From Macrostomum lignano (Eukaryota), in assembly GCA_002269645.1 (NCBI GenBank), contig NIVC01000270.1, forward strand, positions 1 through 64,000: DNA of 64,000 bases, in the 5' to 3' direction. The notes beneath the pieces were generated by a model, which saw nothing but the letters and a program-made list of their open reading frames with translations, searched no databases and was not told where the DNA came from. The position numbers and the translations under genes are program-made. Positions 1 to 64,000 of this stretch are shown in pieces (the first letter of the stretch is position 1; every line of letters begins with the position of its first letter).

Positions 1-9
1 GTAGAGTCA

Positions 10-290
10 GTTCTGATCCGGCATTCATCCGGAATTCGTCGCGCGTTTCTCATCCGGTGGAGGCGTGCATACATTTGATCCGGCATTCATCCGCGGAATT
101 TCGTCCGGTTTCTCATCCGGTGGAGCGTGAATACATTTGATCCGGCATTCATCGGAATTTCGTCCGGTTTCTCATCGCGGTGGAGGCGTGAATACATTTG
201 ATCCGGCATTCATCCGGAATTTCGTCCGGTTCTCATCGCGGTGGAGGCGTGCATACATTTGATCCGGCATTCATCCGGAATTTGCTCCGC
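10..290. repeat. ~59-60 bp tandem repeat (about 5 copies) rich in CCGG
   Basis: Unit approx. atacatttgatccggcattcatccggaatttcgtccggtttctcatccggtggaggcgtg; degenerate CCGG-rich sequence continues to ~485. Confidence 0.85.
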
Positions 291-506
291 CCTGTTCTCC
301 GGCGGCTTTCCGGATAGCTTCCCGATGAATTTCCGGACTAATGTTGGTTGAACACCCGGATGGAAGGTCAAATATGCATGTTTTCATCCGGTTTGTAAAC
401 TTTTCATCCGGCTCTCATCCGGTTTTTAAATGGGACATTTGTATTACGTACCGGATGAAATTCCGGACGTCGCTCCGGATGAAACCGGATTACGACAGCC
501 AGGCGG

Positions 507-682
507 GTGGACATGGGATATTTGGACATGGATATTTGGACATGGGATATTTGGACATGGGGTATTCAGACATGGGATATCTGGACATGGATATTTGGAC
601 ATGGGATATTTGGACATGGGATATTTGGACATGGATATTTGGACATGGGATATTTGGACATGGGATATTTGGACATGGATAT
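507..682. repeat. 15-bp minisatellite (ggacatgggatattt)n, left half of an array split by the LTR element
   Basis: Direct tandem copies; the same array resumes at 14050. Confidence 0.95.
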
Positions 683-1257
683 TGAAGTGATCTTAATTTA
701 AGCATGTTATGCCCAATGTTATTTTTTAGTCTAATGCGAACTTCAGAAGGTTTTTCTATCAGGAAAGTACAGCACATGCTTGTGCACCAGTAAAGATCCT
801 ATTGCGTGAAGCGAACACCAATGAAATGCGTTATAGAAATCATATATATACTAGCGTTCAGTGAGAATGAAGCCTCTCTCCAGTTTTCCCGGTTCTCGGC
901 TCTCCGCCTCTTTGCCTCCTCAACTGCTCCGCTAGCTTGCCCCAACAATCGGGCCTGAACTCTAATATCCCGATTTAACAGAGATAAATCCGGACAAACG
1001 TCAATTCGTGCAACAATATCGATAAGTAGCCTGTGGCTCCATTTTCACTGAATTGCTTAACAAATTTGCGTAATTGCGTGATCAATATCCTATTAGGAAT
1101 TGCTACTAACATTGATTAGTAATAAAATCTTGTTGAAGGTTAGAGATCGAGAGAAACAAATCGAACCTCCGACTTATTTGATTCAACAGCAACATCAACG
1201 ATCATAGTCATCGTCAGAGGGGCACACCCCCGCAACACATTATTCTAAAACATTTGA
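683..1257 (+). repeat. 5' LTR (575 bp), TGAAGTG...CATTTGA
   Basis: Matches 13473-14049 except three small indels seen by eye; contains a TATA-like catatatata (~841-850) and AATAAA (~1121). Confidence 0.95.
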
Positions 1258-1258
1258 C

Positions 1259-1270
1259 TGGCTCCCCGAC
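1259..1270 (+). promoter_or_regulatory. Primer-binding site TGGCTCCCCGAC, probably tRNA-Asp(GUC)
   Basis: Starts 1 nt after the 5' LTR; complementary to the recalled invertebrate tRNA-Asp 3' end (...GUCGGGGAGCCA). Confidence 0.75.
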
Positions 1271-3203
1271 CTTGTTTCTCTCCGTAATTTCCTTCAACAT
1301 GCCCGGCTTCAATATGCTGGGGTGAACACCTCCGTGGAGCTGGCTATGAGCTAGTGATGGCATCTTAGAAAGGGTCAGTAAAAAATATAAAAATTAAAAA
1401 ATTACAAAATATAAAAACCAATACAATTTGCAAAACTACAAAAATACTACGTGTATGATTCTCCCAAGCTGTAGAATCGTAGAAAAGATTAGTGTTATTT
1501 AATGTTCTTAAATTTACAACCTCTAATCGCTCTCCCGCTTCGGAGAACCAGCAGCGAACCAGTCCTCAAACCGGTTCCGATGGGAATCCACCCATTCCCA
1601 CTATTTACGCCCTTCTGATATACTTTCTCCGAGTACTTTGCTCGCCTCACCTCAAAGAACGTCAAGTTCACCTTGCTCTTTCTCCACAATCTCACTCTGT
1701 TCTATAAATATCCTGCCTGGGCGACAAATCCCAACCAGGCAACCAGCATTGTCTCAATCCTTTTTCTATTTTTAGCCTCGCAAAACCAGTTCTCGTCCGG
1801 AGAATTCCGCCTTTACTCCGGCTGGTTCACAGCAGATCTGCATCGTTTTTCGTCTTCTGGAAATTCTAGTTCCATTCCGGTCTGCATCAGTTCACAAACC
1901 AGCCTCAACTGGCCTCAGTTCGCCTCACTCAGTTGGCTAAAACGCCCTATCGGCTCCGCGCCTCACTCAGTTGGCTCAACGCCCTACCACAATTCAGCTG
2001 TGATCCGCTCCAGCTCTTCTCTCCGCTGCAATTCTCATCCCCAGGGATAGAAAGTGAGGGAGAATGATTCTGTCACACCGGTGCGACACTCTCAGTACTC
2101 TCAATCTTCTCTTACCCCAGGGAATTCATTTTTGTTTCAATGGCTGCTCCCCCTCCTTGGGCTTTCCCATCAGAAACCCCCATTGTTCTCTAATGGGAAT
2201 AATTTCCGTCCCAAGCTCTTATTTATACTACAATCCGCTTTCCTTCTCCGCAAAGTACAACCTACCACCCTCGTCTACCCATACACCAGCCCTTTAGCCT
2301 TCGCAGTCGTTCAAAATTTCTCAAAACAAAATAAAAATTACGCTGTGATTGCTACCCACCCTCTCCTATTCCCTATTCCTTGTTTCTCAATTTCAAGCAG
2401 CCACATCATTTTTCATGATTAGCAGCGATAAGCCCGCGGCAATTTGTCCTATACACAGGACCTCTACACCTGCCTTCAGGTAATTATAATTCTATTTTAG
2501 TCGGCCGAATCTATTTGTCAATTACACACTTAAACCCAGGACTGGTGCTTGGTTCATGCTCATCGTGTTCCAAGTTTGAAGTTTTGGCACGCCACTCATA
2601 CGCCTCTGCCTTGCTTCCACAGACTTCTGCAGAGTCTCTTTCGTTCCTTTTACAACAAATTCAAATCGCGTACTCAACACGCATCGCCACATCCGCTGGC
2701 ATCTTAACCACAACTCACCAGCTGAGTTTTCAACGCCAATCCGTTCAATCTCAAAGGCATCAATCAACGCGCACATTGCCGCCTCCGCTGAATCTTCTAC
2801 CGAAATCTGTTCAAATTCTAATCAAACTCAATCCAAGGATGAGGCTCAGCTTTTCTTGCTGCTTCTATGAAATATTTTAACCGCTCCACCGCTGAGCTAT
2901 ATTATAATTAGTACAGGCGCATCAGCCGACTCTACTCAGTTCTACTTTATACAACTGTTCAACACTTGCTCAAAATTGCTCTAAACTCACACTTTTGATA
3001 ATGATACTACAGCTACCGAAGCTCTACATATTGAAAATTTGCTTATATAAAACAAAAAACTGACCCTGGATAGATGACCGCAAATCACGCTCAGATGCTA
3101 TTGCTTCACGCTATTTCAAATCTTTATTGTTACAAAATTGCGGATTATTTTCAACTCTTAATTGCAAGACCACTCGAAGTAAACCCATTCCACAGATCAT
3201 TGC

Positions 3204-6200
3204 ATGAAATTGCGTTCTGGTACCCAACTCGGACAACAACAACAACAAGAGCCGCCTGCAATATCCACACCAAATTCTGCCAGTGTCGCTGAAAATCCTA
3301 TTGATATTTCTGGTGATTCTACTGGCTTTTGTGGACATTCTACTGGTATTGGTGGACATTCTACTGGCATTGGAGGACACCATACTGACGACACCCAACA
3401 GCAACTAACACAAACAGCTACCCCAGCTACATTTTGCCATCTACCTGGCCTCCATCAAGAAAACACTGCCATCGGCACCAGAGACGAAGAACAACCTTCT
3501 GAGTTGTACGAGCAGCAACAAGAACAACATCCTCCACAGCCACTTCTGCAACCTGATCATTTGAATCAAAATAACGCCAATATCCAGGAAACTGAGAGCA
3601 ACGTTACAATGGCAGAAGCACTAATGCAACAATTTATCAATGCTGTGCGAGATCAACAAAGACCACACGCTGCAATCCCAGCTAGTACCATCAACGAGAT
3701 CCGCGAAGGTCTCAAGGAGATAGATCAACTTCATGATTTTGCCTCTTTCATCATGGAGTATGATCTATCAGCGAGAACTTTTAATCTAGATGAAAACTCA
3801 AAGCTTCGCATCTTTCCTCGGCTCCTCAACGATCTCCTAAAGATCGAATATGCCGCTCTACCCGCCGAGACACAAAATGACTACACCCAATTAGTTCGGT
3901 CTCTGTCCGACAGAATAGCGGTACTCACTCTCGGATCCACTTCGGCACTACATCACATCGCCAACCGCCGACAACTCCCGGGTGAGCCATTCATCCAGTA
4001 CTACACGGACATTCGCCGCAAACTTCGTGCCATATACCCAGAAGTCTCGCCACTACCACCCGTGGATGGCGAAAATGCACCGGCTAACCAAGCGGTCATT
4101 GACCAACGAAATGAAATGTTTAACAAAACATTGATCGGCCATATACTAAGTGGCGCTCTACCTCACCTTCGCGTTGAACTACTGCGAAACCCGCTGAATA
4201 CCGAACAACAGCTGCTCAACCAGGCCATTCGCCTTGAACAAATACAGCAGTCTTCACAATTAACGGCCCCAAACAACGTTCCGGCCGATATAGAAAAACG
4301 CCTTGCTGCCTTAGAATGTGGAACCATCAAGCCCAAGCCAATAGTAGCGGCTATTCAAGGCGCTAGCAATACTAGAGAACCACCAACGTGCAAATTCTGC
4401 CACAGGATTGGACACACAACAGATCGATGCTACCAGGATCCTCGAAATGCACGCCAACAAACTGCCAATGCTAGACAACCAAGACAGGCTGACTCTAAGT
4501 GGACACGCAATCAACCGATTCAAGACCGGTACAGACGAGGCTCCGATGATCCTCGCAGCCGAGACACAGGCTCTCCAGCCAAATACTGCCACTTTCACAA
4601 CTCGGACACCCATGATACCGAAGAATGTCGTACCCTACACGATATTAAACAGGGGAGAACAACAAACAATAACCCACAGCGGTATAATCTAGGCCGGCGC
4701 GTACAATTTCAGCGCAACCCCACTCAACGATATCAACGGGAACGCCACTCTGATTCACCAAACCACGGACGTTCCAGAACACCGTCACCGCGCCCTCCTG
4801 CAGCCGGTGTAAACTCAATTCAGGTTGTCTCGAACGACCCCATGCCACAACTGCCGACTATGGACTCGCCTCAACAAATTGTGCCACCGAACAGCACACC
4901 CAGTGCTCCACAGCGTCTCACTGAGGTTCCTGTGGCAAAATCAACGGCTACTCCAACCTATGCTTTGGACAGACCAATTGAGTACAAGTTCCATGGCTCG
5001 ACCAGGCAGTTTAAGAAATTAATCCGCGACAGTCCATCTACACTGTCAGTCATCCACGTTCAACCGTACACTACGCTATCAGCCGCTCAACCAAAGCTAA
5101 GAAAAGATATGCTACGTGCCCAGCGACAGCAGGTACACGTAAAAAGACCACTGTCTCAGCAGAAAGGACGTCGACTAACTGGTCTAACGACGCTTCTCGT
5201 GACACTCATCTGGCTATCGCTATTCCCGACGGTGCAGACAACACCACTGCCATCGAATCCTAAGCAACATCCACTCTACGTGGACACACCAATGCTCTGT
5301 CCATTAGATGGACCCGTGCGCATCTTCAAGATTCCTCAGCAGATCAGATGCGAACAGTTCACGTCGTCACAGGACGTTACGACACCAGTGCACTTACAGC
5401 TCTACTCTACTAACCTGGAGCAAACCAGAACACCAGTCAGCTTATGCTTCCGTGAGGAAATCTCGGTTAATTGCCTCCCAATGAGCCAGGTTCTGCGCTC
5501 TCTCCGTGATGCGTACGTAACCTTACGCCCACTTACAGTCGCCGCACAAGATTGCCAACATTGGACCGAATCATATAACTCACCTGATGGTCAGCTTCAA
5601 CTGGTTGCCACCACTGGAAACTACAAAATCTCTCGCTCCAATACAGGAACCTCCTTCCTCGAAGACTGTTACCATCGCAAGGCACGAACTCAAATAGTTT
5701 CAACACTCATACAAGGGATAATAGCTTTCGCCTCTCCTAGCAAACCAATGGAATCGTTAGCCTTCTCCATGGCACACTGTAGCTATTCATCTCAAGGCTG
5801 CATTATTGAGACAACCTTTGACAACATGAAACGCTATAACCTACCGACAACTCTCCTTCAAAACGCATGGGACACTCTCGACCCACCGGCGACACAACAA
5901 CTGACCGTTACTGGCCAACGAAAACTGACACTTACGTGGAAAACAACAAGCCGTTCGGACTGTATACTCACGCCATTCCGACAAATTCGAGGTAACATAC
6001 ACTCGGGATTCTTCATTAACGAAGAACAGACATTGGCTTTGACCTTTAAATTGCCGCTTCAACCCTTCCGCCTTACCTGCTCAATTGGAACGAAACGACT
6101 ATATGTTTCCGAACAAGAACTGTACGTTGAAGTGCTCGACAACAGAGAAGAAGACTTCTTAAAGTCAATCGCGATTGTGCAATCTACAGCTGATGACACC

Positions 6201-9200
6201 ACGAGCAACACAACACGCTCTGTCAAAGCCGCGGATGCTTTAACAGCTGACAGCAGCTCATCTTCTCGACAGAGCCGTTCACTACCTGACTTATTGGCTA
6301 CCACAGAACAACCGTCAACCACACCGATTCCGACGACAGTTCAAGCTCCAACTATTACGTCTCTACCCTCACAGCAGACGCTTGATACAGCTTCACCTAC
6401 ATCCGAGCCTACTGTCACTACCACTACAATTAAAAAATCTACTACCACACCTCTAAATCTGGAAATTACAACTCCACCAACTACGACAATAGCGACTAGT
6501 ACAGTTCAAACACCCACAACAACGATGTCGCTTAGAAAACCTCAACACACTACATCTCTTCAACTTAAGTCTACAACTCTACCAACGACAGTAGCCACAA
6601 CTACAGTTACGTCGTATAGTCCGCTAACTACGAAAACGACGACATCTACCGGTATTACCACCGAACAACTAACTCCTGGACCTATGTCTACAACACCTAC
6701 TACCATACTGGAACCTGATCCTCTTAATATACCATACCTACACCGCGACCAACCACCAATGCTGGAACATCAGGACAGAATCCGTCGCGCGATTCCACCT
6801 CCAGACAAAACAGTCAACATCACCAACGCTGAACTCAAGCTATCAGAAAACCTCGTTTCGGCACAGCTTCTCTCCAGTCAACTACAAGGACTTCAATCGA
6901 AGACTCTACTCGATCTCAAGAAACTACACACTCAACTGACGACTACGCAGTGCAAGATGTACGCTTTGAATCTTCGCTATAGTCGCAACCTATACTATAC
7001 CAATCCGACACTAGCTGCGCGTCAATTATTCGCTGACAAATTCATTTATGCGCACTCCATCGCTGGCTACATCTTTGTTCACCAATGTAAGCCACTAAGT
7101 CAGTTCCAGTTCGTTCAACCGCGATACTCACGAGACGAATGCTACACAAGACCACCGATACAATTTCAACTCCACAATAAGTCTGTTCTCGGATTCCTCG
7201 ATACAACGACATCGATCATCTCAACAGCAAGACCACCACTAATATCCTGCCGTTACCTACGAGACTACTATCTTCCAAAGGGTGAATTCATCTACAAAGC
7301 CACAGCCAACTTCAGCTCCTTTAGTCCGATAGAAGCACAAAATAGATCCGACGAAACCTACCTCCTACAGTCCTTATACTCCGACATTAGACAGAGTATC
7401 TTCACGCCACTTGGAGACGTCAACTACAGCGCTTTACGATCACCAGTAACAATAACTGACATGATGGAAAGTTTCATCCAAACACGTGATTTTCTAATCA
7501 CTGTCTTTAAACTAAACAACGCTACTGGACGTCTCCACAAGGATGAATTCAAGCAGTTTGGCCTAAACGCCTTGGAAGCTTACCAGAATCTTTGGACATC
7601 TACCTTCTTCAGTTGGGAAAGATTCCAACAGAATCATATGGAGAAGTTTCTGTTCAGTTCTGCTGTAATTGTCTACGCTGCACTACTAATTTTCCTTTGC
7701 AACATTGGTCGAATCTGCGTTGCCAACACACTAACTTATGGTCGAACACACCGCCTTATGGTAATGCGAACGACCGACCCATCACCGCAACAAAACCGGA
7801 GCCCACAGCGACTTCCTACTACCTCCGACCACGTGTCGTTAGTACCATTAGTACTTACTTCGCCCTCTAGGAGAAACACAAAGGCGACAGCCCCATCAGC
7901 TCCACCTATGGAACTCGAAGAACGACAGCCAGCTATACCGTCTACTTCTTCACGGACAGATTCAAGACTCTACCCGACACTTCAACACTGGCCGGTTGCC
8001 TACAACACCGTCTTGAAACATCTTACGATGCGAACCCTCATCACGCTCTGGTGCACAAGCCCAAGAATGACCAAATGCAAGTGCACCGCGCTGATTGATA
8101 GTGGCGCCTCTATCTCTTGCGTTTCACCTACCTTCGCACAGAAACTACAGGCTGACATTTTACCCTGTAAAATACGCGTTCAATGTGCAGGAGGACAACT
8201 TCTTAACGTAACTAAACAGGCTAAATTTAGTATGATCATCGGATCATCAAATCGGAAAATCACAGCTTACATATTGGAGGCTATGCCACCCGATTATGAT
8301 CTAATTCTCGGTGTCGAAACCTTTAAATCCCTTGGCATACCACTGTCCATTGACTACGCCAAGTCAGAAGCACAAATCGATGGCACTTCGTTTCCCATAT
8401 TGAATACTTACACAGCAACTGAGGTCGCTGAAGTCTACTTGCCAAAGCAGACTCACATACCCGCTCAATCTACCACCTGGATACAGGCGAATATCGACAC
8501 GACCTATCCAAAGCGCCAGCCTGTCCTATTCATACCAAAGGATCATACTATTCAACGCTATAAGCTCTTAATCGCAAGCTGCTTGACGCTTACAGATGAA
8601 ACGGGTAATTCGATCCTCATACAGATCGCTAACCCTTCACTACAGCCAGTAACACTCTATGCTCAAACACGATTAGGCAGTCTGTCCGATCCCGCGGAAT
8701 ATACACCTGTTACTTCAAAACCTACAGCAACAGTCAATACCATCTCTACCTCGCACGCACGACCTGAGACCGACCGCCAGCTAATTGAACAACAAACACG
8801 GCCTAACAATTCGCATCTGACACCCGAACAAGCTACGAGACTGTGCGACCTACTTTTAGAGTACCGAGATACGCTGGCTCTGTTACCTACGGATATGGGA
8901 TGCACTACTCAATATACCGCCACAATTAACGTTCAACCACATACGCATCCAATTACATCGCGACCTTTTCCGATTGCACATGGTCTTCAAGAGCGTTTTG
9001 ACCAACTGATCGAGAATTTCATCCACAAAGGAATACTCAGCCCTAGCGAGTCGGAATACTCAAGCCCATGTCTACTGGTCGAAAAGAAGACACTTGATGA
9101 ACAAGGACGCCGCCAATTGCGTCTTGTCGTTGACTTTCGCCGTCTCAACCGAATTCTAACAACACCAAGCATACGCCCGCCACGTATACCGGACCTCCTA

Positions 9201-11762
9201 CACCGCCTACGCGACGCCAAACTTTATTCGTTGTGCGACCTTGCCGACGCGTTTTACCAAGTCCGACTAGACCCAGACAGCGCCAAATATACCGCCTTCA
9301 TCGCACCTAATGGCCTCCTTTTTCAGTTTAATCGCTTGCCACAGGGTCTGGCCGCATCTCCCAGCCTGATGTGTCGTCTAGTCGCTCTACTCACAGCAGA
9401 TTCACCTAATCTTATCGCCTACCTGGACGATGTACTCCTAATCGCAAAGGACTTTAATGGCATGCTGGGTGAACTCAGACATTTCTTGGCGAAACTCCGC
9501 CATCACGGTCTTCGTATCTCGCTTAGAAAATGCACCTTTGCAAAGAACGAAGTACAGTATCTAGGCTTTCAAGTGTCCGAACATGGAATCCGACCGGCAC
9601 CAGCGCTTGTCGAAAAAATTAAGAACTTCCCGGAACCTAAGACACCTAAGCAACTGCAGTCCTTCCTCGGACTTGCCAACTTTTATCGCTCGCATGTACA
9701 AGGATACTCTACGATTGTGACACCATTGCTTCGTGCTCTCAAAGACGCTCTGGCTACAAAAAGTTTGAAATGGACTACTACCACACAGACGGCCTTTGAC
9801 AACATCCGAAAGATTCTGTCAACTGATATTATACTAGTACATCCTGATCCTCGAAAGCCCTACGTGCTTCATACGGATGCCTCTGACTACTCTCTTGGTG
9901 CAGTCCTCTCTCAACACGATTCGCGTGGACATCTGCAACCCGTCGCTTACATCTCTAAAACTTTGACTCCGACGGAACAACGTTATCCTGCCATTGAGAG
10001 AGAAGCCTATGCTATCTATTGGGCGATTCGGAAGCTCCATGTTTTCCTATACGCCTCACACCTACCATTTACAGTGTTCACGGATCACCAACCGTTGCAA
10101 TCTCTGTTCACTGACAAACAGCCTCTCTCGAAACGACTGCAAAAGTGGATTCTACATCTACAGGATTACCAATTTTCGATCCACTATATTAAAGGCCGCT
10201 CAAACGCTGTAGCCGACTGCCTGTCCCGTATTCCTAGTGTGAATACTTTACATCCCATCCCAGCCTTTGACAACTTGCACGAAGCAGTAAACCAAGACCC
10301 ATTCTGTGCGACAGTGATAGCCACTCTACAGAACCAAAAAGACGACGTACTAACATCCATGTACAAGAACTTATCGAAAACAGAACAAAAACATCTGACG
10401 AAACATCTACACCACTTCTACTACACCAACGACACACTCTACTACGATCCATTGGAAGGTGACTCTCGTAGTCCTAACTCGTCGACACCACGTCTGGTGA
10501 TCCCAACCGCCTACAGAGACGCTCTCCTTCAGGAATGCCATTCCTCTCCATTTGGAGGACACCTTGGTCTTCAGAAAACCTTGTCCCGACTCAGCAAATT
10601 CTACTATTGGCCCAATTGCCACGCAGACGTGACAAGCTTCGTTAACAAATGCGAGATTTGTCAAAAAGCCAAATCAGGACCTCGACTGCGTTCAGAACAG
10701 AAAGCAATGAAATTCCGCAGTGTCTTCTCACACCTGGCTATTGATCTTGTAGGACCGTTACCACCGGCTCATTACATGCGAGATGTGTACAAGTACATCT
10801 TGACAGCTCAGTGTGGTGTTAGCAAATTTCTGTTCACGATACCACTGGCTGATACAACCACGTCTACTATTTGCAACCATTTGTTTCGACATGTCTTCGC
10901 GATAGCCGGACTTCCGGCCTGTCTGATTTCTGATAATGGACCACAGTTCATTTCCAAGGAGTTCCGCGAGTACATGGACACAATGGGAATCCGACTGATC
11001 TACACATCAGTCTATCAACCATCCAGCAATTTCGTAGAACGTGCCCACCGAAACCTCAAACAGACACTAACTACCTTTGTGCACGACAAGCCCGATCACT
11101 GGATCGAATATTTGCCAGCAGTGACTCTTGCGTTGAACACCGCAGCCCACACTGCCATGAAGGAATCGCCATTCTACCTGTTCTACGCCCGTGACTTCCT
11201 GGCACCCAGCACAAGAATCCTCGAAAATCAAATATCGATCTACACCGAGGAAATCCAACCAATCAGCTTGACCTGCTCAGCGATCACATTGGCCAGAGAA
11301 ATTGCTCTCCATCACCTACACTCTACAGCCGATCAACGGGCCCAGAAACAGAACGAAGAAAAAGCCCCTAATGCTCAAAAGCTCACCATAGGCTCCCGCT
11401 GTTACTTAGACATATCTGCTACTAAGCCGACAAAGTTCTCTAATCCGTTCCGAGGACCGATGCGAATTCTAAAATGGCTGAGCCCACAGAATGCGCTAAT
11501 CCAGGATATTAATAAGCTGACAGAGCCACCATTCGTAGTCCATGCCTCCAAGCTAAAACGTTCCCCTTTTCAACCACAAGAGGAACTCAATCTGCCGAAC
11601 TTCACATCATCGATACCACAGACTCACTTCGACCACCACCCGCCACTGGCACAGCATCACGCTACTCAGACTGACGTCGTGGATGAGCCTGACACTCGTG
11701 ATCAGCACGGACTAGAACCTATTCCAGCTGTGCGATATCATCTGCGCTCACGGGATGTGTGA
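3204..11762 (+). CDS. 2852-aa Gag-Env-like-Pol polyprotein
   Basis: Zinc knuckles CKFCHRIGHTTDRC (4389-4430) and CHFHNSDTHDTEEC (4587-4628); hydrophobic signal (5169-5240); TM (7647-7700); protease LIDSGAS (D at 8097); RT YLDD (9420-9431); RNase H LHTDAS (~9870); integrase HHCC plus D-D-E motifs IDLVGP / SDNGPQF / VERAHR (~10500-11100). No stops or frameshifts. Confidence 0.97.
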   Translation: MKLRSGTQLGQQQQQEPPAISTPNSASVAENPIDISGDSTGFCGHSTGIGGHSTGIGGHHTDDTQQQLTQTATPATFCHLPGLHQENTAIGTRDEEQPSELYEQQQEQHPPQPLLQPDHLNQNNANIQETESNVTMAEALMQQFINAVRDQQRPHAAIPASTINEIREGLKEIDQLHDFASFIMEYDLSARTFNLDENSKLRIFPRLLNDLLKIEYAALPAETQNDYTQLVRSLSDRIAVLTLGSTSALHHIANRRQLPGEPFIQYYTDIRRKLRAIYPEVSPLPPVDGENAPANQAVIDQRNEMFNKTLIGHILSGALPHLRVELLRNPLNTEQQLLNQAIRLEQIQQSSQLTAPNNVPADIEKRLAALECGTIKPKPIVAAIQGASNTREPPTCKFCHRIGHTTDRCYQDPRNARQQTANARQPRQADSKWTRNQPIQDRYRRGSDDPRSRDTGSPAKYCHFHNSDTHDTEECRTLHDIKQGRTTNNNPQRYNLGRRVQFQRNPTQRYQRERHSDSPNHGRSRTPSPRPPAAGVNSIQVVSNDPMPQLPTMDSPQQIVPPNSTPSAPQRLTEVPVAKSTATPTYALDRPIEYKFHGSTRQFKKLIRDSPSTLSVIHVQPYTTLSAAQPKLRKDMLRAQRQQVHVKRPLSQQKGRRLTGLTTLLVTLIWLSLFPTVQTTPLPSNPKQHPLYVDTPMLCPLDGPVRIFKIPQQIRCEQFTSSQDVTTPVHLQLYSTNLEQTRTPVSLCFREEISVNCLPMSQVLRSLRDAYVTLRPLTVAAQDCQHWTESYNSPDGQLQLVATTGNYKISRSNTGTSFLEDCYHRKARTQIVSTLIQGIIAFASPSKPMESLAFSMAHCSYSSQGCIIETTFDNMKRYNLPTTLLQNAWDTLDPPATQQLTVTGQRKLTLTWKTTSRSDCILTPFRQIRGNIHSGFFINEEQTLALTFKLPLQPFRLTCSIGTKRLYVSEQELYVEVLDNREEDFLKSIAIVQSTADDTTSNTTRSVKAADALTADSSSSSRQSRSLPDLLATTEQPSTTPIPTTVQAPTITSLPSQQTLDTASPTSEPTVTTTTIKKSTTTPLNLEITTPPTTTIATSTVQTPTTTMSLRKPQHTTSLQLKSTTLPTTVATTTVTSYSPLTTKTTTSTGITTEQLTPGPMSTTPTTILEPDPLNIPYLHRDQPPMLEHQDRIRRAIPPPDKTVNITNAELKLSENLVSAQLLSSQLQGLQSKTLLDLKKLHTQLTTTQCKMYALNLRYSRNLYYTNPTLAARQLFADKFIYAHSIAGYIFVHQCKPLSQFQFVQPRYSRDECYTRPPIQFQLHNKSVLGFLDTTTSIISTARPPLISCRYLRDYYLPKGEFIYKATANFSSFSPIEAQNRSDETYLLQSLYSDIRQSIFTPLGDVNYSALRSPVTITDMMESFIQTRDFLITVFKLNNATGRLHKDEFKQFGLNALEAYQNLWTSTFFSWERFQQNHMEKFLFSSAVIVYAALLIFLCNIGRICVANTLTYGRTHRLMVMRTTDPSPQQNRSPQRLPTTSDHVSLVPLVLTSPSRRNTKATAPSAPPMELEERQPAIPSTSSRTDSRLYPTLQHWPVAYNTVLKHLTMRTLITLWCTSPRMTKCKCTALIDSGASISCVSPTFAQKLQADILPCKIRVQCAGGQLLNVTKQAKFSMIIGSSNRKITAYILEAMPPDYDLILGVETFKSLGIPLSIDYAKSEAQIDGTSFPILNTYTATEVAEVYLPKQTHIPAQSTTWIQANIDTTYPKRQPVLFIPKDHTIQRYKLLIASCLTLTDETGNSILIQIANPSLQPVTLYAQTRLGSLSDPAEYTPVTSKPTATVNTISTSHARPETDRQLIEQQTRPNNSHLTPEQATRLCDLLLEYRDTLALLPTDMGCTTQYTATINVQPHTHPITSRPFPIAHGLQERFDQLIENFIHKGILSPSESEYSSPCLLVEKKTLDEQGRRQLRLVVDFRRLNRILTTPSIRPPRIPDLLHRLRDAKLYSLCDLADAFYQVRLDPDSAKYTAFIAPNGLLFQFNRLPQGLAASPSLMCRLVALLTADSPNLIAYLDDVLLIAKDFNGMLGELRHFLAKLRHHGLRISLRKCTFAKNEVQYLGFQVSEHGIRPAPALVEKIKNFPEPKTPKQLQSFLGLANFYRSHVQGYSTIVTPLLRALKDALATKSLKWTTTTQTAFDNIRKILSTDIILVHPDPRKPYVLHTDASDYSLGAVLSQHDSRGHLQPVAYISKTLTPTEQRYPAIEREAYAIYWAIRKLHVFLYASHLPFTVFTDHQPLQSLFTDKQPLSKRLQKWILHLQDYQFSIHYIKGRSNAVADCLSRIPSVNTLHPIPAFDNLHEAVNQDPFCATVIATLQNQKDDVLTSMYKNLSKTEQKHLTKHLHHFYYTNDTLYYDPLEGDSRSPNSSTPRLVIPTAYRDALLQECHSSPFGGHLGLQKTLSRLSKFYYWPNCHADVTSFVNKCEICQKAKSGPRLRSEQKAMKFRSVFSHLAIDLVGPLPPAHYMRDVYKYILTAQCGVSKFLFTIPLADTTTSTICNHLFRHVFAIAGLPACLISDNGPQFISKEFREYMDTMGIRLIYTSVYQPSSNFVERAHRNLKQTLTTFVHDKPDHWIEYLPAVTLALNTAAHTAMKESPFYLFYARDFLAPSTRILENQISIYTEEIQPISLTCSAITLAREIALHHLHSTADQRAQKQNEEKAPNAQKLTIGSRCYLDISATKPTKFSNPFRGPMRILKWLSPQNALIQDINKLTEPPFVVHASKLKRSPFQPQEELNLPNFTSSIPQTHFDHHPPLAQHHATQTDVVDEPDTRDQHGLEPIPAVRYHLRSRDV
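5169..7700 (+). other. Envelope-like glycoprotein region within the polyprotein (putative class III / gB-type fusogen)
   Basis: Basic n-region plus hydrophobic h-region, Cys-rich ectodomain (PMLCP...IRC), Thr-rich insert, RIRR site, motif C..Y...NPTLAARQLF...A...G..FVHQC...ECY..PP...GFLD...I...C, 7 N-glycosylation sequons and a C-terminal TM helix. Confidence 0.8.
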
Positions 11763-13460
11763 ATCAATACGCGGCAGTTGATTATCGATGGACAGTTGAT
11801 TATCGATACGTTTTGAAAATTATTTTCGTTTATATTATTTCTATTAGTTTTATAATTATATATTATATCTTTCTTCCTCTTAAATCGCAATTTATCATTT
11901 TCCGCTTCAACTTATCTATCTTCGTTAGATAATTTCCTTGACAATACGCTACTCTTTTGCTACTCACAGTAGAAATGTCAGTTCTCAACACTCTTATCAA
12001 AATTATTGTTTTATTCTGTTGTCGTCAAACGCTTTAGCCCTACATTTTATTTGCTTACCTTTAATTACTTTCACTCACCCTTGAAAAAATTTATCAGAAC
12101 CATCTTCTCTACTCTTGCTCACCCACGTGAACTCAATGATCTTTTCTTTCGTCACCTCATAATCCCTATTCGGTCTTTTGTAAGACCACGCGTTACCCGG
12201 ATCTACACAGCCGTCCCGCTCTACACTGCAATCCGGCTCTACACGCTGCCCTGACCGAAATTCAGCTTCGACTCTGTTCAACACCAACCCGGCCCACTGC
12301 CCAGCCATATCTACTACTTGCAAACAACCTGCTATGCTCCGAATTAACAGACTACATGCCTGCTACCGACAACTACGGCTAACTACGAACTACGACACCG
12401 GCCTGACTACAGAAACCCTACTGGCTGCAACAAAACTAAGACGAACAGCACTATCTGACACGTGGTGGCCTTGAAAAAGGCCGTTTTGACGTTGGCGCCC
12501 AAAGGACGCAGAAGACTTGGCAGACCAACTGTGCCGTTACACCGCAGTCTCCTGGACACGGGCAGTTGCAGCGGGCCGCAATTTTGCGCGACAACAGCGG
12601 CTCCAGCAGCCAAAGCAGCAACAACACTTGCAGCAACAACAGCAGGCTACAAACGCCGCCACTAGCAGTAACAGCAGCAGCAGCATGATGGCGACGACCG
12701 CGCTGATGGAAATGAAGTACGCGTGCCGCCCCTGGAGAATACCAGCCGCGATCTCTGTAATTTGCTCTCTTCCCAAAGACAGACCAGCCATTGACTAATC
12801 TAACTTGAATGAAAAACGAGCTATATCGAAACTTAAAAACAATTGCGGACAAAACCTGAACTAGAAAATTCCCTCCCTATCGTTTTTTATCTTATTTATA
12901 CCACGCGACTCCATCCTTTCCTTTGAATTAGCTTCAGTGTACACTCACGCGCTCTACGAACACCCACCCCAAGTCAATAATCTCTTCGACCCCACGTACA
13001 ATGTACATTCCACACCCTTGATTAAAAATAGCTTTCTTTTTCACCTTGCGTCCCAGTCGTTTCTTTAATAATCTCAATTTCGTTTGACTGTCCTTTACTC
13101 AATTTTATTTATACCTCTAACTTTACTTGTTGCCTATTTTCGTCCATCTGAAAATTCTCTGTTTTATCTGTCTTTGTCTGTTTTAGCAAACCCTTTAATA
13201 AGCCACTTTTGAAACTTATTTTATCCTCCTTGCTATTCCTCTGTTCATTTAACTTTGGTTTCAACAGCTTTACTCTAATATTTAAGACCCTTTCCTAAGC
13301 CATGCTCTATGCTTATTTTCACCATTTTACTCACCACTTTATCCACTTTCTCTAGCCTACACCTTGCGCCTCGTATGCAAGTAGCATTAGTTACAACTTC
13401 ACTAATAATCCAACACCTGTTTTCTTTTGCTTATGCCGCTCGGTGGGCCTTCGCTTTGTG

Positions 13461-13472
13461 AAATAAGGGCAA
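13461..13472 (+). promoter_or_regulatory. Polypurine-tract-like sequence AAATAAGGGCAA
   Basis: Purine-rich 12-mer abutting the 3' LTR. Confidence 0.65.
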
Positions 13473-14049
13473 TGAAGTGATCTTAATTTAAGCATGTTAT
13501 GCCCAATGTTATTTTTTAGTCTAATGCGAACTTCAGAAGGTTTTTCTATCAGGAAAGTACAGCACATGCTTGTGCACCAGTAAAGATCCTATTGCGTGAA
13601 GCGAACACCAATGAAATGCGTTATAGAAATCATATATATACTAGCGTTCAGTGAGAATGAAGCCTCTCTCCAGTTTTTTCCCGGTTCTCGGCTCTCCGCC
13701 TCTTTGCCTCCCAACTGCTCCGCTAGCTTGCCCCAACAATCGGGCCTGAACTCTAATATCCCGATTTAACAGAGATAAATCCGGACAAACGTCAATTCGT
13801 GCAACAATATCGATAAGTAGCCTGTGGCTCCATTTTCACTGAATTGCTTAACAAATTTGCGTAATTGCGTGATCAATATCCTATTAGGAATTGCTACTAA
13901 CATTGATTAGTAATAAAAATCTTGTTGAAGGTTAGAGATCGAGAGAAACAAATCGAACCTCCGACTTATTTGATTCAACAGCAACATCAACGATCATAGT
14001 CATCGTCAGAGGGGCACACCCCCGCAACACATTATTCTAAAACATTTGA
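13473..14049 (+). repeat. 3' LTR (577 bp)
   Basis: Direct repeat of 683-1257, followed by ATAT and resumption of the 15-bp array. Confidence 0.95.
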
Positions 14050-14610
14050 ATATTTGGACATGGGATATTTGGACATGGGATATTTGGACATGGGATATTT
14101 GGACATGGGATATTTGGACATGGGGTATTCAGACATGGGATATCTGGACATGGGATATTTGGACATGGGATATTTGGACATGGGATATTTGGACATGGGA
14201 TATTTGGACATGGGATATTTGGACATGGGATATTTGGACATGGGATATTTGGACATGGGATATTTGGACATGGGATATTTGGACATGGGATATTTGGACA
14301 TGGGATATTTGGACATGGGATATTTGGACATGGGATATTTGGACATGGGATATTTGGACATGGGATATTTGGACATGGGATATTTGGACATGGGATATTT
14401 GGACATGGGATATTTGGACATGGGATATTTGGACATGGGATATTTGGACATGGGATATTTGGACATGGGATATTTGGACATGGGATATTTGGACATGGGA
14501 TATTTGGACATGGGATATTTGGACATGGGATATTTGGACATGGGATATTTGGACATGGGATATTTGGACATGGGATATTTGGACATGGGATATTTGGACA
14601 TGGGATATTT
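14050..14610. repeat. 15-bp minisatellite (ggacatgggatattt)n, right half
   Basis: About 37 nearly perfect copies. Confidence 0.97.
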
Positions 14611-14661
14611 ATGGCGATATGGCATATTGAAATGCCAGGGCACACATCAAAATGCTCGTAC

Positions 14662-17600
14662 TTGGCTGCAAGCTGCTGGGCCTCCCGCTGCAGAGTTTCA
14701 ACTTCCTGCCTCGCCTGCAGCGCCTCAGTCGCAGATCTGGCCGCCTGATCCTCAGCCGAGCGCAGTTGCCGTTCCAATTCGCGCTGGGCTTTCTCCCGCT
14801 TCTCCGCCTGGCCTTTCAATGCCGACCGTTCGGTCTCCAGCTCGGCGACTCGCTCCTCCGACCGGCGGGCCCAGCGTCGGTTCTCCTCGGCATCGTCCAG
14901 GCTGGCGCGAAGTTTTGCCTCCAGCTCCGAGCGGGCCCGAGCCTCCAGCTTGGCCTCGTCGTCTTGGCGAGCCAGCCGGTCCTCGGCGACCAGCGCCCGC
15001 TCCTGCAGCCTGGCTAGTTCAGCTTGGCACTCCTGCAGCCGGCCGCGCAGACCGTCAGCCGCTGTTTGCGATCGTTGAACAGCCGATTGAAGGGCCGATC
15101 GCTGCTGCTCAGCCTGACGATGAGCGGTTCGCTCTGAGCACAGCTGCAATTCGCGTTCGCCAAGTTGCTCCTGCAATTCTGAGCGCTCGTTTTCTAGCGC
15201 CGATTGGCGCGCCCGGCTGGCGCGGATCTCCGCCGACTGCCGCTCCCGATCGGCCTCGGACTGACGCAGCGCTGATTGGCTCTGAGCGGGTTCGGATTGG
15301 CGAGTTGGGGATTTTATAGAAACACAGGGCTCTGTAAGGCCGCTTTCATTAGGGGCTTTTGAGCACGACAATTGGCCAGAGGGTTGTCATGCGATTCACA
15401 GCCATGAGGGCCAGCCCCCCCCCCCAAAGGCACAAAGTGTACATGCTTGACGATTAGACAGTCACTGCCGCTGCACACTGTGTGCGCGTGTGCATGAGTG
15501 CGTGCCTGCGCAGTGTTGTCGCGCTTGTATGTGCTCAGGACCCGCGGAATGGGCAGAATTGCCCCAGCGCTAGTTGCGTAGGACGATGTCGCCGAAGACA
15601 TTGCGCCAGGGTGACTGAAGTGCCCGAAGACTGTCCGACACTAGACTCAGAGCACTCTCCGACAATAGACTCAGAGCACTCTCCGACACTAGACTCAGAG
15701 CACTCTCCGACAATAGACTCAGAGCACTCTCCGACACTAGACTCAGAGCACTCTCCGACACTAGACTCAGAGCACTCTCCGACACTAGACTCAGAGCACT
15801 CTCCGACATTAGACTCAGAGCACTCTCCGACACTAGACTCAGAGCACTCTCCGACATTAGACTCAGAGCACTCTCCGACACTAGACTCAGAGCACTCTCC
15901 GACACTAGACTCAGAGCACTCTCCGACACTAGACTTAGAGAACTCTCCGATATTTGACTCATAGCACTCTCCGACACTAGACTCAGAGCACTCTCCGACA
16001 CTAGACTCATAGCACTCTCCGACACTAGACTCAGAGAACTCTCCGACACTAGACTCATAGCACTCTCCGACACTAGACTCAGAGCACTCTCCGACACTAG
16101 ACTCAGAGCACTCTCCGACATTAGACTCAGAGCACTATCCGACACTAGACTCAGAGCACTCTCCGACACTAGACTCAGAGCACTCTCCGACAATAGACTC
16201 AGAGAACTCTCCAACACTAGACTTAGAGAACTCTCCGATATTTGACTCATAGCACTCTCCGACACTAGACTCAGAGCACTCTCCGACACTAGACTCATAG
16301 CACTCTCCGACACTAGACTCAGAGAACTCTCCGACACTAGACTCATAGCACTCTCCGACACTAGACTCAGAGCACTCTCCGACACTAGACTCAGAGCACT
16401 CTCCGACACTAGACTCAGAGAACTCTCCGACACTAGACTTAGAGAACTCTCCGACATTAGACTCAGAGCACTCTCCGACACTAGACTCAGAGCACTCTCC
16501 GACACTAGACTCAGAGAACTCTCCGACACTAGACTTAGAGAAATCTCCGATATTAGACTCATTGCACTCTCCGACACTAGACTCATAGCACTCTCCGACA
16601 CTAGACTCAGAGCACTCTCCGACACTAGACTCAGAGCACTCTCCGACACTAGACTCAGAGAACTCTCCGACACTAGACTTAGAGAAATCTCCGATATTAG
16701 ACTCATTGCACTCTCCGACACTAGACTCATAGCACTCTCCGACACTAGACTCATAGCACTCTCCGACACTAGACTTAGAGAAATCTCCGATATTAGACTC
16801 ATTGCACTCTCCGACACTAGACTTAGAGAAATCTCCGATATTAGACTCATTGCACTCTCCGACACTAGACTCATAGCACTCTCCGACACTAGACTCATAG
16901 CACTCTCCGACACTAGACTTAGAGAAATCTCCGATATTAGACTCATTGCACTCTCCGACACTAGACTCAGAGAACTCTCCGACACTAGACTCAGAGAACT
17001 CTCCGACACTAGACTCAGAGAACTCTCCGACACTAGACTCAGAGGACCCTATACCCGTTCTCGTTCAGCTCTGCTTCTTAGAAGGTACAATAGAACTTCT
17101 ACAGAACAATAGACAGATTAGCAGCCCACCTGCTTCAAAGCCGCCTCCGCCTCGGCCAACTTGGTGCCCCGATCGGCCAACTGACTGACAGTCCGGTCGT
17201 GAATTGCTTTCAAATTGGCCGTCTCGGCCAGGCAGGAGGTCAGCGCCTCCTCCAATTCTGTCACGCGTCCGGTGGCTGCGTCGGCCCGGGATTCCAGCTC
17301 GGCCATGGCTGCCTGGCTCGCCTCGCCTAGCCGGCCAAGCTCGGCCTCGATGGCGGCCGATTTCCGTTCGGCTGTCCGGGCTGCCTGGCCAAGGTCGCGG
17401 TTCTCGCGGCCCAGCTCGGCTAGGCGGCGGTCAGCGTCAGCCGCGGCCGCTCTGACCGACTGTGGAGGATTTGGGAATACGAAGATGGGAGTTAAGCCGA
17501 AGGAAGGGTTGTTAATTCAGTAAGTAAGAGAGATTAAAAATCTGGGAGGAATTAAAAACCCGGTAGAATTTGGTAAAAGGGATTAACGAACCGGTAGAAG

Positions 17601-20600
17601 GGATTAAAGATCCGGTAAAAAGGGATTAACGATCCGGTAGAAGGGATTAATGATCCGGTAAAAGGGATTAACGATCCGGTAGAAGGGATTAAAGATCCGG
17701 TAAAAAGGGATTAACGATCCGGTAGAAGGTATTAACAATCCAATAAGAAGGGATTAAAGATCCGGTAAAAAGGGATTAACGATCCGGTAGAAGGTATTAA
17801 CAATCCAATAAGAAGGGATTAAAGATCCGATAAAAAGGGATTAACGATCCGGTAGAAGGGATTAACAATCCAATAAGAAGGGATTAAAGATCCGGTAAAA
17901 AGGGATTAACGATCCGGTAGAAGGTATTAACAATCCAATAAGAAGGGATTAAAGATCCGATAAAAAGGGATTAACGATCCGGTAGAAGGGATTAACAATC
18001 CAATAAGAAGGGATTATTTAAAGATCCGGTAAAAAGGGATTAACGATCCGGTAGAAGGGATTAACAATCCAATAAGAAGGGATTAAAGATCCGATAAAAA
18101 GGGATTAACGATCCGGTAGAAGGGATTAACAATCCAATAAGAAGGGATTAAAGATCCGGTAAAAAGGGATTAACGATCCGGTAGAAGGTATTAACAATCC
18201 AATAAGAAGGGATTAAAGATCCGGTAAAAAGGGATTAACGATCCGGTAGAAGGGATTAACAATCCAATAAAAAGGGATTAAAGATCCGGTAAAAAGGGAT
18301 TAACGATCCGGTAGAAGGGATTAACAATCCAATAAGAAGGGATTAAAGATCCGGTAGAAGGGATTAATGATCCGGTAAAAGGGATTAACGATCCGGTAGA
18401 AGGATTAACAAGCCGCTCGAAGAATCGATAATCCGATAGATGAATCGATAATCCAGCATAACAATCGTTAATCCAAAATTTTTTTCAAGATTCCGATTAA
18501 ACCAGCGGAAAATCGATGAAAGTTATCAATCAAATAAATTTCTCTTAAGTCTTTACTAACCTGCAATTCAGTCTTCACCGCTTCAGCCGCAGCCTCCGCA
18601 GCCTCCAGCATGTCAGCTCGCTGGCTAGCCAGCTTGGCCGTCTCATCCAGCTCGGCCTGCAGTTTAGCAATTTTATTTTCGGCCGTAGCCAACAGCTGGT
18701 CGCCCTTAGCAACGCTGGCCGAGGCGCGCTTTAAATCGGTGTCGCGTCGTTTCAATCGGCGCTCGCACAGGCGCAGCTGGTCGGCCAATGCGGAAGAAGA
18801 TGCGACCTGACAAATATTATATAGTCGCCTTCGATTACAAAACGCTAACTACACTACTTAATAGAGTAGGCAAGTAGCGAGTTTTTTTAGTTTTGAAATT
18901 AGAAAATTTTCAGATGGTTTGGGTTGAGGCATGTAAATGCGTTCTACACAGAAAGTTCTACCAATTTAACACTATAAACACACTGTAGTAAAACATGAAA
19001 ACAAAGAAATTTACGAGCGTCTGATCCTAGATGTAAGTAATGTGAAACTTGTAGCTCTGGATTTGCTTCCAGACGCATGGACAACCTGAAGTTGAAGGAC
19101 GCGTAGAAGGACGCATAGCGCTGAATGGGGTTTCGCCATAGACAAATTCGCCCGTATCAGAAATTGACCCTACGTCAGTGTACATGCCTGACGATTAGAA
19201 AGTCACAAGGGCCGCTGTACACCCTGTGTGAGCATGTGTGCGAGTGCGTTCCTGCGTCAGCGGAATGGGCAGGATTGCCGTCAGCGTTGAGTGCGGGACG
19301 ATGTCGCCGAAGGCGTTGCGCCAGGGTGCCCGTAGCCCTAAAAATTCGTTATTCTACTTTGCCGGTTTCACCTCATCAAACGCCCTACCTGAGCCTCCAG
19401 CTCGGCAATCCGAGCATCCTTAGCCGCCAGTCGACCCTCGGCGGCTCCCAGTTCGGACTCGACGCGACCTCGAGCAGCCTCGGCCGCCTGGGCCGACCGT
19501 TCACCGGCCGCGGTCAGCTCGGCCAGGCGAGCCTTCAATCGGTCGACTTTGTCGCGCATCCGGCCGGCCTCGGCCTCGTAGCGGTCGCGGCACTGGTCGC
19601 TGGCCAGCGCCTCCTCCAATCGCTTCTCCACCGCTAGCCGCTTCGCCACCTCTTCGTCGGCGCGGCGCGTCTCGCGTTGAACGCAATTGGCTTGCTCAGC
19701 GGCCAGCCGGTCGGCTGATTGGCGCAGCTCCGCCGCCTCCGCCAGGCGGCGCTCCAGCTCGGTGCGCTCAGCGTCGCCCGACACCAGCTGGCGCTCCAGC
19801 TCGCCGATGCGCCTCTGCAACTGGCCGATGGTGGCTTCGGAGCGGCTGAGCGCCTGGCGCAGGCGGACCTGCTCAGCGACGTGACCCGAGACGCGAGACT
19901 CGAGCTCCTGTCGGCCGGCGTCTCTGCCCGACAGCTGCTCCTTCAGGTGCGCCACCTGAGGTGGGATTAGTGCGACTGTGATGATCTCTTTCTTGAGATT
20001 TTCAGTTGCTGGGCCAGCCTCCCAGATCCTCAGTTGCTGGGTCAGCCTCCCAGATCCTCAGTTGCTGGGCCAGCCCTCCCAGATCCTCAGTTGCTGGGCC
20101 AGCCTCCCAGATCCTCAGTTGCTGGGCAAGCTTCCCATCCCAAAAAGTTAATTTGGTTTATTCTGGAACCCATCTTAAAATCAATCACTTTGTTCTCTCC
20201 TAGGGAAATGGATTGCTAGACTGAATAAAAACCCCCTATTAGATATTTATATAGCCCGTACTGTATGAATGGACAAACCTGGGCCCGCAGCTCAGCCAGC
20301 TCCGTCAGGTCCTTAGCTGTAGCGTCGGCTTCATCTCGCAGCATGCGCAGTTCGCAGTCAGATTGGTCCGCTTTCAGTCTAAGCTCGCGGGCTTCAACGC
20401 GAAGCGTCTCGGCGGCGTCCAGACTCTGCTGAAGCTTGGCGCGCCATTCGGACTCCGTCTGACCTAGCTGGCGGTTCAACTTTCGGTTTTGGCATTCCAG
20501 CTCGTCCAGCTGCTCCTGAGTGGTGGTGTTTAGGGAAGGAATCGTTTGCTATAGTCCGTTGCTCAGTCAAATCTGTCAATAGTCTCTTAGAGCCCGTCCC

Positions 20601-22156
20601 TACAGACTCTCAACTGTCCCTACAGACTCTCAACTGTCCCTACACTCTCAAATTACATTCCTACAGACTCTCAACTGTCTACAGACTATCAACTGTCCCT
20701 ACAGACTCTCAACTGTCCCTACAGACTCTCAACCGTCCCTACAGACTCTCAACTGTCCCTACAGACTCTCAACTGTCCCTATAGACTCTCAACTGTCCCT
20801 ACAGACTCTCAACTGTCCCTACACTCTCAAATTACATTCCTACAGACTCTCAACTGTCCTTACAGACTCTCAACTGTCCCTACAGACTCTCAACTGTCCC
20901 TACAGACTCTCAACTGTCCCTACAGACTCTCAACTGTCCCTACAGACTCTCAACTGTCTCTACAGACTCTTAACTGTCCCTACAGACTCTCAACTGTCCC
21001 TACAGATTCTCAACTGTCCCTACAGACTCTTAACTGTCCCTACAGACTCTCAACTGTCCCTACAGACTCTCAACTGTCCCTACAGACTCTTAACTGTCCC
21101 TACAGATTCTCAACTGTCCCTACAGACTCTTAACTGTCCCTACAGACTCTCAACTGTCCCTACAGATTCTCAACTGTCCCTACAGACTCTTAACTGTCCC
21201 TACAGAACCTTAACCGTCCCTACAGACTCTCAACTGTCCCTAGAGACTCTCAACTGTCCCTACAGACTCTCGACTGTCCCTACAGATTCTCAACTGTCCC
21301 TACAGACTCTTAACTGTCCCTACAGAACCTTAACCGTCCCTACAGACTCTCAACTGTCCCTAGAGACTCTCAACTTCCGTCCCTACAGACTCTCAACTGT
21401 CCCTACAGACTCTCAACTGTCCCTACAGACTCTCAACTGTCCCTACAGACTCTCAACTGTCCCTACACTCTCAAATTCCATTCCTACAGACTCTCAACTG
21501 TCTACAGACTATCAACTGTCTACAGACTCTCAACTTCCGTCCCTACAGACTCTTAACTGTCTCTACAGACTCTCAACTTCCATCCCTACAGACCCTCGAA
21601 CTCCATCCCTACAGACTCTCAACCTCCATCCCTACAGACCCTCAACCTCCATCCCTACAGACTCTCAACCTCCATCCCTACAGACTCTCAACCTCCATCC
21701 CTACAGACTCTCACTCGCACGAACCTTGTAAGTCTCTACGCCATTGGCAGAGCCAGCCTGTTTAGCTTCCAAATCGAGTTTCCGCATTCGAGACTGCAGT
21801 CGCGACAATTCCCACGATAGCTTTTCCAAATTAGTCAATAGTTGATGATTCTGACGAACTAGTTCGGTATTCTCTTCGCGAGACTCGGCTAATCTACGCC
21901 GTAGCAAACTGTTGTCAAGGTCAACAGCGGACATTGGCATTTGCTGCTGCTGCTGCTGCTCTTGCTGCTGCTGAAACCTACCACCGATAGCCGATTCGGT
22001 AGTTTGAAACTTTGACAGGGCCAATAAAGTGACCAGCGACACCGACTGGGCATCCTCGGGCTGGTCAACATCGGCGGACTCGGCGGCTGCCGCAGCCGCT
22101 TTGCCTGACGAGGTGGCAGCGCCATGCGTTGAATGCAGCGGCCCCGACTGAAGCAT
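14662..22156 (-). CDS. Multi-exon long coiled-coil protein, possibly CCDC18-like; 3' end not in view. Exons 21725-22156, 20279-20515, 19389-19955, 18561-18806, 17130-17459, 14662-15281
   Basis: Six GT-AG-bounded blocks join in frame (phase 0 junctions) and encode A/E/L/R/Q heptad sequence. SREENTELVRQNHQLLTNLEKLSWELSRLQSRM resembles my recollection of the CCDC18 N-terminal conserved segment (unverified). The last donor at 14661 is tentative. Confidence 0.8.
15330..15630 (+). mobile_element. SINE-family fragment related to 30391-30668
   Basis: Shares ttcatt-ggggctt, ttggccag-gggttgt, ccaaaggcaca-agtgtacat and gtca---ccgctg-acac blocks with the copy at 30.4-30.7 kb, and its 3' part with 19180-19340. 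Confidence 0.55.
15645..17045. repeat. 24-bp minisatellite (ccgacactagactcagagcactct)n, intronic
   Basis: About 58 tandem copies with a few recurring variants. Confidence 0.97.
17560..18410. repeat. ~20/21-bp subunit tandem repeat (gggattaacgatccggtagaa and variants), intronic
   Basis: Alternating variants form ~61-bp higher units. Confidence 0.9.
19180..19340 (+). mobile_element. SINE-family fragment
   Basis: agtgtacatgcctgacgattagaaagtca...ccgctgtacaccctgtgtgag, shared with the copies at 15.4, 30.4 and 60.1 kb. Confidence 0.55.
20004..20128. repeat. ~28-bp tandem repeat (cagttgctgggccagcctcccagatcct) x4
   Basis: Direct tandem copies. Confidence 0.85.
20590..21715. repeat. 21-bp minisatellite (ctacagactctcaactgtccc)n, intronic
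   Basis: About 50 tandem copies. Confidence 0.95.
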
Positions 22157-22649
22157 TCGATCTTCTTCTGCGTGAGTTCTTCTTTGCCGCGCTCAATTTA
22201 CCCTGCTAATCTTTCTCTGTCTCTTTCTTGACGAACGAGTTTTGCTTTTATTAAGCTGAAGAGAACATTGACATAATGAATGTCATTAGATTGGCACTCT
22301 TACACCCTGATCTCTAGGACCCTCTAGGACCCTGATCGCTACGCAATTACATTAGGGTAAACTATAGAGAGTTCAGCTTAATTTGCCACCAGCTCACGGT
22401 AAGCTGCCCTGTGTGGTACCTACCGCAAGAAGCCTATTCAACTGCATACTAACCGCGGCCAACTCAGCTTAACTTGCAATTGCTCAATAGCAGTAGCACA
22501 GATAATATACATGCATAATAGCAATAATTTATTACACCTGCCCTAATAGGACAGCAACCGACAGCTCAGCCGCAGCTATTGCGCGGCGCATCTGAAGGCT
22601 GCGTACGGCTGTTCAGTCCAAGGACTGGGGGGTCGCCACACACCCTCAA

Positions 22650-22727
22650 TTACCCCAGCTAATGCTGGCACCCATTTTACAGCTGGGTGAACTGAAGCAA
22701 TGCAGAGTTAAGTGTCTTGCTCATGGA
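22650..22727 (-). mobile_element. Possible SINE core fragment
   Basis: ggcacccattttacagctgggtgaactgaagcaa...aagtgtcttgctca resembles the conserved central domain of aquatic tRNA-SINEs as I recall it. Confidence 0.4.
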
Positions 22728-23546
22728 TTGAGAATGATTGACAGTGTATTAGAATGAAATGAATGTTCGATTCAGATTAGCTAACAGATTTTGTTATGAT
22801 ACGTCAGATTCATAATGGGTTTTGGCCATAGACAAAAAATCATCTTACTAAGAATACTTTAAGGTCGCACCCAATTTCCAGCCGAACAGATTCGATTTCG
22901 CAAACGCGTCGTCAGTAATCTGGAGGAAGAGGGTTTACGCACGCACAGGAAACAAAATCTGTTTGACTTGAATTATACTGCTCTTCCAGGCCCAGGGGTC
23001 AGTAGAGTCCATAAAGTAGGGATAGGGATAGTCATATAGGGATCGGACTACTTAGCAACTATAGATAAGTAGTATAAAGTAGAGTCCAACTGAATCTGAG
23101 ATTTCTGACGACTATATTTGATTCGAGTTTTCGGACTTACATGTAAAATTAATCATATTCGAGTTTTAAGTGGCAGTTTGATTAGTTGCAAGAAAAACTG
23201 TGTTAGAAATGTTTAAAAAATCGAGAATGAATCGATGATGAAATGACTCGAGAAGCATGACAATTTGTTTCGAATTGTCAATGCCAACCGACCTCAACTA
23301 GCTTCAGTTTGCCAGTAAGTGGCGTCGCAGTGGGGGCGGAGATATTTGTATAATACTACTTATATTTTAGAATCTACGAGCTATAATTACACAAGTCAAA
23401 AATCCAAGCTCGGCTGGACCCTTGTAAAGAGCATGGTCTATAAAACTGTTTTATCTCAGCCACAGAGTACACACTTAAATTACTGTTCTTGTCCACCTTG
23501 AAAGCCATTTACCACAACAAATAGTTAGAAGAAAAAAGGCAACCAT

Positions 23547-24179
23547 TCAATTATTGAAGGCCGGATTATCGAACCCGCCTCGGACAGCGCCAGCAACAGG
23601 CGATCCACCGCCAGGCGCGGGGGAAGCAGAAGCTACCGACGCCGCCGCCGACAAGGCCGGCGATCCGACGCGCAGTTCTAAAAATCGACTACGTCGACGT
23701 TGCGCCGCCAAACGAGCGGCAATTCTAGCCGTTGTGCTGTCAATCGACGTGTCAGACGATGTCGCCATAGACGAAGAGTCGCTCTCATCGCCGTCCTCGT
23801 CGCCTTCGTCAACAACTTCGTCGCCGTCAACGTCGGTGGCGGCAGCAAAGGACGAGGCGCCAGTTGAAGCATGCTCAACAGTGACAAGAACCGATGGATT
23901 TGAATGACCAACCGTGGAGCCGGCGGAGGCTGCACCAAACTGATGCTGGGTGGTTTTACGATGCCGACGCTTTCGATGCCGACTTCTACAGGCCCGACAG
24001 GCGATGACGCCGCAGTGAATTATAACAGTTAGCAACAGCAGGCCAGCCAGGGTGCCTAGCAGCATAAACACTGCTATGATTGGATCGCCGCTCTCCAGCT
24101 CGGCTGTGTACGGCGCACCGTCCGACTCTGGATAAGTGGCGTCGCAGCTTAGCCAGGACTGACTGCCGCCCATCCGCAC
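23547..24179 (-). CDS. Uncharacterised single-pass membrane protein (~210 aa, intronless)
   Basis: GC-rich ORF; hydrophobic IIAVFMLLGTLAGLLLLTVIIHCGVIAC followed by basic RSRHRKRRHRK, an acidic patch and C-terminal FDNPAF. Confidence 0.75.
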   Translation of the reverse strand: MRMGGSQSWLSCDATYPESDGAPYTAELESGDPIIAVFMLLGTLAGLLLLTVIIHCGVIACRACRSRHRKRRHRKTTQHQFGAASAGSTVGHSNPSVLVTVEHASTGASSFAAATDVDGDEVVDEGDEDGDESDSSSMATSSDTSIDSTTARIAARLAAQRRRSRFLELRVGSPALSAAASVASASPAPGGGSPVAGAVRGGFDNPAFNN

Positions 24180-25099
24180 CGATGAAACCTTGGCACTATT
24201 AGACTCTCGAATGTGCTTCTTCTTTGTGTGTGCTCAAATGCTGTTCCTTCTTACTCACTTTCTCTCCCTAGGCCAGGCCTTCGTCAAGAGTTTTTTATTT
24301 TATTTTATTTTGTCCGCCCCTTCCGGTGAGTAGCAAACAAAATTTATGACAACGCGAACGCGGTGTATTTTATGTGTATAAATTTATATACAGAAACTGA
24401 AATCGCACTGCCAGAACAAAAACAGAATCTCTGCTGCTATAAGGCGAGGGAAGAGAAGAATGCTCTGCAAGATCTGTGCAAGGACACTACACAGTAAGAG
24501 GATTATTTTGCTTCTTCGTTTTCCCAAATCCACCCCAGAAAGAATCCTGGTTGGCCACGACTCAGCCTTCCTGAATACTCTGTTTTAAGCTGAGATTAGA
24601 GTTTGAGACGAAACGCGACCAAAAAAATAATCTTCCAGCTGGTGAAAGCGGCTTAATTAATCGATACTCAATCAATACTTCAATAAATATTTATTCAACA
24701 AGCCGAAGCTCTAGCCGTAAAAAGAGGGTATTAATTTACACTCCAAAGAATGACCAAACAGACTAGATAAATCAATTCAATTCGTTTCTTCTACCCAGTA
24801 GGAATTGAAAATTGCTCTTCTTAGTGTGAAAAGAGCACTCAATATAAAGTTCGTTGGACTCCTTCACTTTCCGAAGTCATTTGGAATTAACGGGCGGAAG
24901 AATATAAAACTTAATGCATTTCTACTGCTGAACTCTTTGAACTTTTCTGCATGGGTCTTTAACCGGTTTTAGAGTTCTTTAGTGGCAACCTTCTCCAGGA
25001 AATTCTTCGGAAACTAAGTGAGCCATGGGAAATCTGTGAGCGATTTTAGGGCATTCTAGATTCTAGGGGACACTTGTGAGCGACTATGGGAAATTCGAT

Positions 25100-26458
25100 A
25101 GTCATTCTTCGGCAAATTTGTGAGCGATTCTATGAAAAATTTGTTTGCGATTTTAATGAAAATTTGTGAGTGATTCTATGTGAAATTTGTATGCGATTTT
25201 AATGAAAATTTGTGAGTGATTCTATGTGAAATTTGTATGCGATTTTAATGAAAATTTGTGAGTGATTCTATGTGAAATTTGTATGCGATTTTAATGAAAA
25301 TTTGTGAGTGATTCTATGTGAAATTTGTAAGCGATTTTAAGTAAAATTTGTGAACTATTCTATCTGAAATTTGTATGCGATTTTAATGAAAATTTGTGAA
25401 CTATTCTATCTGAAATTTGTATGCGATTTTAATGAAAATTTGTGAGTGATTCTATGTGAAATTTGTAAGCGATTTTAAGTAAAATTTGTGAACTATTCTA
25501 TCTGAAATTTGTATGCGATTTTAATGAAAATTTGTGAACTATTCTATCTGAAATTTGTATGCGATTTTAATGAAAATTTGCGAGTGATTCTATGTGAAAT
25601 TTGTATGCGATTTTAATGAAAATTTGAGTGATTCTATGTGAAATTTGTAAGCGATTTTAAGTAAAATTTGTGAACTATTCTATCTGAAATTTGTATGCGA
25701 TTTTAATGAAAATTTGAGTGATTCTATGTGAAATTTGAATGCGATTTTAATGAAAATTTGAGTGATTCTATGTGAAATTTGAATGCGATTTTAATGAAAA
25801 TTTGTGAGTGATTCTATGTGAAATTTGTATGCGATTTTAATGAAAATTTGAGTGACTATGTGAAATTTGTATGCGATTTTAATGATAATTTGTGAGTGAT
25901 TCTATGTGATATTTGTATGCGATTTTAATGAAAATTTGTGAGTGATTCTATGTGATATTTGTATGCGATTTTAATGAAAATTTGAGTGATTCTATGTGAA
26001 ATTTGTATGCGATTTTAATGAAAATTTGTGAGTGATTCTATGTGATATTTGTATGCGATTTTAATAAAAATTTGTGAAAGATTCTATGTGAAAATTGTAT
26101 GCGATTTTAATGAAAATTTGTGAAAGATTCTATGTGAAATTTGTAAGCGATTTTAATGAAAATTTGTGAAAGATTCTATGTGATATTTTTAAGCGATTTT
26201 GAGGAAAATTCGTGAACGATTCTATGTGAAATTTGTAAGCGATTTTAATGAAAATTTGTGAAAGGTTCTATGTGATATTTGTAAGCGATTTTGAGGAAAA
26301 TTCGTGAACGATTCTATGTGAAATTTGTAAGCGATTTTAATGAATATTTGTGAAAGATTCTATGTGATATTTGTAAGCGATTTTGAGGAAAATTTGTGAA
26401 CGATTATATGTGAAATTTGTATGCGATTTTGTATGAAAATTGTATGAAATTTGTATGC
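25100..26458. repeat. AT-rich ~42-44-bp satellite (gattctatgtgaaatttgtatgcgattttaatgaaaatttgtga), left part
   Basis: Tandem copies built from ~21-bp subunits; resumes at 29423. Confidence 0.95.
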
Positions 26459-28981
26459 CAGGCCACAGTTTTGTAGGGCTCGGCCCGTACCAATCGCACT
26501 GGAGGCCAAGATCAACGCGGAGCTGGATCGATTGCAAATGTTGGGCGTCATCGAGCCCATTGAGGGCCCTGTCAACAACGCGTCGCCCGTCGTGTGGGTG
26601 AAGAAGAAGGATGGCTCATTAAGAATGTGTGCCGACTATAGCGTACACGTCAACGCAAAAATCCAATCAGATTCCTACCCCATTCCAAACGTCGAGACGA
26701 TGTTCTCACGGCTCAAGAATTCAAAGACATTCGCTACTGTGGATTTGCGTTCTGCCTATTGGCAGATCGAACTGGATGATTCCGCTCGGGATTTATCCAT
26801 AATAAACACATCCCGGGGGCTCTACCGCGTCAATAGGCTTCAAATGGGGATGAAGAACGCTTCCTTCATCTTCCAACGCACAATGGAGTCCATTTTGGGT
26901 GATATTAAAGGTCTACTCATCTACCAAGATGATATTCTCGTACACGCACCGGACGCAGTCGTCTTGGAGAAGCGACTAGCGGCAGTCAGGAAGCGCCTCA
27001 CCGAGAAGCGAGTGACTATAAACGAATCCAAGTGCATCAACTACTCTGACTCTGTGTCATTTCTAGGCTTCCGGATTTCCGCCGCCGGAATCCAGCCAGA
27101 CGAGCGTCTCGTAGAGAAGATTCGCCATGTATGCATACCGAAAAACAAGACGGAGCTCTCCCAGTTTCTAGGTCTAGTCAATTTCTTCGGACGATTGATT
27201 CCGAACTTTGCAGGCAAAACTGCTCCGCTTAACAGACTGCGAAAGGCTGGCATTCCGTTCACCTGGTCAGACGAGTGTTCCCGAGCCTTCAATAATCTGA
27301 AAGCGGAGATTGCATCCGCGCCGGTCGTGCAGCCATACAGTCTGACTAAAGAGCTGATTCTGACGACAGATGCGTCCAAAGGTGCACTCGCCGCCGTGGC
27401 AACGCAGGAGGGTCATCCGGTAATATACGTCTCCCGTACCCTTTCGGCCGCTGAAAGCAACTATTCAAACATCGAACGCGAAGCACTTGCAATCTTCTGG
27501 GCCGTCTCCCGACTCAAGCATTTCCTACACGGTCGCAAGTTCGTGATTCAGACAGATCATCAGCCGCTACTGCGCCTCTATGGAAGCGGGATTCCGCTAA
27601 ATACGTCAGCGAGGATTGGCCGCTGGGCCATGTACTTAATGCAGTTCGACTTTGACATCCGGTACGCGCGAGGGAGCAGCATTCCCCATGCTGACGCAAT
27701 TTCTAGACTGCGCTTTGACGACTGCACCTCGGACGACAAGGAGACGTTTGAAGCTATTAATGCTGTGGCTTTTGAGGCACCGGTGATTGACGCAGATAGG
27801 GTTGCAGCCGAACTGAGTACTGACGCGTTCGCTCAACGCATCTTGGAGCGTGTACGCTCCGGCAATTGGAGGAGTTGCAGTCAGGCAGAGGCATCCTTCA
27901 AGAAGGTTGCGGAGACACTAACGCTGGAGAACGGGCTTCTCTATATGCAGAGACGCGTGTTTATACCACCGCGGCTGCGCAAGGCAGCGTTTGAGGCCGT
28001 TCATGACACCCATTCAGGTGCACAAGCTTCGTACAACCTGCTCTCAGCGTCCTGCTGGTGGCCTGGCATGCAGCAGGATGTAACCCAGTTTGTCCAGCGC
28101 TGCCCAGGCTGTTGCCACTTGCGACCTCGCTTGGGAAATGACAGAGACCACTGGCCGGCAGCTTCGTACCCGTTTCAACGTATCCATATGGACTGGGCCT
28201 ATGTGAAGGACGCCGGTAACATTCTAGTCATCGTTGACACATTTTCTGGCTGGATAGAGGCATTCCCCTGTCGGAATAGAACTGGCGAATCAGTTATGCA
28301 GTGTTTGCGCGCAGTGTTCGCACGCTTTGGAGTGGCCGAGCTGGTAGTGTCCGATAATGCACCAGAGTTCATCGGTGATCCCCTCTACTCTTGGCTACGG
28401 GCCAATGGTGTCCATAAACTTGAATCGCCAGCTTATTATCCACAGGCAAACGGAGCGGCCGAACGCGCTGTACAGACCGTCAAAGCTGCACTGCGCGCGT
28501 GGTCAGAGAGAGAATTACGCACATGGAATTCAGCCATTTTCTGCAGAAAGTGCTGCTCCACCATCGGAACTCAGCATCGTCGCGGGGGCAATGCCCGGCC
28601 GAGATACTGTTCGGCAAAAAGCTCAGAGTACCGGTGGTGACGCACTTTGAGCAAGGTGACGGCGTCATGTATCGGCCTACCGCCTCCGCAAGCACCAACT
28701 CAGCCACATTTCTAATGACGTCAGGGCGCAACACCGCATGGATTCTGGCTAAAAATGGATTGCACCTGGCCAGTACAAACCAACTGGCGCCCGCGGCCGA
28801 TCCATTCGCCACCGACGAGGAGGATAGCTATGAAACCGATGCTCCAGTTCCGAACGTCGACGAGGACTCAAGAGACGAAGACCCTGCTACGGGACAGGAG
28901 GGTCCAACCCAGGAGCATGGGGCTGCGTTGCCCCGCCGTAGCACCCGTGCATGCCGCGCGCCTGATCGCTTCTCACCATGA
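26459..28981 (+). pseudogene. Truncated pol with a +2 frameshift at the AG run (~28505-28513)
   Basis: Integrase C-terminus continues in ORF 28499-28981 (RITHMEFSHFLQKVLLHHRNS...CPAEILFG). Confidence 0.85.
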
Positions 28982-29160
28982 TTGACTCACTGACAATTCT
29001 TCAGATAACAAAAACTGCTCTACTTAATCATATACCTAACATAACGCTCTGGCATAGTCGTTTCCCACATATGATAGTTTGAATAGTTCTTTCTATGATT
29101 GTTGCTCACGCGCGTATGCGTGAATATCGGCCCCACGCCCTTCGTTCCGTAAGGGGGACA

Positions 29161-29422
29161 TGTTGTGCATCAGAGCTCAGCCTATAGCTTTAGTGCATTA
29201 TTGTTTTTCTGTCTATGTGACTTAAGCTCGCTCAACTTTCGTTTTGTTGCTGTTTAGTTAGTCTATGGCAGTATACTCTTTCTTTCGCAGAGCTCCTCTC
29301 GGTTTCAGCCCTTCTCCCCCTCAAGACCCCGCCCAGAGCTATGCGTTCAAGATTCCTGATTATACCATCAAATATAAACGATAGCCTTGCACCGCTCGTC
29401 ATCTTAATCTCGACACACATCA
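29161..29422 (+). repeat. 3' LTR (262 bp) of the truncated element
   Basis: TGTTG...CATCA directly after the PPT and directly before the satellite resumes. Confidence 0.8.
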
Positions 29423-30270
29423 GATTCTATGTGATATTTGTAAGCGATTTTGAGGAAAATTTGTGAACGATTATATGTGAAATTTGTATGCGATTTTAAG
29501 GAAAATTTTTGAGCGATTCTATGTGAAATTTGTGAACGATTCTATGTGAAATTTGTGAGCGATTCTATGTGAAATTTGTGTACAATTCTAAGTGAAATTT
29601 GTGAACGATTCTATGTGAAATTTGTATGCGATTTCAAGGAACATTTGTGAGCGATTCTATGTGAAATTTGTGAACGATTCTAAGTGAAATTTGTGAACGA
29701 TTCTATGTGAAATTTGTATGCGATTTTAAGGAGCACTTGTGAGCGATTCTATGTGAAATTTGTGAACGATTCTAAGTGAAATTTGTGAACGATTCTATGT
29801 GAAATTTGTATTCGATTTTAAGCAACATTTGTGAGCGATTCTATGTGAAATTTGTGAACGATTCTAAGTGAAATTTGTGAACGATTCTATGTGAAATTTG
29901 TGAACGATTCTATGTGAAATTTGTATGCGATTTTAAGGAACATTTGTGAGCGATTCTATGTGAAATTTGTGAACGATTCTAAGTGAAATTTGTGAACGAT
30001 TCTATGTGAAATTTGTATGCGATTTTAAGGAACATTTGTGAGCGATTCTAAGTGAAATTTGTGAACGATTCTATGTGAAATTTGTATGCGATTTTAAGGA
30101 CCATTTGTGAGCGATTCTATGTGAAATTTGCGAACGATTCTAAGTGAAATTTGTGAACGATTCTATGTGAAATTTGTATGCGATTTTAAGGAACATTTGT
30201 GAGCGATTCTATGTGAAATTTGTGAACGATTCTATGTGAAATTTGCATGCGATTTTAAGGAAAATTTGTG
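29423..30270. repeat. AT-rich satellite, right part
   Basis: Same family as 25100-26458. Confidence 0.95.
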
Positions 30271-30390
30271 AGCAATTAAACAAGAAGTTCGCTAAATATT
30301 ACAACAGAAACCCACGGACTATCAGACTTCAGCGATTAATAAGTACAATTTGGCACAAGTTATAGGAAATTCATCTAGAAATCTTGAATA

Positions 30391-30668
30391 TAATAATAAT
30401 ATGGTAGTAAATACAAGCGCGCCAATACTGTACGCAGACACGCATTCATGATGCACTCGCTCACACAGGGTGTACAGCGGTCCTGACTTTCCAATTCTGT
30501 AGGGATGTACACTCTCTGTGCCTTTGGTTTCGCACAACCCCCTGGCCAACTTCTTTTGGGCAATTTTCGCGCACACGCAAGCCCCAAATGAATGCGGCCA
30601 CGAACGGAATCGAACCAGGGGCCGTGGTGCGTGAGTCAGACGCGTTCACCGCTGAGCTGCTCCGCTCC
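30391..30668 (-). mobile_element. tRNA-derived SINE, apparently complete
   Basis: Minus strand: GGAGCGGAGCAGCTCAGCGGT (A-box-like)...GGTTCGATTCC (B box), then a body shared with three other copies in the window and an (ATT)n tail. Confidence 0.75.
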
Positions 30669-30999
30669 TAGTAAAAACAAGTGCCTACTCTCCTTACAAA
30701 CTATTAGCTATCTGTCTAAGAAAAAGTAAAAATGATGAAGAAAACAAACGCAGCAACGTTGCCTAAAAATATCAGATACCAAAGCCGCATATACTTAAAT
30801 CGAGCAACTTATTAGTCATACACAATAAACAATTGAAATGCTGATTTCCAATGCAATAACAATTTCTTTAAAAAATGCTGGGCCTAATTTACCTTGAACT
30901 CATACAACATACTACTATTGTTAGTATATGATTGGCATTAAATAGATTTTTTAATTTATTGAACTTGCTTTCCGATAAGCTTTTACAGCTTAGGGGCGA

Positions 31000-31280
31000 T
31001 TCAGCGCTGCGGGTTCTATTCTACGGAGACGATTTTCAATTGCGGTTACTATGGAGACAATTTTTATTCTTGGTTGCTATGGAGACGATTCTGAGTTTTG
31101 GTTGCCATGGAAGCGATTTTAAGTTGTGGCTTCTATGGAGACGATTTACTGTTCTGGTTGCTATGGAAAAATATTCTGTTCTGTTTGCTTTGGAGACAAT
31201 TTTCTATCTTGGTTGCCATGGATGCCGTTACTATGGAAACGATTTACAGTTGTGGTTGCTATGGCGAAGATTTTTAGTTT
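31000..31280. repeat. Degenerate repeat with a ctatggagacgattt core
   Basis: Recurring gttgctatggagacgatt-like motifs. Confidence 0.6.
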
Positions 31281-31289
31281 GGGTATCCA

Positions 31290-34200
31290 TTAGATCAACT
31301 CTGCCTGCTTCAACACGTATTCAATAAAGACCTTAACAAATTCTTCGGGCACATTGGCCACCTTACGCTTGTAAACCTGCCCTGTTATCGGGCATCTCAT
31401 CTCATTCCAGCTCACAGGCACCAGCTTGCTGCCGTGCTGTCCGGAGGCCACAACAACACCGAGCTCGTTCTGGGCGGTGGTCAGCAGATAGGCTCCGTTC
31501 TGACCGAGAGTCAGCACCCGAGCCTGGACAATGTCGCCGGCTCTGAAACAGTCGGCCAACTCAACTCGATCGCGCTCGGTGGCGCGGACATCCTCTCGGC
31601 GAATCTGCGCCTTGAATCCGGGATGCAGCTTGACCCGGTTGCAGGCCAGCAGGGTGCAGTGGGCCACCCGGTTGGTAACGCGGACCACCTGGAGTGAATC
31701 GGCGTGTTTAATTAATGCACTTGCTGCGTTTCGCGGGCGTTTTACAGTTCCTGCAATACTGTCTGTCTGCCTTAGTGTCTGTCTGTCTGTCTGCCTTAGT
31801 GTCTGTCTGTCTGTCCGGCTGCCTTAGTGTCTGTCTGTCTGTCCGTCTGCCTTAGTGTCTGTCTGTCTGTCCGTCTGCCTTAGTGTCTGCCTGTCTGCTT
31901 GCCTGCCTTAGTGTCTATCTGTCTGTCCGTATGGCTTAGTGTCTGTCTGTCAGTCCTTCTGCCTTAGTGTCTGTCTGTCAGTCCTTCTGCCTTAGTGTCT
32001 GTCTGTCTGTCCGTCTGCCTTAGTGTCTGAGGTGCCGGGCGTGTTTTGATGTACTACACTGCACCTGACTCACCTGAGTCCAATAATGAGTAACTCTAAC
32101 TAGCCAGCCAGCCTAACTAACCAAACCGGCCTACTCCGGTGTACGCTGCTCTGCGTACTTTCCCTCTCTCCCCTTGACATGATAATATTTAGTAGTGATC
32201 GATGCTGAGCTTTAAGCCCACTTACTTTTTTGTCTTTTAAGCCTATATATTGGTCTCGCCACCTACCACCTCGTATCTCACGTTTATTGCAATATTTCGC
32301 TCGTCTCAAATACACAACTTCGTACTTGACTCAAATCAAGCCCACGGGCGGCCTTGTCATCGTTTTCTGGGCGCGACTTGACAATGGCGTTGTAAGCAAA
32401 CAACTCCGAACTAAACTTGGATGACCCAGACACAGCCGAAGCCTGGCTGCTAAGCTTTGCGGCTGCCGCACGAACCAAGAAACTGACGGACACACAAGAA
32501 GATCGGCAGATCACCGATCTATTCCTCGCCAGGGCAGGTCTCAAGGCGCTGAGAACGCTGTCCCTCATGGCTGCCCCGGCCAGCCTGGAGAAAAAACATT
32601 TGCACAAATCCGAGACATCATCAAGGAGACAATCCGGCCCAAGAAGCGCCTCGATATTACCGAACGAGCGAAATTCCTCGCCCTCAGGCAGGACCCAAGC
32701 GAAAGTGTCGCCTCCTACTACCGTCGACTCCGTGCAGCAGCGGCTACGTGTAGCTTTGAGAAGCTCGGGACGAAACAGTCAAGCGAGGACGAGCTCATCA
32801 CCATGCGGCTCGTGGACGGACTCGCCTCTGTGGACCACAAGCATAGACTGTTGGAGAGAATGCAAGCTACCGACATGCTGCTAAACGAGGTGCTGCAAAC
32901 ACTTGAGCAACTTGAGCAAATCCGCTGCTACAACACCAGCACCGGGGCCGCTGCCAACACCGAGGCCAGCATCGCCTATGCAGGGCGGCGCGGCACGCCC
33001 CCACAGCCAGCGCCGGACACCAGACCACCGAGGAACATCAGCAAGACGAAGTGCCAATATTGCGGCGGTTCGCACCAGCAAGGCGCATGCCCTGCGTTCG
33101 GCAAGCGGTGCACCGCCTGCAACAAAAAAAACCACTTCGCAGCCGTATGCAGGTCCCGCATCGTGCATCTAGAGACCTGGGAGGAGAACGAAGGCGCCGA
33201 GATGGAGCGAGACACCGCCAACGTCTTCGTCATCAGACCGGAGCGCAGAGAGCGGAACGGCATCTTCCGGCAGGTCAAAATCAACGGCAAAGAGCTGCAA
33301 ATGCAGGTAGACACGGGCGCTGATGTGAGTCTCATTCCACGGGGCCACTGGGAGGCACTTGGATGCCCAGCACTGATGAAATCCAGACGAATTCTGAGAC
33401 AGTTCGACGGATCGATCATAAAAACCCTGGGAGAGTTCACTGCCACGTGGGATGACCAAGAAAAGTTCCGCACAGTCGACTTGGTGGTCACAGCAGCGCG
33501 CAAGTCACATGGACTGCTGGGTCTTGACAATCTGGATTGGAACCCCGAAGGCCAGGCAGCCAGTGCTCAAGGTTCCGTAGTTCAACATCTCGATTGTCTG
33601 AAGGGTTTCCAGGCCAGGATCAAGCTGATTGAGGGTGCCAAGCCTTTCTACTGCGCAGCCAGAGCAGTGCCGCTGCACCTGCGTGACCGCGTCAATCAGG
33701 AGCTAAAGCGTCTCGTGACTGAGGGCATCATCGAGCCGGTGACGGAAGGCGGCAGCGAGTGGGCGTCCCCGATCGTCTGCGTCCTAAACCGAATGGCAAT
33801 GTCAGAATTTGCGCAGACTACAAGGCGGGGGTGAACCATCAGGTGTGCGGAGACACCTACCCCATGCCAACCGTCGAAACGATCTTCTCGGACGTTGCCG
33901 GAATGACTGACTTTGCCACTCTCGACCTATCTGACGCCTACTTACAGATCGAGCTCGAGGAGAAGAGCAGGGAGGTCACCACGATTGCAACTCCTTTAGG
34001 GCTGTTCCGCTACACTCGACTAGTGCCTGGCCTTAAGTCAGCATCCGCCATCTTTCAAAAGGCAATGGAGACCACTCTCGAGGACGTAAGCGGCAAGGTC
34101 ATTTATCAAGACGACATCCTCATCGGAGGTCAATCTGCCGAGGGTCTCAAGGCCAAAGTTGATGAAGTAATCAAGACTCTACAGGCGGCCGGCATGAATA

Positions 34201-37200
34201 TAAACCTCGCCAAATCCAACCTGGGGGCCAAGACAGTCAAGTTCCTGGGCTACAGAATCAGCGCAGACGGAATCTCGCCGGACCCCGGCCTGGTCAGCAA
34301 AATCATGGAGATCTCAGCGCCACGCGACCGTCGCCAGTTAGAGTCGTTCCTTGGTCTCTGCAATTTCTTCGGAAGATTTGTCAACAACTATGCGCACGTT
34401 GTCGAGCCTTTGAACCAGCTGCGCATGAAGGGAGCGGAGTTTGTGTGGGGAGCTGCGCAAGGAGCGGCCTTCCACCAGCTGAAGAAGCTGCTGAGCTCCG
34501 GCCCGATCATCCAGCCTTATGACCGAGCCAAAGAGACAACGCTAACGACAGACGCCAGTGAAAAGGTGGTGGCCGCCGTGCTCACGCAGGAAGGGCACCC
34601 CGTCATCTACTTCAGCCGGCGATTGACACAGGCGGAGGCGCGCTACTCCAACATCGAGCGGGAGGCTCTGGCGATTGTTTGGGCGATGGAGAGGGCTCGA
34701 CAATTCCTTCTAGGCAAGCGTTTCACACTGCGAACGGACCACCGCCCTCTAGAGTTCCTGTTTGGAACAAGACAACAACTCCCCAAGGTCGCCAACGCTC
34801 GACTGCTGCGCTGGGCCATCCGCCTCATGGGGTTCGACTTCGCAATTGAGTACGTCCGAGGAGCCCAAATTCCGCACGCTGATGCGCTCTCCCAGCTCGA
34901 CTTTGCCGACGTTCCGGACGACCAGTCTGAAGCTGCGACTCACCACCAGCACTTGGTGCATTGGGCTGGAGAAAGCGTCATTGGTTGGAATGAGCTAGCA
35001 GAGGAGACAAAACGTGACAGGCTGCTAGCAGATGTCATGCGCAGGATAGCCGGAAATCGCTGGTCAGGCTGCTCCCCTGCAGAGCGGCCCTTCAAGGGAA
35101 TTCGTCACGCGCTTAAAATAGATGACTCGGTAGTGTGCTACAGAGACCGGCCAGTCATTCCCTCGTCTTTGAGAAGCCGCGTCCTGGAGTTGGTGCACAG
35201 CGGGGCGCACCCCGGTGCCTCGAGCACACGAGCGCTGGTCCGCAACTCCGTCTGGTGGCCAGGCTACTGCGGCGACGTGGAAGGGTTTGTCCGTGCCTGC
35301 CACACCTGCGCCAAGCAACGCCAAAGCGGCCACAGCAGCGTCCATCAATGGCCGGCCGACTCTGAACCCTGGGGACGCGTCCACATGGACCACGCTCACG
35401 TCCCAAGGGTCGGGCTCCTGCTGGTCCTGGTCGACGCCATGTCCGCCTGGCCGGAGGCCATCCGAGTGCCGGACAAAAGCGCCGCGACCGTCAGGAAGGT
35501 CCTCCAGGAGGTCTTCGCCCGCAATGGAGTTCCACGAACCCTGGTGAGTGACAATGCTGCTGAATTTCATGATGAAGGGCTGGTGAGTTGGCTGAGCAGA
35601 ATTGGCTGCCGCGCTGTGAAAACTCCGCCATACCACCCCCAGTCGAACGGCCTGGCTGAGCGCATGGTGCAGACGATCAAGGTGGCCTCGGCGGGCTGGG
35701 ACCAGCAGGAGTCGTACGACGCGTTCCTGGAGCGGATTCTGCTAAACTACCGATGCGTGCCGCATGCCGGAAGAGAGTTCAGTCCAGCGCAGCTGATGGG
35801 CAGGCAGCTGCGGAACCCCATCACCATGAGAACAGCAATCCGGTCCGAGGTGTGGTACGCCCCAAGGAGAGGCGCGATCCCGGAGAAGGCAGAATTCCTA
35901 GCGCAGAAGAGATCCAACACGGCGCTGATCATGCGACAAGGCAACAGAGTCACACTCGCCCACCTGGACCAACTTCGGCGACACGAGCCTGACAACAATG
36001 AAGGCGGCGCGACTGCGACAACCGACCTGAACGGCGACCTCCGCTCAGAGGGGGCGGCGAAGCCCGCCGACCTGCCAACAGTGACGCCCGGCAGCGATGG
36101 ACCTCCGGTTTCGGCCACGTCAGAGCAGGTGGAGAACCAGCCGGCGGCGAGCTCAGTCCCGAGTACCCCCGAGTCCGGTAGTCACAACCGCTTAGCGGAG
36201 AGCAGAGCCGGAACTGACAAGGCGACTACGGCTCAGAGACCGAGCTACAACCTTCGAGCGAATAGAGGCGTGCCCCCGTTGCGATTCGAAGGGGGGAGAT
36301 GAGGTGCCGGGCGTGTTTTGATGTACTACACTGCACCTGACTCACCTGAGTCCAATAATGAGTAACTCTAACTAGCCAGCCAGCCTAACTAACCAAACCG
36401 GCCTACTCCGGTGTACGCTGCTCTGCGTACTTTCCCTCTCTCCCCTTGACATGATAATATTCAGTAGTGATCGATGCTGAGCTTTAAGCCCACTTACTTT
36501 TTTGTCTTTTAAGCCTATATATTGGTCTCGCCACCTACCACCTCGTATCTCACGTTTATTGCAATATTTCGCTCGTCTCAAATACACAACTTCGTACTTG
36601 ACTCAAATCAAGCCCACGGGTGGCCTTGTCATCGTTTTCTGGCCGCGACTTGACAGTGTCTGTCTGTCTGTCCGTCTGCCTTAGTGTCTATCTGTCTGTC
36701 CGTCTGCCTTAGTGCCTGTCTGTCTGTCCGTCTGCCTTAGTGTATGTCTGTCTGTCTGTCCGTCTGCCTTAGTGTCTGTCTGTCCGTCTGCCTTAGTGTC
36801 TGCCTGTCTGCTTGCCTGCCTTAGTGTCTATCTGTCTGTCCGTATGGCTTAGTGTCTGTCTGTCAGTCCTTCTGCCTTAGTGTCTGTCTGTCAGTCCTTC
36901 TGCCTTAGTGTCTGTCTGTCAGTCCTTCTGCCTTAGTGTCTGTCTGTCCATATGGCTTAGTGTCTGCCTGTCTGCTTGCCTGCCTTAGTGTCTGTCTGTC
37001 AGTCCGTCTGTCCGTATGGCATAGTGTCTGTCTGTCTGTATGTGTGCCTTAGTGTCTGTCTGTCAGTCCGTATGGCTAAGTGTCTGTCTGTCTGTATGTC
37101 TGCCTTATTGTCTGTCTGTATGTCTGCCTTATTGTCTGTCTGTATGTCTGCCTTATTGTCTGTCTGTCTGTCTGTTTCAGAGCGTATTTAACTTCTATAA

Positions 37201-38589
37201 ATCTTGTCAATCCCTGAAAACTGAAGTGTATAAAGCAAGCTAATTCACGAAACACACATTGCCTCACCTGAGCGACAACAATAGCGTCGATCATGGATGA
37301 CGGGAATGTGCGATTGTGCGACTCCACTCTCACAATGGCCTGGAAGCAATAACAGAAAGAAACCTGAATAGAAATTTAAAATTATAAAAGTCAGGCAAAA
37401 CAAGCCTATCTTACTTTTCCAGAGGCCGTCTCGGTCTCATGTTGCTCACCGTCCGCTGAAGCAGCCGCTCCATCTCGTTCCATTTGAACTCTGCCAAGCA
37501 GGCTGGAGTGAATCCAATTTTGATATTCGTGCGTGCCCTGGCCGGCAATGATTGCGTCATCGGCGCGACAGATTCTGTCCCCTTAATGAGATGAAGCGAC
37601 AGATGCTGATGGATAACTGATGCCTGCCATTCTTATTTGCATGCTTCAATGGGCATCTATTCTCACTGTGCTTCAGTGGGTATTTATTCGTACTGTGCTT
37701 CAGTGGGTATTTATTCTCACTGTGCTTCAGTGGGTATCTATTCTCACTGTGCTTCAGTGGGTATTTATTCGTACTGTGCTTCAGTGGGTATTTATTCTCA
37801 CTGTGCTTCAGTTGGTATCTATTCTTACTATGCTTCAGTGGGTATCTATTCTCACTGTGCTTCAGTGGGTATTTATTCTCACCGTGCTTCAGTGGGTATC
37901 TATTCTTACTGTGCTTTAGTGGGTTACATCTATTCTTACTATGCTTCAGTGGGTATCTATTCTCACTGTGCTTTAGTGGGTTACATCTATTCTTACTATG
38001 CTTCCGTGGGTATCTATTCTTACTATGCTTCCGTGGGTATCTATTCTTACTATGCTTCCGTGGGTATCTATTCTTACTATGCTTCCGTGGGTATCTATTC
38101 TTACTATGCTTCCGTGGGTATCTATTCTTACTATGCTTCCGTGGGTATCTATTCTCACTGTGCTTTAGTGGGTTACATCTATTCTTACTATGCTTCCGTG
38201 GGTATCTATTCTCACTGTGCTTTAGTGGGTTACATCTATTCTTACTATGCTTCCGTGGGTATCTATTCTCACTGTGCTTTAGTGGGTTACATCTATTCTT
38301 ACTATGCTTCCGTGGGTATCTATTCTCACTATGCTTCAGTGGGTATCTATTCTTACTATGCTTCTGTGGGCATCTAGTCTGACTGTGCTTCAGTGGGTAT
38401 CTCTTCTTATTGTGCTTCAGCGGGTATCTATTCTTATTGTGCTTCAGCGGGTATCTATTCTCACTGTGCTTCAGTAAGTTTAAATTAAAATAAAATAAGA
38501 ACTTAAAAATAAAACAAATGCAAAATACAAATAACTATAAACATACCTGGTGCAACAGCAAGACCTGCTAGCTGTATTGAAGTGTCCAT
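31290..38589 (-). CDS. EXOSC1: Exosome complex component Csl4; exons 38547-38589, 37415-37581, 37268-37339, 31290-31688 (~226 aa)
   Basis: Spliced product MDTSIQLAGLAVAPGDRIC...GQGTHEYQNWIHSSLLG...IRREDVRATERDRVE...FRAGDIVQARV...YLLTTAQNELGVV...VSWNEMRCP matches Csl4 motifs; all junctions GT-AG and in frame. Confidence 0.95.
31760..32027. repeat. TCTG-rich minisatellite (gccttagtgtctgtctgtct...), left part
   Basis: Resumes at 36656-37160; lies in EXOSC1 intron 3. Confidence 0.9.
32028..36655 (+). mobile_element. Full-length Gypsy (Mag-like) LTR retrotransposon, 4,628 bp, antisense in EXOSC1 intron 3
   Basis: 356-bp LTRs TG...CA (32028-32383, 36300-36655; 3 substitutions seen); 5-bp TSD GTGTC; PBS-like TGGCGTTG at 32385; PPT aaggggggaga; double Cys/His knuckle, VDTGAD protease, YQDD RT, RNase H and integrase. 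Confidence 0.97.
32417..36302 (+). pseudogene. gag-pol with two single-base frameshifts in A runs (~32591-32596 and ~33786-33788)
   Basis: Adding one A at each site joins ORFs 32417-, 32803-33834 and 33759-36302 (e.g. VLKPNGNVRICADYK). Could be assembly homopolymer errors. Confidence 0.75.
36656..37160. repeat. TCTG-rich minisatellite, right part
   Basis: Same unit as 31760-32027. Confidence 0.9.
37650..38470. repeat. 24/27-bp minisatellite (ttcagtgggtatctattctcactgtgc-like) in EXOSC1 intron 1
   Basis: About 33 tandem copies. Confidence 0.93.
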
Positions 38590-39227
38590 GAATTCAATTT
38601 GACAACTGTACAACATAAATCAAAAGAATATAAATTTAGTATACTAAACTAGCTAACGTTTTGCCCCCCTTCGGGGAGCAGAAATAATTAATATTCGTCT
38701 AATATAATATACCTTTTAGCAGGAGTACTTTAAGTGTTTTTCTTAAGCTTAAGCTTAAAATAGGAATTTTTGGAGATCGTTAATAACGCATTTTAGGTAA
38801 AACAAAACTATCAACTTTTTACAGTTTTTAGTTTAGAGCCCTGTATATGTCAACGTGTTTGATAAAAATTATTTTTATCATTTTTGATAAAAAATGGCCT
38901 TCGGGTGGCCAATAAGCAAGGGACGAATCCTTTTAAATGAAAAAAAATTCTTAGGGAGGGGGCTAGGAATCGAATTCTCATTTTAATTCCAGGCTTATGT
39001 ACCAATAAAACATGTTTGTGCAGAATTTTATAACAGACATTGAAATTCAACCATACTTGCCTTCTTTCAGAGCTACTTCTACCAGTATGCTTCAGTACGC
39101 TACCAGTACCCTTGTAAGCCTTGACATGTCAGCAATCCCCCCCACAAGCCTTAACATATCAACTCCCCCCTTGACATCTCAGCAATGCTCCCACGAGCCT
39201 TGAAATCTTAAAAAATCTGTCTATTTT

Positions 39228-39261
39228 CTAACCCTAACCCTAACCCTAACCCTAACCCTAA
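39228..39261. repeat. Interstitial telomere-like (CCCTAA)n
   Basis: About 5.5 perfect copies. Confidence 0.9.
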
Positions 39262-40219
39262 AGCATTGAAATTTCAGTAATTCTCTCTAAGAGTCTATAG
39301 CACTACTACAGCATTATAGCGATTCCCTGCAAGCCTCGACATCGTAGGGATTCCCAAATGAATCTCTTAACTTTGACATGAAGCTTCTTTTTTTTTTACA
39401 TTACGCTTTTTCTATCAGCGATCCCTCCCGTGAGGAGCCAACAAATAATGTAATAACTTTTTTCCAATAAACTACATGTAGCTTCTGACATTAGCCTTGA
39501 CATCTCATTTATTCCCCCGTGAGCCTTGACATCTCAGCTATAGATAGATAGATAGATTCCCCTCGTAAGCCTTGACATGTCAGCGATGCCCCCCATAAAC
39601 CTTGAAATCTAAAAAATCCCCTGTTAACCTTGAAACGCGCTAAAATCTAACCCTCAACCCAAACCTGACGTAAACCTAACTTTCACCCAACCTAAAGCCT
39701 TGAAATCACAGCAATTCTTCTTCCCTAAGCCTTGGCATTTAAGTGATTCCTTCTTTAAGAATCACAGCACTATAACGATTCCCTCCAAGCTTTGACATCG
39801 TAGCAATTCCCAAATGAATCTTTTAACTTTGACATGACTTTTATTTTATGTATACATAGTGCTCCTTTTATTTTTACATGACTCTTCTTCTATCAGCGCC
39901 CCCCCCACCGTGGCAAGCCAACAAAGAATGCAATAAAAAACTTAAGTAAAGTACATGTACTTTGAAGTAGCTTCTGACTTTTGCTTTAACATCTCAGAAA
40001 CCCCCCTGTAATCTCAGTTATTCTCTGTGAGCCTTGACGTCTCAGTAATTCTCCCCAGCACAGCACTGTACTATAGCTTCATTTAATTTTTATATGACAT
40101 TTCTTTCATGTCTGACATGACGCTTCTTTTGATTTTTACGTTACGCTTCTTTTATTCTTCCATGATGCTTCTTAATTTTTTAAATGACACACTTTCATTA
40201 GTTTTTATATGAGGCTTCT

Positions 40220-41055
40220 ATAATTTTTTCATGACGCTTCTATGCTTGTTTACATGACGCTTGTATGATTTTTACATGACGCTTCTATGATTGTTTACAT
40301 GACGCTTGTATGATTGTTTACATGACGCTTCTATGATTTTTTACATGACGCTTTTATGATTTTTACATGACGCTTCTATGATTTTTTACATGACGCTTCT
40401 ATGATTTTTACATGACGCTTCTATGATTTTTACATGACGCTTCTATGATTTTTACATGACGCTTCTATGATTTTTACATGACGCTTCTATGATTGTTTAC
40501 ATGACGCTTCTATGATTGTATACATGACGCTTCTATGATTGTTTACATGACGCTTCTATGATTGTATACATGACGCTTCTATGATTGTTTACATGACGCT
40601 TTTATGATTGTTTACATGACGCTTCTATGATTTTTACATGACGCTTCTATGATTTTTACATGACGCTTCTATGATTGTTTACATGACGCTTGTATGATTG
40701 TTTACATGACGCTTGTATGATTTTAACATGACGCTTCTATGATTGTTTACATTACGCTTCTATGATTGCTTGCATGACGCTTCTATGATTTTTTATGACG
40801 CTTTTATGATTTTAACATGACGCTTCTATGATTTTTTTACATGACGCTTCTATGATTGTTTACATGACGCTTGTATGATTGTTTACATGACGCTTTTATG
40901 ATTTTAACATGACGCTTCTATGATTGTTTACATTACGCTTCTATGATTTTTACATGACGCTTCTATGATTTTTACATGACGCTTCTATGATTGTTTACAT
41001 GACGCTTCTATGATTGTTTACATGACGCTTGTATGATTGTTTACATGACGCTTCC
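40220..41055. repeat. 18-20-bp minisatellite (catgacgcttctatgattttta)n
   Basis: About 43 copies; second array at 47860-48760. Confidence 0.95.
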
Positions 41056-41209
41056 ATAATTTTTTTTGTCTTGGCGTTAAAAGGCTTTAATTAAAAAAAC
41101 TCTACTCTCTAAAAATTCGAACCATCGTCCCTGCATTTAGCAGTTTAGTCTGTTTACCTCTAGGCTAGCTCTCATGAATTTTAGTACTTACCCCTAAATA
41201 GAAAATATT

Positions 41210-41430
41210 CCCAAGACAGCAAGCATCCCCCCAGTAGCAAGCATCCCCTAATACTCCTAGCAAGCATCCACCCAGATAGCAAGCATCTGCAGATAGCAAG
41301 CATCTTGCAGATAGCAAGCATCTTGCAGATAGCAAGCATACCCCAAATAATGTAGAAGCATCCTTCCAGATAGCAAGCATCCTGCACATAGCAAGAATCC
41401 CTAAATAGCAAGCATCCCTGTATAGAAATA
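41210..41430. repeat. ~20-bp degenerate repeat (agcaagcatc core)
   Basis: About 10 copies. Confidence 0.75.
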
Positions 41431-41459
41431 ATCCTATACATGTAGCCAAGCTTATCAAG

Positions 41460-44400
41460 CGCAGTAATCCTTGGCTATCGAGTGCAGTAATCCTTGGTTT
41501 ATTAATAGCAATAATCCATGGCTTATCGAGTGCAGTAATCCTTGGTTTATTAATAGCAATAATCCTTGGCTTATCGAGTGCAGTAATTCATGGTTTATTA
41601 ATAGCAATAATCCTTGGCTTATCGAGTGCAGTAATCCTTGGTTTATTAATAGCAATAATCCATGCCTTATCGAGTGCAGTAATCCTTGGTTTATTAATAG
41701 CAATAATCCTTGGCTTATCGAGTGCAGTAATCCTTGGTTTGCCAAGTGCATAATCCTTGGTTTATTAATAGCAATAATCCTTGGTTTATCGAGTGCAGTA
41801 ATCCTTGGTTTATTAATAGCAATAATCCTTGGCTTATCGAGTGCAGTAATCCTTGGTTTATTAATAGCAATAATCCATGGCTTATCGAGTGCAGTAATCC
41901 TTGGTTTGCCAAGAGCAATAGTCCTTGGCTTATCGAGTGCAGTAATCCTTGGTTTGCCAAGAGCAATAGTCCTTGATTTATTGAGTGCAGTAATCCTTGG
42001 TTTATTAATAGCAATAGTCCTTGGTTTATTGAGTGCAGTAATCCTTGGTTTATTAATAGCAATAATCCTTGGCTTATCGAGTGCAGTAATCCTTGGTTTG
42101 CCAAGTGCATAATCCTTGGTTTATCGAGTGCAGTAATCCTTGGTTTATTAATAGCAATAATCCTTGGCTTATCGAGTGCAGTAATCCTTGGTTTATTAAT
42201 AGCAATAATCCATGGCTTATCGAGTGCAGTAATCCTTGGTTTGCCAAGAGCAATAGTCCTTGGCTTATCGAGTGCAGTAATCCTTGGTTTGCCAAGAGCA
42301 ATAGTCCTTGGTTTATTGAGTGCAGTAATCCTTGGTTTGCCAAGAGCAATAGTCCTTGGTTTATTGAGTGCAGTAATCCTTGGTTTATTAATAGCAATAG
42401 TCCTTGGTTTATTGAGTGCAGTAATCCTTGGTTTATTAATAGCAATAATCCTTGGCTTATCGAGTGCAGTAATCCTTGGTTTGCCAAGTGCATAATCCTT
42501 GGTTTATCGAGTGCAGTAATCCTTGGTTTATTAATAGCAATAATCCTTGGCTTATCGAGTGCAGTAATCCTTGGTTTATTAATAGCAATAATCCATGGCT
42601 TATCGAGTGCAGTAATTCATGGTTTATTAATAGCAATAATCCTTGGCTTATCGAGTGCAGTAATCCTTGGTTTATTAATAGCAATAATCCATGCCTTATC
42701 GAGTGCAGTAATCCTTGGTTTATTAATAGCAATAATCCTTGGCTTATCGAGTGCAGTAATCCTTGGTTTGCCAAGTGCATAATCCTTGGTTTATTAATAG
42801 CAATAATCCTTGGTTTATCGAGTGCAGTAATCCTTGGTTTATTAATAGCAATAATCCTTGGCTTATCGAGTGCAGTAATCCTTGGTTTATTAATAGCAAT
42901 AATCCATGGCTTATCGAGTGCAGTAATCCTTGGTTTGCCAAGAGCAATAGTCCTTGGCTTATCGAGTGCAGTAATCCTTGGTTTGCCAAGAGCAATAGTC
43001 CTTGGTTTATTGAGTGCAGTAATCCTTGGTTTATTAATAGCAATAGTCCTTGGTTTATTGAGTGCAGTAATCCTTGGTTTATTAATAGCAATAATCCTTG
43101 GCTTATCGAGTGCAGTAATCCTTGGTTTGCCAAGTGCATAATCCTTGGTTTATCGAGTGCAGTAATCCTTGGTTTATTAATAGCAATAATCCTTGGCTTA
43201 TCGAGTGCAGTAATCCTTGGTTTATTAATAGCAATAATCCATGGCTTATCGAGTGCAGTAATCCTTGGTTTGCCAAGAGCAATAGTCCTTGGCTTATCGA
43301 GTGCAGTAATCCTTGGTTTGCCAAGAGCAATAGTCCTTGGTTTATTGAGTGCAGTAATCCTTGGTTTGCCAAGAGCAATAGTCCTTGGTTTATTGAGTGC
43401 AGTAATCCTTGGTTTATTAATAGCAATAGTCCTTGGTTTATTGAGTGCAGTAATCCTTGGTTTATTAATAGCAATAATCCTTGGCTTATCGAGTGCAGTA
43501 ATCCTTGGTTTGCCAAGTGCATAATCCTTGGTTTATCGAGTGCAGTAATCCTTGGTTTATTAATAGCAATAATCCTTGGCTTATCGAGTGCAGTAATCCT
43601 TGGTTTATTAATAGCAATAATCCATGGCTTATCGAGTGCAGTAATCCTTGGTTTGCCAAGAGCAATAGTCCTTGGCTTATCGAGTGCAGTAATCCTTGGT
43701 TTGCCAAGAGCAATAGTCCTTGGTTTATTGAGTGCAGTAATCCTTGGTTTATTAATAGCAATAGTCCTTGGTTTATTGAGTGCAGTAATCCTTGGTTTAT
43801 TAATAGCAATAATCCTTGGCTTATCGAGTGCAGTAATCCTTGGTTTGCCAAGTGCATAATCCTTGGTTTATTAATAGCAATAATCCTTGGCTTATCGAGT
43901 GCAGTAATCCTTGGTTTATTAATAGCAATAATCCTTGGTTTATCGAGTGCATTAATCCTTGGTTTATTAATAGCAATAATCCTTGGCTTATCGAGTGCAG
44001 TAATCCTTGGTTTATTAATAGCAATAATCCATGGCTTATCGAGTGCAGTAATCCTTGGTTTGCCAAGAGCAATAGTCCTTGGCTTATCGAGTGCAGTAAT
44101 CCTTGGTTTGCCAAGAGCAATAGTCCTTGGTTTATTGAGTGCAGTAATCCTTGGTTTATTAATAGCAATAGTCCTTGGTTTATTGAGTGCAGTAATCCTT
44201 GGTTTATTAATAGCAATAATCCTTGGCCTATCGAGTGCAGTAATCCTTGGTTTGCCAAGTGCATAATCCTTGGTTTATTAATAGCAATAATCCTTGGCTT
44301 ATCGAGTGCAGTAATCCTTGGTTTATTAATAGCAATAATCCTTGGTTTATCGAGTGCATTAATCCTTGGTTTATTAATAGCAATAATCCTTGGCTTATCG

Positions 44401-46135
44401 AGTGCAGTAATCCTTGGTTTATTAATAGCAATAATCCTTGGCTTATCGAGTGCAGTAATCCTTGGTTTGCCAAGAGCAATAGTCCTTGGTTTTTTGAGTG
44501 CAGTAATCCTTGGTTTATTAATAGCAATAGTCCTTGGTTTATTGAGTGCAGTAATGCTTGGTTTATTAATAGCAATAATCCTTGGCTTATCGATTGCAGT
44601 AATCCTTGGTTTGCCAAGTGCATAATCCTTGGTTTATTAATAGCAATAATCCTTGGTTTATCGAGTGCAGTAATCCTTAGTTTATTAATAGCAATAATCC
44701 TTGGCTTATCGAGTGCAGTAATCCTTGGTTTATTAATAGCAATAATCCATGGCTTATCGAGTGCAGTAATCCTTGGTTTGCCAAGAGCAATAGTCCTTGG
44801 CTTATCGAGTGCAGTAATCCTTGGTTTGCCAAGAGCAATAGTCCTTGGTTTATTGAGTGCAGTAATCCTTGGTTTATTAATAGCAATAGTCCTTGGCTTA
44901 TCGAGTGCAGTAATCCTTGGTTTATTAATAGCAATAATCCTTGGTTTATCGAGTGCAGTAATCCTTGGTTTGCCAAGTGCATAATCCTTGGCTTATCGAG
45001 TGCAGTAATCCTTGGTTTATTAATAGCAATAATCCATGGCTTATGAGTGCAGTAATCCTTGGTTTATTAATAGCAATAATCCTTGGCTTATCGAGTGCAG
45101 TAATCCTTGGTTTATTAATAGCAATAATCCATGGCTTATCGAGTGCAGTAATCCTTGGTTTGCCAAGAGCAATAGTCCTTGGCTTATCGAGTGCAGTAAT
45201 CCTTGGTTTGCCAAGAGCAATAGTCCTTGGTTTATTGAGTGCAGTAATCCTTGGTTTATTAATAGCAATAGTCCTTGGCTTATCGAGTGCAGTAATCCTT
45301 GGTTTATTAATAGCAATAATCCTTGGTTTATCGAGTGCAGTAATCCTTGGTTTATTAATAGCAATAATCCTTGGCTTATCGAGTGCAGTAATCCTTGGTT
45401 TATTAATAGCAATAATCCATGGCTTATGAGTGCAGTAATCCTTGGTTTATTAATAGCAATAATCCTTGGCTTATCGAGTGCAGTAATCCTTGGTTTATTA
45501 ATAGCAATAATCCATGGCTTATCGAGTGCAGTAATCCTTGGTTTGCCAAGAGCAATAATCCTTGGCTTATCGAGTGCAGTATTCCTTGGTTTGCCAAGTG
45601 CATAATCATTGGTTTATTAATAGCAATAATCCTTGGTTTATCGAGTGCAGTAATCCTTAGTTTATTAATAGCAATAATCCTTGGCTTATCGAGTGCAGTA
45701 ATCCTTGGTTTATTAATAGCAATAATCCATGGCTTATCGAGTGCAGTAATCCTTGGTTTGCCAAGAGCAATAGTCCTTGGCTTATCGAGTGCAGTAATCC
45801 TTGGTTTGCCAAGAGCAATATTCCTTGGTTTATTGAGTGCAGTAATCCTTGGTTTATTAATAGCAATAATCCTTGGTTTATCGAGTGCAGTAATCCTTGG
45901 TTTATTAATAGCAATAATCCTTGGCTTATCGAGTGCAGTAATCCTTGGTTTATTAATAGCAATAATCCATGGCTTATGAGTGCAGTAATCCTTGGTTTAT
46001 TAATAGCAATAATCCTTGGCTTATCGAGTGCAGTAATCCTTAGTTTGCCAAGAGCAATAATCCTTGGCTTATCGAGTGCAGTATTCCTTGGTTTGCCAAG
46101 AGCAATAATCCTTAGCTTATCGAGTGCAGTAATCT
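41460..46135. repeat. 4.7-kb satellite of 24-bp subunits with higher-order structure
   Basis: Variants cttggcttatcgagtgcagtaatc, cttggtttattaatagcaataatc, cttggtttgccaagagcaatagtc and a 23-bp cttggtttgccaagtgcataatc. Confidence 0.97.
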
Positions 46136-46204
46136 AAGTGTTTTTATTTAGTCCTTTAATAAAAGCTTTTAATAAAAAATTTTACACTACTACTTTTAAA
46201 CTAC

Positions 46205-46262
46205 TTAGATTCGAACCCAGGTCGCTGCATTAGCAGTCTGGTCTGTTCAGCTCTAGGCTAGC
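46205..46262 (-). other. tRNA-like fragment (also ~41112-41170 and ~48812-48870)
   Basis: Minus strand GCTAGCCTAGAGCTGAACAGACCAGACTGCTAATGCAGCGACCTGGGTTCGAATC has a CTGCTAA anticodon-like loop and a B box; no full acceptor stem seen. Confidence 0.45.
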
Positions 46263-47030
46263 TCTCATCGAAGTTATCAGTGAATTTGTACCACTTATAT
46301 AATTCAACACTCACACCAAGTCAGGTAGAGTAAAAAGTCTAACGAAGCAGTTATGACATAATCAATTTCTTAGGCAAGTCAGTACCAGTGTCTATGAAAG
46401 TTTACAATATGGTTACGTAATATAAATTCAGTACTGCGCTATGCTTTCACACTCAAAGCTGTGACGCAATTCAATTGAGTGTCAAATTCAGCCAGTACAC
46501 AGACGATAAATAAAGTGTATTGTGATGCAATCTATTTCAGAATCAGAATTCAACCAGTCAGATTTTTCTCTAGCATTCTTACAATGCATTTCAGGTCGAA
46601 AGAGCTGCTTGACCTTTGCAAAAAATCATGTTTTTCGAATATTTAATCCCTTTAACATTGAGCAATTTCTTAGCCAATATGCATGTACCGTCCCGGGAAA
46701 ATTTCTGATCGAATGGTGCAAGTTTGAAGAAAATCGGTTGAGCCGTTCGGGAGAAAATCAATTACAAGCAAGCAACCAAGCATTTCATTTTTAGTATATT
46801 AGAAGATACTAGCAATCTACGCCCCCCATTGGGGAGCCAAAGAAATGCAATACACGTTTTTTAATAAGCTACATGTATCCTTGAAATCTTAAAAAATCTC
46901 CTGTCAAACCTTGTAAGCCTTGACATGTCAGTAATTCCCCCCCACAAGCTTTAACATATCAACTTCCCCCCTTGACATCTCAGCAATGCCCCCAATAAGC
47001 CTTGGAGATCTAAAAATATCTGTCAACCTT

Positions 47031-47093
47031 CTAACCCTAACCCTAGCCTAACCCTAACCCTAACCCTAATCCTAACCCTAACCCTAACCCTAA
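47031..47093. repeat. Interstitial telomere-like (CCCTAA)n
   Basis: About 10 copies with two variants. Confidence 0.9.
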
Positions 47094-47859
47094 AGCATTG
47101 AAATTTCAGTAATTCTCTCTAAGAGTCATTATAGCACTACTACAGCATTATAGCGATTCCCTGCAAGCCTCGACATCGTAGGGATTCCAAATGAATCTCT
47201 TAACTTCGACATGAAGCTTCTTGTAAGCCTTGACATGTCAGCGATGGCCCCCATTAACCTTGAAATCTAAAAAATCCCCTGTTAACCTTGAAACCCGATA
47301 AAATATAACCCTCAACCCAAACCTGACCTAAACCTAACTTTAACCCAACCTAAAGCCTTGAAATCTCAGCAATTCTTCTCCCTAAGCCTTGACATTTTAG
47401 TGATTCCTTCTTTAAGAATCACAGCACTATAACGATTTCCACCAAGCTTTGACATCGTAGCAATTCCCAAATGAATCTTTTAACTTCGACATGACTTTTC
47501 TTTTATGTATACATAGTGCTACTTTTATTTTTTACATGACTCTTCTTCTATCAGCGCCCCCGTGGCGAGCCAACAAAGAATGCAATAAAAAAATTGAGTA
47601 AAGTACATGAACTTTGAAGTAGCTTCTGACTGTTGCTTTGACATCTCAGAAACCCCCCCCCCTCCGTAATCTCAGTTATTCTCTGATCAGTTATTCTCTG
47701 AGAGCCTTTACGTCTCAGTTTTTCTCCCCAGCACAGCATTATAGCTGCATTTAATTTTTACATTACACCCTTCATGTCTGACATGACGCTTCTTTTATTC
47801 TACCATGATGCTTCTTAATTTTTTAAATGACACTTTCATTAGTTTTTAAATGAGGCTTC

Positions 47860-48760
47860 TATGATTTTTACATGACGCTTCTATGATTTTTTTACATGAC
47901 GCTTCTATGATTGTTTACATGACGCTTCTATGCTTTTTATATGACGCTTCTATGATTTTTACATGACGCTTCTATGATTTTCTAAATGACGCTTCAATAA
48001 TTTTTTCATGACACTCCTATGATTTTTTCATGACGCTTCTATGAATTTTTAGATGACGCTTCGATGATTGTTTACATGACGCTTCTATGATTTTTTCATG
48101 ACGCTTTTATGATTGTTTACATGACGCTTCTATGATTGTTTACATGACGCTTCTATGATTGTTTACATGATGCTTCTATGATTTTTTACATGACACTTCT
48201 ATGATTTTTACATGACGCTTCTATGATTTTTTTACATGACGCTTCTATGATGGTTTACATGACACTTCTATGATTGTTTACATGACGCTTCTATGATTTT
48301 TTAAATGACGCTTCTATGATTGTTTACATGACGCTTCTATGATTGTTTACATGACGCTTCTATGATTGTTTACATGGCGCTTCTATGATTGTTTACATGA
48401 CGCTTCTATGATTGTTTACATGATGCTTCTATGATTGTTTACATGACGCTTCTATGATTGTTTACATGACGCTTCTATGATTTTTTAGATGACGCTTCTA
48501 TGATCTTTTAAACTCTATGATTTTTACATGACGCTTCTATGATTTTTTACATGACGCTTCTATGATTGTTTACATGACGCTTCTATGATTTTTACATGAC
48601 GCTTCTATGATTTTTACATGACGCTTCTATGATTTTTTACATGACGCTTCTATGATTTTTTACATGACGCTTCTATGATCTTTTAAACTCTATGATTTTT
48701 ACATGACGCTTCAATGATTGTTTACATGACGCTTCTATGCTTTTTTACATGACGCCTTTT
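47860..48760. repeat. 18-20-bp minisatellite (catgacgcttctatgatt...)n
   Basis: Same unit as 40220-41055. Confidence 0.93.
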
Positions 48761-51741
48761 GTCCTTTATTTGTCCTTTAATAAAAGCTTTTAATAAAAAA
48801 ACTTTTCACTACTAAGATTCGAACCCAGGTCGCTGCATTTGCAGTCTAGTCTGTTCACATCTAGGCTAGCTATTATTGAATTTATAAATGAGATTGTAGC
48901 ACTTATATAATTCAACACTCACTAACGAAGCAGTTATGACATAATCAATTTCCCAGGCAAGTCAGTATCAGTCTCAATTAAAGTTGACAATATGGTTACG
49001 CAATCTAAATCACGTCTGGTGCTACGCTTCCACACTGCATTTTCAATACTGTGACGCAATTCAAGTCGGAGTTACAATTCATTTATGATGCAATCTATTT
49101 CAGAATCAGAATTCAACCAGTCAGTTTTTTCTCTAGCATTCTTACAATGCATTTCAAGTCGAAAAGTTTGCTTGACCTTTGCAAAAAAGCATGTTTTTCG
49201 AATATTTAATCCCTTTAACATGGAGCAATTTCTTAGCCAAGATGCATGTACCGTCACGGGAAAATTTCTGATCGAACAGTGCAAGTCTCATGAAAATCGG
49301 TTAAGCCATTTTTTCTCTAATTGATTACAAGCAAGCAAGCAAGCAAGCAAGATTTTCATTTTTAGTATATTAGAAGAAGATATTTAATTATATCAAAGTA
49401 CTAAGTTTTAAGAAATCTTTGAAACTAAAAAAGCATACAAAATTTTAAAAAAAAAATTAAATCATGACCAATATTTTAGAGTTCTACTGTAACCAAAATT
49501 TTCCTTGATAACTATATCCATAGCCCAGTTTAAACTTTCCCCATAGCCTATCCATATCCAAATCTAAAACTAATAGTTTTTGTAAGTCTGTAACTTCCTA
49601 TAACTTTTAACAATTGTAACTTTAATGTAAATATGAGCGTAGTTCTACCATTAAAGTCTTATATTTCTAACTAATATTATATAGTGATGAAATAATAGAT
49701 TGACAACAATAGTTTAACTTATCACTGAGTATTACATATAGTCATACTAACTTTAGCCAACATTATCTCAGCCATACAATGTGCATATTGGCATAAAAAA
49801 TCTATGATCTTTAAGTCACCAACCTTAAGGGACTTATACATTAAAAATGAAAATATTCATCTTTATTTTAGTTCTTATCATCCCAACTATACAATGTATA
49901 TATAGCAATGAAAGTCTCTGCTATTTGAGTCTCTAACCCTAGAGACTTGAAATTTATCCTTGAAAAATATGGAAAACAAATATAGAAATATACATTCCTA
50001 TAACCATATCTATGTTCTATAAAAAAGCTCTATATTTGTAGCCATGGCGGAACTCTACTGTTGTTTTGTAGCTAGGCCTATTAATAAGTAGGACATACTG
50101 GAGACTAATATTTATATGTACATGATTCTTATATGATTATATATATAACAAATGTTGCAAAAATGGTCAAATTTTAATCTAAAAATGTACAAAACTGTCT
50201 GCTCCTACTTTTTAGCATACCTGCTAATAGTCAACATTTACAAGTTTTGTTTCTAGCAGTTCTTTTTTTGATTGGTGCTTCTGTTCACAAGTAACAATAA
50301 TAAAAATTGTTACAACTTAATAAATCAATAAAAAATAAGCCTTTGTCTATGGCAGTCACTTATTCTTACAATGGCAATTTTAGCCAGTTCTTATTATTCT
50401 TAGTATTAAACATATTTAATTAGGCCTACTAATAAGTTTCTAATAATTATCATTAATAATTAATTTTAATTAGTCTCTAAATATTATTAATAAGATCTTA
50501 TTATTAAATATTAAGGTAGCTTAGAAAAGCTTATGAGTTAATAGCTCTAGTCCAAAGAGCTTCAATTAAAGATGCTTACTGGCACAGGCAGAAATTTTTT
50601 TTGGGGGGGGGGGAATTTAGCATCCAGAGGAGGGAATATAAGAGGGTGGTGTTTTTTCACAATTTCAGGGTGAGTGGCAATTTTTTCTCTAGAATTTTGG
50701 GGGGGTAAATTTTTTTTGGGGGGGGGGCATGCCCCTTTGGCCTCCCCCTGGCTATGCCACTGAAGATACTACTTTTCAAAATGCAGGATATTTATGATAT
50801 ATGTATGAAATTGTACGACATCATGTACAACATCAAGTTACGACATCATGTTGATGTACGACATCAAGGATTTTAGCACATTAGATTAATTTTCTTAATC
50901 TTTTGATAAATCAATCTTATTTTGAACATTTTTAAAAATAGCCTTAATTAACATGATAAAAAGGGCCAATACACTTCTAGTGTGAGATCCAATGGTCCAC
51001 CTGGCCTTGGGTTGGGGAGTAGCAAGTAGGGTTGCTCAGTTGCTGTAGGGTTTAGACTAGGGCATAACATAAGGTTAAGGTACATATGTTGGTTTATCCT
51101 TTTATGATATATGTAACAGGTTCATAGGCTTATGCATGTGTAAATGTGTAATGACAAAAAACTCATTCAGACTCAACTATTCAAGATTTTGACTTTAATT
51201 TTACTCTAGCGATGGTATGATGGTTAGAGTTAGTCAGTTAGACATAGTCATAGTATTTTGCGTACATGATATTAAACATTCCCCTAATTGATTAACTACA
51301 CTACATTTCAAAATTCTGAGCATGCCGAATAACATTTATTTTAAGAAGTTAAAATATTAAGAAGACAAAGTGTAAATGCAAAGATTTCAACGCATTTTGG
51401 ATTCACAAAAATAAAATGCTAACTTCTTACTAATCAAATTTTCCCAAGCAAAATAAACAATACTAAAGATATTTTTTAAACTCTAAAGGCTAAAAATTTT
51501 GACTTTCAATATTATTTTTTGTATTAAATTCACTCTTTTCATGTTGCAAACAAAATTTTACAACCTTTTTTGTTTGATTCGGTTAAAGAGTTACCTGAAA
51601 TTTTAATTTTGACAAAAATCAAGTATAATTTTTATGCAACTTAAATATAAGCACGTCGAAAATTAGAAAACTAGACTGAAGCAACTGACCAACTATCCAG
51701 AAAGGTTAAAATACTCTAACTTAGTTACTTTGACAAACTAT

Positions 51742-53154
51742 ATGGGTGTCGAACGAATTCTCAGAGGTGTTTTAAACTACAGACACAGTGTTCAGAAGCT
51801 CTTCCAGTATGAACTTCGGGATATCAAATCCCATCCAAATGTAAGAAAACTTTGCTACGCCTACATAATTTTGTTTTTATACATGGCTGAAAAAATCATT
51901 ATTCCTTATGTGCTATCACGCAGAATTGATAGTAAAATTACATTAATTAGCAATATACACTTATCTGATACTAAAATAAATTAATAGCCACCTGATTACT
52001 GCTAGCCTACTTAGTAATATGCTGGTTTTAAACTCTAGTCTAAAATTGGCTTTGTATGGCTTAACAAGAGTACCTGATAAACAGGTTTGGAGCTGACTTA
52101 ATCTTGTGGTTTAGAGTTCTTTCTTAAATTTTGCCTTTTTCAATGTAAACATTTCTTGGCTATTTTGAATTCTTGTCACTACTAGTGCTCTTGAATTTTT
52201 GGGCTTACAATATTACCTTAATCTAATTTGTTATGATATATGCTTGCAGCAGTAGAGTACTAGACTTTAAATTGCTTGCAACTAAAAATTATCAATGAAG
52301 TAATTTATATTTGAATAGGTTTTTTATATCAAAGTTTTGTCTACATGTTTAGTTTATCTATAGTGATTTCAGCTACAATTAATATTTATTATAGTTAGTT
52401 AAATTAAATACGAGCTAAGGATATGCTTAAGAAAAAACACTTGACTATCTGACTTTACTAGCTAGGCCTTAGTAACTATTGGATTCAGAGAGTACTAATT
52501 TCTCCTAATTTCTCCACCCCTAAGCCTTCGGCCGTTTTCATCTCCTGCATGGACGCCCGCCTATTCCCAAATGATTTCACCCTGACCAAAGCCGGCGACA
52601 TGTACGTGATGCGTAACGCCGGCAACATGGCCCCGCCAGACGAACTGGGCCGAGGCGCCACCGCCGCAGGCGTTGAACTCGGCTGCATTCACAACGACAT
52701 CAAGGATGTGATCATCTGCGGCCACTCCGACTGCAAAGCGATGGCTTTGCTCTGGAAGCTGCGCGACACAATCGACACTCAGAGGCCGGATGCGCTGTCC
52801 GAATGGGTTCGAAAGTATGGCCGAAGCTCGCTAAAGCACTACCTGGCCGAGAGGGACGCTCAGCCAATGAAGTTTCGCTCGCCAATCGAAGGCCAGTCGA
52901 TCTCAGCTCACATCGATCCAGATAAGCGCTACCAGCCGCACGATCAGCTGTCCCAGGTGCACTGCCTGCAGCAGATGATCAATCTGACCACTTATCCATT
53001 TCTAAGCGAGCGTCTCCTGCAGCGGCGGGTTCGGCTAAGCGCGATGTGGTTCGACGTGGACTCGGCCGATGTGTATATGTTCTCGCGTGCGACAGAGCGG
53101 TTCCTAGTTATCTGCGAGGATAATATTGAGAAGCTTCTGCCTGAGCCGCTGTAG
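51742..53154 (+). CDS. CAHbeta: Beta-class carbonic anhydrase; exons 51742-51840 and 52525-53154 (242 aa)
   Basis: MGVERILRGVLNYR...HPN|PSAVFISCMDAR...RNAGN...CGHSDCKAM: CxDxR and HxxC zinc motifs; N-terminus typical of invertebrate beta-CA; GT-AG phase 0 intron. Confidence 0.93.
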
Positions 53155-54424
53155 GTTCAACTGAATTCACTGTGACTATATGATGGAGCGTTTTGCTTGC
53201 TCGTGTTACTAGCTGGCCCTTCCCTTGTGCAAATAACGCTTGGCTTGTTGTGTCCTTAGTGTAGATGTATAGTATAGTATAGTAACTGTTCTCTTAATTT
53301 TAGATTGTTTAGAACTCTGATCCAATGAAGTCAGTACTGACGGTTTGAATCATTCACTCTTAGCTTCCACTAACATTTTGACTACAATTCCTCACTTTGA
53401 CTCTCCCCTCTCATTTTCACTCTTTCTCTCATTTTACCTCTCTCCCGGGATCCCACTTCCATCATTCTCATTCTCTCCCCTTCTCATTTTCCCTCTCTCC
53501 CGCTTCCATTCTCATTCTCTCCCTTCTCATTTTCCCTCTTTCTTTCATTTTCCCTTTCTCCAGATTCCATTCTCATTTCTCATTCTCTCACCTTCCCATT
53601 TTCACTCCCCCTGGATGAGAATTGCCAAGGCAGGTTTTCACGCCGCCTAATTGAGACTTGGCTTAGCTGGACTCAGCTGCAGGGGGCATCGACAGGCAGA
53701 TGCAGCGCGGAGGCTGACCTAATAGTGACAGACTTTTCCGACAAGCTTGATATTTGTTTTTCCTTTATTGAACCTGGATTTTGTTTCTCATTTTAATTAT
53801 ATTATTCTTATTATAGGGCACTTGGTGTTTATTATCTGAATAAATTTAACAGATTATTTACTTTTATTTCTATCAACTCTTGCCACCTGCCGCTATTATA
53901 TTTTGTCATTAATCCATTTAGTTGTTATCTGTAGCTAGCTAGTGGAGTTTTTCAAATAAAAAGTAGATTTCTAAGAAAATCCGATGCCCATTATTTCTAA
54001 GAAACTGTTATGAATTTAGTGCGCTTTCTCCCGTATACACTTGGCATGGTATTTATCGATTTTTTAATTTGTATTGCGTAGTCAATTGAATGGACTATAT
54101 TGATCAAATTCAGGTGCATTGAGGGCACCTCAGGCACCTCCACTCTGTAGCATTGAAAGAAAAATAAACAACTTCAACTAATCAGCGCTTCGTTGCTATG
54201 CTCGTATTTTTTGCACTGATGACTTTTGAATATTGAAGCCTTAAAAAGTGCTCAACAACTTGCGCTTTACATATACTCGTACGTTGCGGAATTTTTGTTG
54301 AATTCTAATTTGAAATGCACTGCTGTCATTGCACTTTGTCATTTTTTGCTTTCTTTATAACGCCAGATATTTACTGTAAAGGATCTCACGAGTACCATGT
54401 CCAGATGATTCAGGACATTTTTAC

Positions 54425-55020
54425 GTCATCCGGTTGCTATCCAAGTACCTCAGCTAGTTGCTACCCAAGTAACTCATCCGGTTGCTACTCAAGCACCTCA
54501 TCCGGTTTCTACCCAAGTACCTCAGCTAGTTGCTACCCAAGTAACTCATCCGGTTGCTACCCAAGCACCTCATCCGGTTGCTACCCAAGTACCTCATCCG
54601 GTTGCTACCCAAGTACCTCAACCAGTTGTTAGCCAAGTACCTCATCCGGTTGCTACCCAAGCACCACATCCGGTTGCTACCCAAGTATCTCATCCGGTTG
54701 CTACCCAAGTACCTCATCCGGTTGCTACCCAAGCACCACATCCGGTTGCTACCCAAGTACCTCATCCGGTTGCTACCCAAGTACCTCATCCGGTTGCTAC
54801 CCAAGTACCTCAACCAGTTGTTAGCCAAGTACCTCATCCGGTTGCTACCCAAGCACCACATCCGGTTGCTACCCAAGTACCTCATCCGGTTGCTAGCCAA
54901 GTACCTCATCCGGTTGCTACCCAAGTACCTCATCCGGTTGCTACCCAAGTACCTCATCCGGTTGCTAGCCAAGTACCTCAGCTAGTTGCTGCCCAAGTAC
55001 CTCCACCTGGTTGCTACCAA
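54425..55020. repeat. 24-bp minisatellite (catccggttgctacccaagtacct)n
   Basis: About 24 copies directly upstream of the first recognisable ICMT exon. Confidence 0.95.
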
Positions 55021-55032
55021 AAGCTGAGCTAG

Positions 55033-57946
55033 GTTCCTCGCAACTCCAGCCGCCAGAGGCAGCCAGCCCACTCGGTGTTGGCGCCCCCCGACCCGCCGTT
55101 CCTACCGGTTGCGCCAGCGTCTCGCTGCGCGCCTTCCTACTGGGCCTGACTGCCTGCCTGGCCGGCTGCCTGCTGCTGCCTGACCGAGTCTGGCCATCGC
55201 CGACTGGCTGCCTCCCCTGCTGGCTGCCGCCGACCCTGACTGGCTGCTGTGCTGGACCGCTGGCTTGCCTGCTGCTGCTGCCGCTGGCTCTGCGCGCTGA
55301 TCTGTGAGTCGGGCACTGGGTCCGGGTTATGGCATTTGAGGCTTTCTTAAATTGTCTCCGTACGAGCGTATTTGTATATTTTTGTATATTCTTAGTCTGC
55401 TGTGTTAATAATCTTCAATCTCTTCCTTAATAATCTCACTCTATCCTTTGCATACACCACAACTATCCTTATGATAGTCCCATCCTATCCTATAATAATC
55501 TCACTCTTTCCTATAGTAATGCCACTTAATCATTTAATAATCTCACTCTATTCTTTAATAGTCTCACTATCCTATAGTAATCTCACTATATCCTATATTA
55601 ATTTCACTCTATCCTATGATAATCTCACTATCCAATAGTAATCTCACACATTCTCACTATATCCTAATTATCTCACTCCATCCTATAATAATCTCACTCT
55701 ATTCTATAATAATCTCACTCCATCCTATATTAATCTCACTCTATTCTATAATAATCTCACTCCATCCTATAATAATCTCACTCTATTCTATAATAATCTC
55801 ACTCCATCCTATAATAATCTCTCTCTATTCTATAATAATCTCACTCTATCCTATAATAACCTCACTCTATTCTATAATAATCTCACTCCATCCTATAATA
55901 ATCTCACTCTATTCTATAATAATCTCACTCTATTCTATAATAATCTCACTCTATTCTATAATAATCTCACTCCATCCTATAATAATCTCACTCTATCCTG
56001 TCATAATCTCACTATCCTATACGAGTAGTAATCTCACTCTATCCTATAATAATCTCACTCTATACTATGATAATCTCACTACTTCCCTGATTCAAGTCCT
56101 GTAAGAATATCGCTTAGTCAATGCGAACTCCTAACAATCCTCATATTTAAAAGAAAATAATGTTTCCAAACCTGCAGCGGTGACGCGAGCCGGCCTCGGT
56201 CACACAGCAGTGCGCACCTGCGTCAGAGCGCCAGACGCGCCAGCTTCCTCGGCTGCGTATTCGGCACAGGCGTCGGCCTGGCTGCCACAGTCAGCACCGG
56301 CTGCCCAAGCTGGCCTGTGGGCATCTACGCCTGCTACCTGAGCGGCTTTCACTGGTCGGAGTACTTCATCACCGCACTGGCCAATCCGCCAGCAGCCCTG
56401 CAGCTTGGCACCTATTTGATGGACAATAGCCTGGCTTATTGGGTAGCCGCTCTGGTTAGTTGGCTGGAATTCTGCGTCGAGTACGCGATCGCTCCGGATT
56501 TGAAAGTGCGTCGTCAATTGTTCATGTACTTTTGCGTGGCATGTACAGTTTAGGTATACATGAGCCACTTGGGTCACCTTCAAGTCGTTCAAGTATAATT
56601 TTCCATGTTTCTCGGACGTTTATGTCATGACCCCCCCCCTGATTTTCTTTGGAGGTCAGCTGACCTGAGCCCCTTGACTCTCCTGTGAATGTTTGCATGT
56701 ATTCTAATGCAGAATTTCCTGTATACAGTGAGATGTACATTCCATATTTATAATGAGATGGATATTCCGTGTGTATAATGAGATGGACATTCCATATGTA
56801 TAATGAGATGGACATACCATATTTATAATGAGATGGATATTCCATGTGTATAATGAGATGGACATTCCATATGTATAATGAGATGGACATACCATATGTA
56901 TAATGAGATGGATATTCCATGTGTATAATGAGATGGACATTCCATATGTATAATGAGATGGACATACCATATTTATAATGAGATGGATATTCCATGTGTA
57001 TAATGAGATGGACATTCCATATGTATAATGAGATGGACATACCATATGTATAATGAGATAGATATTCCATATGTACATTGAGATGTACATTCTATATGTA
57101 TAATGAGATGTACATTCCATATGTACAGTGAGATGTACATTCCATATTTATAATGAGATGGATATTCCATATGTACAGTGAGATGTACATTCTATATGTA
57201 CAGAGAGATGTACATTCCATATGTAAATTCCATATGGCTCGTATATCCATTCCATATGTACAGTGAGATGTACATTCTATAAGTACATTCCTTATGTACA
57301 GTGAGATCTATATTCCATCCATCCATTTGGGATCTATGTTCCAAAATGTGCTTAAATATTCTTTAGATTAAGATTTAAAAATTCCAAGAACTCATCCAGG
57401 CTAGAAGTGCATCGTGGGAAAAGTCAATTCCTAAAAAGAAGCGCCTGATGCAGTGGATGGCTTTAATGTTTGCAGGCCTGCCCCTGCACGGTCGCCCTCG
57501 GCGCGGCCCTGTGCTCAGCCGGCGAGGCGATACGCAAATTGGCGATGCTGACGGCCGGTGCCAATTTCAATCACACAATCGAATGGCGCAAGCGGCCGGA
57601 GCACGAGCTTGTTAGGCGAGGCGTCTACAGCTTGGCCAGGCATCCGGCCTATCTAGGCTGGTTGCTATGGGCCTGCGGCACCCAGCTGTTGCTATGCAAC
57701 CCCGTCTCTTTAGTTGCCTACGCGGCGGCTAGCTGGGCATTCTTTAATAGGCGAATAAGAGACGAGGAGCGACTGTTGGTGGCCTTCTTCGGTCGGGAGT
57801 ACGTTCGCTACCGGCGTCGGGTCTGGTCGGGCGTGCCGTTCGTTCGGGGCTACGCCGATGCCGACTCCGCCTGCGACGGCGACGCTGACGGGATGACGGA
57901 TGACGAGTCTGTGCGGCCTGTACGATTTGAACTAGCGAACATTTAG
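55033..57946 (+). CDS. ICMT: Protein-S-isoprenylcysteine O-methyltransferase; exons ~55033-55303, 56178-56505, 57476-57946; start codon unresolved
   Basis: SLRAFLLG; RRASFLGCVFG; FHWSEYFITA...SWLEF; GEAIRKLAMLTAGANFNH...GVYSLARHPAYLGW...TQLLLCNP...RIRDEE...FFG.EY; GT-AG junctions in frame (phases 2 and 0). Confidence 0.92.
55420..56085. repeat. 21-bp minisatellite (ataatctcactctattctata)n, ICMT intron
   Basis: Tandem copies. Confidence 0.9.
56720..57310. repeat. 25-bp minisatellite (atgagatggacattccatatgtata)n, ICMT intron
   Basis: Tandem copies. Confidence 0.9.
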
Positions 57947-58019
57947 CCTGGGGGGGGGGTTAATTCTATTTTCATACAACCGGTAAGTCTCCTCTTTATT
58001 ATTTTCCCATTTATTAGAT

Positions 58020-58270
58020 GAAACATCCCAGTTTAAAGGCCCTAATAATACCAATTTTAAGGCCCTAATAATACCAATTTATGGCCTAATAACCCAATTT
58101 TATGGCCTAATAACCCAATTTTATGGCATAATAACCCAAATTTATGGCCTAATAATCTATTTTTTGCCTAATAACCCAAATTTATATGGCCTAATAACCC
58201 AAATTTATGGCCTAATAACCCAAATTAATGGCTTAATAGTTCAAATTTATGGTCTAATAATCCCAATCTA
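58020..58270. repeat. ~21-bp repeat (ttatggcctaataacccaat)
   Basis: About 11 copies. Confidence 0.85.
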
Positions 58271-59189
58271 TGGCCATTATTAGAATCTTAATTTTTAACT
58301 AGTTATTAATACGAAGTATTCTAAATTTATTAGTCTAATCATCCCCATTTTATGGGCTAATATCCCAGTATTTAGTTCGTGAGAATTCCAGTTTAATTTC
58401 TGACAATCTTGGCTTAAATATAAGCTTTCTATTATAAAATAGGCCTAGAGTACCAGTTTTATGTTAATGATTCAATATTGTTGGTTGAAGTGCCTTTTTA
58501 TCCGTTTTATTTACTGCTAATAGGCTTGCCTTTTTAAGATGTCACTTCTAAATATTTATTATTTTTAAACGGCTTTACTACTTTTAAGCAAAAGCACTTC
58601 ATACGGCCTTTTGCCAAAGTATGAAGAGCAATTCTGGATTATGAAAATATTAATCTCATAGTCTTACATGATTTATTATAAAGTATCCTTAATGCAATGC
58701 ATTCAAATGCTTCCATATTTCCATTTCTACTTTATTACTTTATTAACTTTGTTTGCTTTTCTACTTGCAGTGGTAGATTAGACAAATTTTCTTTTCTCGG
58801 ATATTGTCACGTGTCGAATTATTTTGAGTTTGTTAAAAACTTCAATTAAAACTGCAATCACTTCATTTACCTGACTTTTTTCTCTCTTTTTTTGACTAGG
58901 AATTTTCGGTAACTTTGAAGAAAATACTTTGTTTTATCTACCTTGTTTTTTGTACAACTAAAGTTGAGTTCAACGCTACATTCACAAATCATGCAAATTT
59001 CAATCAGAGCTTTCTGGACTTCCCAAATTACAAATTAGACAACTACGGTATGTAGTTCTTCTACAGATCGATCTCTGGTAGGTCCACCTGAGGCAAGCAA
59101 GCAGATTTCAGTTCGTCCGGTTTCCTTTTGCTGTACAACAAGGGTCGGGAAATGTTTTACTTAAAAGGGCCAGAAACTAGGTCAGAGAG

Positions 59190-59900
59190 ATGAGTGGAGC
59201 GTGAGAGATGAAGGTAGGTGAGAGAGAAGATGAGGAGAGGGTGAAAGAGGAGGTGAGAGAGGAGATGAGGAGAGAGGGTGAAAGAGGTGAGAGAGGAGAT
59301 GAGGAGAGAGGGTGAAAGAGGAGGTGAGAGAGATGCAGAGGAGAGAGGTGAAAGAGGAGGTGAGAGAGGAGATGAGGAGAGACGTGAGAGAGGAAATCAG
59401 AGGAGAGAGTTGAGAGAGATGAGAGGTGAAAGAGATGAGGAGAGAGGTGAAAGAGGAGATGAGGGGAGATGTGAGATGAGGAGAGAGGTGAAAGAGGAGA
59501 TGAGGAGAGACGTGAGATGAGGTGAGAGAGATGCAGAGGAGAGAGGTGAAAGAGGAGGTGAGAGAGGAGATGAGGAGATACGTGAGAGAGGAAATCAGAC
59601 GAGAGTTGAGAGAGAAGATGAGAGAGGTGAAAGAGATGAGGAGAGAGGTGAAAGAGGAGATGAGGAGAGGCGTGAGATGAGGTGAGAGAGATGAGGAGAG
59701 ACGTGGGAGAGGAAATCAGAGGAGAGTTGAGAGAGAAGATGACAGGTGAAAGAGGAGATGAGGGGGGAGGTATAAGAGAAGAGTTAAAATATAAATAAGG
59801 GAAGGTATAAAGAGAGAAAAAGAGAGAGGAGATAGGAGGATAGATGAGATGAGAGATGAAAGGAGGGGGAAAGGGGAATGAAAAGATAAGGAGAGGGAGA
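59190..59900. repeat. GA-rich low-complexity repeat
   Basis: gaggagagaggtgaaa-type units. Confidence 0.9.
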
Positions 59901-59959
59901 GAAGAGAGCTGAGAAGAGGCACAAGCCTTGTACAGGCCGGATTGCTATTGTGAAGTTTC

Positions 59960-60170
59960 AAAGGATCCGTGGGCCGGATTGAGTTGTCAGAGCTAGTTGG
60001 TCACTGGAGGAAGGCTATGGGCACCGCTGTGAATCAAGGCGACAGTCGACCCGCAGCCAACGAGTAGGCAAGCAGCCAGTCCCGCGCTCACACAGGGTGT
60101 ACATCGGTCCTGACTTTCTCATAGTCAGGCGTGTACTCGTACACTCTGTGATTTGTGGGGTGACGCTCAT
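59960..60170 (-). mobile_element. SINE-family fragment
   Basis: Minus strand aaagtcaggaccgatgtacaccctgtgtgagcg is nearly identical to the core of the 30.4-kb SINE. Confidence 0.55.
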
Positions 60171-60444
60171 GCGTCAATCATTAAAAATGAATAAATAAAC
60201 AACACGTTATGCTAAGAATTATCGCAAGAATTTCAATCCAGTTACGCCGTCACGCCGGTACTTTGCTCACCAAATCTCAGGAGACTCTGCTGCTGTATTT
60301 TCTATCTGTAGCTACTCAACAGATTATCGGCACAAAGCGTTCGCAAAGCAGGCCAGAGTCCGTTAATAAATTTAGACTACACTGTCTAGCAAGTCACTCT
60401 GTAAAGTCCAACGATGGAGATCGCTGAAGCACAACGATGGCGAT

Positions 60445-61052
60445 TTATTCCCAACTGGTTTCCGGCGCGCTGGCCGCCCAGTCGGTGGCGCCGCCGGTCA
60501 CAGGGGCGCCCCAGGACTCGGCGGCGCCCCAGTCCTCGCCGCCGCCAACAGTCGGCTGGCCAACAGCACCGAAGACTCCGCCGGCTGGGGCGCCGGCGGC
60601 AGCGGCGGCCGGGGCGACAGTTTCGCCCCAGTCCTCCACGGGCTGGGCGAGGCCGGCTGGCACCGCGCCAGGCACCGGGACCGGCTGATCGACCACCTCT
60701 TCCTTCTGCTCCTTCTCCTGCTCCTCCGGGGTGCGGTAGAAGAACAGGTCCGGCATGACGTCCCAGTCGGTGTCGTAGGGGATGGTGCCGCGAATGCGGA
60801 GCACCTGGAAATGGTTTATGATTTATGATGCAAAGGGCTGCATTTTGTACGATATGGAATCTTCACAACGCACTGAGGGGGGAACTGGGACAGACAGGTG
60901 ATGCTAAAAGACAAGCATATAAACAGACACACTAAGATAGACGGGAAGGTAGACTGACAGAGACAAAGACACAAGTAAACAGATAGACAGAGCAGAGCAG
61001 ACCTACATACCCAGACAGACAGACAGACAGACAGGCAGGCAGACAGACAGGC

Positions 61053-61111
<59 letters not shown>

Positions 61112-61540
61112 AAGACAGACAGACAGACAGGCAGACAGACACACAGACAGACAAACAAACAGACAGACAAACAGACAGACAGGCACACAGACAGATAGAC
61201 AGACAGATAGATAGACAGAGAGACAGACAGACAGACAGATAGACAGACAAACAGAGAGACAGACAGATAGACAGACAGATAGATAGACAGACAGACAGAC
61301 AGATAGACAGACAAACAGAGAGACAGACAGACAGACAGATAGACAGACAAACAGAGAGACAGACAGACAGACAGACAGATAGACAGACAGATAGACAGAC
61401 AGGCAGGCAGACAGACAGGCAGACAGACAGACAGACAGACAGACAGACAGGCAGACAGACACACAGACAGACAAACAAACAGATAGACAGACAAACAGAC
61501 AGACAGGCACACAGACAGATAGACAGACAGATAGATAGAC

Positions 61541-61593
<53 letters not shown>

Positions 61594-62156
61594 CAGACAG
61601 ACAGCGCACCCACCTGGCGAGTGAGCAGCCACCAGGCCAGGCCAACGCTATGCACATTATTATTATTGCATGGCACGGCGATGTCAACGTAGCGAATGGA
61701 GGCGTCCGAGTTGCATAGAGCCACCACGGGCAGGTTGACATAGTGAGACTCGGCGATGGCCTGGTGGTCCTGGCGCGGACAGCTGGCTATTAGCAGGCGC
61801 GGCTCGCGGAAGGCGGCCTGGATCTGGTTGGTGAGCGTGCCGGGAGTGAATCGGCCAGCGATAGGCGTGGCGCCCGTGTACCTGGCGAACTTGAGCACGG
61901 CCCGTTGAGCATGCACGGTGCTGGCGATGGCGAACACATCGGCCGGATTCTCAACCGAAGCGATTGCCCGGGCGGCTAAAACAATTTTCTCCCAGATCTT
62001 CTTGCAATTGAAGATGTTAACACCGGCTTTGGTGCGGCCGAATATGTACGGCTCCATCTGGAAGTCGGTGTTCCTGGCGCCGATGTGCATCTGGGCGGCG
62101 ATCATCAGCTTGGCGTCGGAGTCTTTCAGACTCAGGCAGTCAATTCCGGAAGTCAT
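60445..62156 (-). CDS. RPSA: 40S ribosomal protein SA (uS2); exons 61614-62156 and 60445-60804 (~300 aa)
   Basis: AAQMHIG...FQM; [13 protein letters not shown]; [29 protein letters not shown]; [10 protein letters not shown]; [11 protein letters not shown]; GT-AG phase 0 intron. Confidence 0.95.
61010..61605. repeat. (CAGA)n microsatellite in the RPSA intron
   Basis: Long imperfect tetranucleotide run. Confidence 0.97.
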
Positions 62157-62319
62157 CCTTGTACTAGCGTTAACTGGCATCAATATGTGGATAATGGCTT
62201 TTTTATGAAGCACTAGAGACTACTGAGAGTAAGTAAAAAAGATTTTTTTCTTTGGAAAGAACTACAATTCGAATTTAAAGACATTGAAAGATGCGTCAAA
62301 TTCAAGCTAGAGTCTGATT

Positions 62320-63420
62320 AGGGATTTGGGAAGATGTGAGAGTCTGATTTGGAATTTGGGAAGATGTGAGAGTTGGATTAGGGATTAGGGAAGATGTGAG
62401 AGTTGGATTAGGGATTAGGGAAGATGTGAGAGTTGGATTAGGGATTTGGGAAGATGTGAGTCTGATTTGGGATTTGGGAAGATGTGAGAGTCTGATTTGG
62501 GATTTGGGAAGATGTGAGAGTTGGATTTGGGATTTGGGAAGATGTGAGTCTGATTTGGGATTTGGGAAGATGTGAGTCGGATTTGGGATTAGGGAAGATG
62601 TGAGAGCCTGATTTGGGACTTGCAAAGATGTGAGAGTCGGATTTGGGATTTGGGAAGATGTGAGAGTCGGATTTGGGATTTGGGAAGATGTGAGTCTGAT
62701 TTGGGATTTGGGAAGATGTGAGAGTCGGATTTGGGATTAGGGAAGATGTGAGAGCCTGATTTGGGACTTGCAAAGATGTGAGAGTCGGATTTGGGATTTG
62801 GGAAGATGTGAGAGTCGGATTTGGGAAGATGTGAGAGTCGGATTTGGCATTGGGATCGGGAAGATGTGAGAGTCTGATTTGGGATTTGGGAAGATGTAAG
62901 TCTGATTTGGGATTTGGGAAGATGTGAGAGTTGGATTTGGGATTGGGATCGGGAAGATGTGAGAGTTGGACTTGGGATCGGGATCGGGAAGATGTGAGAG
63001 TTGGATTTGGGATTGGAAGGATGTGAGTCGGATGAGGATTTGAGACGAGTTAAATAGTGGAATGGTTAGGAAAATGTGAGAGACTGATTTAGGACTTGGG
63101 AAGATGTGAGAGTCTAATTTGGGATTTGGGAAGATGTGGGAGTCGGATTTGGGATTTGGGAAGATGTAAGTCTGATTTGGGATTTGGGAAGATTTGAGAA
63201 TCTTATTTGGGATTTGGGAAGATGTGAGTCGGATTTGGGATTTGGAAAGATGTGAGAGTTGGATTTGGGAAGATGTGAGGGTTGGATTTGGGAAGATGTG
63301 AGAGTTGGATTTGGGATTGGGAAGATGTGAGTCGGATCAGGATTTGAGACGTGTTAAATAGGGGAATGGTTAGGAAAATGTGAGAGACTGATTTAGGATT
63401 TTAAAGGGATCAAAGGAAAG
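62320..63420. repeat. ~27-30-bp repeat (gatttgggatttgggaagatgtgagagtc) with TTTGGG/TTAGGG cores
   Basis: About 37 variable copies upstream of RPSA. Confidence 0.92.
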
Positions 63421-64000
63421 GTTAGGGTTAGGCCATGGGCTTAAAGGGAGTCTTAGATGCCAAAGCTCACAGGGCTGATGCTTTTTTGCTTTGAACAGCA
63501 TTTCCCCAAGAAACTCAAAAGATCAAAAACTGATTGCAGTTTATTCAAACATTTTCATTTTTTATGAAAATGACTAAAACGACTAAAAAGCAGAGCTATA
63601 TATATATATGATTGATATATGAAACTGCAAGCATGTACATACCTTTTTATATAAAATATGTAGGCAATCAAAGAAAGCAATTATAAAATGAAAATCGATA
63701 ATTTATACACAATAGATCTGCTTCTTCAATTACAGTACGTGACCAGCAATGAGTATTACTAATTTTTAATTTTATATTACTGTTCAAGTATCGCTAGAAA
63801 GAATTACCAAGAAACTAATAATTTAGAATTCTACTAAAATAAAGTCAAAGCACCTATTAGAATCGATTTGAGTGAAAATCATAAACACAAACATAATTCA
63901 GCACAATTTGGTATTCCTATATTAATATTATCACCGAATTACGCTCGTACAACAAAACAGGCTTTAAAAAAAGATTATCGATACAATTATGTAGAAAAAC

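Follow-up and report, generated by a model that had tools for sequence, protein, structure and literature searches.

A young, complete Ty3/gypsy GAG-ENV-POL element of Macrostomum lignano with a predicted gB-type fusogen between Gag and protease in one polyprotein

How a single reading frame can carry Gag, an envelope-like glycoprotein and Pol in that order, and whether such an arrangement is new, are the questions raised by a locus in the genome of the flatworm Macrostomum lignano. Investigation of the window (the whole stretch of DNA analysed, 64,000 nucleotides of contig NIVC01000270.1) revealed a 13.4-kb LTR element at 683-14049 with an ORF of 2852 codons inside it (3204-11762). The element and its surroundings comprise the following features.

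508-682, no strand: flanking 15-bp satellite on the 5' side (host target array); its final four bases, ATAT at 679-682, supply one of the two copies of the target-site duplication (TSD)
683-1257, plus strand: 5' LTR of 575 bp, beginning with TG, 99.3% identical to the 3' LTR
1258-3203, plus strand: unusually long leader of about 1.95 kb, in which an ORF scan found no convincing ORF
1259-1271, plus strand: PBS-like TGGCTCCCCGACC (TGG...), one base past the 5' LTR, read from the sequence
3204-11762, plus strand: single Gag-Env-Pol polyprotein ORF of 2852 aa, from ATG to stop, with 0 internal stops and 0 frameshifts
11763-13472, plus strand: 3' UTR of about 1.7 kb, terminating in the purine-rich tract GAAATAAGGGCAA (13460-13472)
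13473-14049, plus strand: 3' LTR of 577 bp, from repeat comparison with the 5' LTR
14050-14610, no strand: flanking 15-bp satellite on the 3' side; its opening four bases (ATAT) are the second TSD copy

The LTR pair (683-1257 and 13473-14049) differs by three indels and has no mismatches. A TATA-like run (842-850) and an AATAAA (1121-1126) are present in the 5' LTR, and the purine tract, which reads GAAATAAGGG from 13460, adjoins the 3' LTR. A search of the window with ARAGORN detected no tRNA gene. The 4-bp duplication ATAT, found at both ends of the element (679-682 and 14050-14053), indicates that the element inserted into the 15-bp satellite. The 15-bp repeat was also considered as a part of the LTR, and this was rejected since the layout is mirrored (satellite-LTR...LTR-satellite) and the satellite register is restored once the element and one ATAT are taken out. 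The element is a recent insertion, and it is young, intact, complete and multi-copy.

Regarding coding capacity, the uninterrupted ORF of 2852 codons on the plus strand was as the original prediction had it, and the chance of so many stop-free codons in random sequence is about (61/64)^2852, roughly e^-137. The order of its parts is Gag (capsid, zinc knuckle), a hydrophobic segment, a Cys-rich ectodomain of about 800 aa, a TM helix, a tail and PR-RT-RNaseH-IN; evidence from the ORF, Pfam and hydropathy places Env between Gag and Pol, and the frame runs without a break through the Gag-Env junction as well as the Env-PR junction, in agreement with the claim that Env is inserted in frame between Gag and protease. 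The following parts were assigned.

3204-5159, plus strand: Gag (profile matches and motifs)
5172-5234, plus strand: internal hydrophobic segment, aa 657-677, with KGRR just before it; candidate internal signal peptide or signal anchor (hydropathy)
5241-6203, plus strand: N-terminal beta-rich part of the Env ectodomain, predicted equivalent of gB domains I/II, with 10 Cys (AF2 pLDDT 80-95, Foldseek gB matches)
6204-6773, plus strand: mucin-like Ser/Thr/Pro-rich insertion, 50-63% S/T/P by composition, predicted to be disordered (AF2)
6777-6788, plus strand: furin-like motif RIRR, aa 1192-1195, directly preceding the central helix (motif scan)
6789-7646, plus strand: C-terminal part of the Env ectodomain (AF2 model, Foldseek, profile alignment)
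7647-7718, plus strand: putative TM/stop-transfer helix, aa 1482-1505 (hydropathy peak 2.33; kept in relatives)
7719-8078, plus strand: presumed cytosolic tail/linker from the Env TM to PR (motif scan)
8079-8327, plus strand: aspartic protease (PF13650, PF13975)
9108-9575, plus strand: reverse transcriptase (PF00078 7e-24; Ty3 RT 5.7e-64)
9771-10169, plus strand: RNase H (PF17917, PF17919)
10500-11021, plus strand: integrase, H2C2 zinc finger and catalytic core (PF17921, PF00665)

In the Gag part, a Q-rich N-terminus and a capsid-like region are accompanied by two knuckles (one CCHC, one variant), a basic linker and a PSAP at aa 566, and the Gag profile matches include the dArc2 capsid (6.8e-5) and PNMA2 (2e-4) in addition to nucleocapsid (NC) knuckles. 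The zinc knuckles that had been predicted for Gag were recovered in part: one is a canonical CCHC knuckle (aa 396-409, nt 4389-4430), but the second (aa 462-475) is of the non-canonical form C-x2-H-x4-H-x4-C, so that there are not several canonical ones. Judged from these profiles and motifs, Gag combines the capsid fold and NC zinc knuckle typical of Ty3/gypsy elements. In Pol, the protease, reverse transcriptase, RNase H, integrase zinc finger and integrase core all scored above the Pfam thresholds and in the predicted order, and the best matches in the PDB were Ty3 Gag-Pol (7q5b, 1.3e-83) and Ty3 RT (4ol8, 5.7e-64), with caulimovirus, foamy virus, MLV and HIV ranking behind Ty3. The searches gave no match to Bel/Pao or copia families. 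With Ty3 by far the best match of Pol and Bel/Pao families absent from the matches, a Bel/Pao or retroviral affiliation was rejected. The assignment as a gypsy element thus stands, with LTRs and a TSD, the order PR-RT-RNaseH-IN and an RT closest to that of Ty3 placing it among the Ty3/gypsy (Metaviridae-type) elements.

Regarding the segment between Gag and Pol, a hydropathy scan of all 2852 aa (Kyte-Doolittle, 19-aa window, cut-off of at least 1.6) gave only two peaks at or above the cut-off in the whole polyprotein, and these bracket Env. Both hydrophobic stretches of the original prediction, a basic-then-hydrophobic segment and a second hydrophobic helix, were found exactly, at aa 653-679 (nt 5160-5240) and aa 1482-1499 (nt 7647-7700), respectively, and the Cys-containing region of about 840 aa with seven sequons corresponds to 802 aa between the segments (847 aa with both of them), holding 7 N-x-S/T sequons and 14 Cys. 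The hydrophobic bracket is kept across the family, the first segment lying just upstream of Env in the relatives, and 13 of the 14 ectodomain Cys and the furin-like site are common to most of the family. On sequence grounds, Env appears to have a type I layout of signal, ectodomain, membrane-proximal region and TM, and the conserved two-segment layout suggests signal and stop-transfer roles for the two hydrophobic segments.

Within the ectodomain, the Cys positions of the N-terminal part are common to relatives, and the C-terminal part comprises a long central helix, a beta-rich crown, an extended segment and an aromatic membrane-proximal region, with four Cys that are invariant or near-invariant in the family alignment. 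The mucin-like insert, of about 185-190 aa, lies in the loop between domains II and III. An R-x-[KR]-R motif occurs at the furin-like position in 16 of 25 alignment rows, and the family profile aligns RIRR to the RSRR motif of VZV gB. The tail contains the motifs PSAP (nt 7893-7904) and YPTL (nt 7971-7982), and its P[ST]AP shares an alignment column with those of two relatives (P0002 and P0005).

The assignment of this middle segment as a homolog of class III, gB-type fusogens, as had been claimed, is supported by the family profile, by matches to PF24664 in the relatives and by Foldseek comparison of an AF2 model. A phmmer search with the Env segment retrieved 48 relatives (E 1e-48 to 1e-4), and a profile of the Env family headed by the Env of the window gave solved herpesvirus gB structures as the best 36 of 37 matches in the PDB (best E=7.2e-13). 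The Monjiviricetes fusion glycoprotein family (PF24664) was matched by 18 of 27 Env family members and PF00606 by 3 of 27. Searched alone against Pfam, the Env of the window stays below threshold (PF00606 E=0.076, 12.9 bits with a cutoff of 43; no match in the Pfam scan of the family), so that it is placed in the family by transitive homology and through a model derived from the alignment of the same relatives. Searched alone against the PDB with phmmer, it had no match. Protein search with the Env segment or the full alignment missed even the self-match, most likely through the mucin-like low-complexity tract, and is an uninformative null; with the trimmed Env alignment this search returned two short proteins only.

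The AF2 model of Env built from the alignment has a pLDDT of 80-95 in its ordered parts; a model from the single sequence (AlphaFold, mean pLDDT 35) was discarded. Among the 50 PDB matches listed by Foldseek for the alignment-based model there is only herpesvirus gB (E~1e-14, probability 1.00), and in BFVD the closest folds are nyamivirus, chuvirus and rhabdo-like glycoproteins (5e-21 to 1e-12), with gB also found. The TM-scores are modest (0.30-0.45, rmsd 12-16 A), which is attributed to the domain arrangement and the disordered insert of 185 aa. The monomer model, which is predicted to have the beta-rich domains I/II, central helix, crown and extended domain V of the gB fold, therefore resembles gB and the nyami-, chu- and rhabdo-like G proteins, and the kinship to chuvirus fusogens named in the original prediction is borne out by the BFVD matches. 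Herpesvirus gB and Monjiviricetes G (PF00606, PF24664) share with this Env the fold, the domain order, a furin-type site before a long central helix, conserved disulfide cysteines and a C-terminal membrane-proximal region and TM. They differ in being stand-alone proteins with an N-terminal signal, whereas the M. lignano Env is embedded, with Gag preceding it and its cytoplasmic tail fused to Pol; it also carries the mucin-like insert in the domain II-III loop, and its identity to gB in the Foldseek alignments is about 8-11%.

Comparison with other copies and relatives shows that the arrangement is not confined to this locus. Other full-length M. lignano copies have one and eight residue differences, the second of them with a 7-residue indel in Gag as well, and other contigs of M. 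lignano encode the same 2852-aa protein or a variant of 2859 aa, Env being kept in all. Some of the near-identical copies may not stem from separate transpositions but be homeologous or allelic duplicates, the genome having undergone a recent duplication. The order Gag-Env-PR-RT is retained in relatives at 24-38% identity; the distant ones are single predicted proteins that combine either gag-CCHC, fusion protein and PR, or fusion protein, PR, RT, RH and IN. No DNA locus of these relatives was confirmed in metagenome contigs, and their gene order therefore rests on predicted proteins. A one-off nested insertion had been named as the case in which other copies would lack the region; the near-identical copies and the distant relatives all retain Env between Gag and PR. 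Relatives bearing Env are annotated merely as 'hypothetical protein' or 'RNA-directed DNA polymerase', and one is filed under a bacterial MAG.

Regarding the novelty of the design, the original prediction had considered the gene order distinct and possibly undescribed, but it has already been published: GAG-ENV-POL elements with a gB-type Env are reported in Nematoda, Bryozoa and Platyhelminthes (Chary and Hayashi, eLife 2026, PMC13524379; bioRxiv 10.1101/2023.10.26.564294), and for Nematoda this order with a gB-type Env is credited there to Sacco et al. (2022). The M. lignano element belongs to this described type and its design is not new, since it has Env between Gag and Pol, an Env of gB type, a host in the Platyhelminthes and several near-identical intact copies. 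The elements of Chary and Hayashi are alike in their Ty3/gypsy Pol, in the gB-type Env between Gag and Pol, in the flatworm host phylum, in an ectodomain lying between a signal peptide or TM and a TM, in a variable furin site and in multiple near-identical intact copies with LTRs >99% identical (PMC13524379). The main text of that paper does not name Macrostomum and makes no mention of a mucin-like insert like that of the M. lignano Env (190 aa); it describes ORFs 'arranged as' GAG-ENV-POL, and a single fused polyprotein and its membrane topology are not discussed there (PMC13524379).

The nematode NERVs (Sacco, Lau, Godinez-Vidal, Kaloshian 2022, J Gen Virol 103:001739) are similar in being metavirus-type with env upstream of pol, as described in PMC13524379. 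They differ in host phylum (Nematoda versus Platyhelminthes) and are likened here by description. NERVs reportedly have a continuous gag-env-pro-pol frame and an Env resembling the glycoproteins of Nyamiviridae and Chuviridae, which agrees with the Foldseek and PF24664 results for the M. lignano Env. Drosophila gypsy and the insect errantiviruses likewise add to a Ty3/gypsy backbone a fusogen that presumably serves cell-to-cell spread, but their env, a distinct ORF 3' of pol, is expressed through spliced RNA and encodes an F-type class I fusogen (PMC13524379). The polyproteins of flaviviruses, pestiviruses and alphaviruses are alike by analogy only, having a cytosolic capsid followed by internal signal and stop-transfer segments that thread glycoproteins into the ER; there is no homology, these RNA viruses use class II fusogens and do not reverse-transcribe, and the corresponding topology of the M. 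lignano polyprotein is a predicted one.

Taken with this background, the locus is probably a complete, young, multi-copy Ty3/gypsy GAG-ENV-POL element in which one ORF encodes Gag, a gB/nyami/chu-like class III fusogen and PR-RT-RNaseH-IN, with processing that may proceed as follows. The polyprotein is probably translated from full-length RNA, and the hydrophobic segment at aa 657-677 would serve as the signal for translocation of the Env ectodomain to the ER lumen. Env would there acquire N-glycans, O-glycans (on the mucin-like tract) and disulfide bonds and would be cleaved at RIRR. Transfer would be stopped by the helix at aa 1482-1505, so that Gag and the tail-PR-RT-RH-IN part would both be cytosolic. 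The parts may be released by signal peptidase and/or the element's own protease, and an Env trimer in the membrane around Gag particles could then, in the manner of Drosophila gypsy, enable transfer from cell to cell, for instance out of the soma into germline or stem cells. A more tentative proposal, which we regard as somewhat doubtful, is that Gag-Env-Pol is indeed translated as one double-pass membrane polyprotein, with Pol reaching the budding particle tethered to the Env tail and not via fusion to Gag. A conserved P[ST]AP motif of late-domain-like type is present in the Env tail itself. We know of no retrovirus or retrotransposon for which packaging of Pol by a tether to the Env tail is documented. 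Such tethering is not addressed in the main text of published GAG-ENV-POL surveys (PMC13524379).

Other explanations of the fused frame would place less weight on the polyprotein. Env could be made mainly from a spliced or subgenomic RNA, the in-frame arrangement then being incidental and the full-length polyprotein minor or non-productive. Retroviruses and insect errantiviruses as a rule express env from spliced mRNA, the ORF-less leader of 1.95 kb has room for a splice donor, and equimolar Gag, Env and Pol, which would be expected from a single ORF, would be unusual and awkward. We nevertheless consider this explanation unlikely: no stop codon separates the Env TM from PR, so that every RNA encoding Env also encodes Env-Pol, the in-frame continuity of Gag-Env-PR is kept in relatives at 24-30% Env identity, which suggests selection on the fused frame, and the hydrophobic segment directly follows Gag in several lineages.

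Less probable again is that Env is a non-working, inherited passenger of an element which multiplies intracellularly like an ordinary LTR retrotransposon and whose copies are too young for decay. Across relatives at about 20-38% identity, the Cys of the ectodomain are retained together with the furin-like site and both bracketing hydrophobic segments, which calls for long-term purifying selection on Env in the lineage, and a useless large luminal domain amid Gag-Pol would be costly; these points outweigh for us the facts that many env-bearing endogenous elements spread within cells and that LTRs at 99.3% identity, lacking substitutions, leave little time for env decay. That the env segment arose at this one locus through nested insertion, chimeric assembly or a faulty gene model might be suspected from the very repeat-rich window, which is prone to misassembly, but this is effectively refuted by the continuous frame across both junctions, by the same protein or its 2859-aa variant on other contigs, by independent relatives from other samples with the same order in single proteins and by the arrangement published for Platyhelminthes (PMC13524379).

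Thus, the polyprotein of this locus provides a clean example for a recently recognised class of invertebrate Ty3/gypsy elements with a gB-like fusogen upstream of pol, in an apparently intact copy (no stops, no frameshifts, near-identical LTRs) and in a laboratory flatworm for which genomic and transcriptomic resources are good. A point of interest is how one frame would give rise to a Gag and a Pol in the cytosol together with a luminal glycoprotein, and how much of each would be made. The conserved bracketing segments, the furin-like site and the P[ST]AP of the linker are concrete targets for transcript and proteome studies.

The 2852-codon reading frame of the original prediction is uninterrupted and is enclosed by a complete LTR element, the 13.4-kb focal element, whose features are as follows (aa, residues of the polyprotein).

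508-682: 15-bp satellite, 5' flank
683-1257: 5' LTR, direct repeat of 13473-14049
842-850: TATA-like run in the LTR (consensus-level reading only)
1121-1126: AATAAA in the LTR (consensus-level reading only)
One base 3' of the 5' LTR: PBS-like sequence, TGGCTCCCCGACC
3204-11762, + strand: polyprotein ORF
aa 396-409: canonical CCHC knuckle in Gag
aa 462-475: non-canonical C-x2-H-x4-H-x4-C in Gag
aa 566-569: P[ST]AP motif, Gag C-terminal region
5160-5240, aa 653-679: basic-then-hydrophobic segment
aa ~1001-1190: mucin-like tract, 50-63% S/T/P
aa 1192-1195: furin-like motif RIRR, before the central helix
7647-7700, aa 1482-1499: second hydrophobic helix
7893-7904, aa 1564-1567: PSAP, tail between Env TM and PR
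7971-7982, aa 1590-1593: YPTL, same tail
aa 1626-1708: aspartic protease (PR)
aa 1969-2124: reverse transcriptase (RT)
aa 2190-2322: RNase H (RH)
aa 2433-2491: integrase (IN) zinc finger
aa 2511-2606: integrase core
Adjoining the 3' LTR: purine-rich GAAATAAGGGCAA
13473-14049: 3' LTR, direct repeat of 683-1257
14050-14610: 15-bp satellite, 3' flank

Pairwise alignment of the two LTRs (578 columns) revealed no mismatches and three indels. The insertion target is a 15-bp satellite with the unit ATATTTGGACATGGG, and ATAT is read directly outside both LTRs; since removal of the element together with one ATAT restores the satellite register, ATAT represents a 4-bp target-site duplication. From its sequence, the element is apparently intact. 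No convincing ORF was detected on scanning the leader (1258-3203, ~1.95 kb) or the 3' untranslated region (11763-13472, ~1.7 kb), and neither has similar sequence elsewhere in the 64-kb window; both are very long by gypsy-element standards, and a CAG/Gln-rich stretch lies near 12450-12850 in the 3' region.

Regarding Gag and Pol, the predicted order PR-RT-RH-IN was recovered, with all domains above the Pfam curated thresholds, and the best solved relatives of the Pol part are Ty3 Gag-Pol (7q5b, 1.3e-83) and Ty3 RT (4ol8, 5.7e-64), which far outscore the enzymes of caulimovirus, foamy virus, MLV and HIV. With five relatives added, the N-terminal region of the polyprotein yields a Gag profile that hits capsids (Drosophila Arc2, 6.8e-5; PNMA2, 2e-4) as well as nucleocapsid knuckles of retroviruses. 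The zinc knuckles ascribed to Gag are present as one canonical and one non-canonical copy, but not as several canonical ones. The Pol matches to Ty3 and the Gag profile matches thus identify a Ty3/gypsy-type retroelement, as had been proposed, and by these similarities the backbone is of that type with both Gag and Pol normal. The Gag N-terminus (3204-3620, aa 1-140) is Gln-rich with a short tandem peptide repeat of GHSTGIGG type.

Both hydrophobic segments lie where they had been placed, and they are the only peaks of at least 1.6 in a Kyte-Doolittle scan of the whole 2852-aa polyprotein (19-residue window). The 802 residues between them, the Env segment, contain 14 cysteines and, as predicted, seven N-x-S/T sequons; 13 of the 14 cysteines are common to most relatives, four of them being invariant or nearly so. 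The first hydrophobic core is followed by small residues (PTVQT-T). In relatives that are long enough, one hydrophobic segment likewise precedes the Env N-terminal domain immediately and one follows the C-terminal domain, with none inside Env. The mucin-like tract is located in the loop bearing the furin-like site and falls in gap columns in relatives, and in 16 of 25 aligned rows R-x-[KR]-R occurs no more than 80 residues ahead of the central helix.

Focal Env alone gave a sub-threshold Pfam match to herpesvirus glycoprotein B (gB; PF00606, E=0.076) and no match among PDB sequences. Searched exhaustively with phmmer, a set of 1.84 billion representative proteins gave, in addition to the polyprotein itself, 48 relatives (E 2.5e-48 to 9e-4). 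Of the 27 rows in the alignment A1 (focal Env and 26 relatives), 18 score against PF24664 'Monjiviricetes_fusion' (best 3.8e-14) and three against PF00606, and the A1 profile searched against solved structures has gB in its best 36 of 37 matches, the top one being varicella-zoster virus gB (7.2e-13, profile positions 171-462), in which the family R-x-R-R consensus is aligned with the viral RSRR motif. The AlphaFold2 model, which was built from A1 and is hence not independent of it, has, at pLDDT 80-95, well-ordered beta-rich N-terminal domains, a long central helix, a crown that is also beta-rich and a TM helix at the C-terminus; a 185-residue disordered stretch corresponds to the Ser/Thr/Pro-rich tract. 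All 50 Foldseek matches listed against the PDB are herpesvirus gB (E 1e-14 to 2e-12, probability 1.00), with modest TM-scores to post-fusion gB (0.37-0.45, normalised by target), and matches in BFVD include a Nyavirus glycoprotein (5e-21), rhabdo-like, chu-related and orino-related glycoproteins, the glycoprotein of soybean cyst nematode virus (Socyvirus heteroderae), entomopoxvirus proteins and herpesvirus gB. Thus, the Pfam matches of relatives, the A1 profile and Foldseek agree with the class III assignment of the original prediction, and Env is, on profile and model comparison, a putative homolog of gB-type fusion glycoproteins, the Monjiviricetes G group being nearest to it.

A one-off nested insertion or an artefact could also place such a segment between Gag and protease. 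The 90% cluster of the polyprotein holds more M. lignano entries, including two fragments, a 2852-aa protein on two contigs (PAA47950.1, PAA65221.1) and a 2859-aa protein (PAA87129.1). The full-length copies differ from the focal one by one substitution, or by eight substitutions and a 7-residue indel in Gag (the 7-residue length difference between the focal copy and P0053 falls there); all those compared keep Env. Among distant relatives, with gene order read from predicted proteins, Gag then Env occurs within a single protein in P0003, P0006, P0009 and P0020 by segment mapping, and by the same mapping Env precedes PR, or RT-RH either with IN or lacking it, in P0003, P0030, P0035 and P0045. 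Pfam finds CCHC, fusion glycoprotein and protease in P0013, the same preceded by Retrotrans_gag in P0029, CCHC and protease flanking the Env segment in P0017, fusion glycoprotein then protease, RT and RNase H in P0035, and PR, RT, RH and IN after the mapped Env segment in P0045. Since copies and relatives keep Env in the same layout, nested insertion and artefact are refuted. Given the recently duplicated M. lignano genome, part of the near-identical copies may represent homeologs and not new insertions. The 1009-aa Gag-Env relative P0006 is annotated 'MAG: hypothetical protein [Kangiellaceae bacterium]' (MEE4246962.1, 9-kb contig); the likeliest reading is that its contig comes from a eukaryotic retroelement and was wrongly binned with a bacterial metagenome-assembled genome.

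According to the abstract of their first report, nematode elements reportedly have a continuous gag-env-pro-pol frame, with an Env said to resemble nyamivirus and chuvirus glycoproteins. That first report of flipped ENV and POL is credited to Sacco et al. (2022, J Gen Virol 103:001739) in a survey of invertebrate genomes (Chary and Hayashi, bioRxiv 2023; eLife 2026, PMC13524379), the main text of which describes such elements as not monophyletic and most as having several near-identical copies. The focal element shows every feature defining its GAG-ENV-POL group that could be tested. Env does lie between Gag and protease, but this gene order, predicted to be distinct, is already known (PMC13524379), and the focal element adds no more than a new member to that group. 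Macrostomum is not named in that main text, where single-polyprotein topology is not discussed and the word 'polyprotein' is absent; neither env nor glycoproteins are mentioned in a recent study of LTR retrotransposons in M. lignano (PMC12801592).

Regarding the rest of the window, of which ~30% is tandem repeat by rough estimate, a second, small Ty3/gypsy element (32028-36655) has 356-bp LTRs of 99.2% identity and, like the focal element, a mirrored layout, being flanked by a 28-bp satellite (31759-32029 and 36655-37172); no gag or env was recognised in it. A third RT-RH-IN ORF lies between 46-bp satellite arrays (25114-26441 and 29423-30271), with no LTR detected within 25114-30271.

26451-28640: third RT-RH-IN ORF
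32028-32383 and 36300-36655: LTRs of the second element
32803-33834: PR ORF of the second element
33759-36302: RT-RH-IN ORF of the second element, ~28% identical to focal Pol

Each of the three retroelements in the window sits inside a different tandem array. The elements may prefer satellites as integration sites, or this placement may be due to chance (~9%), tandem repeats making up roughly 45% of non-element sequence. Long 'ORFs' on both strands at 14032-17033, 41471-44984 and 60816-62213 were rejected as artefacts of 15-bp and 24-bp satellites, a 48/383-bp array (41452-46134) and (ACAG)n (60979-61604).

Gag, Env and PR are not separated by any stop codon, so a ribosome translating Env would go on into Pol, and co-translational threading would be the simplest model for polyprotein topology. 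Gag would be synthesised in the cytosol, the segment at aa 657-677, after KGRR, would act as an internal signal or signal anchor, the Env ectodomain would pass into the ER lumen, and the helix at aa 1482-1505 would serve as stop-transfer, leaving tail-PR-RT-RH-IN cytosolic; signal peptidase and/or the element's own protease may separate the parts, and a furin-type protease may cleave at RIRR. The tail P[ST]AP shares its alignment column with P0002 and P0005, two related proteins, in a poorly conserved tail; in a post-hoc look, shuffled tails had P[ST]AP in 1.8% and both tail motifs in 0.06%. The motif is compatible with, and not evidence of, a cytosolic-side ESCRT-recruiting late domain. The focal element is a clean example in a tractable flatworm, in which it would be testable how a Gag-Env-Pol membrane polyprotein is processed and with what stoichiometry.
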